Source: Candidatus Saccharimonadota bacterium
GTDB lineage: Bacteria; Bacillota_I; Bacilli_A; Mycoplasmatales; Hepatoplasmataceae
Length of the DNA: 32,000 nucleotides
Assembly (NCBI GenBank): GCA_027925325.1
Contig: AP027133.1
Location: forward strand, 210,001 to 242,000
Reading direction: 5' to 3'
Shown: piece after piece, positions 1 to 32,000 of the stretch
Layout of the letters: the number at the start of each line of letters is the position of its first letter
How positions within the stretch are numbered: position 1 is the stretch's first letter
Program-made: the position numbers and the translations under genes
Notes under the pieces: generated by a model
The model's input: the letters and a program-made list of their open reading frames with translations, nothing else
What the model was told of the DNA's origin: nothing
The model's database searches: none

Positions 1-1
1 T

Positions 2-598
2 CAATTAACCGATCTGGGAAGAGGATTTACATATCGATCAAAAGATATTTTTCTTGATATGCGAATGGATCAAAAAAATCAAAAATTAACGGCGTCAATG
101 ATTTTAAATACCTATCCAGAAGAAAAATTACTTTTTATTTTTAAAAAATATGCAGAAGAAAAATTAGCAAAAAAATTGGTACAAGCGATTATTGAATATC
201 GAAATGAGAAAAAAATTGTTTTTAATCATCAATTAAATGAAATAATTGTAAAAATAAAACCTTATAATAAACAAAAAAATCGCTTTCGAAATATTTATCA
301 AGGATTAAGAATAGAAGTTAATAATGAAATTGATGCCATTTCAAAATCTCTTTTAGAAGCTGCTGAGCTTTTAAATAAAAATGGCAGAATTTTAGTAATT
401 ACTTTCCATTCTCTTGAAGATCGAATTGTGAAAAATATTTTCTTTAAATTTAAGAATCTTAAAAAAGAAACACAATATCAAATTATTAGAAATTTTCGAA
501 CTTTAAAAACGGTTTATCCATCTAAAAAAGAAATTGAGAAAAATAATTCTTCTCGTTCATCAAGAATGCGAATTTTAGAAAAAATCAATGAATTCTAA
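2..598 (+). CDS. rsmH: 16S rRNA (cytosine1402-N4)-methyltransferase RsmH/MraW, C-terminal part (5' end lies outside the window)
   Basis: The frame is open from the window edge. The translation starts QLTDLGRGFTYRSKDIFLDMRMD and contains ITFHSLEDRIVKN, both conserved RsmH motifs. TAA stop at 596-598. The gene sits directly upstream of ftsZ, as in dcw clusters. Confidence 0.85.
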   Translation, partial: QLTDLGRGFTYRSKDIFLDMRMDQKNQKLTASMILNTYPEEKLLFIFKKYAEEKLAKKLVQAIIEYRNEKKIVFNHQLNEIIVKIKPYNKQKNRFRNIYQGLRIEVNNEIDAISKSLLEAAELLNKNGRILVITFHSLEDRIVKNIFFKFKNLKKETQYQIIRNFRTLKTVYPSKKEIEKNNSSRSSRMRILEKINEF

Positions 599-725
599 AA
601 AAAATTAAATTTTATTAAATAAAATTTAAATTAATAAAAATTATTAAAAAAAACATTTAGATATTATAATTATATTTAATGTTTATTGTAATATTTATTA
701 TGTAAAGGAATTTTCAAAAATTTAT

Positions 726-1916
726 ATGAATTTTAAAACAACTGAATTTGATAAATTCACAGCCGACGAGGATCGCGGTGCACGTATAAAAATCTTTGGT
801 ATTGGAGGCGGAGGATCTAATGCTGTAAATAAAATGATTGAAGCCAAAATTACAGGACTAGATTTTTATGTTGCTAATACCGATGTACAGGCATTGAATG
901 ATTCAAAGGTAAAATCAGAAAATAGAATCGCACTAGGAAAAAATTTAACAAAAGGACTAGGCGCAGGAGCAAATCCTGATATAGGAACAAAAGCAGCACA
1001 AGAATCAATTGAAGATATGAAAAATATCATTAAGGATACTGATCTTGTATTTATTGCCGCTGGAATGGGTGGAGGAACAGGAACCGGAGCCGCTCCTATT
1101 ATTGCAAAAGCAGCAAGAGATTTAGGATGTCTTGTTGTGGGAATTGTTACTACACCATTTGATTTTGAAGGGAAAGCAAGATCACTTAATGCTAAGATTG
1201 GTTTAAAAGCTTTAAAAGAAAATGTTGATTCTATAATTGTTGTTTCTAATAATCGTTTGTTAGCTGAACTTGGTGATTTTTCAATTACTGATGCCTTTAA
1301 ATTTTCCGATGCAACTTTAAAAAATGCTGTTCGAACAATTACAGATTTAATTAATAAGCATTCACTTATCAATTTAGATTTTGCTGATGTAAAAGCTGTT
1401 CTTGCAAATCAAGGATTATCTTTAATTGGAACAGGAAAAGCATCAGGAGAAGATGGGGCGGTAGAGGCAGCAATCAATGCTATTCAATCACCTATCTTAG
1501 AATCATCAATTGAAGGGGCTAAAAATGCAATTGTTAATGTATTGGGTTCACCAACTTCACTTACATTAAAACAAGCACAAGAAGCTGTACAGACAATTAA
1601 AGAAGCAGCAAATTCAAATGTTGATGTTATCTTTGGTGTTACGATTAACGAAGATATGGGAGAAGAAATCGTTGTATCTGTAATTGCTACAGGATTATCA
1701 CAGATCAAAGATTTTGATTTTGATAGTGTTACTATCAATCCAGCTATCCAAAAAGATAATTTTGAAGATTCCGATCTAGAGACATTTAAACAAGTAATTA
1801 CACAAGAGATGAATTTACGCGGAAAGAAAGCAAAAAACCAAAAAGAATTAGATTTACAATTAACTAAGGAGGAAACAGATATTTTCTCAGGATTATCTCT
1901 TTTAGATGATGAGTAA
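726..1916 (+). CDS. ftsZ: Cell division GTPase FtsZ (396 aa)
   Basis: Uninterrupted ORF. It carries the tubulin/FtsZ signatures GIGGGGSNAVNKM and AGMGGGTGTGAAP, and an acidic C-terminal tail. SD-like AAAGGA lies upstream. Confidence 0.97.
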   Translation: MNFKTTEFDKFTADEDRGARIKIFGIGGGGSNAVNKMIEAKITGLDFYVANTDVQALNDSKVKSENRIALGKNLTKGLGAGANPDIGTKAAQESIEDMKNIIKDTDLVFIAAGMGGGTGTGAAPIIAKAARDLGCLVVGIVTTPFDFEGKARSLNAKIGLKALKENVDSIIVVSNNRLLAELGDFSITDAFKFSDATLKNAVRTITDLINKHSLINLDFADVKAVLANQGLSLIGTGKASGEDGAVEAAINAIQSPILESSIEGAKNAIVNVLGSPTSLTLKQAQEAVQTIKEAANSNVDVIFGVTINEDMGEEIVVSVIATGLSQIKDFDFDSVTINPAIQKDNFEDSDLETFKQVITQEMNLRGKKAKNQKELDLQLTKEETDIFSGLSLLDDE

Positions 1917-1928
1917 ATAGTAAGTTTT

Positions 1929-2273
1929 ATGAGTAAAAATTCTTTAAATCAACAACAAACAATTGAGTTGAATCGTTTACTTTTAATGAAAAGCAATCGA
2001 ATTGAAAAAAAAGCATATCGAAGAGCAGAACTTGTAAGGATAAATCCTAAATCCTTTAAGGATGCAAAACAAGTTGCAAAGGAACTTAAAAATTATAATG
2101 CTGTAATTATAAATTTTGAAAAAGTTACCGATAAGGAAGCAACAAGAATAATGGATTTTCTTTCTGGAGTTTTATATGCAATGGGAGGAAAACACAAACG
2201 TCTTACCGATCGAAGTTTTTTTCTTACTCCTATTCCTAATTTGTCAGAAAAATTTTCAACAAGCATAGAATAA
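1929..2273 (+). CDS. sepF: SepF-like (DUF552) FtsZ-interacting division protein (114 aa)
   Basis: Starts 12 nt after the ftsZ stop. The core AVIINFEKVTDKEATRIMDFLSGVLYAMGGKHKRLTDRSFFLTP matches the SepF family pattern. Confidence 0.8.
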   Translation: MSKNSLNQQQTIELNRLLLMKSNRIEKKAYRRAELVRINPKSFKDAKQVAKELKNYNAVIINFEKVTDKEATRIMDFLSGVLYAMGGKHKRLTDRSFFLTPIPNLSEKFSTSIE

Positions 2274-2365
2274 ATAATAAAAACTAAGAGAAATCTTATT
2301 TTTTATTGAAAAAATATATAATTCTTTTGATTTAATTTTATTAAAAATAGAGGATTATATTTTTT

Positions 2366-4063
2366 ATGCGCGCAATAAATTTAAGATTAAAAGATTATTT
2401 TAAGCAAAAATATTTTGATATTCCAATTTTTCAAAGAAAATATGTTTGGAAAAAAAATGAAATAGATGAGTTATATGATGATTTTAGTATTTCTTGATCA
2501 CTTGAAAAAAACATAAATATTTTTTTGGGAAGTATTTTTTTACAAAAAGATAAAGAATGAAATTTAATAATAGATGGGCAACAAAGAACAATTTTTTTGT
2601 ATATATTATTTATTTGTTTTAGGGATTTTATAAAAAAATTTAAATTGAATGATGAAGAAAAAAAAGATTTTTTTTTATCAAATTGTTCTTTCGATCAAAA
2701 AAAAATTTATACAGAAATATTAGATTGATTTGATAATGATTTTGAACTTATTAAAATAAAATATTATAATAGTGATTTAATTTGAAGTGACAATAAAAAA
2801 TTATTTTTTCTTGACGGTGAAAAATTTTCTGAAATGAACACTCAGTTTTCTCACTTAAAGCAAAAATTAGAATTTAAAGATATAAAAGATATTATATCCT
2901 TTGCTTTTTTTATTTTGAATAATGTTAATGTTACATTGAATGAAATTGATTCTAATGATTCAATAAATGATATATTTGAATCAATTAATTCTAAAGGCAA
3001 AAAATTAACTATTTTAGATTTAATTAGAAATGATTTTTATAAAGAAAATAATGAATTATTAAATAAATTAGATGATATTCTTAAAAGAGCAAAAATTAAT
3101 AATAATACATTAGAAAATATTTTAAATGTATTTGTTACACTGAACAGATCTAGATTTTTTCAAAAAAAATTTGTTTATAAAGAATTAAAGGAAATTTTTA
3201 AAGAAGATAAAAATAAGATATATGATTTATTGGAAATGATTATTTTTTATTGTAATTTTATTTTAAAAAAAATTGATGAAAATAATTGTTTTGAAAAATG
3301 AATTTTTTTTATTGGGGAAAAGTTTAATTTAAAACAATTTTTAAAAATTTTCTTTCTTTATATTTGAAAAAATAAAAATAGTGAATTTGATTATTTTTTT
3401 ATTAGAAAGTTATTATTAAGTATGATTTATTTTATAAATTTGAAAAATAATAGAGCAAATGAAATTGAGAAATTAATGATAAACAGAAATAATAAATTTA
3501 TTAATTATGTTTTAAATAATAATGAATCAGGAATGGAAAAATTTAATTTTTGGTTTAAAAATGATTATCAAAATTTTATAAATATTGATGATTTCAAAAA
3601 AGATAAGAAAATTCTTTATTTATTTTATTTTTTAAATATAAAAGTAAAAGATGATGCAAAATATTATTGAAATATAGTAAATAATGATTTTGAATATGTT
3701 TATTCAAAATCATTATTTGAAAAAAATAGTTTTGATTGATCTGAAGAATTAGGAAATATTATTTTTTATAATCATAAAAAGAACAAAAATAATAATTTTA
3801 ATTATAAAGAAAAATTAATTAAATTTTATAATGATCCTTATGGTCAATATTGTATTACTTATAAAGGAATAAAAGGTGACCCTGTTTATATAATGTACAA
3901 TTATATAATTGAAGAAAAGGGAGAAATTTGAAATTATGAAATTGTCAAAAATAGAACAAAAGAAATCTTAGATAATATAAAACAAAAATTTATTGAAGTT
4001 TTTTATATCGACAAAAAAAATATTGATATAGAACTTAGTTATTTTGATGATATTTCATCTTAA
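2366..4063 (+). CDS. DUF262 (ParB-like/GmrSD N-terminal) protein with a degenerate DUF1524-like C-terminus (565 aa, table 4)
   Basis: One continuous frame once in-frame TGA codons are read as Trp; it joins track ORFs 2834-3301 and 3422-3670. The N-terminus has IPIFQRKYVW and IIDGQQR, the DUF262 hallmarks. The C-terminus has FEYVYSKS...ELGNIIFYNHKKN, which resembles the DUF1524 EHIxP...LGNLxLL..N pattern but has Tyr where the His is expected. TAA at 4061-4063. Confidence 0.72.
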
Positions 4064-4183
4064 TAATTAATTATCTTTAAATTTTATTAAAATTATTTTT
4101 GTTAAGTGCATTTAAAATATATTTATAAATATTGGGTTGCATTTTTTGCAGATATATTATAAATTTAATTTAAAAATAATATA

Positions 4184-4708
4184 TTACGTTTCTATTAATA
4201 TTTTAAATAATTTAAATTTAGTAACAATAATAGGTTCTTCTCAATTTAGATAGCAAATATTATTATTAATTTCTATTCTTTTAAGATTAGATCTTCTTTT
4301 AGATGAAATTTGAAAGAGAATAATTTTATGATTGCTAAGAGTGTTCGGATTTTTTATATAATAAGGTCTTATTTTGTTTTCAGAGTCTTTGTATTTATAA
4401 TCTAAAATTTTATTATCATTAAGATAAATTATCCTTTTTGCTTCGATTTTAAAAGATGCATTTACATATTTTTTAAATTTTCTTTTAAGATTTGTGAAAT
4501 ATTTTATATCTCCTTTTTTGATCAAAAAATTATCATATCTCAATTTATATTCTTTCTCATTTATTATTTTTTTATATTTAATGAATTTTTTATACTTATC
4601 TGTTCACTTTTTAAATTGAATTAAAATATTTTCATCTACAGAATCAGTAATTCAAATTTTAAATTTTATATTCGAGAGATCAAATTTATCATTATACTTA
4701 TTCTGCAT
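4184..4708 (-). CDS. Hypothetical protein, paralog A of the 5674-6225 product (174 aa)
   Basis: ATG at 4708, two TGA=Trp codons upstream of track ORF 4241-4543 and a third at that ORF's apparent stop (4241-4243), true stop TAA at 4184-4186. It aligns along its whole length with the 5674-6225 protein (MQNK..., IKYFTNLK.KFKKY.NAS, YLNDNKILDYKYKDSENKIRPYYI, KFKLFK). I recognise no known domain. Confidence 0.6.
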
Positions 4709-4802
4709 TTCATTAATTAAATTTAAAATTTATAATTCTTAACATTAACATTTAATCTACAATCTCCCTTATAAAAAAATTATATTATTTATTTTTTAAA
4801 TT

Positions 4803-4828
4803 AAAAAAACAGAGAATTATCTCTCTGT
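4803..4828 (-). terminator. Rho-independent terminator candidate downstream of SDR paralog 1
   Basis: 7-bp stem ACAGAGA/TCTCTGT (4809-4815 and 4822-4828) with a 6-nt loop. On the minus strand it is followed by a T6 run (A6 at 4803-4808). A T-rich run also follows on the plus strand, so it may act in both directions. Confidence 0.5.
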
Positions 4829-4896
4829 TTTTGTCTTTTTATTATTTATTAAAAAATTTAAATTAATATATTAATTTATAATTTTATTTTGCTAAA

Positions 4897-5655
4897 TTAG
4901 ACTCAAATAATATCTTGATATTTTCCATCGGTGAAATTTAATTTATTATCTTTTACAATAGCTAAAATATGATCATTTTTGCATAATTGATAAGCCTCTT
5001 CTGCTAATTCTTGTGCTTGTTTACGATCTTTTTGATGTCTAATTTTTTCCTTTGTTGCACTTTCTATTTTGCTATCTTTAAAGGCAATTTGTTCAAATTC
5101 ACTCTCTGTTGCAGCTGGTGCTAATACTTTTACCTTAATTTTCTTATTTAATTTTTGCAATTGTCTTGCGACACCTTCGGTTCAAGCACTTACAAAAAAT
5201 TTAGAAGCAGAATAAGTAAGAGCAGCTGAGAAAAGATTATAACCAACGACAGATGAGACATTTATCAATTGCACATCTTTATCTAAATTATCTTTAATAA
5301 ACATCATTGATAATAAAGTTAGGGCTTTGATATTTAAATCAAGTATCTTTTCTGTTTTAGCAAGATCTGATTCTCATACCAAATTCATATCGCCCATTCC
5401 GGCATTGTTTATAAAGATTTCGATTGGATATTTTTTAATATCATTGTAAAAAGTTATCACATTTTGGGAATTAGATAAATCACATTTGTAAACGATAACT
5501 TTTACCTTATATTTATTTTCAAGATCGTCTTTTAATTTATTTAATAATTGCTCTCTTCTTGCCACAATTATTAAATTATGTCCCTCTTTTGCAAACTTTT
5601 CTGCTAAAGCTTTTCCGATTCCGGCACTCGCACCGGTAATTAATGTATATTTCAT
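4897..5655 (-). CDS. Short-chain dehydrogenase/reductase (classical SDR), paralog 1 (252 aa if started at ATG 5655)
   Basis: Joins track ORFs 5374-5655 and 4903-5160 through TGA=Trp codons. Motifs: TGASAGIGKA (TGxxxGxG), NNAG, and S...YSASK (YxxxK). It ends ...DIIWV with TAA at 4897-4899. There is no canonical SD upstream, and it is in frame with the upstream ORF (see findings). Confidence 0.85.
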
Positions 5656-5673
5656 ATTTTTTTCACTTTCACA

Positions 5674-6225
5674 TCATATCTTGATTTTTTTACGATTAAA
5701 ATCAGATTCAATTATATTTTTAAATAATTTAAATTTATTTACGGTAATTGGTTCTTCTGAATTTAAATAACAGGTATGATTATTTATTTCAATTTTTTTT
5801 AAACTAGTTCTCTCTTTTGAAGAAATTTGATATATTACAACCTTATGATTACTTTTGGTATTAGGATCATTTATATAGTAAGGTCTTATCTTGTTTTCAG
5901 AATCCTTATATTTATAATCTAATATCTTATTATCATTTAGATAAATTATTTCTTGTTCTCTTACTTTTAAACTTGCATTTATATATTTTTTAAACTTCTT
6001 TTTTAAATTTGTAAAGTATTTTATATCATCTTTTGCAATTAAGTAATTATCATAATTTTCTCTATATTTATTTTGATCATCGATTCTTTTATATTCAATA
6101 AAATTTTGATATTTATCAGTCCAATTTCTAAATTTTTTTAAAATATCTTTATTTATTGAGTTTAAAATAAAGACCTTAAATTTTAATTCTAAAAAATTAA
6201 ATTTAGAAAAATTTTTATTTTGCAT
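5674..6225 (-). CDS. Hypothetical protein, paralog B. Its apparent stop is a TGA, so in table 4 it reads through into SDR paralog 1
   Basis: I chose ATG at 6225 (MQNKNFSKF...) by alignment with paralog A, not the TTG at 6243 used by the track. The codon at 5674-5676 is TGA, and six sense codons then lead to the SDR ATG at 5655 in the same frame. Confidence 0.6.
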   Translation of the reverse strand: MQNKNFSKFNFLELKFKVFILNSINKDILKKFRNWTDKYQNFIEYKRIDDQNKYRENYDNYLIAKDDIKYFTNLKKKFKKYINASLKVREQEIIYLNDNKILDYKYKDSENKIRPYYINDPNTKSNHKVVIYQISSKERTSLKKIEINNHTCYLNSEEPITVNKFKLFKNIIESDFNRKKIKI

Positions 6226-6233
6226 TTTAGATG

Positions 6234-6998
6234 TTAAATTCAACGGATATTATCATATTTTCCGTTTGATAATTTTAAATTGTTATCTTCAATTATGCCA
6301 AGAATTTTATCATTCTTATATAATTTATAACCTTCATTTGCTAAATCCTTTGCAGATTTAGCTCTTAATTTTTTTTGTTTTTTGTAAGCATTAATTTCTC
6401 AATGCTTATTTTTACTATGAATTAAAGCTTTTTCAATAAATTCACTTTCGGTAGTTGAGGGTGCTAATACTTTTACCTTAATTTTTTTATTTAATCGTTT
6501 TAATTGTTTTGCAACACTTTCTGTTCATGAGGCGACAAATACTTTGGAGGCAGAATAAGTAATCTCACCTGAGATAATATTATATCCTGCAGTAGAAGAA
6601 ACATTTATTAATTGCACATCTTTATCCAAATTATCTTTAATAAACATAATTGAAAGAGTTGTTAAGGCTTTGATATTTAAATCAAGCATTTTTTCAATTT
6701 TTTTAATATCAGAATTTCAAGGAAGATTTACATCACCTGATCCAGCATTATTTATAAATACTTCAATATCATATTCTTTAGTTTTCGCATAAAATTTTTG
6801 TACTTCATCTGAATCTAAGAGATCAACCGTATAAATAATAATATCAACATTATATTTATCTTTTAATTCTCCCTTAATAATTTTTAATAAATTAGTTCTT
6901 CTCGCTGCTAATATTAAATTGTGCCCTTCTTTTGCAAACTTTTCTGCTAACGCCTTTCCAATTCCAGAACTTGCTCCGGTAATTAAAACATATTTCAT
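6234..6998 (-). CDS. Short-chain dehydrogenase/reductase, paralog 2 (254 aa)
   Basis: I hand-translated it continuously from ATG 6998 with TGA=Trp. Motifs: TGASSGIGKA, NNAG, YSASK. It ends ...NIRWI with TAA at 6234-6236. Strong SD (AAAGGAG) upstream. Confidence 0.87.
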
Positions 6999-7050
6999 TT
7001 CTAATCTCCTTTCCCTAAATAAATTATATTATTATTTATAAATTAATTAA

Positions 7051-7076
7051 AAAGCAGTGAATTAATTCACTGCTTT
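7051..7076 (-). terminator. Perfect 26-nt palindrome / hairpin between SDR paralogs 3 and 2
   Basis: AAAGCAGTGAATT/AATTCACTGCTTT is self-complementary and flanked by T/A-rich runs on both strands. It lies 250 nt downstream of the SDR3 stop and 52 nt upstream of the SDR2 start. Confidence 0.4.
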
Positions 7077-7325
7077 CATTTTTAGAATTTTAAATCACAA
7101 GCTAGATTTCTAAAATAAATGACCTATTTTTTTTAAACATATTTAGCAATAATTATATACTTATAATTTATTTGTCTTTATAAAATTATCTCGCATAAAT
7201 AGAGAAAGTTATTACTAATATTTAATTTTATATTAAAATTAATATCCTTTTAAAATTGATTTTTAGGGTTGTGTATGATCTCCAAATCTAATATTATTTT
7301 TATTTATTTTATTTTTATAAATATT

Positions 7326-8087
7326 TTAAAACATATTAAATCATTTATTTTTTAATTTAAATTTATTTGTAAATGGATTTACAATTCCAATTACTTTATC
7401 GCTTTGATATAACTGGTATGTAAAATAAGCTAATTCATCTGCATTTTTGAAACGACTTTCGGTTCTTTTTTTTGCTTCTGAAACATCCTTTTCATTTAGT
7501 TTTGTTTTTTTGAAAGCACGTTCAAAAAATTCTGTTTTTGTTGGGCCAGGAGCTAATATTTTTACTTTTAATTTAGCCTTTTCTTGTTTTAGGAATCTTG
7601 CAATTCCTTCACTAAATGTTGAAACATAGAATTTAGTAGAAGAATATGCTATTCCATTTGATCAAATAAAATATCCTGCTGTTGAAGCTACATTTATGAT
7701 TTGTGTTTCTTTATTTAAGTTATCTTTAATAAAAAGTAATGATAAGTCGGTTAGGGTTTTGATATTTAGATCTAACATTTTATTGATCTTTAAAATATCA
7801 CTTTCTCAAGGTTTATTAATGTCACCAAATCCGGCATTATTTATCAAAACCTCAAGATCATATTTTTTAATTTGATCATAAAAATCGAAAACATTATCAG
7901 TAATTGTTAAATCATAAACAAAAACCAATACTTTAACTTCAAATTTTTTTTCAAGATCTTTTTTTAATTCATTTAATAATTCTTCTCGTCTTGCGACAAT
8001 AATGATATTGTGTCCTTTTGCAGCAAAATAAGTTGCTATTGCCTTTCCGATTCCAGAACTAGCGCCAGTTACTACTGTATATTTCAT
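7326..8087 (-). CDS. Short-chain dehydrogenase/reductase, paralog 3 (253 aa)
   Basis: N-terminus from track ORF 7806-8087 (TGASSGIGKA, NNAG), extended through TGA codons. The C-terminus ...KFKLKNKWFNMF ends with TAA at 7326-7328. SD AGGAG upstream. Plus-strand ORF 7447-7629 is an antisense shadow. Confidence 0.85.
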
Positions 8088-8158
8088 TTTTCTCCTATTC
8101 TATTTAAATTATATTATTAATATCTAAATAAAAATAATCATATATATTTTTAATATTT

Positions 8159-8599
8159 TTAACAATTCGTAGGATTATTTTTAGTATTATTTTTTTCCTC
8201 ATTAATATCTTTAATCTGATTTAAAATTCTTATTATTTCTAATTTATCTTTAATAATTTCTTTTTTAATAATTTCCTCTTGCGGACTTCTATTTTGTAAT
8301 TTTTCTATATTATTATAAATTTCTTCATTTACATTTTCTTTAATTTGCTTTAAAATTTTTCTTCTATCTTCAGATAATTCATTTGCTTTTTCTCCTAATT
8401 CATTTGCTTCTTTTCCTAATTTATTTGCTTTTATTCCTAAACCTAAAGACACAGAAGCAATTATTAAAGAAATAATACTTGAAATTAATTGAACTCATTT
8501 TTGATCAATATAAATTGTTAATAATATCAAAAGAAAAACTAAGATAAGAAAAATTATTACAATTCATTTTCATTTTTTAATAAAATTAATTATTTTCAT
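8159..8599 (-). CDS. Small membrane protein: two predicted TM helices plus a coiled-coil C-terminal half (146 aa)
   Basis: ATG at 8599, with three TGA=Trp codons before track ORF 8159-8452. N-terminus: MKIINFIKKWKWIVIIFLILVFLLILLTIYIDQKWVQLISSIISLIIASVSLGLG. This is followed by the tandem KANKLGKEANELGEKANELSED and a heptad-like K/E/I-rich sequence. TAA at 8159-8161. It starts 28 nt after the upstream gene's stop. Confidence 0.6.
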
Positions 8600-8627
8600 T
8601 ATTTTAAATTAATTTTATAATTTTTAT

Positions 8628-9401
8628 TTATCTTATAAATTTATTAAAAAAAGGTTCGTTATATGTGAAATAATTTATGATATCTTTATTATCTATTGGT
8701 GTATGCTTTGAATTAGGTTTATATACTTTTTTTCACGGATCAGTTTTATGACTTTCTTCAATTAAATCGTTTGTTGTGAAATTTCTTAGAACAAGATAGG
8801 CAATTTTGAAGATATTTAAAAAATTTTGCTCATTTTTTAATATTAAATTATCATCAATATCATTATTTGTATATCCATTATCCTTTTTATAAATATTACT
8901 TAAAACAGGACCATTATCAAATGCTCATCATTTTGCTTCTTGATTTTTTTCATTTTTTGAATAAATTTTTTTAAAAATTTCATTTGGATTTTCAAAAATT
9001 CCATAATCTTTGTTTTTGTTTATGGCATAAGCAATCATGAAATATATTAATTTGTGTTTTTTTATTTTATTGTATTTACCTTGTGCAAATATTTCCATTT
9101 CATTTCAAATTAGAAACAACATATTATATATTTTGCTTGATAAATTTTCTTGTTCACTTAATGATTCTTTTCTTTTTAATTTTTCATCAATTTTTCTTGG
9201 ATCAAAATTATTATTATTTTCAAAATTATTAATTAATTGATTAAATTCTTTTTTATTAGGATTTTTGAATTTTTCAAAATTTAAATATTTATTTAAATAA
9301 TCTAACTCTTTTTTTTCTAAGGTTTCACAATAATAATTTTTAATTCTATCGAATTCAATTTTTCTTATTCATGTAAAAAGTTCAATTCCTTTATTTTCCA
9401 T
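8628..9401 (-). CDS. Panacea/DUF4065 (SocA/GepA-like) domain protein with a ~115 aa N-terminal extension (257 aa)
   Basis: Absent from the track because of five in-frame TGA codons. My hand translation gives ...KKHKLIYFMIAYAINK...AKWWAFDNGPVLSNIYKK...LRNFTTNDLIEESHKTDPWKKV. This matches the DUF4065 pattern (KLxKLLYF..., AWxxGPVxxxxY, sHxxxPW). The length of 774 nt is divisible by 3, and AAAGGAAA SD lies upstream. Confidence 0.6.
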
Positions 9402-9651
9402 ATTGATTGTTTTCCTTTTATTGTGTAATTATATATTAATAAGATTTTAGACTATTTCTTATTTTATTTAACTGAATAATAAAAATATATTTTTGATTAT
9501 ATCTAATATAAAATATTTAATTTTTATTTTTTTTTAAAAAAAATTAAAATTACTTTGAAAAGCAAATATTAAAATTAGCTTTTTTAATGGGGATTTAATC
9601 TTTTGTTATTTAAATTAAAATTTTAAAAGATTGAATATAAAAGGGAAATAT

Positions 9652-10860
9652 ATGATTAATGTAAATTCAGAGTATAAAAAACTTAAAAAAGTTCTTTTAC
9701 ATAGACCGGGATGAGAAACTGAAAATTTGACGCCTTCTACCTATGAACGTTTACTTTTTGATGATTCTTATTATTTAAAAGAAGCACAACGCGAACATGA
9801 TGCATTTGCAGAATTACTTAGAAGTAAAGGTGTTGAAGTTATTTATTTGGAAAATCTTGCAGCAGAAGTTATCTCAATTTCAGCAAAAATTAAAGAAGAT
9901 TTTCTAAAAGAATTTATTATTGAGGGAGGAATTTCACATCATTCACATTTATTCTTAAGAGTACAAAAGTATCTTGCTTCATTTAAAGATAATTTAGAAC
10001 TTATTCGTAAATTAATGTCAGGAATTAGATTAAGCGAACTTCCAGAGATACAAGGAAAAAAATCATTGAGAGAATTAGAGAGTAATGATATTTGAGCGCT
10101 TGAGCCATTACCAAATTTAATTTTTACAAGAGATCCATTTGCTTCTATAGGTAATGGAGTTACGATTCATAAAATGACTTTCAAAACAAGACGAAGAGAG
10201 ACAAAGTTTGCTGAATATATTTTTAAATATCATAAAGATTATAAAAATACACGGCAATATTACACAAGAAATCGATCAACAAGCATTGAGGGTGGTGATA
10301 TTATGATTCTTTCAGAAACCGATATCGCTGTTGGTATTTCACAAAGAACACATCCTGATTCGCTTGAAAAATTAGCAACAAATTTATTTAGTGATAGTAA
10401 ATCCAAAATTTCAAGAATTTGAGGTGTATCAATTCCGAAGGGAAGATCATGAATGCATTTAGATACCGTATTCACACAGATTGATATTGATAAATTTTTG
10501 ATTTTTTCAAATTATCAATTTAGGATTTTTCAAGTTGCAAAATCTGGTAATGATATTAAGATTACTTCAGAAAAAATGTCTATTAGAAAATTAATGGAAA
10601 GAGTATTTGGAATTAAAAAAATCACAATTATTCATTGTGGTGATAAAGATCCAATTCATTCTGAGCGTGAACAATGAAATGATGGATCAAATGTTCTTGC
10701 GATTTCACCAAACGAAGTTATTGCTTATGATAGAAATCATATAACAAATAGTTTACTTAAAAAAAATGGCGTAATTGTCCATGAAATTCCATCATATGAA
10801 CTTTCAAGAGGGCGTGGTGGACCAAGGTGTATGTCAATGCCACTTGAAAGAGAAAATTAA
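9652..10860 (+). CDS. arcA: Arginine deiminase (402 aa)
   Basis: Joins track ORFs 9727-10095, 10174-10422 and 10453-10677, all in the same frame, via TGA=Trp. N-terminus [44 protein letters not shown]. The C-terminus ends [16 protein letters not shown] (catalytic Cys motif). Confidence 0.95.
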
Positions 10861-10884
10861 AAGAATAAATAAGAAGGTGTAAAA

Positions 10885-11862
10885 ATGGCTTTAAATTTAA
10901 AAAACAGATCAATTCTTGCCGTTGCTGATTTAACAACAGAAGAGGTTAAATATTTATTAAATCTAGCAAAAAAACTAAAAGAAGAAAAAATAACAAAACA
11001 CAAACATAATAATAAAAACATTGCAATTATTATGCAAAAAACATCAACACGTACACGTTCAGCATTTGAAGTTGCATCGATGAATTTAGGAATTGGAACA
11101 ACTTATATTTCAGGTTCGGATTCACAAATGGGAGTAAAAGAATCAATGGAAGATACAGCGAAGGTTATGGGAAGATTTTATGATGGTATTGCCTTTCGTG
11201 GTTTCAAACATGAAGATGTTGAGACTTTAGCAAATCATGCTGGAATTCCTGTATGAAATGCGCTTACTGATAAATGACATCCGACACAGATGTTTGCTGA
11301 TTATTTAACTGTACTTGAGAATTTTAAAACAACAAAAGTAAAATTTGTCTTTTTTGGTGATTGCAAAAATAATATGGGAAATTCTCTTGCTGTAATGGCT
11401 GCACATATGGGGGCTCATTTTGTTGGTTGTGCTCCTAAATCTTATTGACCAGCTGAAGATGTTATTGCAACAGCAAATCAAATTGCAAAAAAGACCGGAG
11501 CTAAGATTGAATTTACAGAAGATCCGATGATTGGGTCAAAAGATGCTGATGTAATTTATACCGATATCTGAGTATCAATGGGAGAACCGATCGATGTCTG
11601 AAAAAAAAGAATACATGATCTTCAACCATATCGAGTTGATAAAAAAATAATGAATAATGCCAAAAAATCAGCGATATTTATGCATTGTTTACCATCATAT
11701 CATGATTTAAATACCGATGTTGCAAAGCAAATTAATAAGCAATTTAAAATTAAAGAATTTGAAGTTACAGATGAGGTGTTTCGATCAAAACAATCAAAAG
11801 TATTTCAAGAAGCAGAGAATAGAATGCATACGATAAAAGCAATTATTGATGCGACGATTTAA
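10885..11862 (+). CDS. arcB: Ornithine carbamoyltransferase, catabolic context (325 aa)
   Basis: Contains the STRTR motif, PVWNALTDKWHPTQ and DIWVSMGEP (with the Trp residues encoded by TGA), and the HCLP motif. Joins track ORFs 10885-11256 and 11650-11862. Confidence 0.95.
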
Positions 11863-11892
11863 TTAAATTTCAATAAAGAAAGGGAAATTATA

Positions 11893-13491
11893 ATGTCTGA
11901 AGAGACAGATATTAAACCATTAAAGAGTAATTCAAATCATTCTAATGATAAAAAGAAGCGTAGATTTAAGATGCCATCGGCACTGGTAATTATTTTAGGT
12001 GTTATTGTTATTGTTACGATTCTTACGTGAGGATTTCAAGGACAAAGTTATGATTATTATGGTGAAGATGGACAAATAACCACCTCAACTGTTACGGCAG
12101 TTGGATTGTTTTCGATTCCGGTTTATATAATTGGCGGATTTGCAAATGCTGCAGGAATCATATTTTACTTATTTGTTTTAGGGTGATTTTTAGATGTAGT
12201 AATAGGTAGCGGAGCGATGGAAAAAGGAATTAAATCGCTTATTTCTGGTTTGCATGGAAAAGAGATAATATTAGTTCCTTTAATGTTTTTTTTATTTGCG
12301 CTAGGTGGAACTACCTTTGGTATGCAAGAAGAAACATTAGCCTTATATATTTTTATTGTTCCGATGTTTCTTCTTGCTGGTTTTGATACACTGACAGGAC
12401 TTTTGGTAATTTTGTTAGGTACTACAACCGGATTTGCTTCTTCTGTTATTAATCCCTTTTCAGTCGGTGTAGCCGTTGATTCGATTAATGATATGAGTAT
12501 AATGATTGATGGACAAACTATTAGTATAACAATCGGTGATGGAATGATCGCACGACTAGTTATGTTTATTATTCTTACTTCGATAGGTTGTATTTTTATT
12601 ACTCTTTATGCGATAAGAGTAAAAGCAAAACCAAAAAAATCCTTAACATATAAGACACGTGATAAGGATTTAGAGTGAGCGAAAAAATCATTTGAAAGTT
12701 CTATACATCAAAGTAAAAAGATGACCTGAAGACAAAAATGGATTCTTTCACTTTTTGGAATTACATTTTTAATAATGTTTTTAGGAATGTTTCCTTGATA
12801 TACATTTTTTAATGATGGAGCAGCAAGAAATAATATTGATAATCCTAGTTGAAATTCATGATTAATCGGTGGAATGAGTACGTTTGGAGCTTGAGATTTT
12901 CCAGAATTAATATTATTATTTGGTGTTTCTGCTTTTGTTATCTCTTTAATTGCAAAAATGCGCGGAGGAGAGATATTAGAATCTTTTTGAAGAGGATCAA
13001 AAGATATGTTAAGCGTAGCAATTATTATCGCTGTTGCTAGAGCTATTCCGGGAATTTTAAGTGCTTCAGGATTAGATTATTATATTGCACAGGGAATCGG
13101 AGGAGCGATCGGTAACGTTGGCGCATGAGGTTGATCATATTCAATGTTTCTTGTATTTTTCATTTTTGCTTTACTTATTCCTTCGACATCAGGATTAGCA
13201 GCTGCAACAATGGGAACATTTTCAATCGTTGCCTCTGAAATTTCATCATTTAATTCAAGTCCTGAACAATTTACACAAATATTAATCGTAACAGTCTGTG
13301 TTTATTCACTTGCGGTCGGGGTTATTAATATGTTTATTCCGACACAAGCCGTTGTGATGCTTTCTTGTGAAAGAGCGAGAGTTCCTTATGGAACGGCCTT
13401 AAAACCGATTGGAATTTATATATTAATACAATTGGCGGTAATTTTTGCAATAATAATTCCTTTATTACAAATTATTGCTAATAATTATTAA
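11893..13491 (+). CDS. YfcC-family membrane transporter (DcuC-like fold), probable arginine/ornithine exchanger of the ADI operon (532 aa)
   Basis: Continuous frame with many TGA=Trp codons, joining ORFs 12217-12678 and 13144-13491. Strong similarity to E. coli YfcC as I recall it (RRFKMPSALVII..., LFALGGTTFGMQEE, GFASSVINPF). Multiple hydrophobic segments. Confidence 0.85.
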
Positions 13492-13531
13492 ATTTAAGAT
13501 AAAAGGAAAGATATTAATTATTAAAAATATT

Positions 13532-14473
13532 ATGAAAAAAAAACGTATCGTATTAGCGCTTGGTGGCAATGCTTTAGGTGATACACCGAAGGAACAACAA
13601 GAAGCAGTAAAGAAAACAGCTATTTCAATCGCTGATTTAATTGAAGAAGGACATCAAGTTTTAATCGGACATGGAAATGGTCCGCAAGTAGGTATGATCT
13701 CTTTAGCTTTTGATGAAGCTTCCAAAATTAATCAAAAAGTTCCACAATTAGATTTAGTTCTTGCTGGAGCTATGTCACAAGGATATATCGGAATCCATTT
13801 AAAAAATGCGATTGATAATGAGCTTTTAAAGAGAAAGATTAACAAAAATGTATATGCATTAATTTCACAAGCAATAGTTGATTATAAAGATAAGGCTTTT
13901 AGTAATCCAACAAAGCCAATCGGTAGTTTTTATTCAGAAAAACAAGCAAAGAAAATAGCACAGGATACCGGATGGGTATTTATCGAAGATTCAGGAAGAG
14001 GATATCGAAGAGTCGTTCCTTCTCCCAAACCGATAACCTTAATGGAAAGAGAGCTGATTAAAAAAGGATTAGATGATGGATTTATTTTAATCGCTGGAGG
14101 CGGAGGGGCGATTGCTACTTATCAAAAAGATAATAAATATAATATGATCGATGCAGTAATAGATAAAGATTATACGGCGGAAAAAATGGCAGAAATAGTT
14201 GATGCCGATTTATTTGTAATAGTTACGGCGGTTGATGGTATCTATTTAAATTACAATAAACCAAATCAAAAAAAACTTGATCATCCTAAAATAAAAGAAT
14301 TGAAAAACCTTATTAATAATAAGATCTTTCCGTCCGGATCAATGGGACCAAAAGTAGAGATGGCAGTTAAATTTGCGGAATCAAAATTACAAAGAAAATC
14401 AATCATTACATCTTTAGATAAATTAAAAGAATCTTTAAATGATGATAAATTTGGCTCTCATATTGAGAATTAA
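13532..14473 (+). CDS. arcC: Carbamate kinase (313 aa)
   Basis: MKKKRIVLALGGNAL and GHGNGPQVG motifs. I chose ATG 13532 over the track's TTG at 13475, which overlaps the yfcC end. Confidence 0.95.
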   Translation: MKKKRIVLALGGNALGDTPKEQQEAVKKTAISIADLIEEGHQVLIGHGNGPQVGMISLAFDEASKINQKVPQLDLVLAGAMSQGYIGIHLKNAIDNELLKRKINKNVYALISQAIVDYKDKAFSNPTKPIGSFYSEKQAKKIAQDTGWVFIEDSGRGYRRVVPSPKPITLMERELIKKGLDDGFILIAGGGGAIATYQKDNKYNMIDAVIDKDYTAEKMAEIVDADLFVIVTAVDGIYLNYNKPNQKKLDHPKIKELKNLINNKIFPSGSMGPKVEMAVKFAESKLQRKSIITSLDKLKESLNDDKFGSHIEN

Positions 14474-14479
14474 TTATTA

Positions 14480-14763
14480 TTAATCTTCATCTTGTGGACG
14501 ATCAAGTATTTCAGACATTTTTTTGGTATTTTTTTTCATTTTAATATCAACAAATAATAAAACTAATATTAATATAATTAATATTATTAAAATCGTAATT
14601 ATTAAATATACGATATTTTTTGCAGATTGATTGTCTTCGGTTTTTATCGTTCCATTTTCAGAAATATCTAATGAATCATCTTCTACAATATCTGTAAAAC
14701 TTAAATTAATAAAATTATAGGTAGTATTTGCTTTAAGATTATTAACCTTAAAACTAAATTGAT
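14480..14763 (-). pseudogene. Orphan 3' fragment of the RCC1 surface-protein gene: last beta-module, TM anchor and short cytoplasmic tail, with no start codon
   Basis: Reads ...QFSFKVNNLKANTTYNFINLSFTDIVEDDSLDISENGTIKTEDNQSAKNIVYLIITILIILIILILVLLFVDIKMKKNTKKMSEILDRPQDED, with TAA at 14480-14482. On the minus strand the frame only opens at 14791 and has no initiator. Its upstream partner sequence is present in inverted orientation. Confidence 0.6.
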
Positions 14764-14912
14764 CAAGAAAATGGAACTGTGCAATATCAATTTAGTTTTA
14801 AGGTTAATAATCTTAAAGCAAATACTACCTATAATTTTATTAATTTAAGTTTTACAGATATTGTAGAAGATGATTCATTAGATATTTCTGAAAATGGAAC
14901 GATAAAAACCGA
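14637..14912. repeat. Perfect 127-bp inverted repeat (14637-14763 vs 14786-14912) with a 22-bp spacer
   Basis: I compared the reverse complement base by base and the arms are identical. The match stops at both ends (14764 c vs 14785 t; 14636 vs 14913). Confidence 0.85.
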
Positions 14913-15808
14913 TTCTAATTCTCAACAATTTATTCTTAATGCTGATTATCAAGTTGAATTGCAAAATTTAAATGCAGAAACAAATTATAAAATAGATTCT
15001 ATCAATTATTTTTATCAAAATGGAACTTATAAATATACAATTGATCAAAATATAGTAACTTTTAAAACAGAACCAGCAACACCAGAAATAAAAGCAGATA
15101 CAATTGCCTTAGTTGATAATTCTTTACAAAAAAATCAATTTCAGTATACAATTGAAATTGATAATTTAAAAGCAAATTCTGATAAGACAAATTTTACACA
15201 ATATGATGTAAATGAAGGAATTTGACTTGTTGATCAAGATAATAATTACTATCATTCAACATTTATCGATGCAAAAATAATTTCAAGCGGAACGATAAAT
15301 GGAACACAAAATTATCAATTAACATTTTTACAAAATGATCTTATAAGTGGACAAACTTATCAATTTAATGGAATAAGTATTACCGATCCAAATACATCAA
15401 CAGATGATATTATTAATTTTTCTGATCCATTTATCATTACAACTACAATAATTGATAAAAATTTTGTTAGTGATAGTTTTATTATTGATCAATCCTCAAT
15501 TACAAAAAATTCATTTACTTATACCGTAGCAATTGATAATTTAATTTTAATAAATGAAGATGAGAAAAATCCACAATTTGAAAATTTTAATCTGGATGAT
15601 GGATTATATTTAATCGATAATAATGATGATAGTTACAGTTCAAATTACATCGAGGGAAGTGCTATCAAACTAAGTGAGAACCAAGAAAATGGAACTGTGC
15701 AATATCAATTTAGTTTTAAGGTTAATAATCTTAAAGCAAATACTACCTATAATTTTATTAATTTAAGTTTTACAGATATTGTAGAAGATGATTCATTAGA
15801 TATTTCTG
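14764..15808 (+). pseudogene. Internal body of the RCC1 surface-protein gene (beta-sandwich modules) lying on the opposite strand to its 5' and 3' parts, with no start codon or signal peptide
   Basis: The plus-strand frame (track ORF 14779-15225, extended through TGA) opens at 14758 without an ATG. It encodes ...SNSQQFILNADYQVELQNLNAETNYKIDSINYFYQNGTYKYTIDQNIVTFK...QFSFKVNNLKANTTYNFINLSFTDIVEDDSLDIS. The 1045-bp segment begins and ends with the same 127-mer (14764-14890 = 15682-15808), so the unit is 918 bp = 306 codons. Confidence 0.6.
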
Positions 15809-15935
15809 TGTATATTTATAAGTTCCATTTTGATAAAAATAATTGATAGAATCTATTTTATAATTTGTTTCTGCATTTAAATTTTGCAATTCAACTTGAT
15901 AATCAGCATTAAGAATAAATTGTTGAGAATTAGAA
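15682..15935. repeat. Two abutting 127-bp repeat copies: 15682-15808 (direct copy of 14764-14890) and 15809-15935 (reverse complement of 14913-15039)
   Basis: Aligned by eye, both are identical over exactly 127 nt, with mismatches immediately outside each block. Confidence 0.85.
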
Positions 15936-17764
15936 ACATTATTATCGATATTTGTATAATTTAATTCTATTTTCCTTTGATCATCTGTGTAATTATTAAT
16001 ATTAAAATCAGCGCTATTTTGATCTAAATTTAAAGCAAAGGTAGCTGTTTCTTCCGCAGCGGAAACAAAATTATAACTAGAAATTAAATAATCTGTTGTA
16101 ATTTGTGGTTGATTTAATTCAAATTCATCTTCATTAATTATTATTTTAGTGAAATTATAACTTTGACCATACATAATATTATTTACTTGATAATAATATT
16201 GATCATTATTTATATTAGATTTATCTGTAATAAAAGTTGTTGTATAACTAACATCATTCTGATCAATTAAAATTACTTCAGGAGATTGATTTATGATATC
16301 TTTATAATCATTTAAAATAATATTTAATTCAATATTATTATTATCTTCGTAATAAAATTCTGTTTTATTAATAAAGAAATCAAAAGAAGAATCAATTAAT
16401 GTTGGAACATGTTTATCAACTGTACTATTATCACCAAGTTGTCCATCGGCATTATGTCCCCACATATACAAGGTATCGGCATATCCATCTAAATCAATAT
16501 CAATCGTAATACCACTATGAAGTGAACCTAAACTTAAATCAATAACATTCCCATCTCAATCACTCTCTTGTGGGGTTATTTTTGTTGGAACATGTTTATC
16601 GCTTGTATTATTATCACCAATTTGACCCTCACTATTATCTCCTCACACATATAAAGTATCAGCATATCCATCTAAATCTTCATCAATCGTAACACCGCTA
16701 TCATTTGAACCTAAATCTAAATCAATAATATCTCCACCTCAATTACTTTGTCCCTGCGGAGTTATTTTTGTTGGAACATCTTTATTAATTGTACTATCAT
16801 CACCAAGTTTTCCATCACTATTATCTCCTCACATATACAAAGTATCAGCATATCCATCTAAATCTTCATCAATTGTAATCCCACTATGATTTCCGCTTAA
16901 ACTTAAATCAATAATATCTCCATTTCAATCACTTTGCCCTTGTGGAGTTATTTTTGTCGGAGTATCTCTATTAAATACAGTATTATCACCAATTTGACCC
17001 TCATTATTATCTCCTCACATATATAATGTATCGGCATATCCATCTAAATTGGTATCAATCGTAACACCGCTATGACTTCCACTTAAACTTAAATCAATAA
17101 TATTTCCACTTCAATCACTTTGTCCTTGTGGAGTTATTTTTGTTGGAACATCTTTATTAATTGTACTATCATCACCAAGTTGTCCACTACCATTATATCC
17201 TCACATATATAATGTATCGGCATATCCATCTAAATCGGTATCAACTGTAGCACCACTATTATTTGTACCTAAATCTAAATCAATAATATCTCCACCTCAA
17301 TCACTTTGCCCTTGTGGAGTTATTTTTGTCGGAACATGTTTATCGCTTGTACTATTATCACCAAGTTGGCCATAATTATTTCTTCCTCACATATATAATG
17401 TATCGGCATATCCATCTAAATCGGTATCAATTGTAACGCCACTATGATATGATCCTAAACTTAAATCAATAACATTCCCACCTCAATCACTTTGCCCTTG
17501 TAGGGTTATTTTTGTTGGAACATGTTTATCACTTGTACTATTGTCACCAATTTGTCCATATTGATTATCTCCTCACATATAAAGAGTATCTGCATAAAGA
17601 TCATTATCGGTATCAACTGTAGCACCACTATTATTTCACCATGTTTTAAGTGACAGAATTTTATCGTTTGTACTTAATTCTTTATTTTTTAAGTGATTTG
17701 GTTTATTTAAACCTATGCTTAAAAATAAAAAAGGTATCAAAAGAAGTGAAAATATTTTTTTCAT
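15770..17764 (-). CDS. Signal peptide + 7-bladed RCC1-like propeller surface protein, 5' portion. The ORF ends 39 nt past the rearrangement junction (664 aa as assembled)
   Basis: ATG at 17764 (MKKIFSLLLIPFLFLSIGLNK...). Seven repeats of the type DGYADTLYMWGxNxxGQ[IL]GDNST..K.VPTKITPQGQSDWGG.IIDL, with Trp mostly encoded by TGA. It joins track ORF 15770-16471. The last 12 residues (QKYLMNHLLQYL) are antisense of the 127-bp repeat. Confidence 0.75.
16400..17640 (-). repeat. Tandem ~180-nt (60-aa) coding repeats = seven RCC1 blades with high mutual DNA identity
   Basis: Strings such as gcatatccatctaaatc and cctcacatata recur with a ~180-nt period. Confidence 0.7.
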
Positions 17765-17870
17765 ATTTACTAAATTAACTAACTATATGTTATAACAACT
17801 TAAAATTATAACACGTTTTTATTGATTAAAATTATCATTATAATTGTATTTAGGAATTTATTTAGATAAA

Positions 17871-19295
17871 TTAAATATTAATTATTATTACTTTTTCTTT
17901 TGTCATCGCAAGAATTGAATTTTTGATTCCTTGTGTTCCTAAACCAGAATCTTTGTAACCTATAAATGGAAAATTATCGGGTCCTCGTTGGCTTTTTTTA
18001 TTAAAATTTATCGTTCCAACCTCTAGTTTTTCGGCTATTTTAAATAGATTATTGAGATCTCTTGCAAAAATAGATGCCTGTAAACCAAATGATGTATCAT
18101 TATGAATTTTAATCAAATGATCAAAATTATCATAGGTGATAATCGGTAAAATTGGACCGAATTGTTCTTCTTTTGCTAATCGATCTGTTGATAAGACATT
18201 TGTGACCAAAGTTGGATAAAAGATATTATTTTTTATATCTTTTTTATTGCCGATTAAAATTTTTGCTTTTTGATTTAAATCTGATAATAATTCCTCTTGA
18301 TATTTTAAGCTTTTTTGATCGATTAAAGGGATGATATCTGCATTATCTTGCGGAAGGCCAATTTTTAATTTCTTAATTTTTGATAGTAAAAGCTTTTCTA
18401 AAATTTCTTTATTTTTTTTATCAACAAAGACACGTTTAATCGCTGTACATCTCTGTCCAGAATAAGAAAATGCTCCTTTGATAATTTCATCACTTGCCTT
18501 TTCTAAATTAGCACCATCAATAATAATCGCAGCATCTTTTCCGCCAAGTTCCATAATTATTGGAATCATTTTTGCTTTGCTTGCAATCTCTTTTCCAACA
18601 TTTGTGCTTCCTGTAAAATTTATAAAATTAATTAAAGGATGAGTTACTAAGTAATCACTTATTTCTCTTCCTCGTCCTGTTATTAAATTTATAATTCCAT
18701 CTTCAGCTTTTGTTTGCTCTCATAATTTAATTAATTCGATGGCAACAAAACTTCCTTGTGTTGCTGGTTTAAAAACACAGACATTACCACTAATTAAAGC
18801 CGGTGCAATTTTAGAGATAACTAAATTTATTGGAAAATTAAATGGACTAATAATCAAAATAACTCCGTATGGTTTGCGTTGAATTAAGGCAATTTTATCT
18901 TTTTTGCCATCATAAAATTGTTCACTTGTTCTTGCTTCAAGATTTATACGATACATTTCTTCGATTGTATATCTTATATAAGTAACAGATCTTTCAACTT
19001 CAATTAATGAATCTTGATAATTTTTTGCAACCTCATTTACAATTAATTTAGCAAGTTTTTCTTTATTTTTTTCAATTAGATCGGCTCATTTTTTAAGATA
19101 AACTGCTCGTTCCGAAATTGTTTTATTTTCTCATTCAATTTGTTTATTGCTTGCAAATTGATAGATTTTATCAACTAGTTCCTTTTTTAAAGCTGGAACT
19201 TTTGCATAAGAAGTATTGGTAGATGGATTTAAAATCTCAACATAATCTTTTGTTTTATATTCTTTTCCTAAAATTTTATATTTTCCAATTAACAT
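17871..19295 (-). CDS. gapN: NADP-dependent non-phosphorylating glyceraldehyde-3-phosphate dehydrogenase (474 aa)
   Basis: Joins track ORFs 17871-18569 and 18720-18956 plus upstream sequence via TGA codons. Close match to GapN: ISPFNFPINLVISKIAPALISGNVCVFKP, NFINFTGST, ELGGKDAAII, YSGQRCTAIKRV, QLEVGTINFNKKSQRGPDNFPFIG. Confidence 0.92.
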
Positions 19296-19322
19296 AATTT
19301 AATGATCTTTCTTTTAAATATT

Positions 19323-20210
19323 TTAATTTCCAATTTTATCAAAAAAATTTGATAAAAAATCGCTCACGCCATTATTATTATTATCATATTTTGTAATGTG
19401 GTTTGCAATTTCTTTTATTTCATCTAATCCGTTTATCATTGCGACACCATGATTTGCATTTTTAATCATTTCGTAATCATTTAAATTGTCGCCGATTGTG
19501 ATTATATTCTCTTTTTTTATTTTATATTTATTAGCAATAAATAAAATTGAACTTCATTTATTATATTTTTTATTATTTATCTCTAAAATGATTGAATCTC
19601 CTAATTTATCTCGTCAATATCATAAGTTTAATTGATTGTTATATTTTGCTTTTAATTTATTTAAAATTTCTTTTGTATCGATATTATCTTTTATTTTTAA
19701 ATGCATATAAGCACTAATCGGTTGATTTATCACTTTATCTATATTTAATTTTTTTATTTTAAAATTATCAAAATTATTATAGAATTCAAGAATTAATTGA
19801 TCATTAAAATTTTCAATTTCTACATGATCTAGGTATTTAAAAATTAAATTATATTTAATATCTTGTAAAATTTTTTCTTTTGCAATGGATCTTAAAATAT
19901 CAAGATCCATTTTTGTCTCTAATAGAATTTTATTTTTTTTAGGAATTGAGATATAGCAACCATTAAAATTAGAGAGAATAATGTTTAAATTTATATTTTT
20001 AAATAATTCTTCGGTTGATTTTAAACTTCTTCCGGTTGCAATTACAATTTTATGACCCTTTTTATTTAATTTATTTAAAATTTTAATTTCATCATCTAAA
20101 ATGTGATTTGATGGTTGATTGCTATTGATATTTTGATCAGGGATTAAAGTTCGATCGATATCTAGGGCAATTAATCATTTTTCTTTTTGATATTTTAATT
20201 TATCTTTCAT
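19323..20210 (-). CDS. Cof-type HAD-IIB family hydrolase/phosphatase (295 aa)
   Basis: Hand translation with TGA=Trp gives MKDKLKYQKEKWLIALDIDRTLI (DxDxT motif I), ATGRS (motif II region) and GDNLNDYEMIKNANHGVAM (motif IV, GDxxND). It contains track ORF 19620-19910 in frame. Confidence 0.8.
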
Positions 20211-20300
20211 ATTAATAAAATTATATTTTTTTATTAATTTATTTAGATAATTTATTTATCTATATAAATTTTTGTATAATATATTTTTGTGAGGTGATTA

Positions 20301-20444
20301 ATGATTAATTGAGTTAATTTAAGAACGCAAAAAGTTCATAAAAGTGAAGCTTGTTGTAAAAAAAGTTTAAAAGGAAGTAAATGTGAAGTTTACGATCCAA
20401 AAGAAGATGGTAAGAAAATAAAATGCAAGGTATGCAATAAATAA
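20301..20444 (+). CDS. Small Cys-rich (putative zinc-ribbon) protein, 47 aa
   Basis: Strong SD (GAGGTGA) 3 nt upstream of the ATG. Sequence: MINWVNLRTQKVHKSEACCKKSLKGSKCEVYDPKEDGKKIKCKVCNK. A strong terminator hairpin overlaps the last two bases of the TAA stop. It does not match L32, L33 or L36 as I recall them. Confidence 0.5.
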
Positions 20445-20472
20445 AAGAAGTGCTCGATTGAGCACTTCTTTT
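20443..20472. terminator. Bidirectional rho-independent terminator between convergent genes
   Basis: 13-bp perfect stem AAAAGAAGTGCTC / GAGCACTTCTTTT with loop GATT, and T-rich/A-rich flanks on both strands. Confidence 0.75.
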
Positions 20473-20488
20473 ATTTTATTTAAATCTA

Positions 20489-21244
20489 TTATTTATCATT
20501 TTTTTTCGATGATTTAGAAGGATGAGAAATTTTTAAATATTTTGATCTTTTAATTCTTAAAATTCTTAATTCTTCGGTATTTAAATCTTCAATCTCAATA
20601 TTTTCTTCTTCAATCTTTGGATTTTTTTGATCTTTTGAAATTGAATCATTTTGTTGTTGATTTATATTTTGTTTTTTTTCTTCTAAATTAATATCATCTT
20701 TTTGTTCTGCTTTTTTATCTTTTTTAATTTTTGCTTTTTTTTCTTTTTGATTATATTTAATAAAAATAGAAATAGATTTTGCATTTCTTTTTTTTGCTTC
20801 TTCTATAATTTCTGCAATTGTTTTATTATTATCAATTATCTTTTCGTTTACCTTTGTAATATTAATATCTTTATCTTTATCTTTATTATTTTCTATTTTG
20901 CTTGCTTTAGAATCTATTTTTATTTCTTCTTTTTTAGCTTCGCTTTGATAATTATTAATTTTTACAAGCGGAAATCTTAATTTTTTATATTTTTTTTGTG
21001 TTGTCTTTTTTGCACTTTTTTTAAGATTTGTTTTTTTCTTGTCATCTGCAATTGCTTTTTTTGTGTTATTCTTTTTAATTTTTATTATCTTTTTTTGCGG
21101 ATCTTTTTTATTTTCTTCATAATTAATGACAAGCGAAACTGATTTTATATTTTTCTTATTCGTTTCTTTTACAACTTTTGAAATTTTTTTATTACTATCA
21201 ATAAGATTATCGATAATAAAAGTTTTTTTTGATTTACTTTTCAT
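20489..21244 (-). CDS. Lys-rich hypothetical protein (251 aa) with two copies of a ~40-aa module
   Basis: Uninterrupted ORF with a true ATG. The module appears at the N-terminus (FIIDNLIDSNKKISKVVKETNKKNIKSVSLVINYEE) and in the C-terminal half (KIIDNNKTIAEIIEEAKKRNAKSISIFIKYNQKE). No TM segment or signal peptide. In such AT-rich DNA a Lys-rich ORF carries weaker coding evidence. Confidence 0.55.
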   Translation of the reverse strand: MKSKSKKTFIIDNLIDSNKKISKVVKETNKKNIKSVSLVINYEENKKDPQKKIIKIKKNNTKKAIADDKKKTNLKKSAKKTTQKKYKKLRFPLVKINNYQSEAKKEEIKIDSKASKIENNKDKDKDINITKVNEKIIDNNKTIAEIIEEAKKRNAKSISIFIKYNQKEKKAKIKKDKKAEQKDDINLEEKKQNINQQQNDSISKDQKNPKIEEENIEIEDLNTEELRILRIKRSKYLKISHPSKSSKKNDK

Positions 21245-21442
21245 TTTTATTTTTTTTAGAAGAATTTTTAATTTCTATATATTCAGCTTCCTCTACTGTA
21301 TAGATCTCTTGATCTACTTGATTTCTTTTTTGATATTTATTTGCTGATTTTTTATTATTTACTTTTTTTATTTTTTTCTTTTGATTAGTTATCTTTTTTT
21401 TAGGATTATTTTTCTTCTTAGGCTTTGTTTTTTTACTATTAG

Positions 21443-24400
21443 TTAATTTTTTTTTTTATTGATTTTTTCGATATCTTTTTTAATATCTTTATTTTCTTTA
21501 TTAATCTCTTTTACTATTTTTGATAATTCTGAGATCTCTGATGTTAATTTTTCTGTTTTATTAGGTCCTCTAGTTACTCTTTTTACTCTTACTACTGGTT
21601 TAGAATTACTACTTGAATTATTTAATTTTGTAATATTATTTTTAATATCTTTATTTTCTTTATTAATCTCTTTTACTATTTTTGATAATTCTGAGATCTC
21701 TGATGTTAATTTTCTTGTTTCGTTACTTCTTTTATTAACTTTAGGAACAGATCTGGTACTATTTGAAGTATTTAATTTTTTTACTATTTTTGATAACTCT
21801 AAAACCTCTTCTGTTAATTTTTCTGTTTTATTAGGTTTTTTAGCTGTCTTTTTTTTCTTATTTGCAATATTATTTTGTTCTGAATTATTTATTTCTTCAA
21901 TATTAATTTTAATATCTCTATTTTCTTCATCTATTTTTCTTACTATTTTTGATAATTCTGAGATTTCTTCAGTTAATTTTTTTGTATCATCGGGTTTCTT
22001 GCTAGTTGCTTTTCTTGTTTTTCTTTTTCTAGTTGCCGGTGCTTTTTTTTCAACTACAGGTTGTTCTTTTTGTTTACTTAAATCATCTACTTTTTTAGAT
22101 AATTCTAAAATTTCTGATGTTAATTTTTCAGTATATTTTGAATTATCTGGATTAACTTCTTTTGCTTCTTTTTCTGGTTGAGTTTGTTCAAGGTTGTAAA
22201 CTGTTAAAGGTTGAGGTTCTTCTTCTTTTGTTTCATTTTTAATTTCCTCTTTCTTTTCTTCTGTAATTTTTTCCTTCTTTTTCTTTTTTTCTTTTTCAGA
22301 ATCATTTTGTGACAATAAAATAAGTAACAATATTAAGATTAATAATAATATTATTATAATAATTAAAATTCATCATCATGGAAAACAGCAATCATCATCG
22401 CTATTACTTACATCCGTATGAATTATTCCATCATCTATATCTTCAAATGGTCCATTTTGATTAAATCCTATGTAAATAAATTGATAGTCAGTATCTGGTT
22501 TTAGTCCATTAACTTCAAATGTAAATCTATAAATTACAGTAGTATCTTCTGTACCATCACTTATATATTTTCCACTATTATTTACATAAGTTGAACTATA
22601 ATTAGTATCATTAATATCTTTTAAATATAAATCTGAATATGGATCAAAATTATAAAAAGTTGGATTTGCTTTTACATCTTGTAATTGAGAATTTTCTAAT
22701 AATAAATTATCAACTTCAATTGTATATTGAAAAGATGTATCGGTGATTGTATTTTCAAGAATTGTAAATGTGTAACCAAGAATTATCGGATCTATATATC
22801 CATCATCTGGGATAATAACATCTAGTGATGGATTTATAGGAATAATATTAGAATCATCTGGTCCTGTTGGTTGATCGAAACTGATTCCATTAAATTGATA
22901 TTCCTCATCATCTTTAAGTCCACTTATTTTATAAGTCATTAAATAATTATAAGCACCATTATAATCACTATTTTCATAAAATTCTTGCGTAATAAAAGTT
23001 GCTTTATAAATATCTCCATTACTATCAACTAATCACATTCCATCATTTACATCATAATTTGTAAAATTTGTTTCATCGATGTTAGGAATTAAATTGTCTA
23101 TTTCAACTGTAAACTGAAAAGAATTTGAAGTTATTGTATTTTCAATTACTTCGATTGTTTCGGTTTGAATTATTGCATCAACACTTTTTGTTTCAAATTT
23201 TTTAGATTCTTGTTCAATTTGATATTTATAATTTCCATCTTCATAAAAATACTGAATTGAATCTATTTGATAATTTGTTTCAACATATAAATCTGTTAAT
23301 TCAATTTCTTTTAATGCATCTATTGTAAATTCTTTATTATAAGAAATATCTCTATCAAGATCGGTGTAATTTACTTTTGTTTTTAATTGATCGCTTGTAT
23401 AGTCACTAAAAGTAACATTATTATTTTGATTTAAATCTAATGTAATTGTCGCTGTTTCTTCAGTTACTGATTCAATAGAATAATCAGAAATAATATAATC
23501 AGTTGTGAATCCCTCATCATCTAAAGGAAAGGATTCTTCATTAATTATTATTTCTTTAAAGTAATAATTTGTTCCTCTTTCAATTCCATTTACTTGATAG
23601 TAATATTGGTCGTTAGGAATATCTGAATTTGAAGAAATAAAGGTTGTTGTATAAGTATTATCTTCACTATCTATTAATAAAACAGTAGGAGGTTGATTGA
23701 TAAGATTATTGTAATCATATAATTTTAGATCTATATATAACTCATCATCATTAAAAATAAAATTTAAATCAGCAATAGAAAACGAATTATCAGTATATAT
23801 AGGGATAAAATAAAGTTGATCAGGATTATTATTATTATTTCCATCGGCTATTTGCCCATATGTATCACTTCCACATGCGTAAAAACTATCAACAATTCCA
23901 TCTCCATTATTATCGGCGATAATACCAGTACTACTAAATCCGTTTGATAATGAATAAATAGATCCAAATCAAGATGATTGATTTTCTGGATAAACAATTG
24001 TTGGTCTAGAAACATCATTTGTTGTACCTACACCAATTTGTCCATTTGAGTTTCCGCCTCACATGTAAACAGTGTCACCTAAATTATCTGAATTTGAATC
24101 AATTATTACTCCAGAAGTGTAACTACCTTTTTCAAATTGTAAAATACTTCCTCCTCAATCACCTGATTGAGGAGTAATCATTATTGGATAATATCTAATA
24201 ATTTGTGTCCCATCACCAATTTGTCCATAATTATTTTGCCCTCAACTATATATTGAATCGCCTACTCCATCTAGATCAGTATCAATTAATACACCTGAAT
24301 TAAAAAATCCTAATGTTAAATCAATTATATCTCCATTTCAATTACCGCTCTGTGGACTAATAATTGTAGGATATTGGAGATATTCATAAGATGGTCCTTT

Positions 24401-25195
24401 TCCAATTTCGCCATATGTATTATCGCCTCACATATACAAGGTATCGGCAAATCCATTTAAATCAGTATCAACACTAACTCCACCAAAACGAGAACCTAAT
24501 TTTAAATCAATTATATTTCCATTTCAATCATTACTTTCGGGAGTGATAATTTCTGGATATAAAATTTTTGTTTCTTCTTTTGGTGATATTTCATAACTTG
24601 TATTTTCACCTCAACCGTATATTAGATCACCGAATCCATCATTATTAGTATCTATTAAAATGGCTGTATTTGCATACATTAATGATAAAGTTATAATATT
24701 TCCGCCTCAATCACTTTGCCCTTGTGGATTAATGATTTGTGGAGTTTCAACAAAACCTGTTGTTTCTCCATTTCCCATTTCTCCACGATAATTACTTCCT
24801 CACATGTAAAGAGTATCGGCATATCCATCTAAATCAGTATCAACTGTAGCTCCACTAAATAATTGAGCTATTTCCAAATTAATTACATTTCCGCCTCAAT
24901 CACTTTGCCCTTGTGGTGTAATTTCTACTGGTGAAAATTTATCAGTAGAAGTTCCATCACCAATTTGATAATTATTATTTTGCCCCCACATATAGATGGT
25001 ATCTCCATTTTGATCACCATCAGTATCGACAATTGCTCCATTTGTATTTCCATCTGCTGAAAATTCTAAATCTGTTACCGTTGCATTTTCTAAATTTGCA
25101 AAATTTTTTGTTTTTTTAAAATTTGAATTTCCATAACCATACCCAAATGTGAGTAATATTGGAAAAATAATAATTGCAATAATGAATTTTTTCAT
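21443..25195 (-). CDS. Type I membrane protein: signal peptide, 7-bladed RCC1-like propeller, beta-sandwich-like modules, one TM helix, and a ~290-aa Lys/Glu-rich cytoplasmic repeat tail (1250 aa)
   Basis: Track ORFs 24896-25195, 22376-22939 and 21443-22330 share one frame (the offsets are multiples of 3). I hand-translated the gaps without meeting TAA or TAG. Seven YxWGxNxxGQIG-type blades. The TM region is ...DDDCCFPWWWILIIIIILLLILILLLILL. The tail has five copies of KLT[SE]EI[SL]ELSK[IK]V. Confidence 0.8.
21470..22130 (-). repeat. Five coding repeats in the cytoplasmic tail (KTEKLTSEISELSKIVKEINKENKDIKNNI type)
   Basis: The last two copies are nearly identical at DNA level (about 21480-21570 vs 21645-21735). 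Earlier copies are more diverged. Confidence 0.65.
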
Positions 25196-25440
25196 AACCC
25201 CTAAAAAAAATAAATTTAATTTACATTCCCATTTTCTTAAAATTATAGCAACTTTTTTTAAAAAAAAATAAATATTGTTAAAAATAAAAAATTTGCTTTT
25301 ACTTTTTTAAAAATTATATTTTATAAATATAAATTGATTATTTGTATTTTGTAAATTTTATTTAATGTTTCTTTTTTTGGAATTATTTTTTTCTATTTAA
25401 GATAAAAATGTGTATTTAATAGTATTTGAAAAATTAAAAA

Positions 25441-25500
25441 TAATATTTATTTTTATTTTTTCATTATAATTTATTTGAGTTTTAATTATTAATTTAAATT
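25441..25500 (+). promoter_or_regulatory. Conserved upstream block with a TATAAT box (25465-25470), shared with 30745-30805 upstream of the paralogous giant gene
   Basis: aatatttatttttattttttcattataatttatttgagttttaattatt aligns with aatattttttattttttattataatttgtttaagttttaattattt. In both cases the box lies about 210-220 nt upstream of the ATG. Confidence 0.35.
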
Positions 25501-25691
25501 AATGATTAAGAATTAAAAAGATAAAAATTAATCAATTTATTATAAAAAATTTAATTAATTGATAATTTTACCTTTAGAGTTAATAGATAGTGTTAAAATT
25601 TTGCTTAATTAAATTAAGTAATAGCGTTTTTATTTAAATGTAAATTTATATATATTTGAATAAAAATAATATATTTGGAATAAATAAAATT

Positions 25692-28600
25692 ATGGAAAAA
25701 AAAATTAAATTAAATTTTGATAAAAATAAAATTGTTAAGAATGATGCAAAAAAAGAAAAAGAAGAAATTTTGTCATTTATAACTGATTCTGCACATGTAC
25801 AGACTATAAATCCTTTAAAAGAAGGAGGAGATTCTCAACAAGAAGTAAATGAAAAAATTTTGCAAAATATTAACTCTATTGTAGATGGTAGTATTCCTGT
25901 AAAAGTTAGTACTTCATCAATAAATGCAAATGATTCTATTAATGAGAATGGTTTAACACAAAAGGAAGCAAATGAAAATAGTAAACAAAATTTTGATCTT
26001 TTGACATCTAAAATAGATGGATTAAATTCTGATATTGTAGATATCAACAATAAAATTGATAATTTTGTTTTTAATGCACCTACTTCAGATGTTTCAATTT
26101 CTGATCCTATATTAGAAGGTGGATCTACCCAAGAGGAAGTTAATAAAAATAATAAACAAAATTTTGATCTTTTAAATGATCAAATTGATAATTTTAATAA
26201 TGGTACTTATCCAATTAGAACCACAACATCATTTACTAATACTATAAATTCTAATTTAGAAAATGGTACAACACAAGAAGAGGTTAATAAAAATGATAAA
26301 AAACTTATTGATTTAATTGTTAACGGTGATACTTTAATTAAAACTTCTTCTTCTTATGTTGATACAATTAATTCTCTTCAAGAAGGAGGATCTAAACAAG
26401 AAGAAGTAAATAAAAATAATAAACAAAAAATTAGTGATATCAATTCTTTGATTATAGAAATGGATGATAAAATCTCTGATTTTAAAATCGAAGCTGATAC
26501 ATCTAAAATTAGTTCAACCGATGTCACATTGGAAGGTGGAACAACACAACAAGAAATTAATGTAAAGGGTGAGGTTAATTTAAGTCAAATAAATTCTGAA
26601 ATTTCTGAAATTAACGATAAAATTTCTTGTCTTGATTGTTTTGATGGAAATATTGATACATCATTAGTTAGTACATCTGATAAAGTTTTGGAAGGAGGAA
26701 TAAACCAAAGGGAAGTAAATGAAGTAAATAAGAAAAATCTTGAAAATATAAATATTTTGGTAGATGATATAGATTGTAAGATTGATGATCTTGAGATAAA
26801 AACTACTACTTCAAATGTTATCGCAGGCGATGGCTTTTTTGAGGGTGGTCCAACACAACAAGAGATAAATGAATCTAATAAAGAAAGTATATTTACTTTA
26901 AATTCCGAAATAATTTCAATAAATTCTGAAATTTCTGATCTTAGCGATAAAATTGATTGTTTTGAATGTGATTGCAATGATGATTCTGATGATAATAATG
27001 ATGTTATTGATACTAAATCTCTTAATGCTGTTGATTCTGATTTAGAAGGTGGAACAACACAACAAGAAATCAATCAAAATATGAAAGAATCGATCATTAA
27101 TCTTATAAATGATGGAGTTAAACCTGGAAATACTTCAACTGTTCCTACAATTAATCTTATTTTAGAAAATGGCGCAACACAAGAAGAAGTAAATAAAAAC
27201 ACCAAACAAGCAATCGACGGAATTAGTGATCAAATTGATGGAATTTCAATAGAAAATGATACTTCAGCTGTTTCAACTTTTAATGCAATTTTAGAAAATG
27301 GTGTAACACAAGAAGCGGTAAACAAAAACACCAAACAAGCAATTGATGATATCGTCGATCAAATTGATGGACTTCCAACAGATTTTGATACTTCATCTGT
27401 TACTACTGTTAATTCTATTTTAGAAAATGGTGCAATACAAGAAAATGTTAATAAAAACACAAAAGATGCAATCGATGATATTAATGATAAAATTGATAAT
27501 TTTGAGTGTAATTGTATTACTTCTTCTATTACAACAGTTGATGAAATTTTAGAAAATGGCGCAACACAAGAAATAGTAAATAAAAACACCAAGCAAGCAA
27601 TCGATGATATTAATGAGGAAATTGATGGACTTCCAACATCTGTTGCGACCTCTTCTACTATTACAGTTGATGAAACTTTAGAAAATGGAAAAACACAAGA
27701 AATAGTAAATAAAAACACCAAACAAGCAATTAATGATATTGGCGATCAAATTGATGGACTTCCAACAGATATTGCTACTTCATCTGTTGCAACAGTTGAT
27801 GAAACTTTAGAAAATGGTGCAACACAAGAAATAGTAAATAAAAGTAATAAGCAAGCTTTTGATGAGATAAGTTATGAAATTAGTGAACTTCCAACAGATA
27901 TTATTACCTCATCTGTTAAAACTTCTGATACGGCATTAGAAAATGGTACAACGCAAGAAGAAGTAAATAAAAATACTAAGCAAGCAATTGATGATATTAA
28001 TGAGGAAATTGATTCACTTCCAACAGATATTGATACACCAGCTATTACTACATTCAATGCAATTTTAGAAAATGGTATAACACAGGAAGCAGTAAATAAA
28101 AATACCAAACAAGCAATCGACGGTATTGATGATCAAATTGGTGAATTATTAGATAAGAATACATCATTTGTTGAAACTGTTAATGCAACTCTAGAAAATG
28201 GTACAACACAAGAAATAGTAAATAAAAACACCAAACAAGCAATTGATGATATTAATGAGGAAATTGATGGACTTCCAACATCTGTTGCGACCTCTTCTAC
28301 TATTACAGTTGATGAAACTTTAGAAAATGGTGCAACGCAAGAAATAGTAAATAAAAACACCAAACAAGCAATTGATGATATTGGCAATCAAATTGACGAA
28401 TTATTAGATAATGACACATCATCTGTTACAACAGTTGATGAAATTTTAGAAAATGGTCCAACACAAGAAGAAGTAAATAAAAAAACCAAACAAGCAATTG
28501 ATGATATTAATGAGGAAATTGATGGACTTCCAACATCTATTGCTACTTCTTCTACTATTACAGTTGATGAAACTTTAGAAAATGGTCCAACACAAGAAAT

Positions 28601-30641
28601 AGTAAATGAAAACACCAAACAAGCAATTGATGATATCGGCAATCAAATTGATGAATTATTAGATAATGACACATCATCTGTTACAACAGTTGATCAAACT
28701 TTAGAAAATGGTCCAACACAAGAAATAGTAAATGAAAACACCAAACAAGCAATCGATGATATCGGCAATCAAATTGATGAATTATTAGATAATGACACAT
28801 CATCTGTTACAACAGTTGATGAAATTTTAGAAAATGGTCCAACACAAGAAATAGTAAATGAAAACACCAAACAAGCAATTGACGATATTAACAATCAATT
28901 AGATGGACTTCCAACAGATATCGTAACTCCTTCTGTTGCAACAGTTGATGAAACTTTAGAAAATGGTGCAACACAAGAAATAGTAAATAAAAACACCAAA
29001 CAAGCAATCGATGATATCGGTGATCAAATTGATAATATTGGGAATTTTTTAACTTCAAATGTTATTGCAGTGGATGATTTATTAGAGGGCGGAGAAATCC
29101 AACAAATCATTAATCAAGATAATAAAAATGTTATTGATTTAATTAATTCTGAAATTATTGATATAAATGAGATAATTAACAATTTTTCTTTAAATCTTAC
29201 ATCTTTTGATTTAACAACAGTTGATGAAACTTTAGAAAATGGTGCAACACAAGAAATAGTAAATGAAAACACCAAACAAGCAATTGATGATATTGGTAAT
29301 CAAATTGATGGACTTCCTACAACAATGATTACCTCATCTGTTATAAGTGTTGATATAACTTTAGAAAATGGCACAACACAGGAAGAAATCAATCAAAATA
29401 ACAAAAATTCGATTGATACTTTAAATCAAGAGATTAGTGATCTTATTGATAGTGGTATTCCTTCAATTGATACATCTTTGCTTAATACTGCTGATGAAGC
29501 TTTAGAAAATGGTACAACACAACAAGAAATTAATCAAAATAACAAAAATTCTCTTGATGATTTGAATTCTGATTTAGTATCAGCTAATGATCAAATTGCT
29601 GATATTATCGATGGTACAGCTGGAGTTAAAATAAATACTAATTATATTTTAGAAGAAAGCACAATACAAAAAATTTTAGAAGATGGTGCAACTCAACAAG
29701 AAATCAATCAAAATAACAAAAATTCTCTTGATGATTTAAATTCTGATTTTGCAAACTTAGATACTGAAATTGATAATATTAACGAGAGAATTGAAAATAT
29801 TAATAGAGATTTTAATACTGCAGATGTAGAATCAATTAATTCTAATGATGAATCTGGATCAGTTCAACAAGAAATTAATCAAAATAACAAAAATTCTCTT
29901 GATGATTTGAATTCTGATTTAGTATCAGCGAATGATCAAATTGCTGATATTATCGATGGTACAATACAAGTTGTAAATAAAACTTCAAATGTTATTCCAA
30001 TTAATCCTGATTTAGAAGGTGGCTCTACACAGAGTGAAGTTAATCAAAATAATAAAAATTCTCTTGATGATTTAAATTCCGATGTAACTACAATAGATTC
30101 TGATATTGATGATATTAATGAAAAAATAGATAGCATTGTTATTACTAAAACGACTCCAAATGTTATTACTGTTGATAGTAATTTAGAAGGTGGAAATACA
30201 CAACAAATAGTTAATGAAACTATACAAAGCGATCTTCAAACTATAGTTTCTAATATCTCTGAAATTATTAATGGTTCAACAACAATAAATATTCAAACAT
30301 CATCTGTTATTCCTGAGGATGTTAGTTTGGAAGGAGGAATAAATCAAGAAGAAATAAATAAAAATAATACTAGAAAAATTTATGATTTACGTTGTGCAAT
30401 TGATGATATTGTACATGGTGTAATTATAATTCCTATTATTACATCAGATGTTAATACGGTTGATGCAATTTTGGAAAATGGTGAAACACAAAGAGAAATT
30501 AATGAAAATAAAAGAAAAATGATAAATTTAATAAATGTTAAAATTAGTAATTTAATTATTACAATAAATACTCTTCAAACAAATATTTCATTTTTATCTT
30601 CTTGTAGTGATTGTAGACTACCTCAAAAAACAATTGCTTAA
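25692..30641 (+). CDS. Giant acidic repeat protein, ~34 repeats of 43-50 aa with core LE[NG]GxTQ[EQ]x[VI]NxNxK (1649 aa). No signal peptide, TM segment or Trp
   Basis: One uninterrupted ORF. I chose ATG 25692 (MEKKIKLNFDKNKI) over the track's TTG 25656 because the paralog starts MEKQTKIDFDKYKI. I counted 34 core motifs in the translation. All minus-strand ORFs inside it are antisense shadows of the repeats. Confidence 0.85.
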   Translation: MEKKIKLNFDKNKIVKNDAKKEKEEILSFITDSAHVQTINPLKEGGDSQQEVNEKILQNINSIVDGSIPVKVSTSSINANDSINENGLTQKEANENSKQNFDLLTSKIDGLNSDIVDINNKIDNFVFNAPTSDVSISDPILEGGSTQEEVNKNNKQNFDLLNDQIDNFNNGTYPIRTTTSFTNTINSNLENGTTQEEVNKNDKKLIDLIVNGDTLIKTSSSYVDTINSLQEGGSKQEEVNKNNKQKISDINSLIIEMDDKISDFKIEADTSKISSTDVTLEGGTTQQEINVKGEVNLSQINSEISEINDKISCLDCFDGNIDTSLVSTSDKVLEGGINQREVNEVNKKNLENINILVDDIDCKIDDLEIKTTTSNVIAGDGFFEGGPTQQEINESNKESIFTLNSEIISINSEISDLSDKIDCFECDCNDDSDDNNDVIDTKSLNAVDSDLEGGTTQQEINQNMKESIINLINDGVKPGNTSTVPTINLILENGATQEEVNKNTKQAIDGISDQIDGISIENDTSAVSTFNAILENGVTQEAVNKNTKQAIDDIVDQIDGLPTDFDTSSVTTVNSILENGAIQENVNKNTKDAIDDINDKIDNFECNCITSSITTVDEILENGATQEIVNKNTKQAIDDINEEIDGLPTSVATSSTITVDETLENGKTQEIVNKNTKQAINDIGDQIDGLPTDIATSSVATVDETLENGATQEIVNKSNKQAFDEISYEISELPTDIITSSVKTSDTALENGTTQEEVNKNTKQAIDDINEEIDSLPTDIDTPAITTFNAILENGITQEAVNKNTKQAIDGIDDQIGELLDKNTSFVETVNATLENGTTQEIVNKNTKQAIDDINEEIDGLPTSVATSSTITVDETLENGATQEIVNKNTKQAIDDIGNQIDELLDNDTSSVTTVDEILENGPTQEEVNKKTKQAIDDINEEIDGLPTSIATSSTITVDETLENGPTQEIVNENTKQAIDDIGNQIDELLDNDTSSVTTVDQTLENGPTQEIVNENTKQAIDDIGNQIDELLDNDTSSVTTVDEILENGPTQEIVNENTKQAIDDINNQLDGLPTDIVTPSVATVDETLENGATQEIVNKNTKQAIDDIGDQIDNIGNFLTSNVIAVDDLLEGGEIQQIINQDNKNVIDLINSEIIDINEIINNFSLNLTSFDLTTVDETLENGATQEIVNENTKQAIDDIGNQIDGLPTTMITSSVISVDITLENGTTQEEINQNNKNSIDTLNQEISDLIDSGIPSIDTSLLNTADEALENGTTQQEINQNNKNSLDDLNSDLVSANDQIADIIDGTAGVKINTNYILEESTIQKILEDGATQQEINQNNKNSLDDLNSDFANLDTEIDNINERIENINRDFNTADVESINSNDESGSVQQEINQNNKNSLDDLNSDLVSANDQIADIIDGTIQVVNKTSNVIPINPDLEGGSTQSEVNQNNKNSLDDLNSDVTTIDSDIDDINEKIDSIVITKTTPNVITVDSNLEGGNTQQIVNETIQSDLQTIVSNISEIINGSTTINIQTSSVIPEDVSLEGGINQEEINKNNTRKIYDLRCAIDDIVHGVIIIPIITSDVNTVDAILENGETQREINENKRKMINLINVKISNLIITINTLQTNISFLSSCSDCRLPQKTIA
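25790..30520 (+). repeat. Coding tandem-repeat array. The central units (about 27100-29300) are 129-nt (43-aa) copies at very high identity, with a 255-nt two-unit super-period
   Basis: Example: DETLENGPTQEIVNENTKQAIDDIGNQIDELLDNDTSSVTTVD is repeated almost verbatim at about 28560-28690 and 28690-28820. The two back-to-back 255-nt antisense ORFs in the track (28133-28387 and 28388-28642) reflect the super-period. Confidence 0.85.
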
Positions 30642-30832
30642 AACTTTTATTATAGAATGAATAATATATTTTTATTTTGAAGAATATTTTAGTAGATTAT
30701 TTTTGAATTAACTTTAAAAAATAATAAATTGTATTTATTTATAAAAAATAAAAAATATTTTTTATTTTTTATTATAATTTGTTTAAGTTTTAATTATTTA
30801 TTATTTAATTTAATTAAATAATTAAAATTAGG

Positions 30833-30879
30833 AAATAGACTATTAAGATATCTTAGAATGATGCCTTGATAGTCTATTT
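30833..30879 (+). other. Nested hairpin in the leader/intergenic region of the second giant gene
   Basis: 10-bp stem AAATAGACTA (30833-30842) / TAGTCTATTT (30870-30879). It encloses an inner palindrome TAAGAT/ATCTTA and is followed by TTTT. It could be the terminator of the first giant gene or a leader structure of the second. Confidence 0.35.
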
Positions 30880-30988
30880 TTAGAATTAATTGATCATTTA
30901 TTAAATTAAAGTAATTTTATTAAATGATTTAAATATAGATGTTGATTAAAAATTTTATTAAAAAATAATAAATGGGAAAAATTAAATT

Positions 30989-32000
30989 ATGGAAAAGCAA
31001 ACAAAAATAGATTTTGATAAATATAAAATTAATAGCGAAAATAATAAATATAGAATTAATATAAATAATTTAGAGCAAAAATTAAAAAGTTCAACATCTA
31101 TGACTGATTCTGCACACGTACAGACTATAAATCCTGTAACTGAAGGCGGAGGTTTTCAACAAGAAGTTAACGAAAATATTATAGAAGGTCTTTCTTCACT
31201 TATTGGCGGGGAAGTTCCTTTAGATATTAATACATCTGCTGTTAATACTGTTGATGAAACTAATGAAGGTGGATCAACACAAGAAAATGTTAATAAAAAT
31301 AATAAAACAATTATTGATAATTTAAATTCTGATATTACAACAATAAATTCTGATATTGATGATTTAAATGAAAAAATTGATAATTTTTCTATAGATGTAG
31401 TTAGTTCAGAAATTAGTTCTGTTAATTCTTCTTTAGAAGGTGGATCAACACAAGAAGCAGTTAATAAAAATAATAAACAAAATATTGATGATCTAAATAA
31501 TGATATTAATGATCTTATTAACGGAAATACACAAATAAAAATTAATTCTTCATCTATTGATACATTAACTCCTTCTTTAGAAAATGGTGCAACACAAGAA
31601 GAAGTAAATAAAAATAATAAGCAACTTATTGATTCAATTATCAATGGTGAAAATCCAGCAAAAACAATTTCCTCATCTATTGATACAGAAAATTCTTCAT
31701 TAGAAAATGGTACAACACAAGAAGAAGTAAATAAAAACACAAAAGAAACAATTGATAATATTAATGATCAATTAGATAGTTTTGATGAAAGAATCAACTC
31801 TCTTGATGCAGGAATAAATACATCAAAAGTAAATACAACAAATTATTCATTAGAAGGCGGATCAACACAACAAGAAATTAATATAAAAAATAAAATTGTT
31901 TTTGATTCAATAAATTCTGAAATAGAAGATATTAATAGCAAGATTGATTGTATAGATGAAGGAATCGATACTTCTATAATTAATTCTATTGATTCTGTAT
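30989..32000 (+). CDS. Second giant repeat protein, paralog of 25692-30641; 5' part only, continues beyond the window
   Basis: Hand translation from ATG 30989 is open to the window end (337 codons). It shares the N-terminal TDSAHVQTINP..EGG motif and the LE[NG]G[SAT]TQEE[VI]NKNNK repeats. It is missing from the track only because no stop codon is reached. Confidence 0.8.
   Translation, partial: MEKQTKIDFDKYKINSENNKYRININNLEQKLKSSTSMTDSAHVQTINPVTEGGGFQQEVNENIIEGLSSLIGGEVPLDINTSAVNTVDETNEGGSTQENVNKNNKTIIDNLNSDITTINSDIDDLNEKIDNFSIDVVSSEISSVNSSLEGGSTQEAVNKNNKQNIDDLNNDINDLINGNTQIKINSSSIDTLTPSLENGATQEEVNKNNKQLIDSIINGENPAKTISSSIDTENSSLENGTTQEEVNKNTKETIDNINDQLDSFDERINSLDAGINTSKVNTTNYSLEGGSTQQEINIKNKIVFDSINSEIEDINSKIDCIDEGIDTSIINSIDSV

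What the first reader, a model, noticed from the sequence alone, without database searches (positions are those of the whole stretch)
14480..15935. Second RCC1 gene is broken by a 1045-bp opposite-strand segment bounded by three perfect repeat pairs of exactly 127 bp
Seen in sequence, there are three repeat pairs. (a) 14637-14763 is the exact reverse complement of 14786-14912. (b) 14764-14890 equals 15682-15808 as a direct repeat. (c) 14913-15039 is the exact reverse complement of 15809-15935. All blocks are exactly 127 nt and abut each other. The segment 14764-15808 therefore starts and ends with the same 127-mer, giving a 918-bp = 306-codon unit closed on itself. The flanks end and begin with the reverse complements of two adjacent internal 127-mers. 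As assembled, the gene's 5' part (17764-15809) runs into antisense sequence and stops after 12 codons. Its body lies on the plus strand without a start, and its TM-anchor 3' end (14763-14480) is orphaned. Flipping the segment and collapsing the overlaps restores one in-frame ORF: 1956 + 791 + 157 = 2904 nt, plus 918 nt for each additional unit. The domain order is then the same as in the intact paralog at 21443-25195. The junction between 14912 and 14913 (..IKTD|SNSQQF..) only makes sense if the 918-bp module is tandemly duplicated. Interpretation 1, which I favour: this is an assembly artefact. 127 is a k-mer size commonly used as the largest k in de Bruijn assemblers, and a self-overlapping repeat unit appears to have been pasted in the wrong orientation. 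Interpretation 2: this is a genuine inverted or invertible cassette switching between an anchored full-length protein and a truncated secreted propeller. Either outcome matters for annotation.
Basis: partly seen in the sequence, partly recalled or inferred. Interest (0 to 1): 0.65.

Follow-up and report, generated by a model that had tools for sequence, protein, structure and literature searches.

The report
Misassembled surface-protein gene, k=127 artefact
The "inverted segment" that breaks this gene is almost certainly an error made when short sequencing reads were stitched together, not a real DNA switch; the real gene is one ordinary membrane-anchored surface protein, probably carrying a recent exact internal duplication.

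Summary
Three exact 127-nt repeat pairs sit at the stated coordinates, and none extends by a single base. Chance expectation is about 1e-55.

The window uses genetic code 4 at 25% GC. It comes from the 606,194-bp 'Candidatus Hepatoplasma scabrum' Ps-JP genome. That genome was assembled with SPAdes 3.15.3 from Illumina reads only, at 20x depth, and was left unpolished (PMC10928387).

127 is the largest SPAdes k, and 127-bp overlaps are a documented SPAdes artefact (PMC5923482). Segment 14764-15808 has the form of a loop contig (918 + 127 nt). The two flanks end in k-mers shared with that loop. The three pieces were pasted blunt, with the loop in the wrong orientation.

Collapsing the overlaps gives a single minus-strand ORF of 967 aa, plus 306 aa for each extra unit. 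It is collinear with seven homologues across both junctions.

No inversion between the exact repeats restores the membrane anchor, and no recombinase gene is nearby.

One real feature probably lies underneath: an in-frame, perfectly identical 918-bp tandem duplication of at least two copies. The copy number cannot be known without reads. Interest is low, but the public record needs correcting.

The parts
14480..14636 (-). Unique 3' end of the gene: linker, transmembrane helix (IVYLIITILIILIILILVLLFV), short cytoplasmic tail and stop codon (14480-14482).
   Evidence: The reconstruction reads through to a stop ending at 14480. The segment aligns with the TM and tail of P0001, P0003, P0004, P0005 and P0007.
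14637..14763 (-). Block A, the end of the long contig. It is the reverse complement of the last 127 nt of the 918-nt unit, i.e. the k-mer where the path leaves the repeat. It duplicates 14786-14912.
   Evidence: Exact 127-nt inverted repeat with zero extension.
14764..15808 (+). Loop contig of 1045 nt (918-nt period plus 127-nt self-overlap), pasted in the wrong orientation relative to its flanks. Read on the + strand it encodes part of Ig-like domain 4, the unit-unit junction, the second half of Ig-like domain 2, Ig-like domain 3 and most of Ig-like domain 4. The source gene calls list it as a separate 356-aa protein (14779-15849, +).
   Evidence: First and last 127 nt are identical. Translation. 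P0121 is 100% identical and lies on the 606,194-bp contig.
14912..14913 (+). Unit-to-unit junction (..ENGTIKTD|SNSQQF..). This is the only place where the end of the unit is followed by its start. It implies at least two tandem copies in the sequenced DNA.
   Evidence: Graph logic. The junction is in frame because 918 nt is 306 codons. No homologue has a counterpart.
15809..15935 (-). Block rcC, the start of the long contig. It is the reverse complement of the first 127 nt of the unit, i.e. the k-mer where the path enters the repeat. It duplicates 14913-15039.
   Evidence: Exact 127-nt inverted repeat with zero extension.
15936..17764 (-). Unique 5' part of the gene: signal or anchor peptide, seven RCC1-like propeller blades (186-nt period), Ig-like domain 1 and the first half of Ig-like domain 2.
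   Evidence: Open under code 4. Pfam RCC1 with 7 stretches, E = 7.7e-62. Blade repeats are families D4, D6 and D10. Domain limits come from the P0001 model.
21443..25195 (-). Intact paralogue of 1250 aa, used as the collinearity reference. It has the same propeller, four Ig-like domains and TM helix, plus a long repetitive cytoplasmic tail.
   Evidence: Single ORF under code 4. Aligned.

Best explanation
The arrangement at 14637-15935 is a misjoin of three pieces of a SPAdes de Bruijn graph built with k = 127.

How the graph produced it: the real gene lies wholly on the minus strand and contains a 918-bp segment repeated in perfect tandem. 150-nt reads cannot resolve such a repeat, so the graph holds a 918-nt cycle. 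The long chromosome contig stops on each side at the 127-mer where it meets the cycle (blocks 14637-14763 and 15809-15935). The cycle was written out as its own contig of 918 + 127 nt (14764-15808).

How the error arose: the three pieces were then concatenated end to end. The 127-nt overlaps were not merged, and the loop contig went in reverse orientation.

What the real gene encodes: one surface protein with a signal peptide, a 7-blade RCC1-like propeller, a stalk of Ig-like domains, a TM anchor and a short tail. Its length is 967 aa for one unit and 306 aa more for each extra unit, so 1273 aa for two.

Shown versus inferred:
- Shown: the repeat geometry, the restored ORF, its collinearity with homologues, and the SPAdes origin of the genome.
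- Inferred: the blunt pasting step, and the claim that at least two unit copies exist (about 0.75 given the artefact).
For: - Repeat geometry: three exact repeats of exactly 127 nt with zero extension, and no other exact inverted repeat of 40 nt or more in 32 kb.
- Source: the window's protein P0002 sits on a 606,194-bp contig, the same length as the one carrying HPPSJP_2360 of Ca. Hepatoplasma scabrum. That genome (AP027133.1; 606,194 bp; 24.7% GC) was taken unpolished from a SPAdes 3.15.3 assembly of 2x150 Illumina reads. Depth was 20x Illumina and 4.9x ONT, and the authors' own read mapping flagged 30 structural variants.
- Restored ORF: collapsing the overlaps gives an uninterrupted ORF of 967, 1273 or 1579 aa for 1, 2 or 3 units.
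- Collinearity: the restored ORF aligns without gaps across both flank-to-unit junctions with a same-genome paralogue (P0001, 71% identity, 974 aa), H. crinochetorum homologues (973 aa) and the window's other paralogue.
- Symptom of the misjoin: as assembled, the locus gives two convergent called genes that overlap by 80 nt (P0002 and P0121).
Against: - No reads, depth or assembly graph were available, so neither the absence of reads across 14763|14764 and 15808|15809 nor the copy number was tested.
- The paper does not state the k values used. To my knowledge k = 127 is not the SPAdes default for 150-nt reads.
- The loop contig starts 22 nt upstream of the exit k-mer rather than at a branching k-mer. 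I cannot explain this (note).
- The authors report that read mapping looked sound.
- A two-unit protein would start its second copy in the middle of Ig-like domain 2. Its stalk would be far longer than in any of 15 homologues. The duplication is therefore structurally awkward.
Confidence: 0.92

Rival explanations
1. Same assembly artefact, but the gene has only one copy of the 918-bp unit (967 aa). On this reading the unit-to-unit junction 14912|14913 that closes the loop is itself spurious, produced by chimeric reads or a low-coverage graph error.
For: - The one-unit form matches the family norm: homologues are 962-991 aa with stalks of 348-488 aa.
- The duplication would begin in the middle of Ig-like domain 2.
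- At 20x depth with k = 127, k-mer coverage is only about 3x, so the graph is fragile (inference).
Against: - Closing a cycle at k = 127 needs 127 consecutive 128-mers across the junction. That takes several independent 150-nt reads, so one chimeric read cannot do it (inference).
- The junction is in frame.
Confidence: 0.2
2. A real invertible cassette. A site-specific or homologous recombination switch flips 14764-15808 and toggles between a truncated secreted propeller and an anchored full-length protein.
For: - Perfect inverted repeats are present.
- Flipping 14764-15808 alone, without collapsing anything, happens to give an in-frame 1094-aa ORF that contains the TM anchor.
- Mollicutes are known for invertible surface-antigen loci (general knowledge).
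Against: - The segment's own ends are direct repeats, not inverted ones. The inverted arms are offset (outside-left with inside-left, inside-left with outside-right).
- Recombination between the exact inverted repeats reaches 8 states with ORFs of 664, 921 or 970 aa. None contains the TM anchor or a collinear protein.
- The 1094-aa product has scrambled and duplicated half-domains.
- No recombinase or invertase is encoded in the window.
- Three natural repeats all exactly equal to an assembler's maximum k is not credible.
Confidence: 0.01
3. A real, fixed rearrangement. The gene is a true pseudogene, broken by an inversion-duplication event in this symbiont lineage.
For: - Reduced symbiont genomes accumulate pseudogenes (general knowledge).
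- H. crinochetorum Av has a truncated 464-aa RCC1 gene in the corresponding cluster.
Against: - All parts are 100% identical copies with no decay, and every reading frame is still open.
- The boundaries are exactly 127 nt three times.
- The geometry is exactly that of graph pieces overlapping by k.
Confidence: 0.03

Closest known systems
SPAdes k-mer-length overlap artefacts (127-bp duplicated ends of circular or loop contigs; unresolved tandem repeats shown as graph cycles)
   Same: The repeat length equals the maximum k (127). The middle piece carries the same 127-mer at both ends. The flanks end in k-mers shared with the cycle. Removing the overlaps restores a sensible sequence. The source genome was assembled with SPAdes.
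   Different: The usual artefact is a single direct terminal duplication on a circular contig. Here three pieces were joined blunt inside a finished chromosome, with the loop piece reversed, which creates two false inverted repeats. The loop's start point is 22 nt away from the branching k-mer.
RCC1-like beta-propeller surface proteins of Hepatoplasmataceae (ten reported in Ps-JP and seven in H. crinochetorum Tokyo2021; PMC10928387)
   Same: The restored protein has seven RCC1 repeats (Pfam E = 7.7e-62), four Ig-like domains, a TM helix and a short tail. It is 71% identical to HPPSJP_2360 and 61% identical to the 973-aa H. crinochetorum proteins.
   Different: It probably carries an exact 306-aa internal tandem duplication (half of Ig-like domain 2, then domains 3 and 4). 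None of 15 homologues has this.
Invertible-DNA phase-variation switches (Hin/Gin/Fim type; Mycoplasma vsa/hsd shufflons)
   Same: Perfect inverted repeats lie next to a surface-protein gene in a mollicute.
   Different: Inverted repeats do not bound the segment. No recombinase gene is present. No reachable orientation gives a functional anchored protein. This is not a member of that class.
Size-variable mollicute surface proteins with in-frame tandem repeats (e.g. Vsa of M. pulmonis, Vlp of M. hyorhinis; from my own knowledge)
   Same: If the duplication is real, it is an in-frame, perfectly identical tandem repeat in the extracellular stalk of a membrane-anchored protein. It could expand or contract by slippage or recombination.
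   Different: The unit is very large (306 aa, against tens of aa in those proteins). It cuts through a folded domain. Copy-number variation has not been observed.

Membership tests
de Bruijn (SPAdes, k=127) contig-overlap misjoin | Repeat length equals the assembler's k, with no extension beyond it | tested here: met
   Three pairs are each exactly 127 nt with zero extension on every side. 127-bp SPAdes overlaps are documented.
de Bruijn (SPAdes, k=127) contig-overlap misjoin | The sequence was produced by such an assembler | tested here: met
   The source was identified through P0002 and HPPSJP_2360 on a 606,194-bp contig. The paper states SPAdes 3.15.3, Illumina only, unpolished. The k values are not stated.
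de Bruijn (SPAdes, k=127) contig-overlap misjoin | The middle piece has loop-contig form (length = period + k, identical k-mer at both ends) | tested here: met
   14764-15808 is 1045 nt, i.e. 918 + 127, and 14764-14890 equals 15682-15808.
de Bruijn (SPAdes, k=127) contig-overlap misjoin | Merging the overlaps in the graph-consistent orientation restores a biologically sensible sequence | tested here: met
   An uninterrupted ORF of 967 aa (plus 306 aa per extra unit) is collinear with 7 homologues across both junctions.
de Bruijn (SPAdes, k=127) contig-overlap misjoin | No reads span the blunt joins 14763|14764 and 15808|15809 | not testable with these tools
Invertible DNA switch | Inverted repeats bound the invertible segment | tested here: not met
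   The ends of the segment are direct repeats (D16). The inverted arms I1, I2 and I4 are offset.
Invertible DNA switch | The alternative orientations give defined functional products | tested here: not met
   A search over all inversions between exact inverted repeats of 60 nt or more found 8 states with ORFs of 664, 921 or 970 aa. None has the TM anchor.
Invertible DNA switch | A dedicated recombinase is encoded nearby | tested here: not met
   Pfam scans of 12 window proteins found no recombinase or integrase. The remaining genes are the second and third SDR paralogues, ADI, OTC and FtsZ, identified by synteny. The rest of the genome was not available.
Hepatoplasmataceae RCC1-like propeller surface proteins | Seven RCC1-type blades at the N-terminus | tested here: met
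   Pfam RCC1 with 7 stretches, E = 7.7e-62, and WD40_RLD at E = 1.4e-49. The P0001 model shows 7 blades with pLDDT above 90.
Hepatoplasmataceae RCC1-like propeller surface proteins | An Ig-like stalk followed by a C-terminal TM helix | tested here: met
   The model of the 71%-identical paralogue P0001 has four beta-sandwich domains (469-919) and a helix at 925-965. The restored protein aligns throughout.
Tandem-repeat size-variable surface protein | In-frame identical tandem repeats inside the coding region | tested here: inconclusive
   This is inferred from the closed 918-nt (306-codon) cycle. The copy number cannot be read from the assembly.
Tandem-repeat size-variable surface protein | Copy number varies between cells or strains | not testable with these tools
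   No reads and no second assembly of this organism were found.

The most novel reading that the evidence does not exclude
Under the artefact lies a real, perfectly identical 918-bp (306-aa) in-frame tandem duplication in the stalk of a membrane-anchored RCC1-propeller protein. Its copy number varies within the symbiont population. This would lengthen or shorten the stalk that holds the propeller away from the cell, a very large-unit form of mollicute surface-protein size variation.
Probability: 0.12. Interest if true: 0.4.

Novelty: not a real feature. Interest (0 to 1): 0.12.

Why it matters
**Effect on the public record.** AP027133.1 is the only genome of 'Candidatus Hepatoplasma scabrum' and defines the taxon. 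At this locus it carries a false 1045-bp opposite-strand segment and 3 x 127 bp of duplicated sequence.
- One surface-protein gene is split into a truncated 664-aa protein and a spurious 356-aa opposite-strand protein, and its membrane-anchor end is orphaned.
- That truncated protein probably corresponds to locus tag HPPSJP_2180 (my inference from tag spacing).
- Counts and comparisons of the RCC1-like candidate host-interaction proteins, and any inference of a secreted propeller or a phase-variable cassette, would be wrong.

**General lesson.** Exact repeats whose length equals an assembler's k, abutting each other, are a diagnostic signature. They should be screened out before inverted repeats are interpreted biologically.

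**Possible biological residue.** The only likely real feature left is a recent in-frame tandem duplication of unknown copy number.

Tried and rejected
- **Public genome scan.** I could not fetch the rest of the source genome or a sister strain.
- **Exact-protein look-ups.** P0002 and P0001 were not on record, so no second assembly of this organism was found.
- **Second protein search.** Searching with the loop translation, which includes the unit-unit junction, found only the window's own 356-aa ORF and one 50%-identical JGI protein. There is no independent sighting of the junction.
- **Structure prediction.** I modelled the 71%-identical paralogue P0001 instead.
- **Orthologue check.** The 973-aa H. 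crinochetorum protein P0004 lies upstream of ftsZ, not after the arginine deiminase operon. It is therefore not the positional orthologue. The syntenic position in strain Av holds a cluster of 991/989/990-aa paralogues.
- **Inversion models.** These were rejected.
- **Palindrome idea.** I considered whether the 22-nt spacer 14764-14785 is palindromic, which would make the left junction graph-legitimate. It is not: inward extension of the inverted repeat is zero.
- **Literature searches.** A first search of the held library for this kind of SPAdes misjoin gave nothing relevant. A second led to a phage-assembly paper with only an unrelated 79-bp artefact. A third led to the two papers describing the ordinary 127-bp terminal overlap.

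Full report
**1. Checking the observation**

All three repeat pairs are exact at the stated coordinates:
- 14637-14763 is the reverse complement of 14786-14912.
- 14764-14890 equals 15682-15808.
- 14913-15039 is the reverse complement of 15809-15935.

None of them extends by even one base on any side. The repeat finder reports the same pairs as I1, I2 and D16, plus the derived 105-nt pair I4.

They are the longest exact repeats in the 32-kb window. The next longest exact direct repeat is 86 nt, inside a truly repetitive gene. No other exact inverted repeat of 40 nt or more exists. About 1e-55 exact 127-nt pairs are expected by chance. The window contains no N.

**2. What the window is**

The window is 24.9% GC and reads as coding only under genetic code 4 (TGA = Trp). 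Under that code there are 30 long ORFs, against 22 under table 11. The "intact paralogue" at 21443-25195 has 16 stops under table 11 (15 in-frame TGA plus the terminal stop) and only the terminal stop under table 4.

A protein search with the restored protein gave these hits:
- The window's own truncated product: P0002, 664 aa, 100% identity, on a 606,194-bp contig.
- HPPSJP_2360 of 'Candidatus Hepatoplasma scabrum': P0001, 974 aa, 71% identity, 100% coverage, on a contig of the same length.
- 973-aa proteins of Ca. H. crinochetorum: 61% identity, 98% coverage.

The paper describing this genome is PMC10928387. It gives AP027133.1 as 606,194 bp and 24.7% GC. [quoted passage not shown] Depth was 20x Illumina and 4.9x ONT, and Illumina read mapping called 30 structural variants.

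Gene order in window 1-14473 matches H. crinochetorum Av:
- rsmH, ftsZ and a GmrSD-like gene.
- Short-chain dehydrogenase (SDR) paralogues.
- Arginine deiminase (ADI), ornithine carbamoyltransferase (OTC), a DcuC-type carrier and carbamate kinase.

In strain Av the carbamate kinase gene is likewise followed by a cluster of RCC1-like genes.

**3. Anatomy as a de Bruijn graph**

Call the 918-nt unit U, defined as 14913-15808 followed by 14891-14912. In gene sense (the minus strand of the flanks):
- The 5' part ends with the first 127 nt of U (block 15809-15935).
- The 3' part begins with the last 127 nt of U (block 14637-14763).
- The middle piece 14764-15808 is U rotated, written out with 127 nt of self-overlap (918 + 127 = 1045 nt).

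This is what a k = 127 graph holds when a segment is repeated in exact tandem. There is a cycle, an entering edge that ends on the first k-mer of the cycle, and a leaving edge that starts on the last k-mer.

The assembled record strings the three pieces together blunt, with the cycle piece reverse-complemented. That creates the two false inverted repeats and the false direct repeat.

From my own knowledge, 127 is the largest k SPAdes accepts and is not its default for 150-nt reads. The paper does not state the k values used.

**4. Restoring the gene**

The restored sequence is the reverse complement of 15936-17764, then n copies of U, then the reverse complement of 14480-14636. It gives an uninterrupted ORF of 967 aa for n = 1, 1273 aa for n = 2 and 1579 aa for n = 3, with the stop ending at 14480.

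I aligned the one-unit protein with the same-genome paralogue P0001, the window's 1250-aa paralogue, and P0003, P0004, P0005, P0007 and P0013. It is collinear, with no gaps, across both flank-to-unit junctions:
- At the 5' junction, NYTNIDNNV|SNSQQFILNAD matches NYTNLDNNINNSQQFILD.
- At the 3' junction, ENGTIKT|EDNQSAKNI matches ENGIIKTDNNNTTKNI.

Pfam finds seven RCC1 repeats (E = 7.7e-62).

An AlphaFold model of P0001 has mean pLDDT 86. Its parts are:

| Part | Residues in P0001 |
|---|---|
| 7-blade propeller | 38 to about 460 |
| Ig-like domain 1 | 469-554 |
| Ig-like domain 2 | 568-666 |
| Ig-like domain 3 | 673-791 |
| Ig-like domain 4 | 805-919 |
| TM helix | 925-965 |

This agrees with the paper's model of a homologue.

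As assembled, the locus instead yields three fragments:
- P0002, 664 aa: 652 real codons plus 12 antisense codons.
- P0121, a spurious 356-aa protein on the opposite strand (14779-15849), which overlaps P0002 convergently by 80 nt.
- An orphaned anchor end.

**5. Testing the invertible-cassette reading**

- The segment's own ends are direct repeats, not inverted ones.
- I enumerated every arrangement reachable by inversion between exact inverted repeats of 60 nt or more. There are 8 states, with ORFs of 664, 921 or 970 aa. None includes the TM anchor and none equals the collinear protein.
- Flipping 14764-15808 alone does give an in-frame 1094-aa ORF with the anchor. It contains scrambled, duplicated half-domains, and no inverted repeats exist at those ends to drive the flip. 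The in-frame result follows from offsets that happen to be multiples of 3.
- No recombinase is encoded in the window.

A real fixed rearrangement is equally unlikely. All copies are 100% identical, all frames are open, and all three boundaries equal the assembler's k.

**6. What is probably real underneath**

The loop piece contains the junction 14912|14913, where the end of the unit is followed by its start (..IKTD|SNSQQF..). At k = 127 this junction needs 127 consecutive 128-mers, so several independent 150-nt reads must support it (my inference). The sequenced DNA therefore most likely contains at least two tandem copies, at least in part of the population.

The duplication is in frame at 306 codons. 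Its start falls between two strands in the middle of Ig-like domain 2, and its end falls just after Ig-like domain 4.

None of 15 homologues has more than a 488-aa stalk, whereas the two-unit form would have 776 aa. So this would be a recent and structurally awkward event, not a family feature.

Copy number and heterogeneity cannot be determined without reads. I put about 0.75 on at least two copies, given the artefact.

**7. Unexplained details**

- The loop piece starts 22 nt upstream of the exit k-mer rather than at a branching k-mer. The number 22 equals 150 - 128, which may be coincidence. Alternatively, the flanks may have been detached from the cycle during graph simplification, leaving a self-loop with an arbitrary origin.
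- The sequence cannot show whether SPAdes itself or a later manual merge of "chromosome contig + loop contig" produced the blunt joins (note).

**8. Verdict**

The invertible-cassette reading is rejected.

The feature is not real biology, so interest is low. The practical consequence is a needed correction to the reference genome of Ca. H. scabrum and to the annotation of one of its RCC1-like surface proteins.

Noticed in passing
window 25644-30641 (+) and 30986-32000 (+): A very large repetitive ORF (about 1650 aa) is built of roughly 43-aa (126/129-nt) tandem units (..TSS..TVDETLENG.TQE.VNKNTKQAIDDI..). A second ORF of the same kind follows and runs off the window. Neither has a convincing Pfam match. 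They correspond to the 'large, repetitive ORFs in tandem clusters' mentioned in PMC10928387. The long opposite-strand ORFs inside them (26354-27871 and 27872-29641) look like by-products of the repeat composition.
   Followed up: partly
window 21443-22330 (-), the C-terminal tail of the 1250-aa paralogue: The cytoplasmic tail of the intact paralogue carries 4-5 imperfect copies of a motif about 50 aa long (..KLTSEISELSKIVKEINKENKDIK..), with up to 97% DNA identity between copies. The H. crinochetorum protein P0013 has the same kind of tail, but the 967-aa class lacks it.
   Followed up: partly
window 16384-17610 (-): The propeller blades of the broken gene are unusually alike at the DNA level: 186-nt period, 81-86% identity, and exact stretches up to 52 nt. 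They are much more homogeneous than the blades of the paralogue at 24166-25023. This suggests recent blade homogenisation within the gene.
   Followed up: no
window 4897-8099 (-): Three tandem short-chain dehydrogenase paralogues. The first (442 aa) has an N-terminal extension of about 190 aa with no Pfam match. H. crinochetorum Av has a similar 449-aa plus 251-aa pair and several more copies near its RCC1 cluster.
   Followed up: partly
L005 20757-22445 (H. crinochetorum Av, CP006932.1): In the syntenic RCC1 cluster of strain Av, three genes of about 990 aa are followed on the opposite strand by a 464-aa RCC1 protein and a 95-aa ORF. This may be a truncated or split paralogue, either a real pseudogene or another annotation or assembly problem.
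   Followed up: no
window 13457-13491: The reading frames of the DcuC-type carrier (ending 13491) and carbamate kinase (open from 13457; first ATG at 13532) overlap. The convergent stops of carbamate kinase (14473) and the RCC1 gene (14480) are only 6 nt apart, which leaves no room for separate terminators.
   Followed up: no

Follow-up and report, generated by a model that had tools for sequence, protein, structure and literature searches.

What does a bacterial membrane protein with an RCC1-type propeller predicted outside the cell and a long repetitive tail inside it do for a symbiont of the midgut gland of woodlice? The question is raised by HPPSJP_2220 (BDV03501.1), which lies on the minus strand at positions 21,443–25,195 of the window, a stretch of 32,000 nucleotides from the genome of Ca. 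Hepatoplasma scabrum Ps-JP (AP027133.1). Ca. Hepatoplasma is an extracellular symbiont that forms stalks (PMC4536667) and attaches to the midgut-gland brush border via stalk-like appendages (PMC5033963). It is uncultured, and no molecule has yet been tied to midgut-gland attachment or to the building of stalks. Each Hepatoplasma genome encodes 7–10 RCC1-like proteins, for which a role in host-symbiont interaction has been proposed (Kawato et al., 2024; PMC10928387). The paralog modeled in that study, HCTKY_2170 (BDV02923.1), combines a seven-blade propeller with four Ig-like folds C-terminal to it. The first-pass annotation of this DNA held that RCC1 propellers are not a characterized class of Mollicutes surface proteins. 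That statement does not stand, as the family is published and HPPSJP_2220 is itself listed as RCC1-like in Table S5 of PMC10928387, together with HPPSJP_2180 and the ortholog HCTKY_2330. Its suggestion of an adhesin or receptor, on the other hand, agrees with the published description of the family and with the brush-border lifestyle of the organism (PMC5033963). The sequence of HPPSJP_2220 places it in this Hepatoplasma RCC1-like/Ig-like surface family. New here are the repeat tail, the Lys-rich neighbor that follows the tail-bearing gene, and the Asp-rich hairpins of the blades. The tail and the neighbor single out one ortholog group that appears built to communicate across the membrane, with a conserved helix motif and a fixed gene neighbor.

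Gene Identity and Reading Frame

Translated with genetic code 4, positions 21,443–25,195 form a single ORF of 1250 amino acids (a.a.) whose sole stop codon is at its end. Under table 11 the same stretch breaks into three ORFs (24,896–25,195, 22,376–22,939, and 21,443–22,330), which the first-pass annotation had joined by hand by reading TGA as Trp. One of the findings that it had named as refuting, a TAA or TAG missed between 22,940 and 24,895, is absent from the entire frame, which contains 15 in-frame TGA codons. HPPSJP_2220 is an intact gene. The organism's code reads TGA as Trp; HPPSJP_2220 uses TGA 15 times and TGG once, most of its TGA codons encode the conserved Trp residues of the blades, and other genes of the same genome, including arcA, OTC, an arcD-like gene and ALDH, carry 3–11 in-frame TGA apiece. 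BDV03500.1 and BDV03497.1 are identical to the products of two neighboring genes, and HPPSJP_2220 was identified by its position.

Three orthologs (P0001–P0003) are 60–64% identical to the protein over 95% of its length, and the paralogs P0004–P0015 are 33–46% identical over 56–75%. When contigs were scanned with patterns from the ortholog alignment, the Ps strain (L002) and unrelated RCC1 genes were recovered and nothing else; the patterns miss TGA because Trp had been back-translated as TGG. Phase variation through homopolymer slippage was considered and rejected, the longest runs being A8 and a terminal A11, with none by the transmembrane (TM) segment. A promoter and terminator scan of this AT-rich DNA gave results no better than shuffled sequence.

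The RCC1-Type Propeller Head

Sequence profiles and modeling identify the N-terminal domain (a.a. ~40–458; 23,822–25,078, minus strand) as a seven-bladed RCC1-type β-propeller. Seven [YF]x[WC]G motifs begin at a.a. 68, 130, 193, 254, 316, 377, and 439, a spacing of ~62 a.a., in line with the seven blades that had been read from the sequence. The Pfam families suggested for verification both score over their cut-offs, PF00415 at 94.5 bits (E = 5.6e–27; cut-off 21.7) and PF13540 at 30.3 (cut-off 22). The whole-domain profile PF25390 gives 107 bits, which is under its cut-off of 150, while the paralog in the window reaches 172. A PDB sequence search with the protein returned RCC1-like domains only (HERC2 RLD3 and UVR8). 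The structure of the ectodomain was taken from an AlphaFold2 (AF2) model of the ortholog P0002, which is ~60% identical to the window protein. The propeller of this model consists of 28 strands; compared with UVR8 it reaches a TM score of 0.91 (E = 1.6e–27), and it superposes on UVR8, HERC2, RPGR, and RCC1 with target TM scores of 0.7–0.9. Membership in a different propeller family, the outcome that would have counted against the original assignment, was not found. FG-GAP (PF01839) and Int_alpha gave no Pfam match at E ≤ 0.01, and an FG-GAP/integrin-type propeller was rejected on this ground and because every top structural match is RCC1-like.

Every blade has an Asp-rich hairpin of the type Dx[DN]x[DN]GxxD or Dx[DN]xDG. 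The strict form Dx[DN]xDG is present in four of the seven blades and in six of seven in the paralog, against an expectation of 0.09–0.28 by composition. Conservation among the orthologs is highest in the propeller (about 75%) and lowest in the stalk domain nearest the membrane (about 50%), a pattern that fits a conserved binding head.

Stalk, Transmembrane Helix and Topology

The protein begins with a predicted signal peptide or signal anchor (a.a. 1–20, MKKFIIAIIIFPILLTFGYG; 25,136–25,195, minus strand), where hydropathy peaks in the windows at a.a. 1–5, and this region is kept in the orthologs. No lipobox Cys occurs in a.a. 1–40, and a Mollicutes lipoprotein was ruled out, as the signal ends without one. 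If the signal is uncleaved, the protein would be anchored at both ends.

The propeller is followed by a stalk of four predicted β-sandwich (Ig/FN3-like) domains (a.a. ~459–930; 22,406–23,821, minus strand). In the P0002 model, a.a. 459–936 form four blocks of 7–8 strands, mostly with pLDDT above 80; the fn3 profile stays below threshold on the stalk (E = 0.0017), and the sequence of HPPSJP_2220 is collinear with that of its paralogs. The last two stalk domains represent an internal duplication (SFQFTVEIDNL.../SFQYTIEVDNL...), and the sequence also contains YQFNGISF and YQFIYIGF, so the β-rich modules noted at the outset do recur.

Hydropathy reveals two hydrophobic segments only, a.a. 1–20 and about a.a. 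935–965, the signal and single TM segment that had been proposed. The second, with its flank, comprises an extracellular juxtamembrane DDDCCFPWWW stretch and one TM helix (a.a. ~931–963; 22,307–22,405, minus strand). The hydropathy maximum of 4.13 is at a.a. 943, and a helix is predicted there with a pLDDT of ~90. The CC-FP-WWW motif is kept solely in the tail-bearing orthologs. The net charge is −117 for the ectodomain and +23 for the tail, and the tail is placed in the cytoplasm because of the positive-inside rule. HPPSJP_2220 is therewith predicted to be a type I (N-out, C-in) single-pass membrane protein, a topology for which hydropathy, the charge bias and the predicted TM helix all argue.

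The Cytoplasmic Repeat Tail

The tail (a.a. 964–1250, about 285 a.a.; 21,446–22,306, minus strand) starts with a K/E-rich juxtamembrane stretch, after which five heptad helices are parted by basic, disordered linkers. With 23% Lys and 15% Glu, and with five KLTxE[IV]xELSK repeats beginning at a.a. 1024, 1073, 1126, 1162, and 1216, it is the repetitive Lys/Glu-rich tail that the first-pass annotation had described. An AF2 monomer model of the window's own TGA-free tail, built from a 4-sequence alignment, predicts five isolated helices (pLDDT 85–96) at 22,061–22,132 (R1), 21,878–21,985 (R2), 21,761–21,826 (R3), 21,611–21,718 (R4), and 21,446–21,556 (R5), all on the minus strand. The linkers have a pLDDT below 50, and the helices do not pack against each other in the monomer (pTM 0.19). 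Within the heptads, 71–73% of the a/d positions are hydrophobic versus 4–13% elsewhere. Each repeat spans 3–5 heptads and so has at least three with hydrophobic a/d positions, the sequence criterion by which these repeats qualify as putative coiled coils. Matches to coiled-coil families such as LPP, COMP, and Dad4 are sub-threshold.

The consensus T-x-K-L-T-x-E-I-x-E-L-S-K-I-V is near-invariant over 15 repeats in four orthologs, which have 3, 4, or 5 copies. R4 and R5 have 72 identical nucleotides in common. The synonymous codons of the motif vary between species, and its near-invariance despite this change points to selection on the peptide. Conservation within the tail is concentrated in its acidic or neutral helices and is lowest in the linkers. 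A basic region with a zipper, as in bZIP proteins, was rejected, since a Pro and an N-cap (KKPNKTE-KLT, RGPNKTE-KLT) are interposed and disorder is predicted for the linkers.

The tail was found in one Hepatoplasma ortholog group only, and it is not a family trait, as the tail of the paralog is short. An exhaustive phmmer search with the tail against 1.84 billion representatives yielded P0002, a fragment of an ortholog, two repetitive proteins unrelated to it, and nothing else. Tail patterns scanned over genome contigs gave 0 confirmed matches, and two metagenome scans with tail DNA patterns gave 0 matches and then 2 chance matches in MurF-like genes. Pfam and NCBIfam had nothing above threshold for either tail or stalk. 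In these searches, tail-like sequence was not found outside Hepatoplasma.

Gene Neighborhood

Directly downstream lies HPPSJP_2210 (BDV03500.1; 20,489–21,244, minus strand), a 100% match to BDV03500.1. Its product of 251 a.a. is indeed Lys-rich, as had been remarked, with 27% Lys and a net charge of +34, and it has no family match above threshold in Pfam or NCBIfam. A Lys-rich gene comes after the tail-bearing ortholog in L001, L002, L008 (partial), and L009. On the other side, a divergent ORF on the plus strand (25,656–30,641) encodes 1661 a.a. with repeats of ~43 a.a. It is the first of a cluster of giant ORFs, the second of which starts at 30,989, and the same divergent arrangement is present in L001 and L002. 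Such giant ORF clusters of Hepatoplasma have been described (PMC10928387). The order of giant ORFs, tail-bearing gene, and Lys-rich gene recurs in five loci.

Comparison with Known Systems

The closest relatives are the proteins of the Kawato family (PMC10928387), which have members in the same genome and likewise show an N-terminal seven-blade propeller and then four Ig-like folds. The main text of that paper, however, does not describe a TM anchor, a long repeat tail, Asp-rich hairpins, or a Lys-rich neighbor, and the paralog modeled there ends a few residues past its TM segment, whereas HPPSJP_2220 continues into its long tail. Other bacterial proteins (P0016–P0120) also set an extracellular RCC1 domain beside β-sandwiches, in combinations with Fn3, Big, T9SS, InlB-B-repeat, or SLH modules. 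Unlike HPPSJP_2220, they have cell-wall or outer-membrane sorting anchors and no cytoplasmic repeat tail. The Asp-rich hairpin was found in 0 of 96 such proteins.

Eukaryotic RCC1-like domains (UVR8, the HERC2 RLDs, RPGR, RCC1; PF00415/PF25390) share the seven sequence-detectable repeats and, judging from the P0002 model, the fold. In contrast to these, the domain of HPPSJP_2220 is predicted to be extracellular, on a bacterial membrane protein, and its blade hairpins are four residues longer and Asp-rich. To our knowledge, RCC1-like propellers have no single function. Guanine-nucleotide exchange on Ran is not expected of an extracellular bacterial domain, and nothing observed here points to GEF, photoreceptor, or ubiquitin-ligase functions. 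Legionella, too, is a host-associated bacterium with RCC1-repeat proteins, but its effectors of the LegG1/PieG type enter the host cell by translocation and act on Ran; HPPSJP_2220 differs from them as a predicted membrane-anchored ectodomain of an extracellular symbiont, for which no such secretion system is implied.

Calcium blades, with Dx[DN]xDG in a propeller-blade hairpin of an extracellular protein as in HPPSJP_2220, are known from integrin, PilY1, rhamnogalacturonan lyase, and a fungal lectin (Rigden et al., 2011; PMC3123361). In HPPSJP_2220 the motif sits in RCC1-type blades, a context absent from that paper, and the strict form is limited to the four blades noted above. The layout of integrin alpha, a seven-blade head with loops of the Dx[DN]xDG type, a β-sandwich leg, a TM segment, and a cytoplasmic tail with the potential to couple to components inside the cell, is shared by analogy only: the blades of HPPSJP_2220 are RCC1-type and not FG-GAP, its tail is much longer and repetitive, and it has no known beta-subunit partner.

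Proposed Function and Alternative Explanations

Our preferred reading, which we infer and hold at even confidence, is that HPPSJP_2220 would be a host-attachment surface protein with a tail that gathers it into clusters or tethers it internally. The stalk would keep the propeller, a head for ligand binding, at a distance from the wall-less cell, the ring of Asp-rich hairpins may bind Ca2+, and the protein would contribute to attachment, either at the brush border of the host or via a ligand from the host or the lumen. Its tail of 3–5 coiled-coil-type helices would most likely serve as a multivalent array for docking or self-association, through which the protein could be gathered into membrane clusters or bound to a partner inside the cell. 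The Lys-rich neighbor is a candidate partner or co-factor of the tail; both are strongly basic, which argues against simple electrostatic pairing. The link to a cytoskeleton-like element or nucleic acid that was suggested at first is speculation. A bolder version, which we consider very unlikely, is an integrin-like outside-in linker, in which a putatively Ca2+-dependent propeller engages the brush border while the tail and the Lys-rich protein nucleate or anchor the scaffold of the stalk. If true, the locus would offer the first molecular entry point to the building of Hepatoplasma stalks.

The charge of the tail admits other explanations. It might bind the anionic inner leaflet and shape the membrane so as to form or stabilize narrow stalk-like protrusions, with no protein partner. 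The best 18-residue windows have hydrophobic moments of 0.53–0.64, the linkers are Lys/Arg-rich, the net charge is positive, and the organism does form stalks. However, the hydrophobic stripe is narrow and confined to a/d, the helices have a low mean hydrophobicity (−0.12 to 0.28), and aromatic residues are absent, for which reasons coiled coils fit better than lipid-seeking helices. Lipid binding would also not need the invariant polar positions (T, E, E, S, K), and we regard this explanation as distinctly improbable. Alternatively, the linkers (TRKRKTRKATSKK, KKKKTAKKPNK, VRVKRVTRGPNK) might tether nucleoid DNA, RNA, or ribosomes, possibly with the Lys-rich neighbor. Linker disorder and the basic character of both proteins speak for this, as does the automatic annotation of P0002 as "ATPase involved in DNA repair," yet a low-scoring coiled-coil resemblance to SMC (24 bits versus a cut-off of 729) accounts for that label. 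No nucleic-acid-binding family matches the tail protein or the Lys-rich protein, conservation favors the helices over the basic linkers, and, unlike in bZIP, each helix is set apart from the basic stretch by a Pro/N-cap. A nucleic-acid tether is accordingly a long shot.

It may also be asked whether the protein has a specific ligand at all. It could be redundant, fast-evolving decoration (a coat, a decoy, or a shield in phage or host defense), its tail being an inconsequential, lineage-specific low-complexity expansion. This would suit the size of the multigene family (PMC10928387), the tandem arrays in related symbionts, the variable number of tail repeats with one copy recently duplicated, and the failure to find a tail homolog outside Hepatoplasma. 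On the other hand, decoration would not lead one to expect that conservation between the orthologs peaks in the propeller, that the tail motif is retained across species despite synonymous change, or that synteny with the Lys-rich gene persists in five loci; we judge it unlikely. Within the family, the tail-bearing member is the one most worth expressing, localizing, and using in pull-downs, because of its conserved intracellular repeats and its fixed gene neighbor.

The Paralog HPPSJP_2180

A paralog had been placed at 14,480–17,764 (minus strand). It exists, but not as one continuous ORF: its N-terminal part (15,809–17,764) and its C-terminus with the TM segment (14,480–14,658) are on the minus strand, and its middle (15,040–15,808) is on the plus strand. 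It is annotated only as the 664-a.a. HPPSJP_2180. The junctions are exact repeats of 127 nt (14,637–14,763/14,786–14,912, 14,913–15,039/15,809–15,935, and 14,764–14,890 = 15,682–15,808), which makes a SPAdes misassembly the most likely cause of the scrambling. Programmed inversion is unlikely, since all repeat arms share a length of exactly 127 nt and the vicinity lacks a recombinase gene. The deposited genome is Illumina-only, and users of the record should note that the truncation of HPPSJP_2180 there is probably misassembly and not biology. With the middle flipped, the paralog becomes an ORF of 967 a.a. that is collinear with P0006 (71%).

Gene Identity and Published Context

The gene at 21443-25195 on the reverse strand is a single ORF of 1250 codons under translation table 4, with 15 in-frame TGA codons; under table 11 it breaks into the three ORF pieces that the first-pass annotation had fused by reading TGA as Trp. 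That fusion stands, and translation of the whole ORF with table 4 gives no internal TAA or TAG of the kind that an earlier hand translation might have missed. Reading TGA as Trp is not an ad hoc assumption: housekeeping genes of the window (arcA, ornithine carbamoyltransferase, an arcD-like permease, aldehyde dehydrogenase, and short-chain dehydrogenases) carry 3-11 in-frame TGA each and are nearly devoid of TGG. Most TGA codons of the gene itself sit at conserved Trp residues of the blade motifs (YMWG, DWGG). Its downstream neighbor encodes a Lys-rich protein 100% identical to BDV03500.1 (HPPSJP_2210) of Ca. Hepatoplasma scabrum Ps-JP, and the 664-aa ORF at 15770-17764 is exactly BDV03497.1 (HPPSJP_2180) of the same organism; this puts the window in AP027133.1, where its place among the neighboring genes and the run of accession numbers identify the gene as HPPSJP_2220 (BDV03501.1). 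Its closest match in the protein database is an ortholog with 64% identity.

Kawato et al. (2024) screened Hepatoplasma genomes for eukaryote-like proteins and counted 7 RCC1-like proteins for H. crinochetorum Tokyo2021 and 10 for H. scabrum Ps-JP (PMC10928387). In their ColabFold model of one paralog, HCTKY_2170, four Ig-like folds come after a seven-blade propeller; the likeness to RCC1 was judged to be at the level of the fold, and a role in host-symbiont interaction was suggested (PMC10928387). Their Table S5 includes HPPSJP_2220, HPPSJP_2180, and HCTKY_2330 (PMC10928387), the last being ortholog P0001. This was the sole paper found in a literature search for RCC1 and Mollicutes together, and because it already reports such proteins, HPPSJP_2220 among them, the earlier belief that they form an undescribed class in Mollicutes was wrong. 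HPPSJP_2220 belongs to both the RCC1-like superfamily and the published Hepatoplasma family. Both gene and family have been published before; the new details are the tail-bearing variant, its fixed neighbor, and the Asp-rich hairpins of the propeller.

Domain Architecture

HPPSJP_2220 has the seven RCC1 blades first proposed for it, as seven [YF]x[WC]G motifs spaced about 62 residues apart. Assignment to another propeller family would have counted against this; the suggested Pfam search matches RCC1 (E = 5.6e-27), and a PDB sequence search returns RCC1-like domains only (HERC2, UVR8, HERC1, RPGR, and WBSCR16). A structure model was built of ortholog P0002 (60% identical to HPPSJP_2220) from a 20-sequence family alignment, with a mean pLDDT of 77.5 and mostly at least 90 in the propeller, where 28 strands are predicted across aa 41-455. 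A Foldseek search ranks UVR8 first for this model (target TM 0.91, E = 1.6e-27), with the HERC2 RLDs, RPGR, and RCC1 next. After the propeller, the modeled stalk of P0002 forms four blocks of 7-8 strands each, in agreement with the four Ig-like folds published for HCTKY_2170; by sequence, the stalk gives nothing beyond sub-threshold fn3 similarity, and the recurring beta-module motifs described earlier are present in the translated protein.

According to hydropathy, HPPSJP_2220 has only two hydrophobic segments, at aa 1-20 and about aa 935-965, which bears out the predicted signal peptide and single TM helix; a lipobox Cys is absent. The net charge is -117 in the ectodomain versus +23 in the tail, which by the positive-inside rule places the tail in the cytoplasm. 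Just before the TM helix lies a conserved extracellular DDCCFPxWWW motif (DDDCCFPWWW, with 2 Cys and 3 Trp, at 22379-22405, reverse strand), which is restricted to the tail-bearing orthologs and missing from the paralogs.

Asp-Rich Blade Hairpins

Directly ahead of the YxWG strand, each blade carries a D-x-[DN]-x-[DN]-G-x-x-D hairpin, a four-residue insertion relative to HERC2 and UVR8. This motif occurs in every RCC1 blade of HPPSJP_2220 (23822-25078) and of its paralog HPPSJP_2180 (16330-17640), both on the reverse strand, and the strict form Dx[DN]xDGxxD is found in 4 of 7 and 6 of 7 blades, respectively, where composition predicts 0.09-0.28. Proteins of the Hepatoplasma family have 3-7 copies of the pattern (6-7 in most). 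The pattern is also present in P0022 and, in 2 copies, in P0018, and none of the 96 more distant bacterial RCC1 proteins retrieved has it; the hairpin is specific to Hepatoplasma-type proteins. P0022 and P0018, together with P0017 and P0020, are related propeller, beta-module, and TM proteins encoded as tandem paralogs on L006 and L007, which are low-GC symbiont contigs within very large, apparently host, assemblies (GCA_040777445.1 and GCA_040777365.1); the propeller family therefore reaches past the named Hepatoplasma species.

The hairpin has the linear motif that characterizes "calcium blades", which have been reported from integrin, PilY1, a lyase, and a fungal lectin in a paper that makes no mention of RCC1-type blades (PMC3123361). 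Judging from this motif, the blade loops may bind Ca2+. The layout of HPPSJP_2220, though only the layout, recalls an integrin alpha subunit: a propeller with Dx[DN]xDG loops, legs made of beta-sandwich domains, a single TM helix, and a tail. The protein falls outside the integrin alpha family, because it has no FG-GAP repeats and its best structural matches are all RCC1-like.

The Repeat Tail

The long Lys/Glu-rich repeat tail noted earlier spans 285 residues (23% Lys, 15% Glu) and carries five KLTxE[IV]xELSK repeats. An AF2 model of aa 943-1250, a stretch of the window's own sequence free of TGA, was built from an alignment of four sequences only, and shows five separate helices (pLDDT 85-96) beyond the TM helix, joined by linkers below 50, with no tertiary packing predicted among the helices (pTM 0.19). 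Every helix is heptad-patterned over 3-5 heptads, with 71-73% hydrophobic residues at a/d versus 4-13% elsewhere, and in the long repeats one of the a positions is Asn. The 15 repeats compared, taken from four orthologs, share the consensus T-x-K-L-T-x-E-I-x-E-L-S-K-I-V-x-x-I-x-x-E-N-x-x-I-K, of which E5, E8, L9, and S10 are invariant; synonymous sites inside the motif vary between species. The linkers are basic and poorly conserved (TRKRKTRKATSKK, KKKKTAKKPNK, VRVKRVTRGPNK).

Copy number varies: HPPSJP_2220 has five repeats, H. crinochetorum Tokyo2021 and the related metagenome contig L009 have four each, and strain Ps, like a Logan assembly, has three. The fifth copy is recent or has been homogenized, because the last two repeats share 72 identical nucleotides. 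Paralogs stop a few residues past the TM segment; when 1.84 billion representative proteins were searched exhaustively with phmmer, nothing resembling the tail appeared beyond the orthologs, and DNA-pattern scans found no further tail. The label of P0002 as an "ATPase involved in DNA repair" is a coiled-coil artifact, with SMC scoring only 24 bits against a cut-off of 729.

Conserved Neighborhood and Possible Function

A gene for a Lys-rich protein of 251-290 aa comes after the tail-bearing one at each of the five loci examined: the window (HPPSJP_2210, 251 aa, 20489-21244, reverse strand), L001, L002, L009, and L008 (partial). HPPSJP_2210 contains a small conserved module twice (..IIDxLIxSNxKISK....KKNIKSVSLxINY), carries a conserved C-terminal DLNTEELRI motif, and has no family or structure match. 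On its upstream side, HPPSJP_2220 is divergent from a cluster of giant repetitive ORFs, of which two (25656-30641 and 30989-32000, forward strand) are built of units of about 43 aa (..TVDETLENGATQEIVNKNTKQAIDDI..) and gave no convincing Pfam match. Both are members of the giant-ORF clusters discussed as possible adhesins (PMC10928387).

Architecture, topology indicators, family membership, and conservation pattern are observed; the overall picture drawn from them, a binding head on a stalk for host attachment combined with a multivalent tail, has about an even chance of being correct. The propeller, better conserved between orthologs than any other region (about 75% identity versus about 50% in the membrane-proximal stalk domain), would be the binding head, projected by the four-domain stalk, and could serve to attach the symbiont to the brush border of its host. 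This reading fits because the symbiont is extracellular and attaches through stalk-like appendages (PMC5033963; PMC4536667). The tail would present a multivalent array of a single conserved helical motif. Protein docking or self-association, i.e., clustering or tethering, is favored for it, at a rather low probability, over the rival proposals that the tail binds membrane or nucleic acid, because the polar positions of the helices are invariant and their hydrophobic stripe is narrow.

The Scrambled Paralog

The RCC1 paralog placed by the first-pass annotation at 14480-17764 is indeed there, but not as an intact gene. Its N-terminal part (652 codons, from the ORF start at 17764 down to 15809) lies on the reverse strand, the 0.77 kb of coding sequence that follows (15040-15808) on the forward strand, and the C-terminus with the TM segment (14480-14658) again on the reverse strand; only the 664-aa HPPSJP_2180 is annotated. 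At the junctions (14637-15039 and 15682-15935) lie three perfect repeats, all exactly 127 nt long, which are the sole long exact repeats within the window, and 127 is the largest k-mer that SPAdes accepts. Inverting the middle yields a 967-aa ORF collinear with HPPSJP_2360 (71% identity) and with the Hepatoplasma paralog P0008 (55%), and in the similar neighborhood of L009 the RCC1 paralog is intact. The AP027133.1 genome is an unpolished MAG, assembled with SPAdes 3.15.3 from Illumina data alone (PMC10928387). The scrambling is probably a k = 127 misassembly in the deposited genome, a real inversion of the middle being a possible alternative. The misassembled site may be a 918-nt tandem duplication, because the junction 14912/14913 is in frame.

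Other Genes

Three tandem short-chain dehydrogenase paralogs occupy 4184-8087 (reverse strand). The one at 4897-6243 bears a fused N-terminal domain of about 170 aa that stands alone at 4184-4708, the two copies forming a DNA repeat of 74% identity. A small two-TM protein at 8159-8599 (reverse strand; SLATT_4 sub-threshold, 25.8 bits versus 27) adjoins a 257-aa protein at 8628-9401, which is present in L002 as well. The GmrSD_N (DUF262) restriction endonuclease-like protein at 2366-4063 (forward strand; Pfam E = 1.8e-24) adjoins ftsZ-sepF and is likely a defense gene. A locus of L001 (14701-21684) and L002 (10548-15575) is absent from the window; in L001, it has a phage-integrase-type recombinase between two hsdS genes, arranged as in a phase-variable hsdS shufflon.

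What the first reader, a model, noticed from the sequence alone, without database searches (positions are those of the whole stretch)
25692..32000. Pair of giant repeat proteins built from an unrecognised ~45-aa LE[NG]GxTQExVNKNxK repeat
Seen in sequence: a 1649-aa ORF and a second paralog (at least 337 aa, truncated by the window) consist almost entirely of 43-50 aa repeats. I counted 34 in the first gene. Each repeat has the layout [ST]S.V.TVDE.LENG.TQE.VNKNTKQAIDDI..QIDGLPTDI. That is a Ser/Thr-rich strand-like piece, an invariant G-x-T/x-Q-x-x-[VI]-N knob, then a short heptad-like I/L-D-D-I-N-x-x-I-D segment. Both proteins share an N-terminal TDSAHVQTINP motif. Neither has a signal peptide, lipobox or TM helix. 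There are no Trp residues at all (no TGA or TGG in 4.9 kb), and the composition is strongly acidic. Cys residues occur almost only as pairs or triplets inside linker segments (CLDCFDG, CFECDCNDD, FECNC, SCSDCRL). Inference: alternating knob and coiled-coil periodicity with Cys clusters is what one expects of an elongated, probably oligomeric fibre, such as a phage tail-fibre-like structure, an adhesin stalk or a cytoskeletal filament. However, I cannot match the motif to any repeat family I know (not ScARP/sarpin, not trimeric autotransporter motifs, not the phage ATxxxGLMSxxDK repeat). For a wall-less cell, a huge repeat protein with no export signal is puzzling, whether it is surface-exposed or internal.
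Basis: partly seen in the sequence, partly recalled or inferred. Interest (0 to 1): 0.8.

Follow-up and report, generated by a model that had tools for sequence, protein, structure and literature searches.

The report
Phage-fibre-like giant proteins of Hepatoplasma
Two neighbouring genes of the woodlouse gut symbiont 'Candidatus Hepatoplasma scabrum' encode very long proteins built from a ~43-residue 'cap plus helix' unit that I found elsewhere only in sister Hepatoplasma species and in fibre-like proteins of small mollicute phages, so they are most likely phage-derived fibres that the cell now makes itself, probably for attachment to its host.

Summary
The window comes from the 'Ca. Hepatoplasma scabrum' genome (wall-less, TGA=Trp). 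Gene p1 (25692-30641, 1649 aa) holds 34 copies of a 40-68 aa unit. The truncated gene p2 (30989->) is a colinear paralogue.

The unit matches nothing in Pfam, NCBIfam, PHROGs, PADLOC, PDB sequences or Foldseek libraries. A profile search of 1.84 billion proteins found only seven real relatives. Three are giant ORFs of H. scabrum and H. vulgare. Four are proteins on ~10-kb, low-GC, TGA=Trp contigs. One of those contigs is a clear phi29-like podophage, and its repeat protein sits next to the connector gene. H. crinochetorum has an orthologue at the syntenic site.

AlphaFold2 (pLDDT 94) models each unit as a small cap plus a 20-residue helix. The helix has a conserved hydrophobic seam.

Best reading: these are chromosomal fibre-shaft proteins related to phage fibres, probably parallel oligomers. 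p1 is a shaft-only version that stops where its paralogues start Ig-like arrays. The role (host attachment, stalk core or anti-phage decoy) and the export route are unresolved.

The giant ORFs were already reported by Kawato et al. 2024. The unit's structure and the phage link appear to be new.

The parts
25465..25470 (+). TATAAT (-10-like) inside a TTTTTTCATTATAAT block, 222 nt before the p1 start. The same block precedes p2 and the H. crinochetorum orthologue.
   Evidence: Sequence read and three-way alignment. Promoter function is inferred only; the consensus scan is at background level.
25692..30641 (+). p1, probably HPPSJP_2230: 1649-aa acidic protein made of 34 units, with no signal peptide or TM segment.
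   Evidence: Locus-tag inference.
25692..25781 (+). Lys/Glu-rich N-terminal 30 residues (MEKKIKLNFDK...), followed by TDSAHVQTINP as the first, degenerate unit. This region is conserved in p2, HPPSJP_2250 and H. crinochetorum.
25782..27125 (+). Units 1-9, of mixed length (41, 57, 48, 41, 50, 53, 50, 68, 40 aa), with Cys clusters at the ends of the longer helices. Colinear with p2, HPPSJP_2250 and the H. crinochetorum orthologue.
27126..29465 (+). Units 10-27. Most belong to the near-regular 42/43-aa array (units 25 and 27 are 50 and 47 aa) with consensus xxTSSVxTVDExLENGxTQExVNKNTKQAIDDIxxQIDxLxxx. The 129-bp DNA repeats at 27161-29033 lie within it. This expansion is specific to this gene.
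29466..30563 (+). Units 28-34. Units 28-33 are longer (48-58 aa) with extended helical segments.
30564..30641 (+). C-terminal tail ...TLQTNISFLSSCSDCRLPQKTIA plus stop. The CxxC aligns with the junction where HPPSJP_2250, the H. crinochetorum orthologue and phage protein P0014 begin their Ig-like domains. p1 ends there.
30773..30778 (+). TATAAT (-10-like) in the same conserved block, 211 nt before the p2 start.
   Evidence: Function inferred.
30989..32000 (+). p2, probably HPPSJP_2240: first 337 aa of a colinear paralogue, 50% identical to p1 over the aligned stretch, with 6 units spaced as in p1. Cut off by the window end.
21443..25195 (-). Context: divergently transcribed 1250-aa RCC1-repeat membrane protein (HPPSJP_2220), with a signal-peptide-like N-terminus, a TM segment and a repetitive Lys-rich tail. 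The same head-to-head gene pair exists in H. crinochetorum.

Best explanation
p1 and p2 belong to a Hepatoplasma-specific family of chromosomal fibre proteins. Their building block, which I call the 'LEGG unit', is shared with fibre-like proteins of small phages that use the mollicute genetic code.

Each unit is a small cap followed by an N-capped helix of about 20 residues. The cap is a Ser/Thr strand stapled by a beta-bridge to the conserved Thr18, a one-turn helix DxxLE, and an invariant Gly. Positions 22, 26, 30, 33, 37 and 40 of the helix form a conserved apolar seam.

I infer that several chains, most likely three as in phage fibres, align in parallel and in register. The helices would then form short coiled-coil segments separated by cap collars, with Cys clusters acting as staples. 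For p1 that gives a rod of roughly 150-200 nm.

The family's full layout is: N-terminal peptide, LEGG array, CxxC junction, Ig-like array. p1 is a shaft-only member whose array has expanded to 34 units.

The most likely use is as long fibres for holding on to the host's midgut-gland epithelium, either on the cell surface or in the stalk. How a protein with no signal peptide would reach the outside is not explained.

Shown: the repeat anatomy, the restricted distribution, homology to proteins on phage and phage-like contigs, conservation across three Hepatoplasma species, and the monomer model of the unit. Inferred: oligomeric state, rod length, location and role.
For: Organism. Exact matches of FtsZ, OTC, carbamate kinase and GapN to the Ca. 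H. scabrum MAG.

Anatomy..

Structure. The AF2 two-unit model has mean pLDDT 94.1, with helices at 11-14 and 19-38 and bridge residues at 7 and 18 of each unit.

Distribution. The profile search of 1.84e9 proteins gave 8 hits, 7 of them real. They are H. vulgare HPAVJP_3240 and HPAVJP_3220, H. scabrum HPPSJP_2250, and four proteins from contigs L001-L004.

The contigs. L001-L004 have 23-28% GC and in-frame TGA codons. L003 encodes:
- a phi29-type upper collar connector (phrog_2038, 2e-23; PF05352, 46 bits against a cutoff of 25.6);
- an encapsidation ATPase (phrog_2150, 2e-22; tblastn hits to encapsidation proteins of small podophages of Clostridium, Streptococcus and Rhizobium, e.g. phiCPV4);
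- the start of a protein-primed DNA polymerase (phrog_1907, 2e-11).
Its 5-unit protein lies directly upstream of the connector gene.

Homology to p1 and p2. Phage-contig protein P0014 is 39% identical to p1 over 258 aa (5e-25) and 43% to p2 over 185 aa.

A second shared module. The Ig-like domain is shared between HPPSJP_2250 and L002 proteins: 41-48% identity, E 4e-13 to 4e-19.

Conservation. The H. crinochetorum Av orthologue (1935 aa) sits beside the RCC1 gene in the same head-to-head arrangement and is 42% identical to p1 over 758 aa, E 1e-130.

Not in a prophage. The H. vulgare cluster is flanked by rpsT, fmt and a permease gene. No phage genes lie in the 25 kb upstream in the window. Leclercq 2014 found no phage genes in H. 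crinochetorum, by keyword search of annotated genes.

The gene is intact and constrained. It is a 4.9-kb ORF in 26% GC DNA, with dN/dS of 0.52-0.60 against the orthologue and paralogue.

Support for shaft-only status. The p1 C-terminus aligns with the CxxC junction that precedes the Ig-like domains in relatives.
Against: - No oligomer model could be run. A four-unit monomer model built from a p1/p2-only alignment was poor (pLDDT 66, pTM 0.21) and showed no packing between units.
- There is no signal peptide, lipobox or TM segment, so surface exposure has no known route.
- Only L003 is demonstrably a phage. L001, L002 and L004 have no PHROG or Pfam hits.
- The direction of transfer (phage to cell or cell to phage) is unknown.
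- dN/dS of 0.5-0.6 is high, and dS is unreliable in such AT-rich DNA.
- The genes downstream of p2 in H. scabrum could not be read.
- No expression data exist.
Confidence: 0.5

Rival explanations
1. Intracellular cytoskeletal rod. The fibres stay in the cytoplasm and stiffen the stalk-like appendage of Hepatoplasma, as the coiled-coil protein HMW2 does in the Mycoplasma pneumoniae attachment organelle. They might be tethered to the cytoplasmic tail of the neighbouring RCC1 membrane protein.
For: No export signal in p1, p2, HPPSJP_2250 or the H. vulgare giants. The proteins are acidic and rich in helical segments. The genus is described as 'stalk-forming' in the title of Wang et al. 2004, as cited. 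There is a conserved head-to-head pairing with an RCC1 membrane protein that has a long repetitive tail after its TM segment.
Against: No similarity to any known mollicute cytoskeletal family. Paralogues carry Ig-like arrays, and bacterial Ig-like arrays are usually extracellular. The Cys clusters would be reduced and of little use in the cytoplasm unless they bind metal. Nothing links the fibres to the RCC1 tail beyond gene adjacency.
Confidence: 0.2
2. Ordinary virion fibre genes of an integrated or degraded prophage, made for phage particles and not for the cell.
For: Homologues sit among structural genes of a phi29-like phage. The Ig-like and LEGG modules are both shared with phage-like contig L002. 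The lack of a signal peptide is normal for virion proteins.
Against: There are no phage structural or replication genes in the 25 kb upstream or around the H. vulgare cluster. The locus is syntenic in two species next to a cellular gene. The N-terminal peptide differs from the N-terminal domain shared by the two adjacent L002 fibre genes. Proteins of 1649 to 4617 aa would be enormous fibres for ~10-kb phages. Leclercq 2014 reports no phage genes, by keyword search.
Confidence: 0.1
3. Anti-phage decoy. Cytoplasmic shaft-only proteins co-assemble with the fibre subunits of infecting phages through the shared LEGG units and so spoil virion assembly.
For: Cytoplasmic location would explain the missing export signal. 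p1 contains only the module shared with phage fibres and lacks both their N-terminal domain and any distal domain. Copy number and sequence change fast between species.
Against: No PADLOC match apart from a weak coiled-coil-type hit of p2 to LmuB (17 bits). Identity to phage units is only 39-43%. The paralogues' long Ig-like arrays are not explained. There is no precedent that I know of.
Confidence: 0.06
4. Host-first origin. The unit arose in a Hepatoplasma surface protein, and the phages captured it, for instance to bind homotypically to the host's fibres. On this view the cellular proteins are not phage-derived.
For: Most known copies of the unit are cellular. Phage receptor-binding genes are known to be mosaic (general knowledge). 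P0017 and P0018 keep the unit within a 51-residue N-terminal stretch that is 61% identical but differ completely downstream.
Against: Four divergent phage or phage-like lineages carry the unit. Several modules are shared, not one. No phylogeny could be made from such short units.
Confidence: 0.12
5. Non-functional repetitive DNA or an assembly artefact of long-read sequencing.
For: The MAG was assembled from nanopore reads, and repeats are hard to resolve (Kawato 2024). The exact p1 translation is absent from the public protein collection.
Against: The 1649-codon ORF is intact in DNA of ~26% GC. An orthologue exists in an independently sequenced species. Four positions are invariant in 40 units. 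dN/dS is below 1.
Confidence: 0.02

Closest known systems
'Large, repetitive ORFs' of Hepatoplasmataceae (Kawato et al. 2024, PMC10928387)
   Same: These are the same genes or their direct paralogues: tandem clusters of 3-4 giant ORFs per genome, with similarity mostly to paralogues and Ig-like folds in HPPSJP_2240 and HCTKY_2320. The authors propose a role in host adhesion.
   Different: The text I searched does not describe the 43-aa unit's structure, does not connect the ORFs with phages (the word 'phage' appears only in defence contexts), and reports that the H. vulgare units could not be modelled.
Head fibre gp8.5 of phage phi29 (PDB 3QC7)
   Same: A homotrimeric fibre of a small podophage whose stem is a repeating helix-turn-helix supercoil. 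The phi29 capsid protein also carries a C-terminal Ig-like domain (PMC6542822). L003 is a phi29-like phage, and the partial first ORF of L002, whose identity is unconfirmed, ends in an Ig-like domain.
   Different: No sequence or Foldseek match. gp8.5 is 280 aa and has a beta-barrel base. The unit here has a cap plus one helix and reaches 34 copies in a cellular gene.
Phage T4 fibritin (gp wac), a segmented trimeric coiled coil (from my own knowledge)
   Same: A parallel coiled coil divided into about a dozen short segments by loops. It has no signal peptide and forms an elongated fibre.
   Different: Not homologous. Fibritin's loops are short and irregular and it ends in a foldon domain. Here the interruptions are a conserved structured cap of about 20 residues, and no terminal folding domain is seen in p1.
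PblA/PblB of Streptococcus mitis phage SM1
   Same: Phage tail-fibre proteins that also act as bacterial adhesins to host cells. They are released by phage-induced permeabilisation and bind back to living cells (as summarised in PMC4508584). This is a precedent for fibre-as-adhesin without classical secretion.
   Different: They are encoded in an active prophage and are unrelated in sequence. No lysis system or prophage is seen here.
Trimeric autotransporter adhesins (YadA, BadA)
   Same: Long trimeric stalks of coiled-coil segments interrupted by small connector motifs, often with polar core residues.
   Different: They need a signal peptide, a C-terminal beta-barrel anchor and an outer membrane. 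None of these is present, and the host has no cell wall.
Mycoplasma pneumoniae terminal-organelle protein HMW2 (from my own knowledge)
   Same: A large (about 1800 aa), acidic, coiled-coil-rich protein of a mollicute with no signal peptide, used in an attachment structure.
   Different: No sequence relationship. HMW2 is mostly continuous coiled coil and has no phage relatives.

Membership tests
Hepatoplasmataceae large repetitive ORF clusters (Kawato 2024) | Giant repetitive ORFs arranged in tandem in a Hepatoplasmataceae genome | tested here: met
   p1 and p2 are adjacent on the + strand. HPPSJP_2250 (P0013) is a third paralogue with the next-but-one locus tag after HPPSJP_2220.
Hepatoplasmataceae large repetitive ORF clusters (Kawato 2024) | Similarity mainly to paralogues and to other Hepatoplasma species | tested here: met
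   Three of the seven real hits are Hepatoplasma proteins. The orthologue in H. crinochetorum scores E 1e-130.
Hepatoplasmataceae large repetitive ORF clusters (Kawato 2024) | Ig-like (beta-sandwich) arrays | tested here: not met
   Not met for p1, which ends at the CxxC junction without any Ig-like domain. For p2 the relevant part lies outside the window. The arrays are present in P0013 and the H. crinochetorum orthologue.
Phage virion fibre (tail or head fibre) | Encoded among phage structural genes | tested here: not met
   No phage genes in the window or beside the H. vulgare cluster. The feature is met for homologue P0015 on L003.
Phage virion fibre (tail or head fibre) | N-terminal domain that docks to the virion | tested here: not met
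   The two adjacent L002 fibre genes share an N-terminal segment (TDNEYIV.YNINNI.YLY) that is absent from p1, p2 and P0013. Those proteins share their own MEK...TDSAHVQTINP start instead.
Phage virion fibre (tail or head fibre) | Homotrimeric parallel assembly | not testable with these tools
   Only monomer AlphaFold2 was available. The conserved apolar seam is compatible with trimers but does not prove them.
Phage virion fibre (tail or head fibre) | Sequence homology to fibre proteins of bona fide phages | tested here: met
   The L003 protein matches p1 with 31% identity over 238 aa, E 9.5e-13, and the unit profile at E 2e-20. L003 is a phi29-like phage. There is no match to any phage in INPHARED or IMG/VR.
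Trimeric autotransporter adhesins | Signal peptide and C-terminal YadA-type membrane anchor | tested here: not met
   No Pfam hit and no hydrophobic N-terminus.
Mollicute cytadherence or cytoskeletal proteins and Spiroplasma ScARP adhesins | Match to the family's curated domain models | tested here: not met
   No Pfam or NCBIfam hit above threshold.
Known anti-phage defence proteins (PADLOC) | Match to a PADLOC model | tested here: not met
   p1 and P0013 have none. p2 has a 17-bit coiled-coil-type hit to LmuB.

The most novel reading that the evidence does not exclude
The shaft-only protein p1 may be a cytoplasmic decoy. By offering 34 copies of the very unit that the symbiont's own podophages use to assemble their fibres, it could co-assemble with incoming phage fibre subunits and poison virion assembly. 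That would be a defence built from a domesticated phage part, and it would also explain why the protein has no export signal.
Probability: 0.06. Interest if true: 0.85.

Novelty: new variant of a known kind. Interest (0 to 1): 0.55.

Why it matters
Hepatoplasma genomes are about 0.6 Mb, yet each keeps a cluster of giant repeat genes, so these are probably central to life on the woodlouse midgut-gland epithelium.

Showing that their building block is shared with fibre proteins of phages that use the mollicute code does four things:
- It gives a concrete structural hypothesis: a segmented fibre made of cap-plus-helix units.
- It points to the first candidate phages of this symbiont lineage.
- It offers a case of exchange between phage fibres and cellular giant proteins in a wall-less bacterium.
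- It sharpens the question of how, or whether, such proteins leave a cell without a signal peptide.

The unit is also a repeat family and small fold with no database entry.

Tried and rejected
Family and structure libraries:
- Pfam, NCBIfam and PHROGs on p1 and p2 gave only sub-threshold or composition-driven hits. The 'Enkurin' hit has no domain that passes on its own.
- PADLOC gave only a weak LmuB hit.
- PDB by sequence found nothing. By profile, the only lead was a non-significant match of GxTQQEIN to residues 68-86 of an Acinetobacter phage tailspike (8opz, E 0.067).
- Foldseek of both models against PDB and BFVD found nothing with E below 1.

Homologue searches:
- The search for homologous proteins failed with p1 (8000 low-complexity candidates, none scoring) and with the p2 N-terminus.
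- The exact p1 sequence, with either the ATG or the upstream TTG start, is not in the protein or contig indexes. The H. scabrum record is not indexed either, so p2 could not be extended.

Collection scans:
- Two genome-contig scans found nothing. The first chose poor patterns; the second searched for the TDSAHVQTINP motif.
- Degenerate EGGxTQxE[IV]N scans of IMG/VR and the metagenome collection gave only single chance matches.
- tblastn of p1 and P0014 against 50,697 phage genomes found no match.

Phage identity of the other contigs:
- It could not be confirmed for L001, L002 and L004.

Recalled resemblances that did not hold up:
- The C-termini of the H. vulgare giants to the phage tail-collar domain: no Pfam support.
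- The C-terminal domain of P0014 (residues 421-713) to modules in HPAVJP_3220: E 0.006 only.

Other:
- Sample accessions of the phage contigs are not mentioned in any held paper.
- The many antisense ORFs across the repeats are by-products of the repeat and were ignored.


Full report
Where the window comes from. With the standard bacterial code the window breaks into short ORFs. With TGA read as Trp the ORFs become long and contiguous. Four housekeeping proteins translated that way are exact matches to proteins of the metagenome-assembled genome of 'Candidatus Hepatoplasma scabrum' Ps-JP (FtsZ = HPPSJP_2040, and others). This is a wall-less mollicute from the woodlouse Porcellio scaber. The 1250-aa RCC1-repeat gene just upstream of the finding is HPPSJP_2220. 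A third paralogue recovered later is HPPSJP_2250. p1 and p2 are therefore very probably HPPSJP_2230 and HPPSJP_2240.

The observation. It holds in every checkable respect.
- p1 (25692-30641) encodes 1649 aa with no Trp codon of either kind.
- A motif scan finds 34 units in p1 and 6 in the visible 337 aa of p2. The first five spacings are identical in the two proteins: 41, 57, 48, 41, 50.
- An HMM of the units gives 34 hits of 41-73 bits in p1. A profile made only from p2's units scores p1 at 1121 bits. Shuffled p1 gives 0.11 motif matches on average.
- Four positions (E14, G16, Q19, N23) are invariant in all 40 units.
- The central array is also a DNA tandem repeat: 129 bp, 14.6 copies, 78% matching, with a two-unit super-period.
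- The protein is acidic (pI 4.05) and has no hydrophobic N-terminus or credible TM segment. Nine of its eleven Cys lie in four clusters.

What the unit looks like. A first AlphaFold2 run used four units and an alignment of p1 and p2 windows only. It gave helices joined by uncertain linkers (pLDDT 66). A second run used two units and an alignment that also held units from HPPSJP_2250 and two phage-contig proteins. It gave mean pLDDT 94. In each unit, residue 7 is bridged to residue 18, residues 11-14 (DxxLE) form one helical turn, and residues 19-38 form a helix.

Column statistics show a strictly apolar seam at positions 22, 30, 33, 37 and 40. Position 26 lies between them, giving a 3-4-4-3-4-3 spacing when the invariant Gln19 is included. 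A conserved seam on a solitary 20-residue helix is what one expects if chains pair along their length. That is my reason for proposing a parallel oligomer, and it is an inference. The Cys clusters sit at the C-terminal ends of the longer helices.

Is it a known family? No. Pfam, NCBIfam, PHROGs, PADLOC and PDB sequence and profile searches give nothing significant. Foldseek finds nothing for either model. The only lead is a 16-bit match of GxTQQEIN to a helix near the N-terminus of an Acinetobacter phage tailspike.

Relatives. A profile of the 40 units was run against one representative of every 50% cluster of about 15 billion proteins. It returned eight proteins, one of them a spurious eukaryotic repeat. 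The seven real ones are:
- two giant ORFs of 'Ca. H. vulgare' (4617 and 2838 aa);
- HPPSJP_2250 of H. scabrum (740 aa);
- four proteins of unknown origin.

The last four lie on contigs of 9.6-11.4 kb with 23-28% GC and in-frame TGA codons.

Contig L003 is a phi29-like podophage. It has an upper collar connector (phrog_2038, 2e-23; Pfam GP10 above its cutoff), an encapsidation ATPase (phrog_2150, 2e-22; tblastn hits to encapsidation proteins of small podophages of Clostridium, Streptococcus and Rhizobium) and the N-terminus of a protein-primed DNA polymerase. Its five-unit protein lies directly before the connector gene.

L001 and L004 are related to each other. Each has a 30-nt terminal overlap, which suggests a complete circular element. 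Their unit-bearing proteins match over the first 51 residues (61% identity) and are unrelated downstream, while neighbouring genes are 78-94% identical. That pattern is typical of receptor-binding proteins.

L002 carries two adjacent fibre-like genes. One of them, P0014, has this layout: N-terminal domain, units, a YYTKSEVD motif, a Cys pair, an Ig-like domain, and a distal domain. I could not confirm phage identity for L001, L002 or L004 with any library.

How close are cell and phage proteins? P0014 is 39% identical to p1 over 258 aa (5e-25) and 43% to p2. HPPSJP_2250 matches P0014 twice, in the unit array (38%, 6e-28) and in the Ig-like domain (41%, 4e-13). Its Ig-like domains are 39-48% identical to the C-terminus of the first, partial ORF of L002. 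At least two separate modules are therefore shared.

Conservation in the genus. Starting from the GapN orthologue, I fetched the H. crinochetorum Av chromosome. An RCC1-repeat gene (1223 aa) and a 1935-aa gene lie head to head there, just as in the window. The visible 747 aa of the large gene begin MEK...TDSAHVQTVNP. They are 42% identical to p1 over 758 alignment columns (E 1e-130) and hold at least 12 units and a Cys cluster. After an ICTGC junction they run into Ig-like sequence.

The unit spacing of the first eight or nine units is colinear in p1, p2, HPPSJP_2250 and this orthologue. The regular 43-aa array of p1 is therefore a later, gene-specific expansion.

The C-terminus of p1 (…SCSDCRLPQKTIA) aligns with the junction that precedes the Ig-like arrays in the others and in phage protein P0014. 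p1 is a shaft without the distal part.

The H. vulgare cluster (4617, 2877 and 2838 aa in tandem) is followed by a permease gene, rpsT and fmt. Nothing in the 25 kb upstream of p1 is phage-like.

Pairwise dN/dS against the orthologue and paralogue is 0.52-0.60. That means constrained but fast-evolving, with the caveat that dS is unreliable at this base composition.

Each of p1, p2 and the orthologue is preceded by the same TTTTTTATTATAAT block about 210-220 nt upstream, a TTTAGARTTAAT box, and AAATTAAATTATGGAA at the start. This suggests separate transcription with long leaders.

What is already published. Kawato et al. [quoted passage not shown] They found MEME repeats of 11-195 aa, modelled Ig-like folds in HPPSJP_2240 and HCTKY_2320, could not model the H. 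vulgare units, and suggested adhesion. In the text I searched they make no link to phages. Leclercq et al. 2014 found no phage genes in H. crinochetorum by keyword.

Interpretation. The best-supported account is that these are chromosomal fibre proteins related to the fibres of mollicute podophages. They are built from a cap-plus-helix unit and probably assemble as parallel oligomers. Their presence in three species with 0.6-Mb genomes, beside genes for surface proteins, favours a role in holding on to the host epithelium or in the stalk.

The missing export signal is not explained. Three possibilities remain open:
- Release and re-binding, as with the phage-fibre adhesins PblA/PblB of Streptococcus mitis.
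- An internal, cytoskeletal role.
- A cytoplasmic decoy role against phage assembly.

The direction of gene flow between phage and cell is also open.

Noticed in passing
window 14637-15935: There are perfect 127-nt inverted repeats (14637-14763/14786-14912 and 14913-15039/15809-15935) and a perfect 127-nt direct repeat (14764-14890/15682-15808). They lie at the 3' end of the 664-aa RCC1-repeat gene (15770-17764, minus strand). A + strand ORF (14758-15849) repeats that protein's C-terminal peptide and continues beyond it. This looks like an invertible segment that could switch the C-terminal part of a surface protein, or else a long-read assembly artefact.
   Followed up: partly
L003:1-10697 (JGI 3300037460, Ga0392326_0001141): A phi29-like podophage contig that uses TGA=Trp (28% GC). 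It encodes a connector, an encapsidation ATPase, a collagen-like protein and the start of a protein-primed polymerase. It is a candidate mollicute phage with no close relative in INPHARED.
   Followed up: partly
L001:1-9946 and L004:1-9601: Two related, apparently circular elements (30-nt terminal overlap) of 9.9 and 9.6 kb, with 23% GC and TGA=Trp. None of their proteins matches PHROGs or Pfam. Their small unit-bearing proteins match over the first 51 residues but have unrelated C-termini.
   Followed up: partly
L112:1-18517 (H. vulgare AP027131) and L002:2669-4060: A second repeat type...NPxEGINPWKTxIDxN..., fills much of the H. vulgare giant ORFs. It also occurs once in the 463-aa fibre-like protein of L002 (41% over 54 aa, E 7.5e-5). 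This would be a further module shared by cell and phage-like proteins.
   Followed up: partly
window 25430-25697, 30735-30994; L110:18940-19189: A conserved upstream block (TTTTTTATTATAAT, then TTTAGARTTAAT, then AAATTAAATTATGGAA at the start codon) precedes p1, p2 and the H. crinochetorum orthologue. It implies leaders of about 210-220 nt.
   Followed up: partly
window 21443-22330 (C-terminal part of the RCC1 gene, minus strand): After its TM segment, the 1250-aa RCC1 membrane protein has a Lys-rich tail of about 330 residues with five copies of a unit like KTEKLTSEISELSKIVKEINKENKDIK. It is presumably cytoplasmic. It might be a docking site, but nothing was tested.
   Followed up: no
window 2366-4063 and 8159-8599: A GmrSD_N (DUF262) protein (E 2e-24) and a small 2-TM protein with a sub-threshold SLATT_4 match (25.8 bits against a cutoff of 27). 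Both are possible defence genes.
   Followed up: no
window 4184-8087: Three tandem short-chain dehydrogenase paralogues lie on the minus strand. The first is fused to an N-terminal domain that is duplicated as a separate 174-aa gene next to it.
   Followed up: no
window 25692-32000: The exact p1 translation is absent from the 15-billion-protein collection, and word-index searches with p1 and p2 returned nothing although the paralogue P0013 is in the collection. Negative results from that index are unreliable for this kind of sequence.
   Followed up: yes
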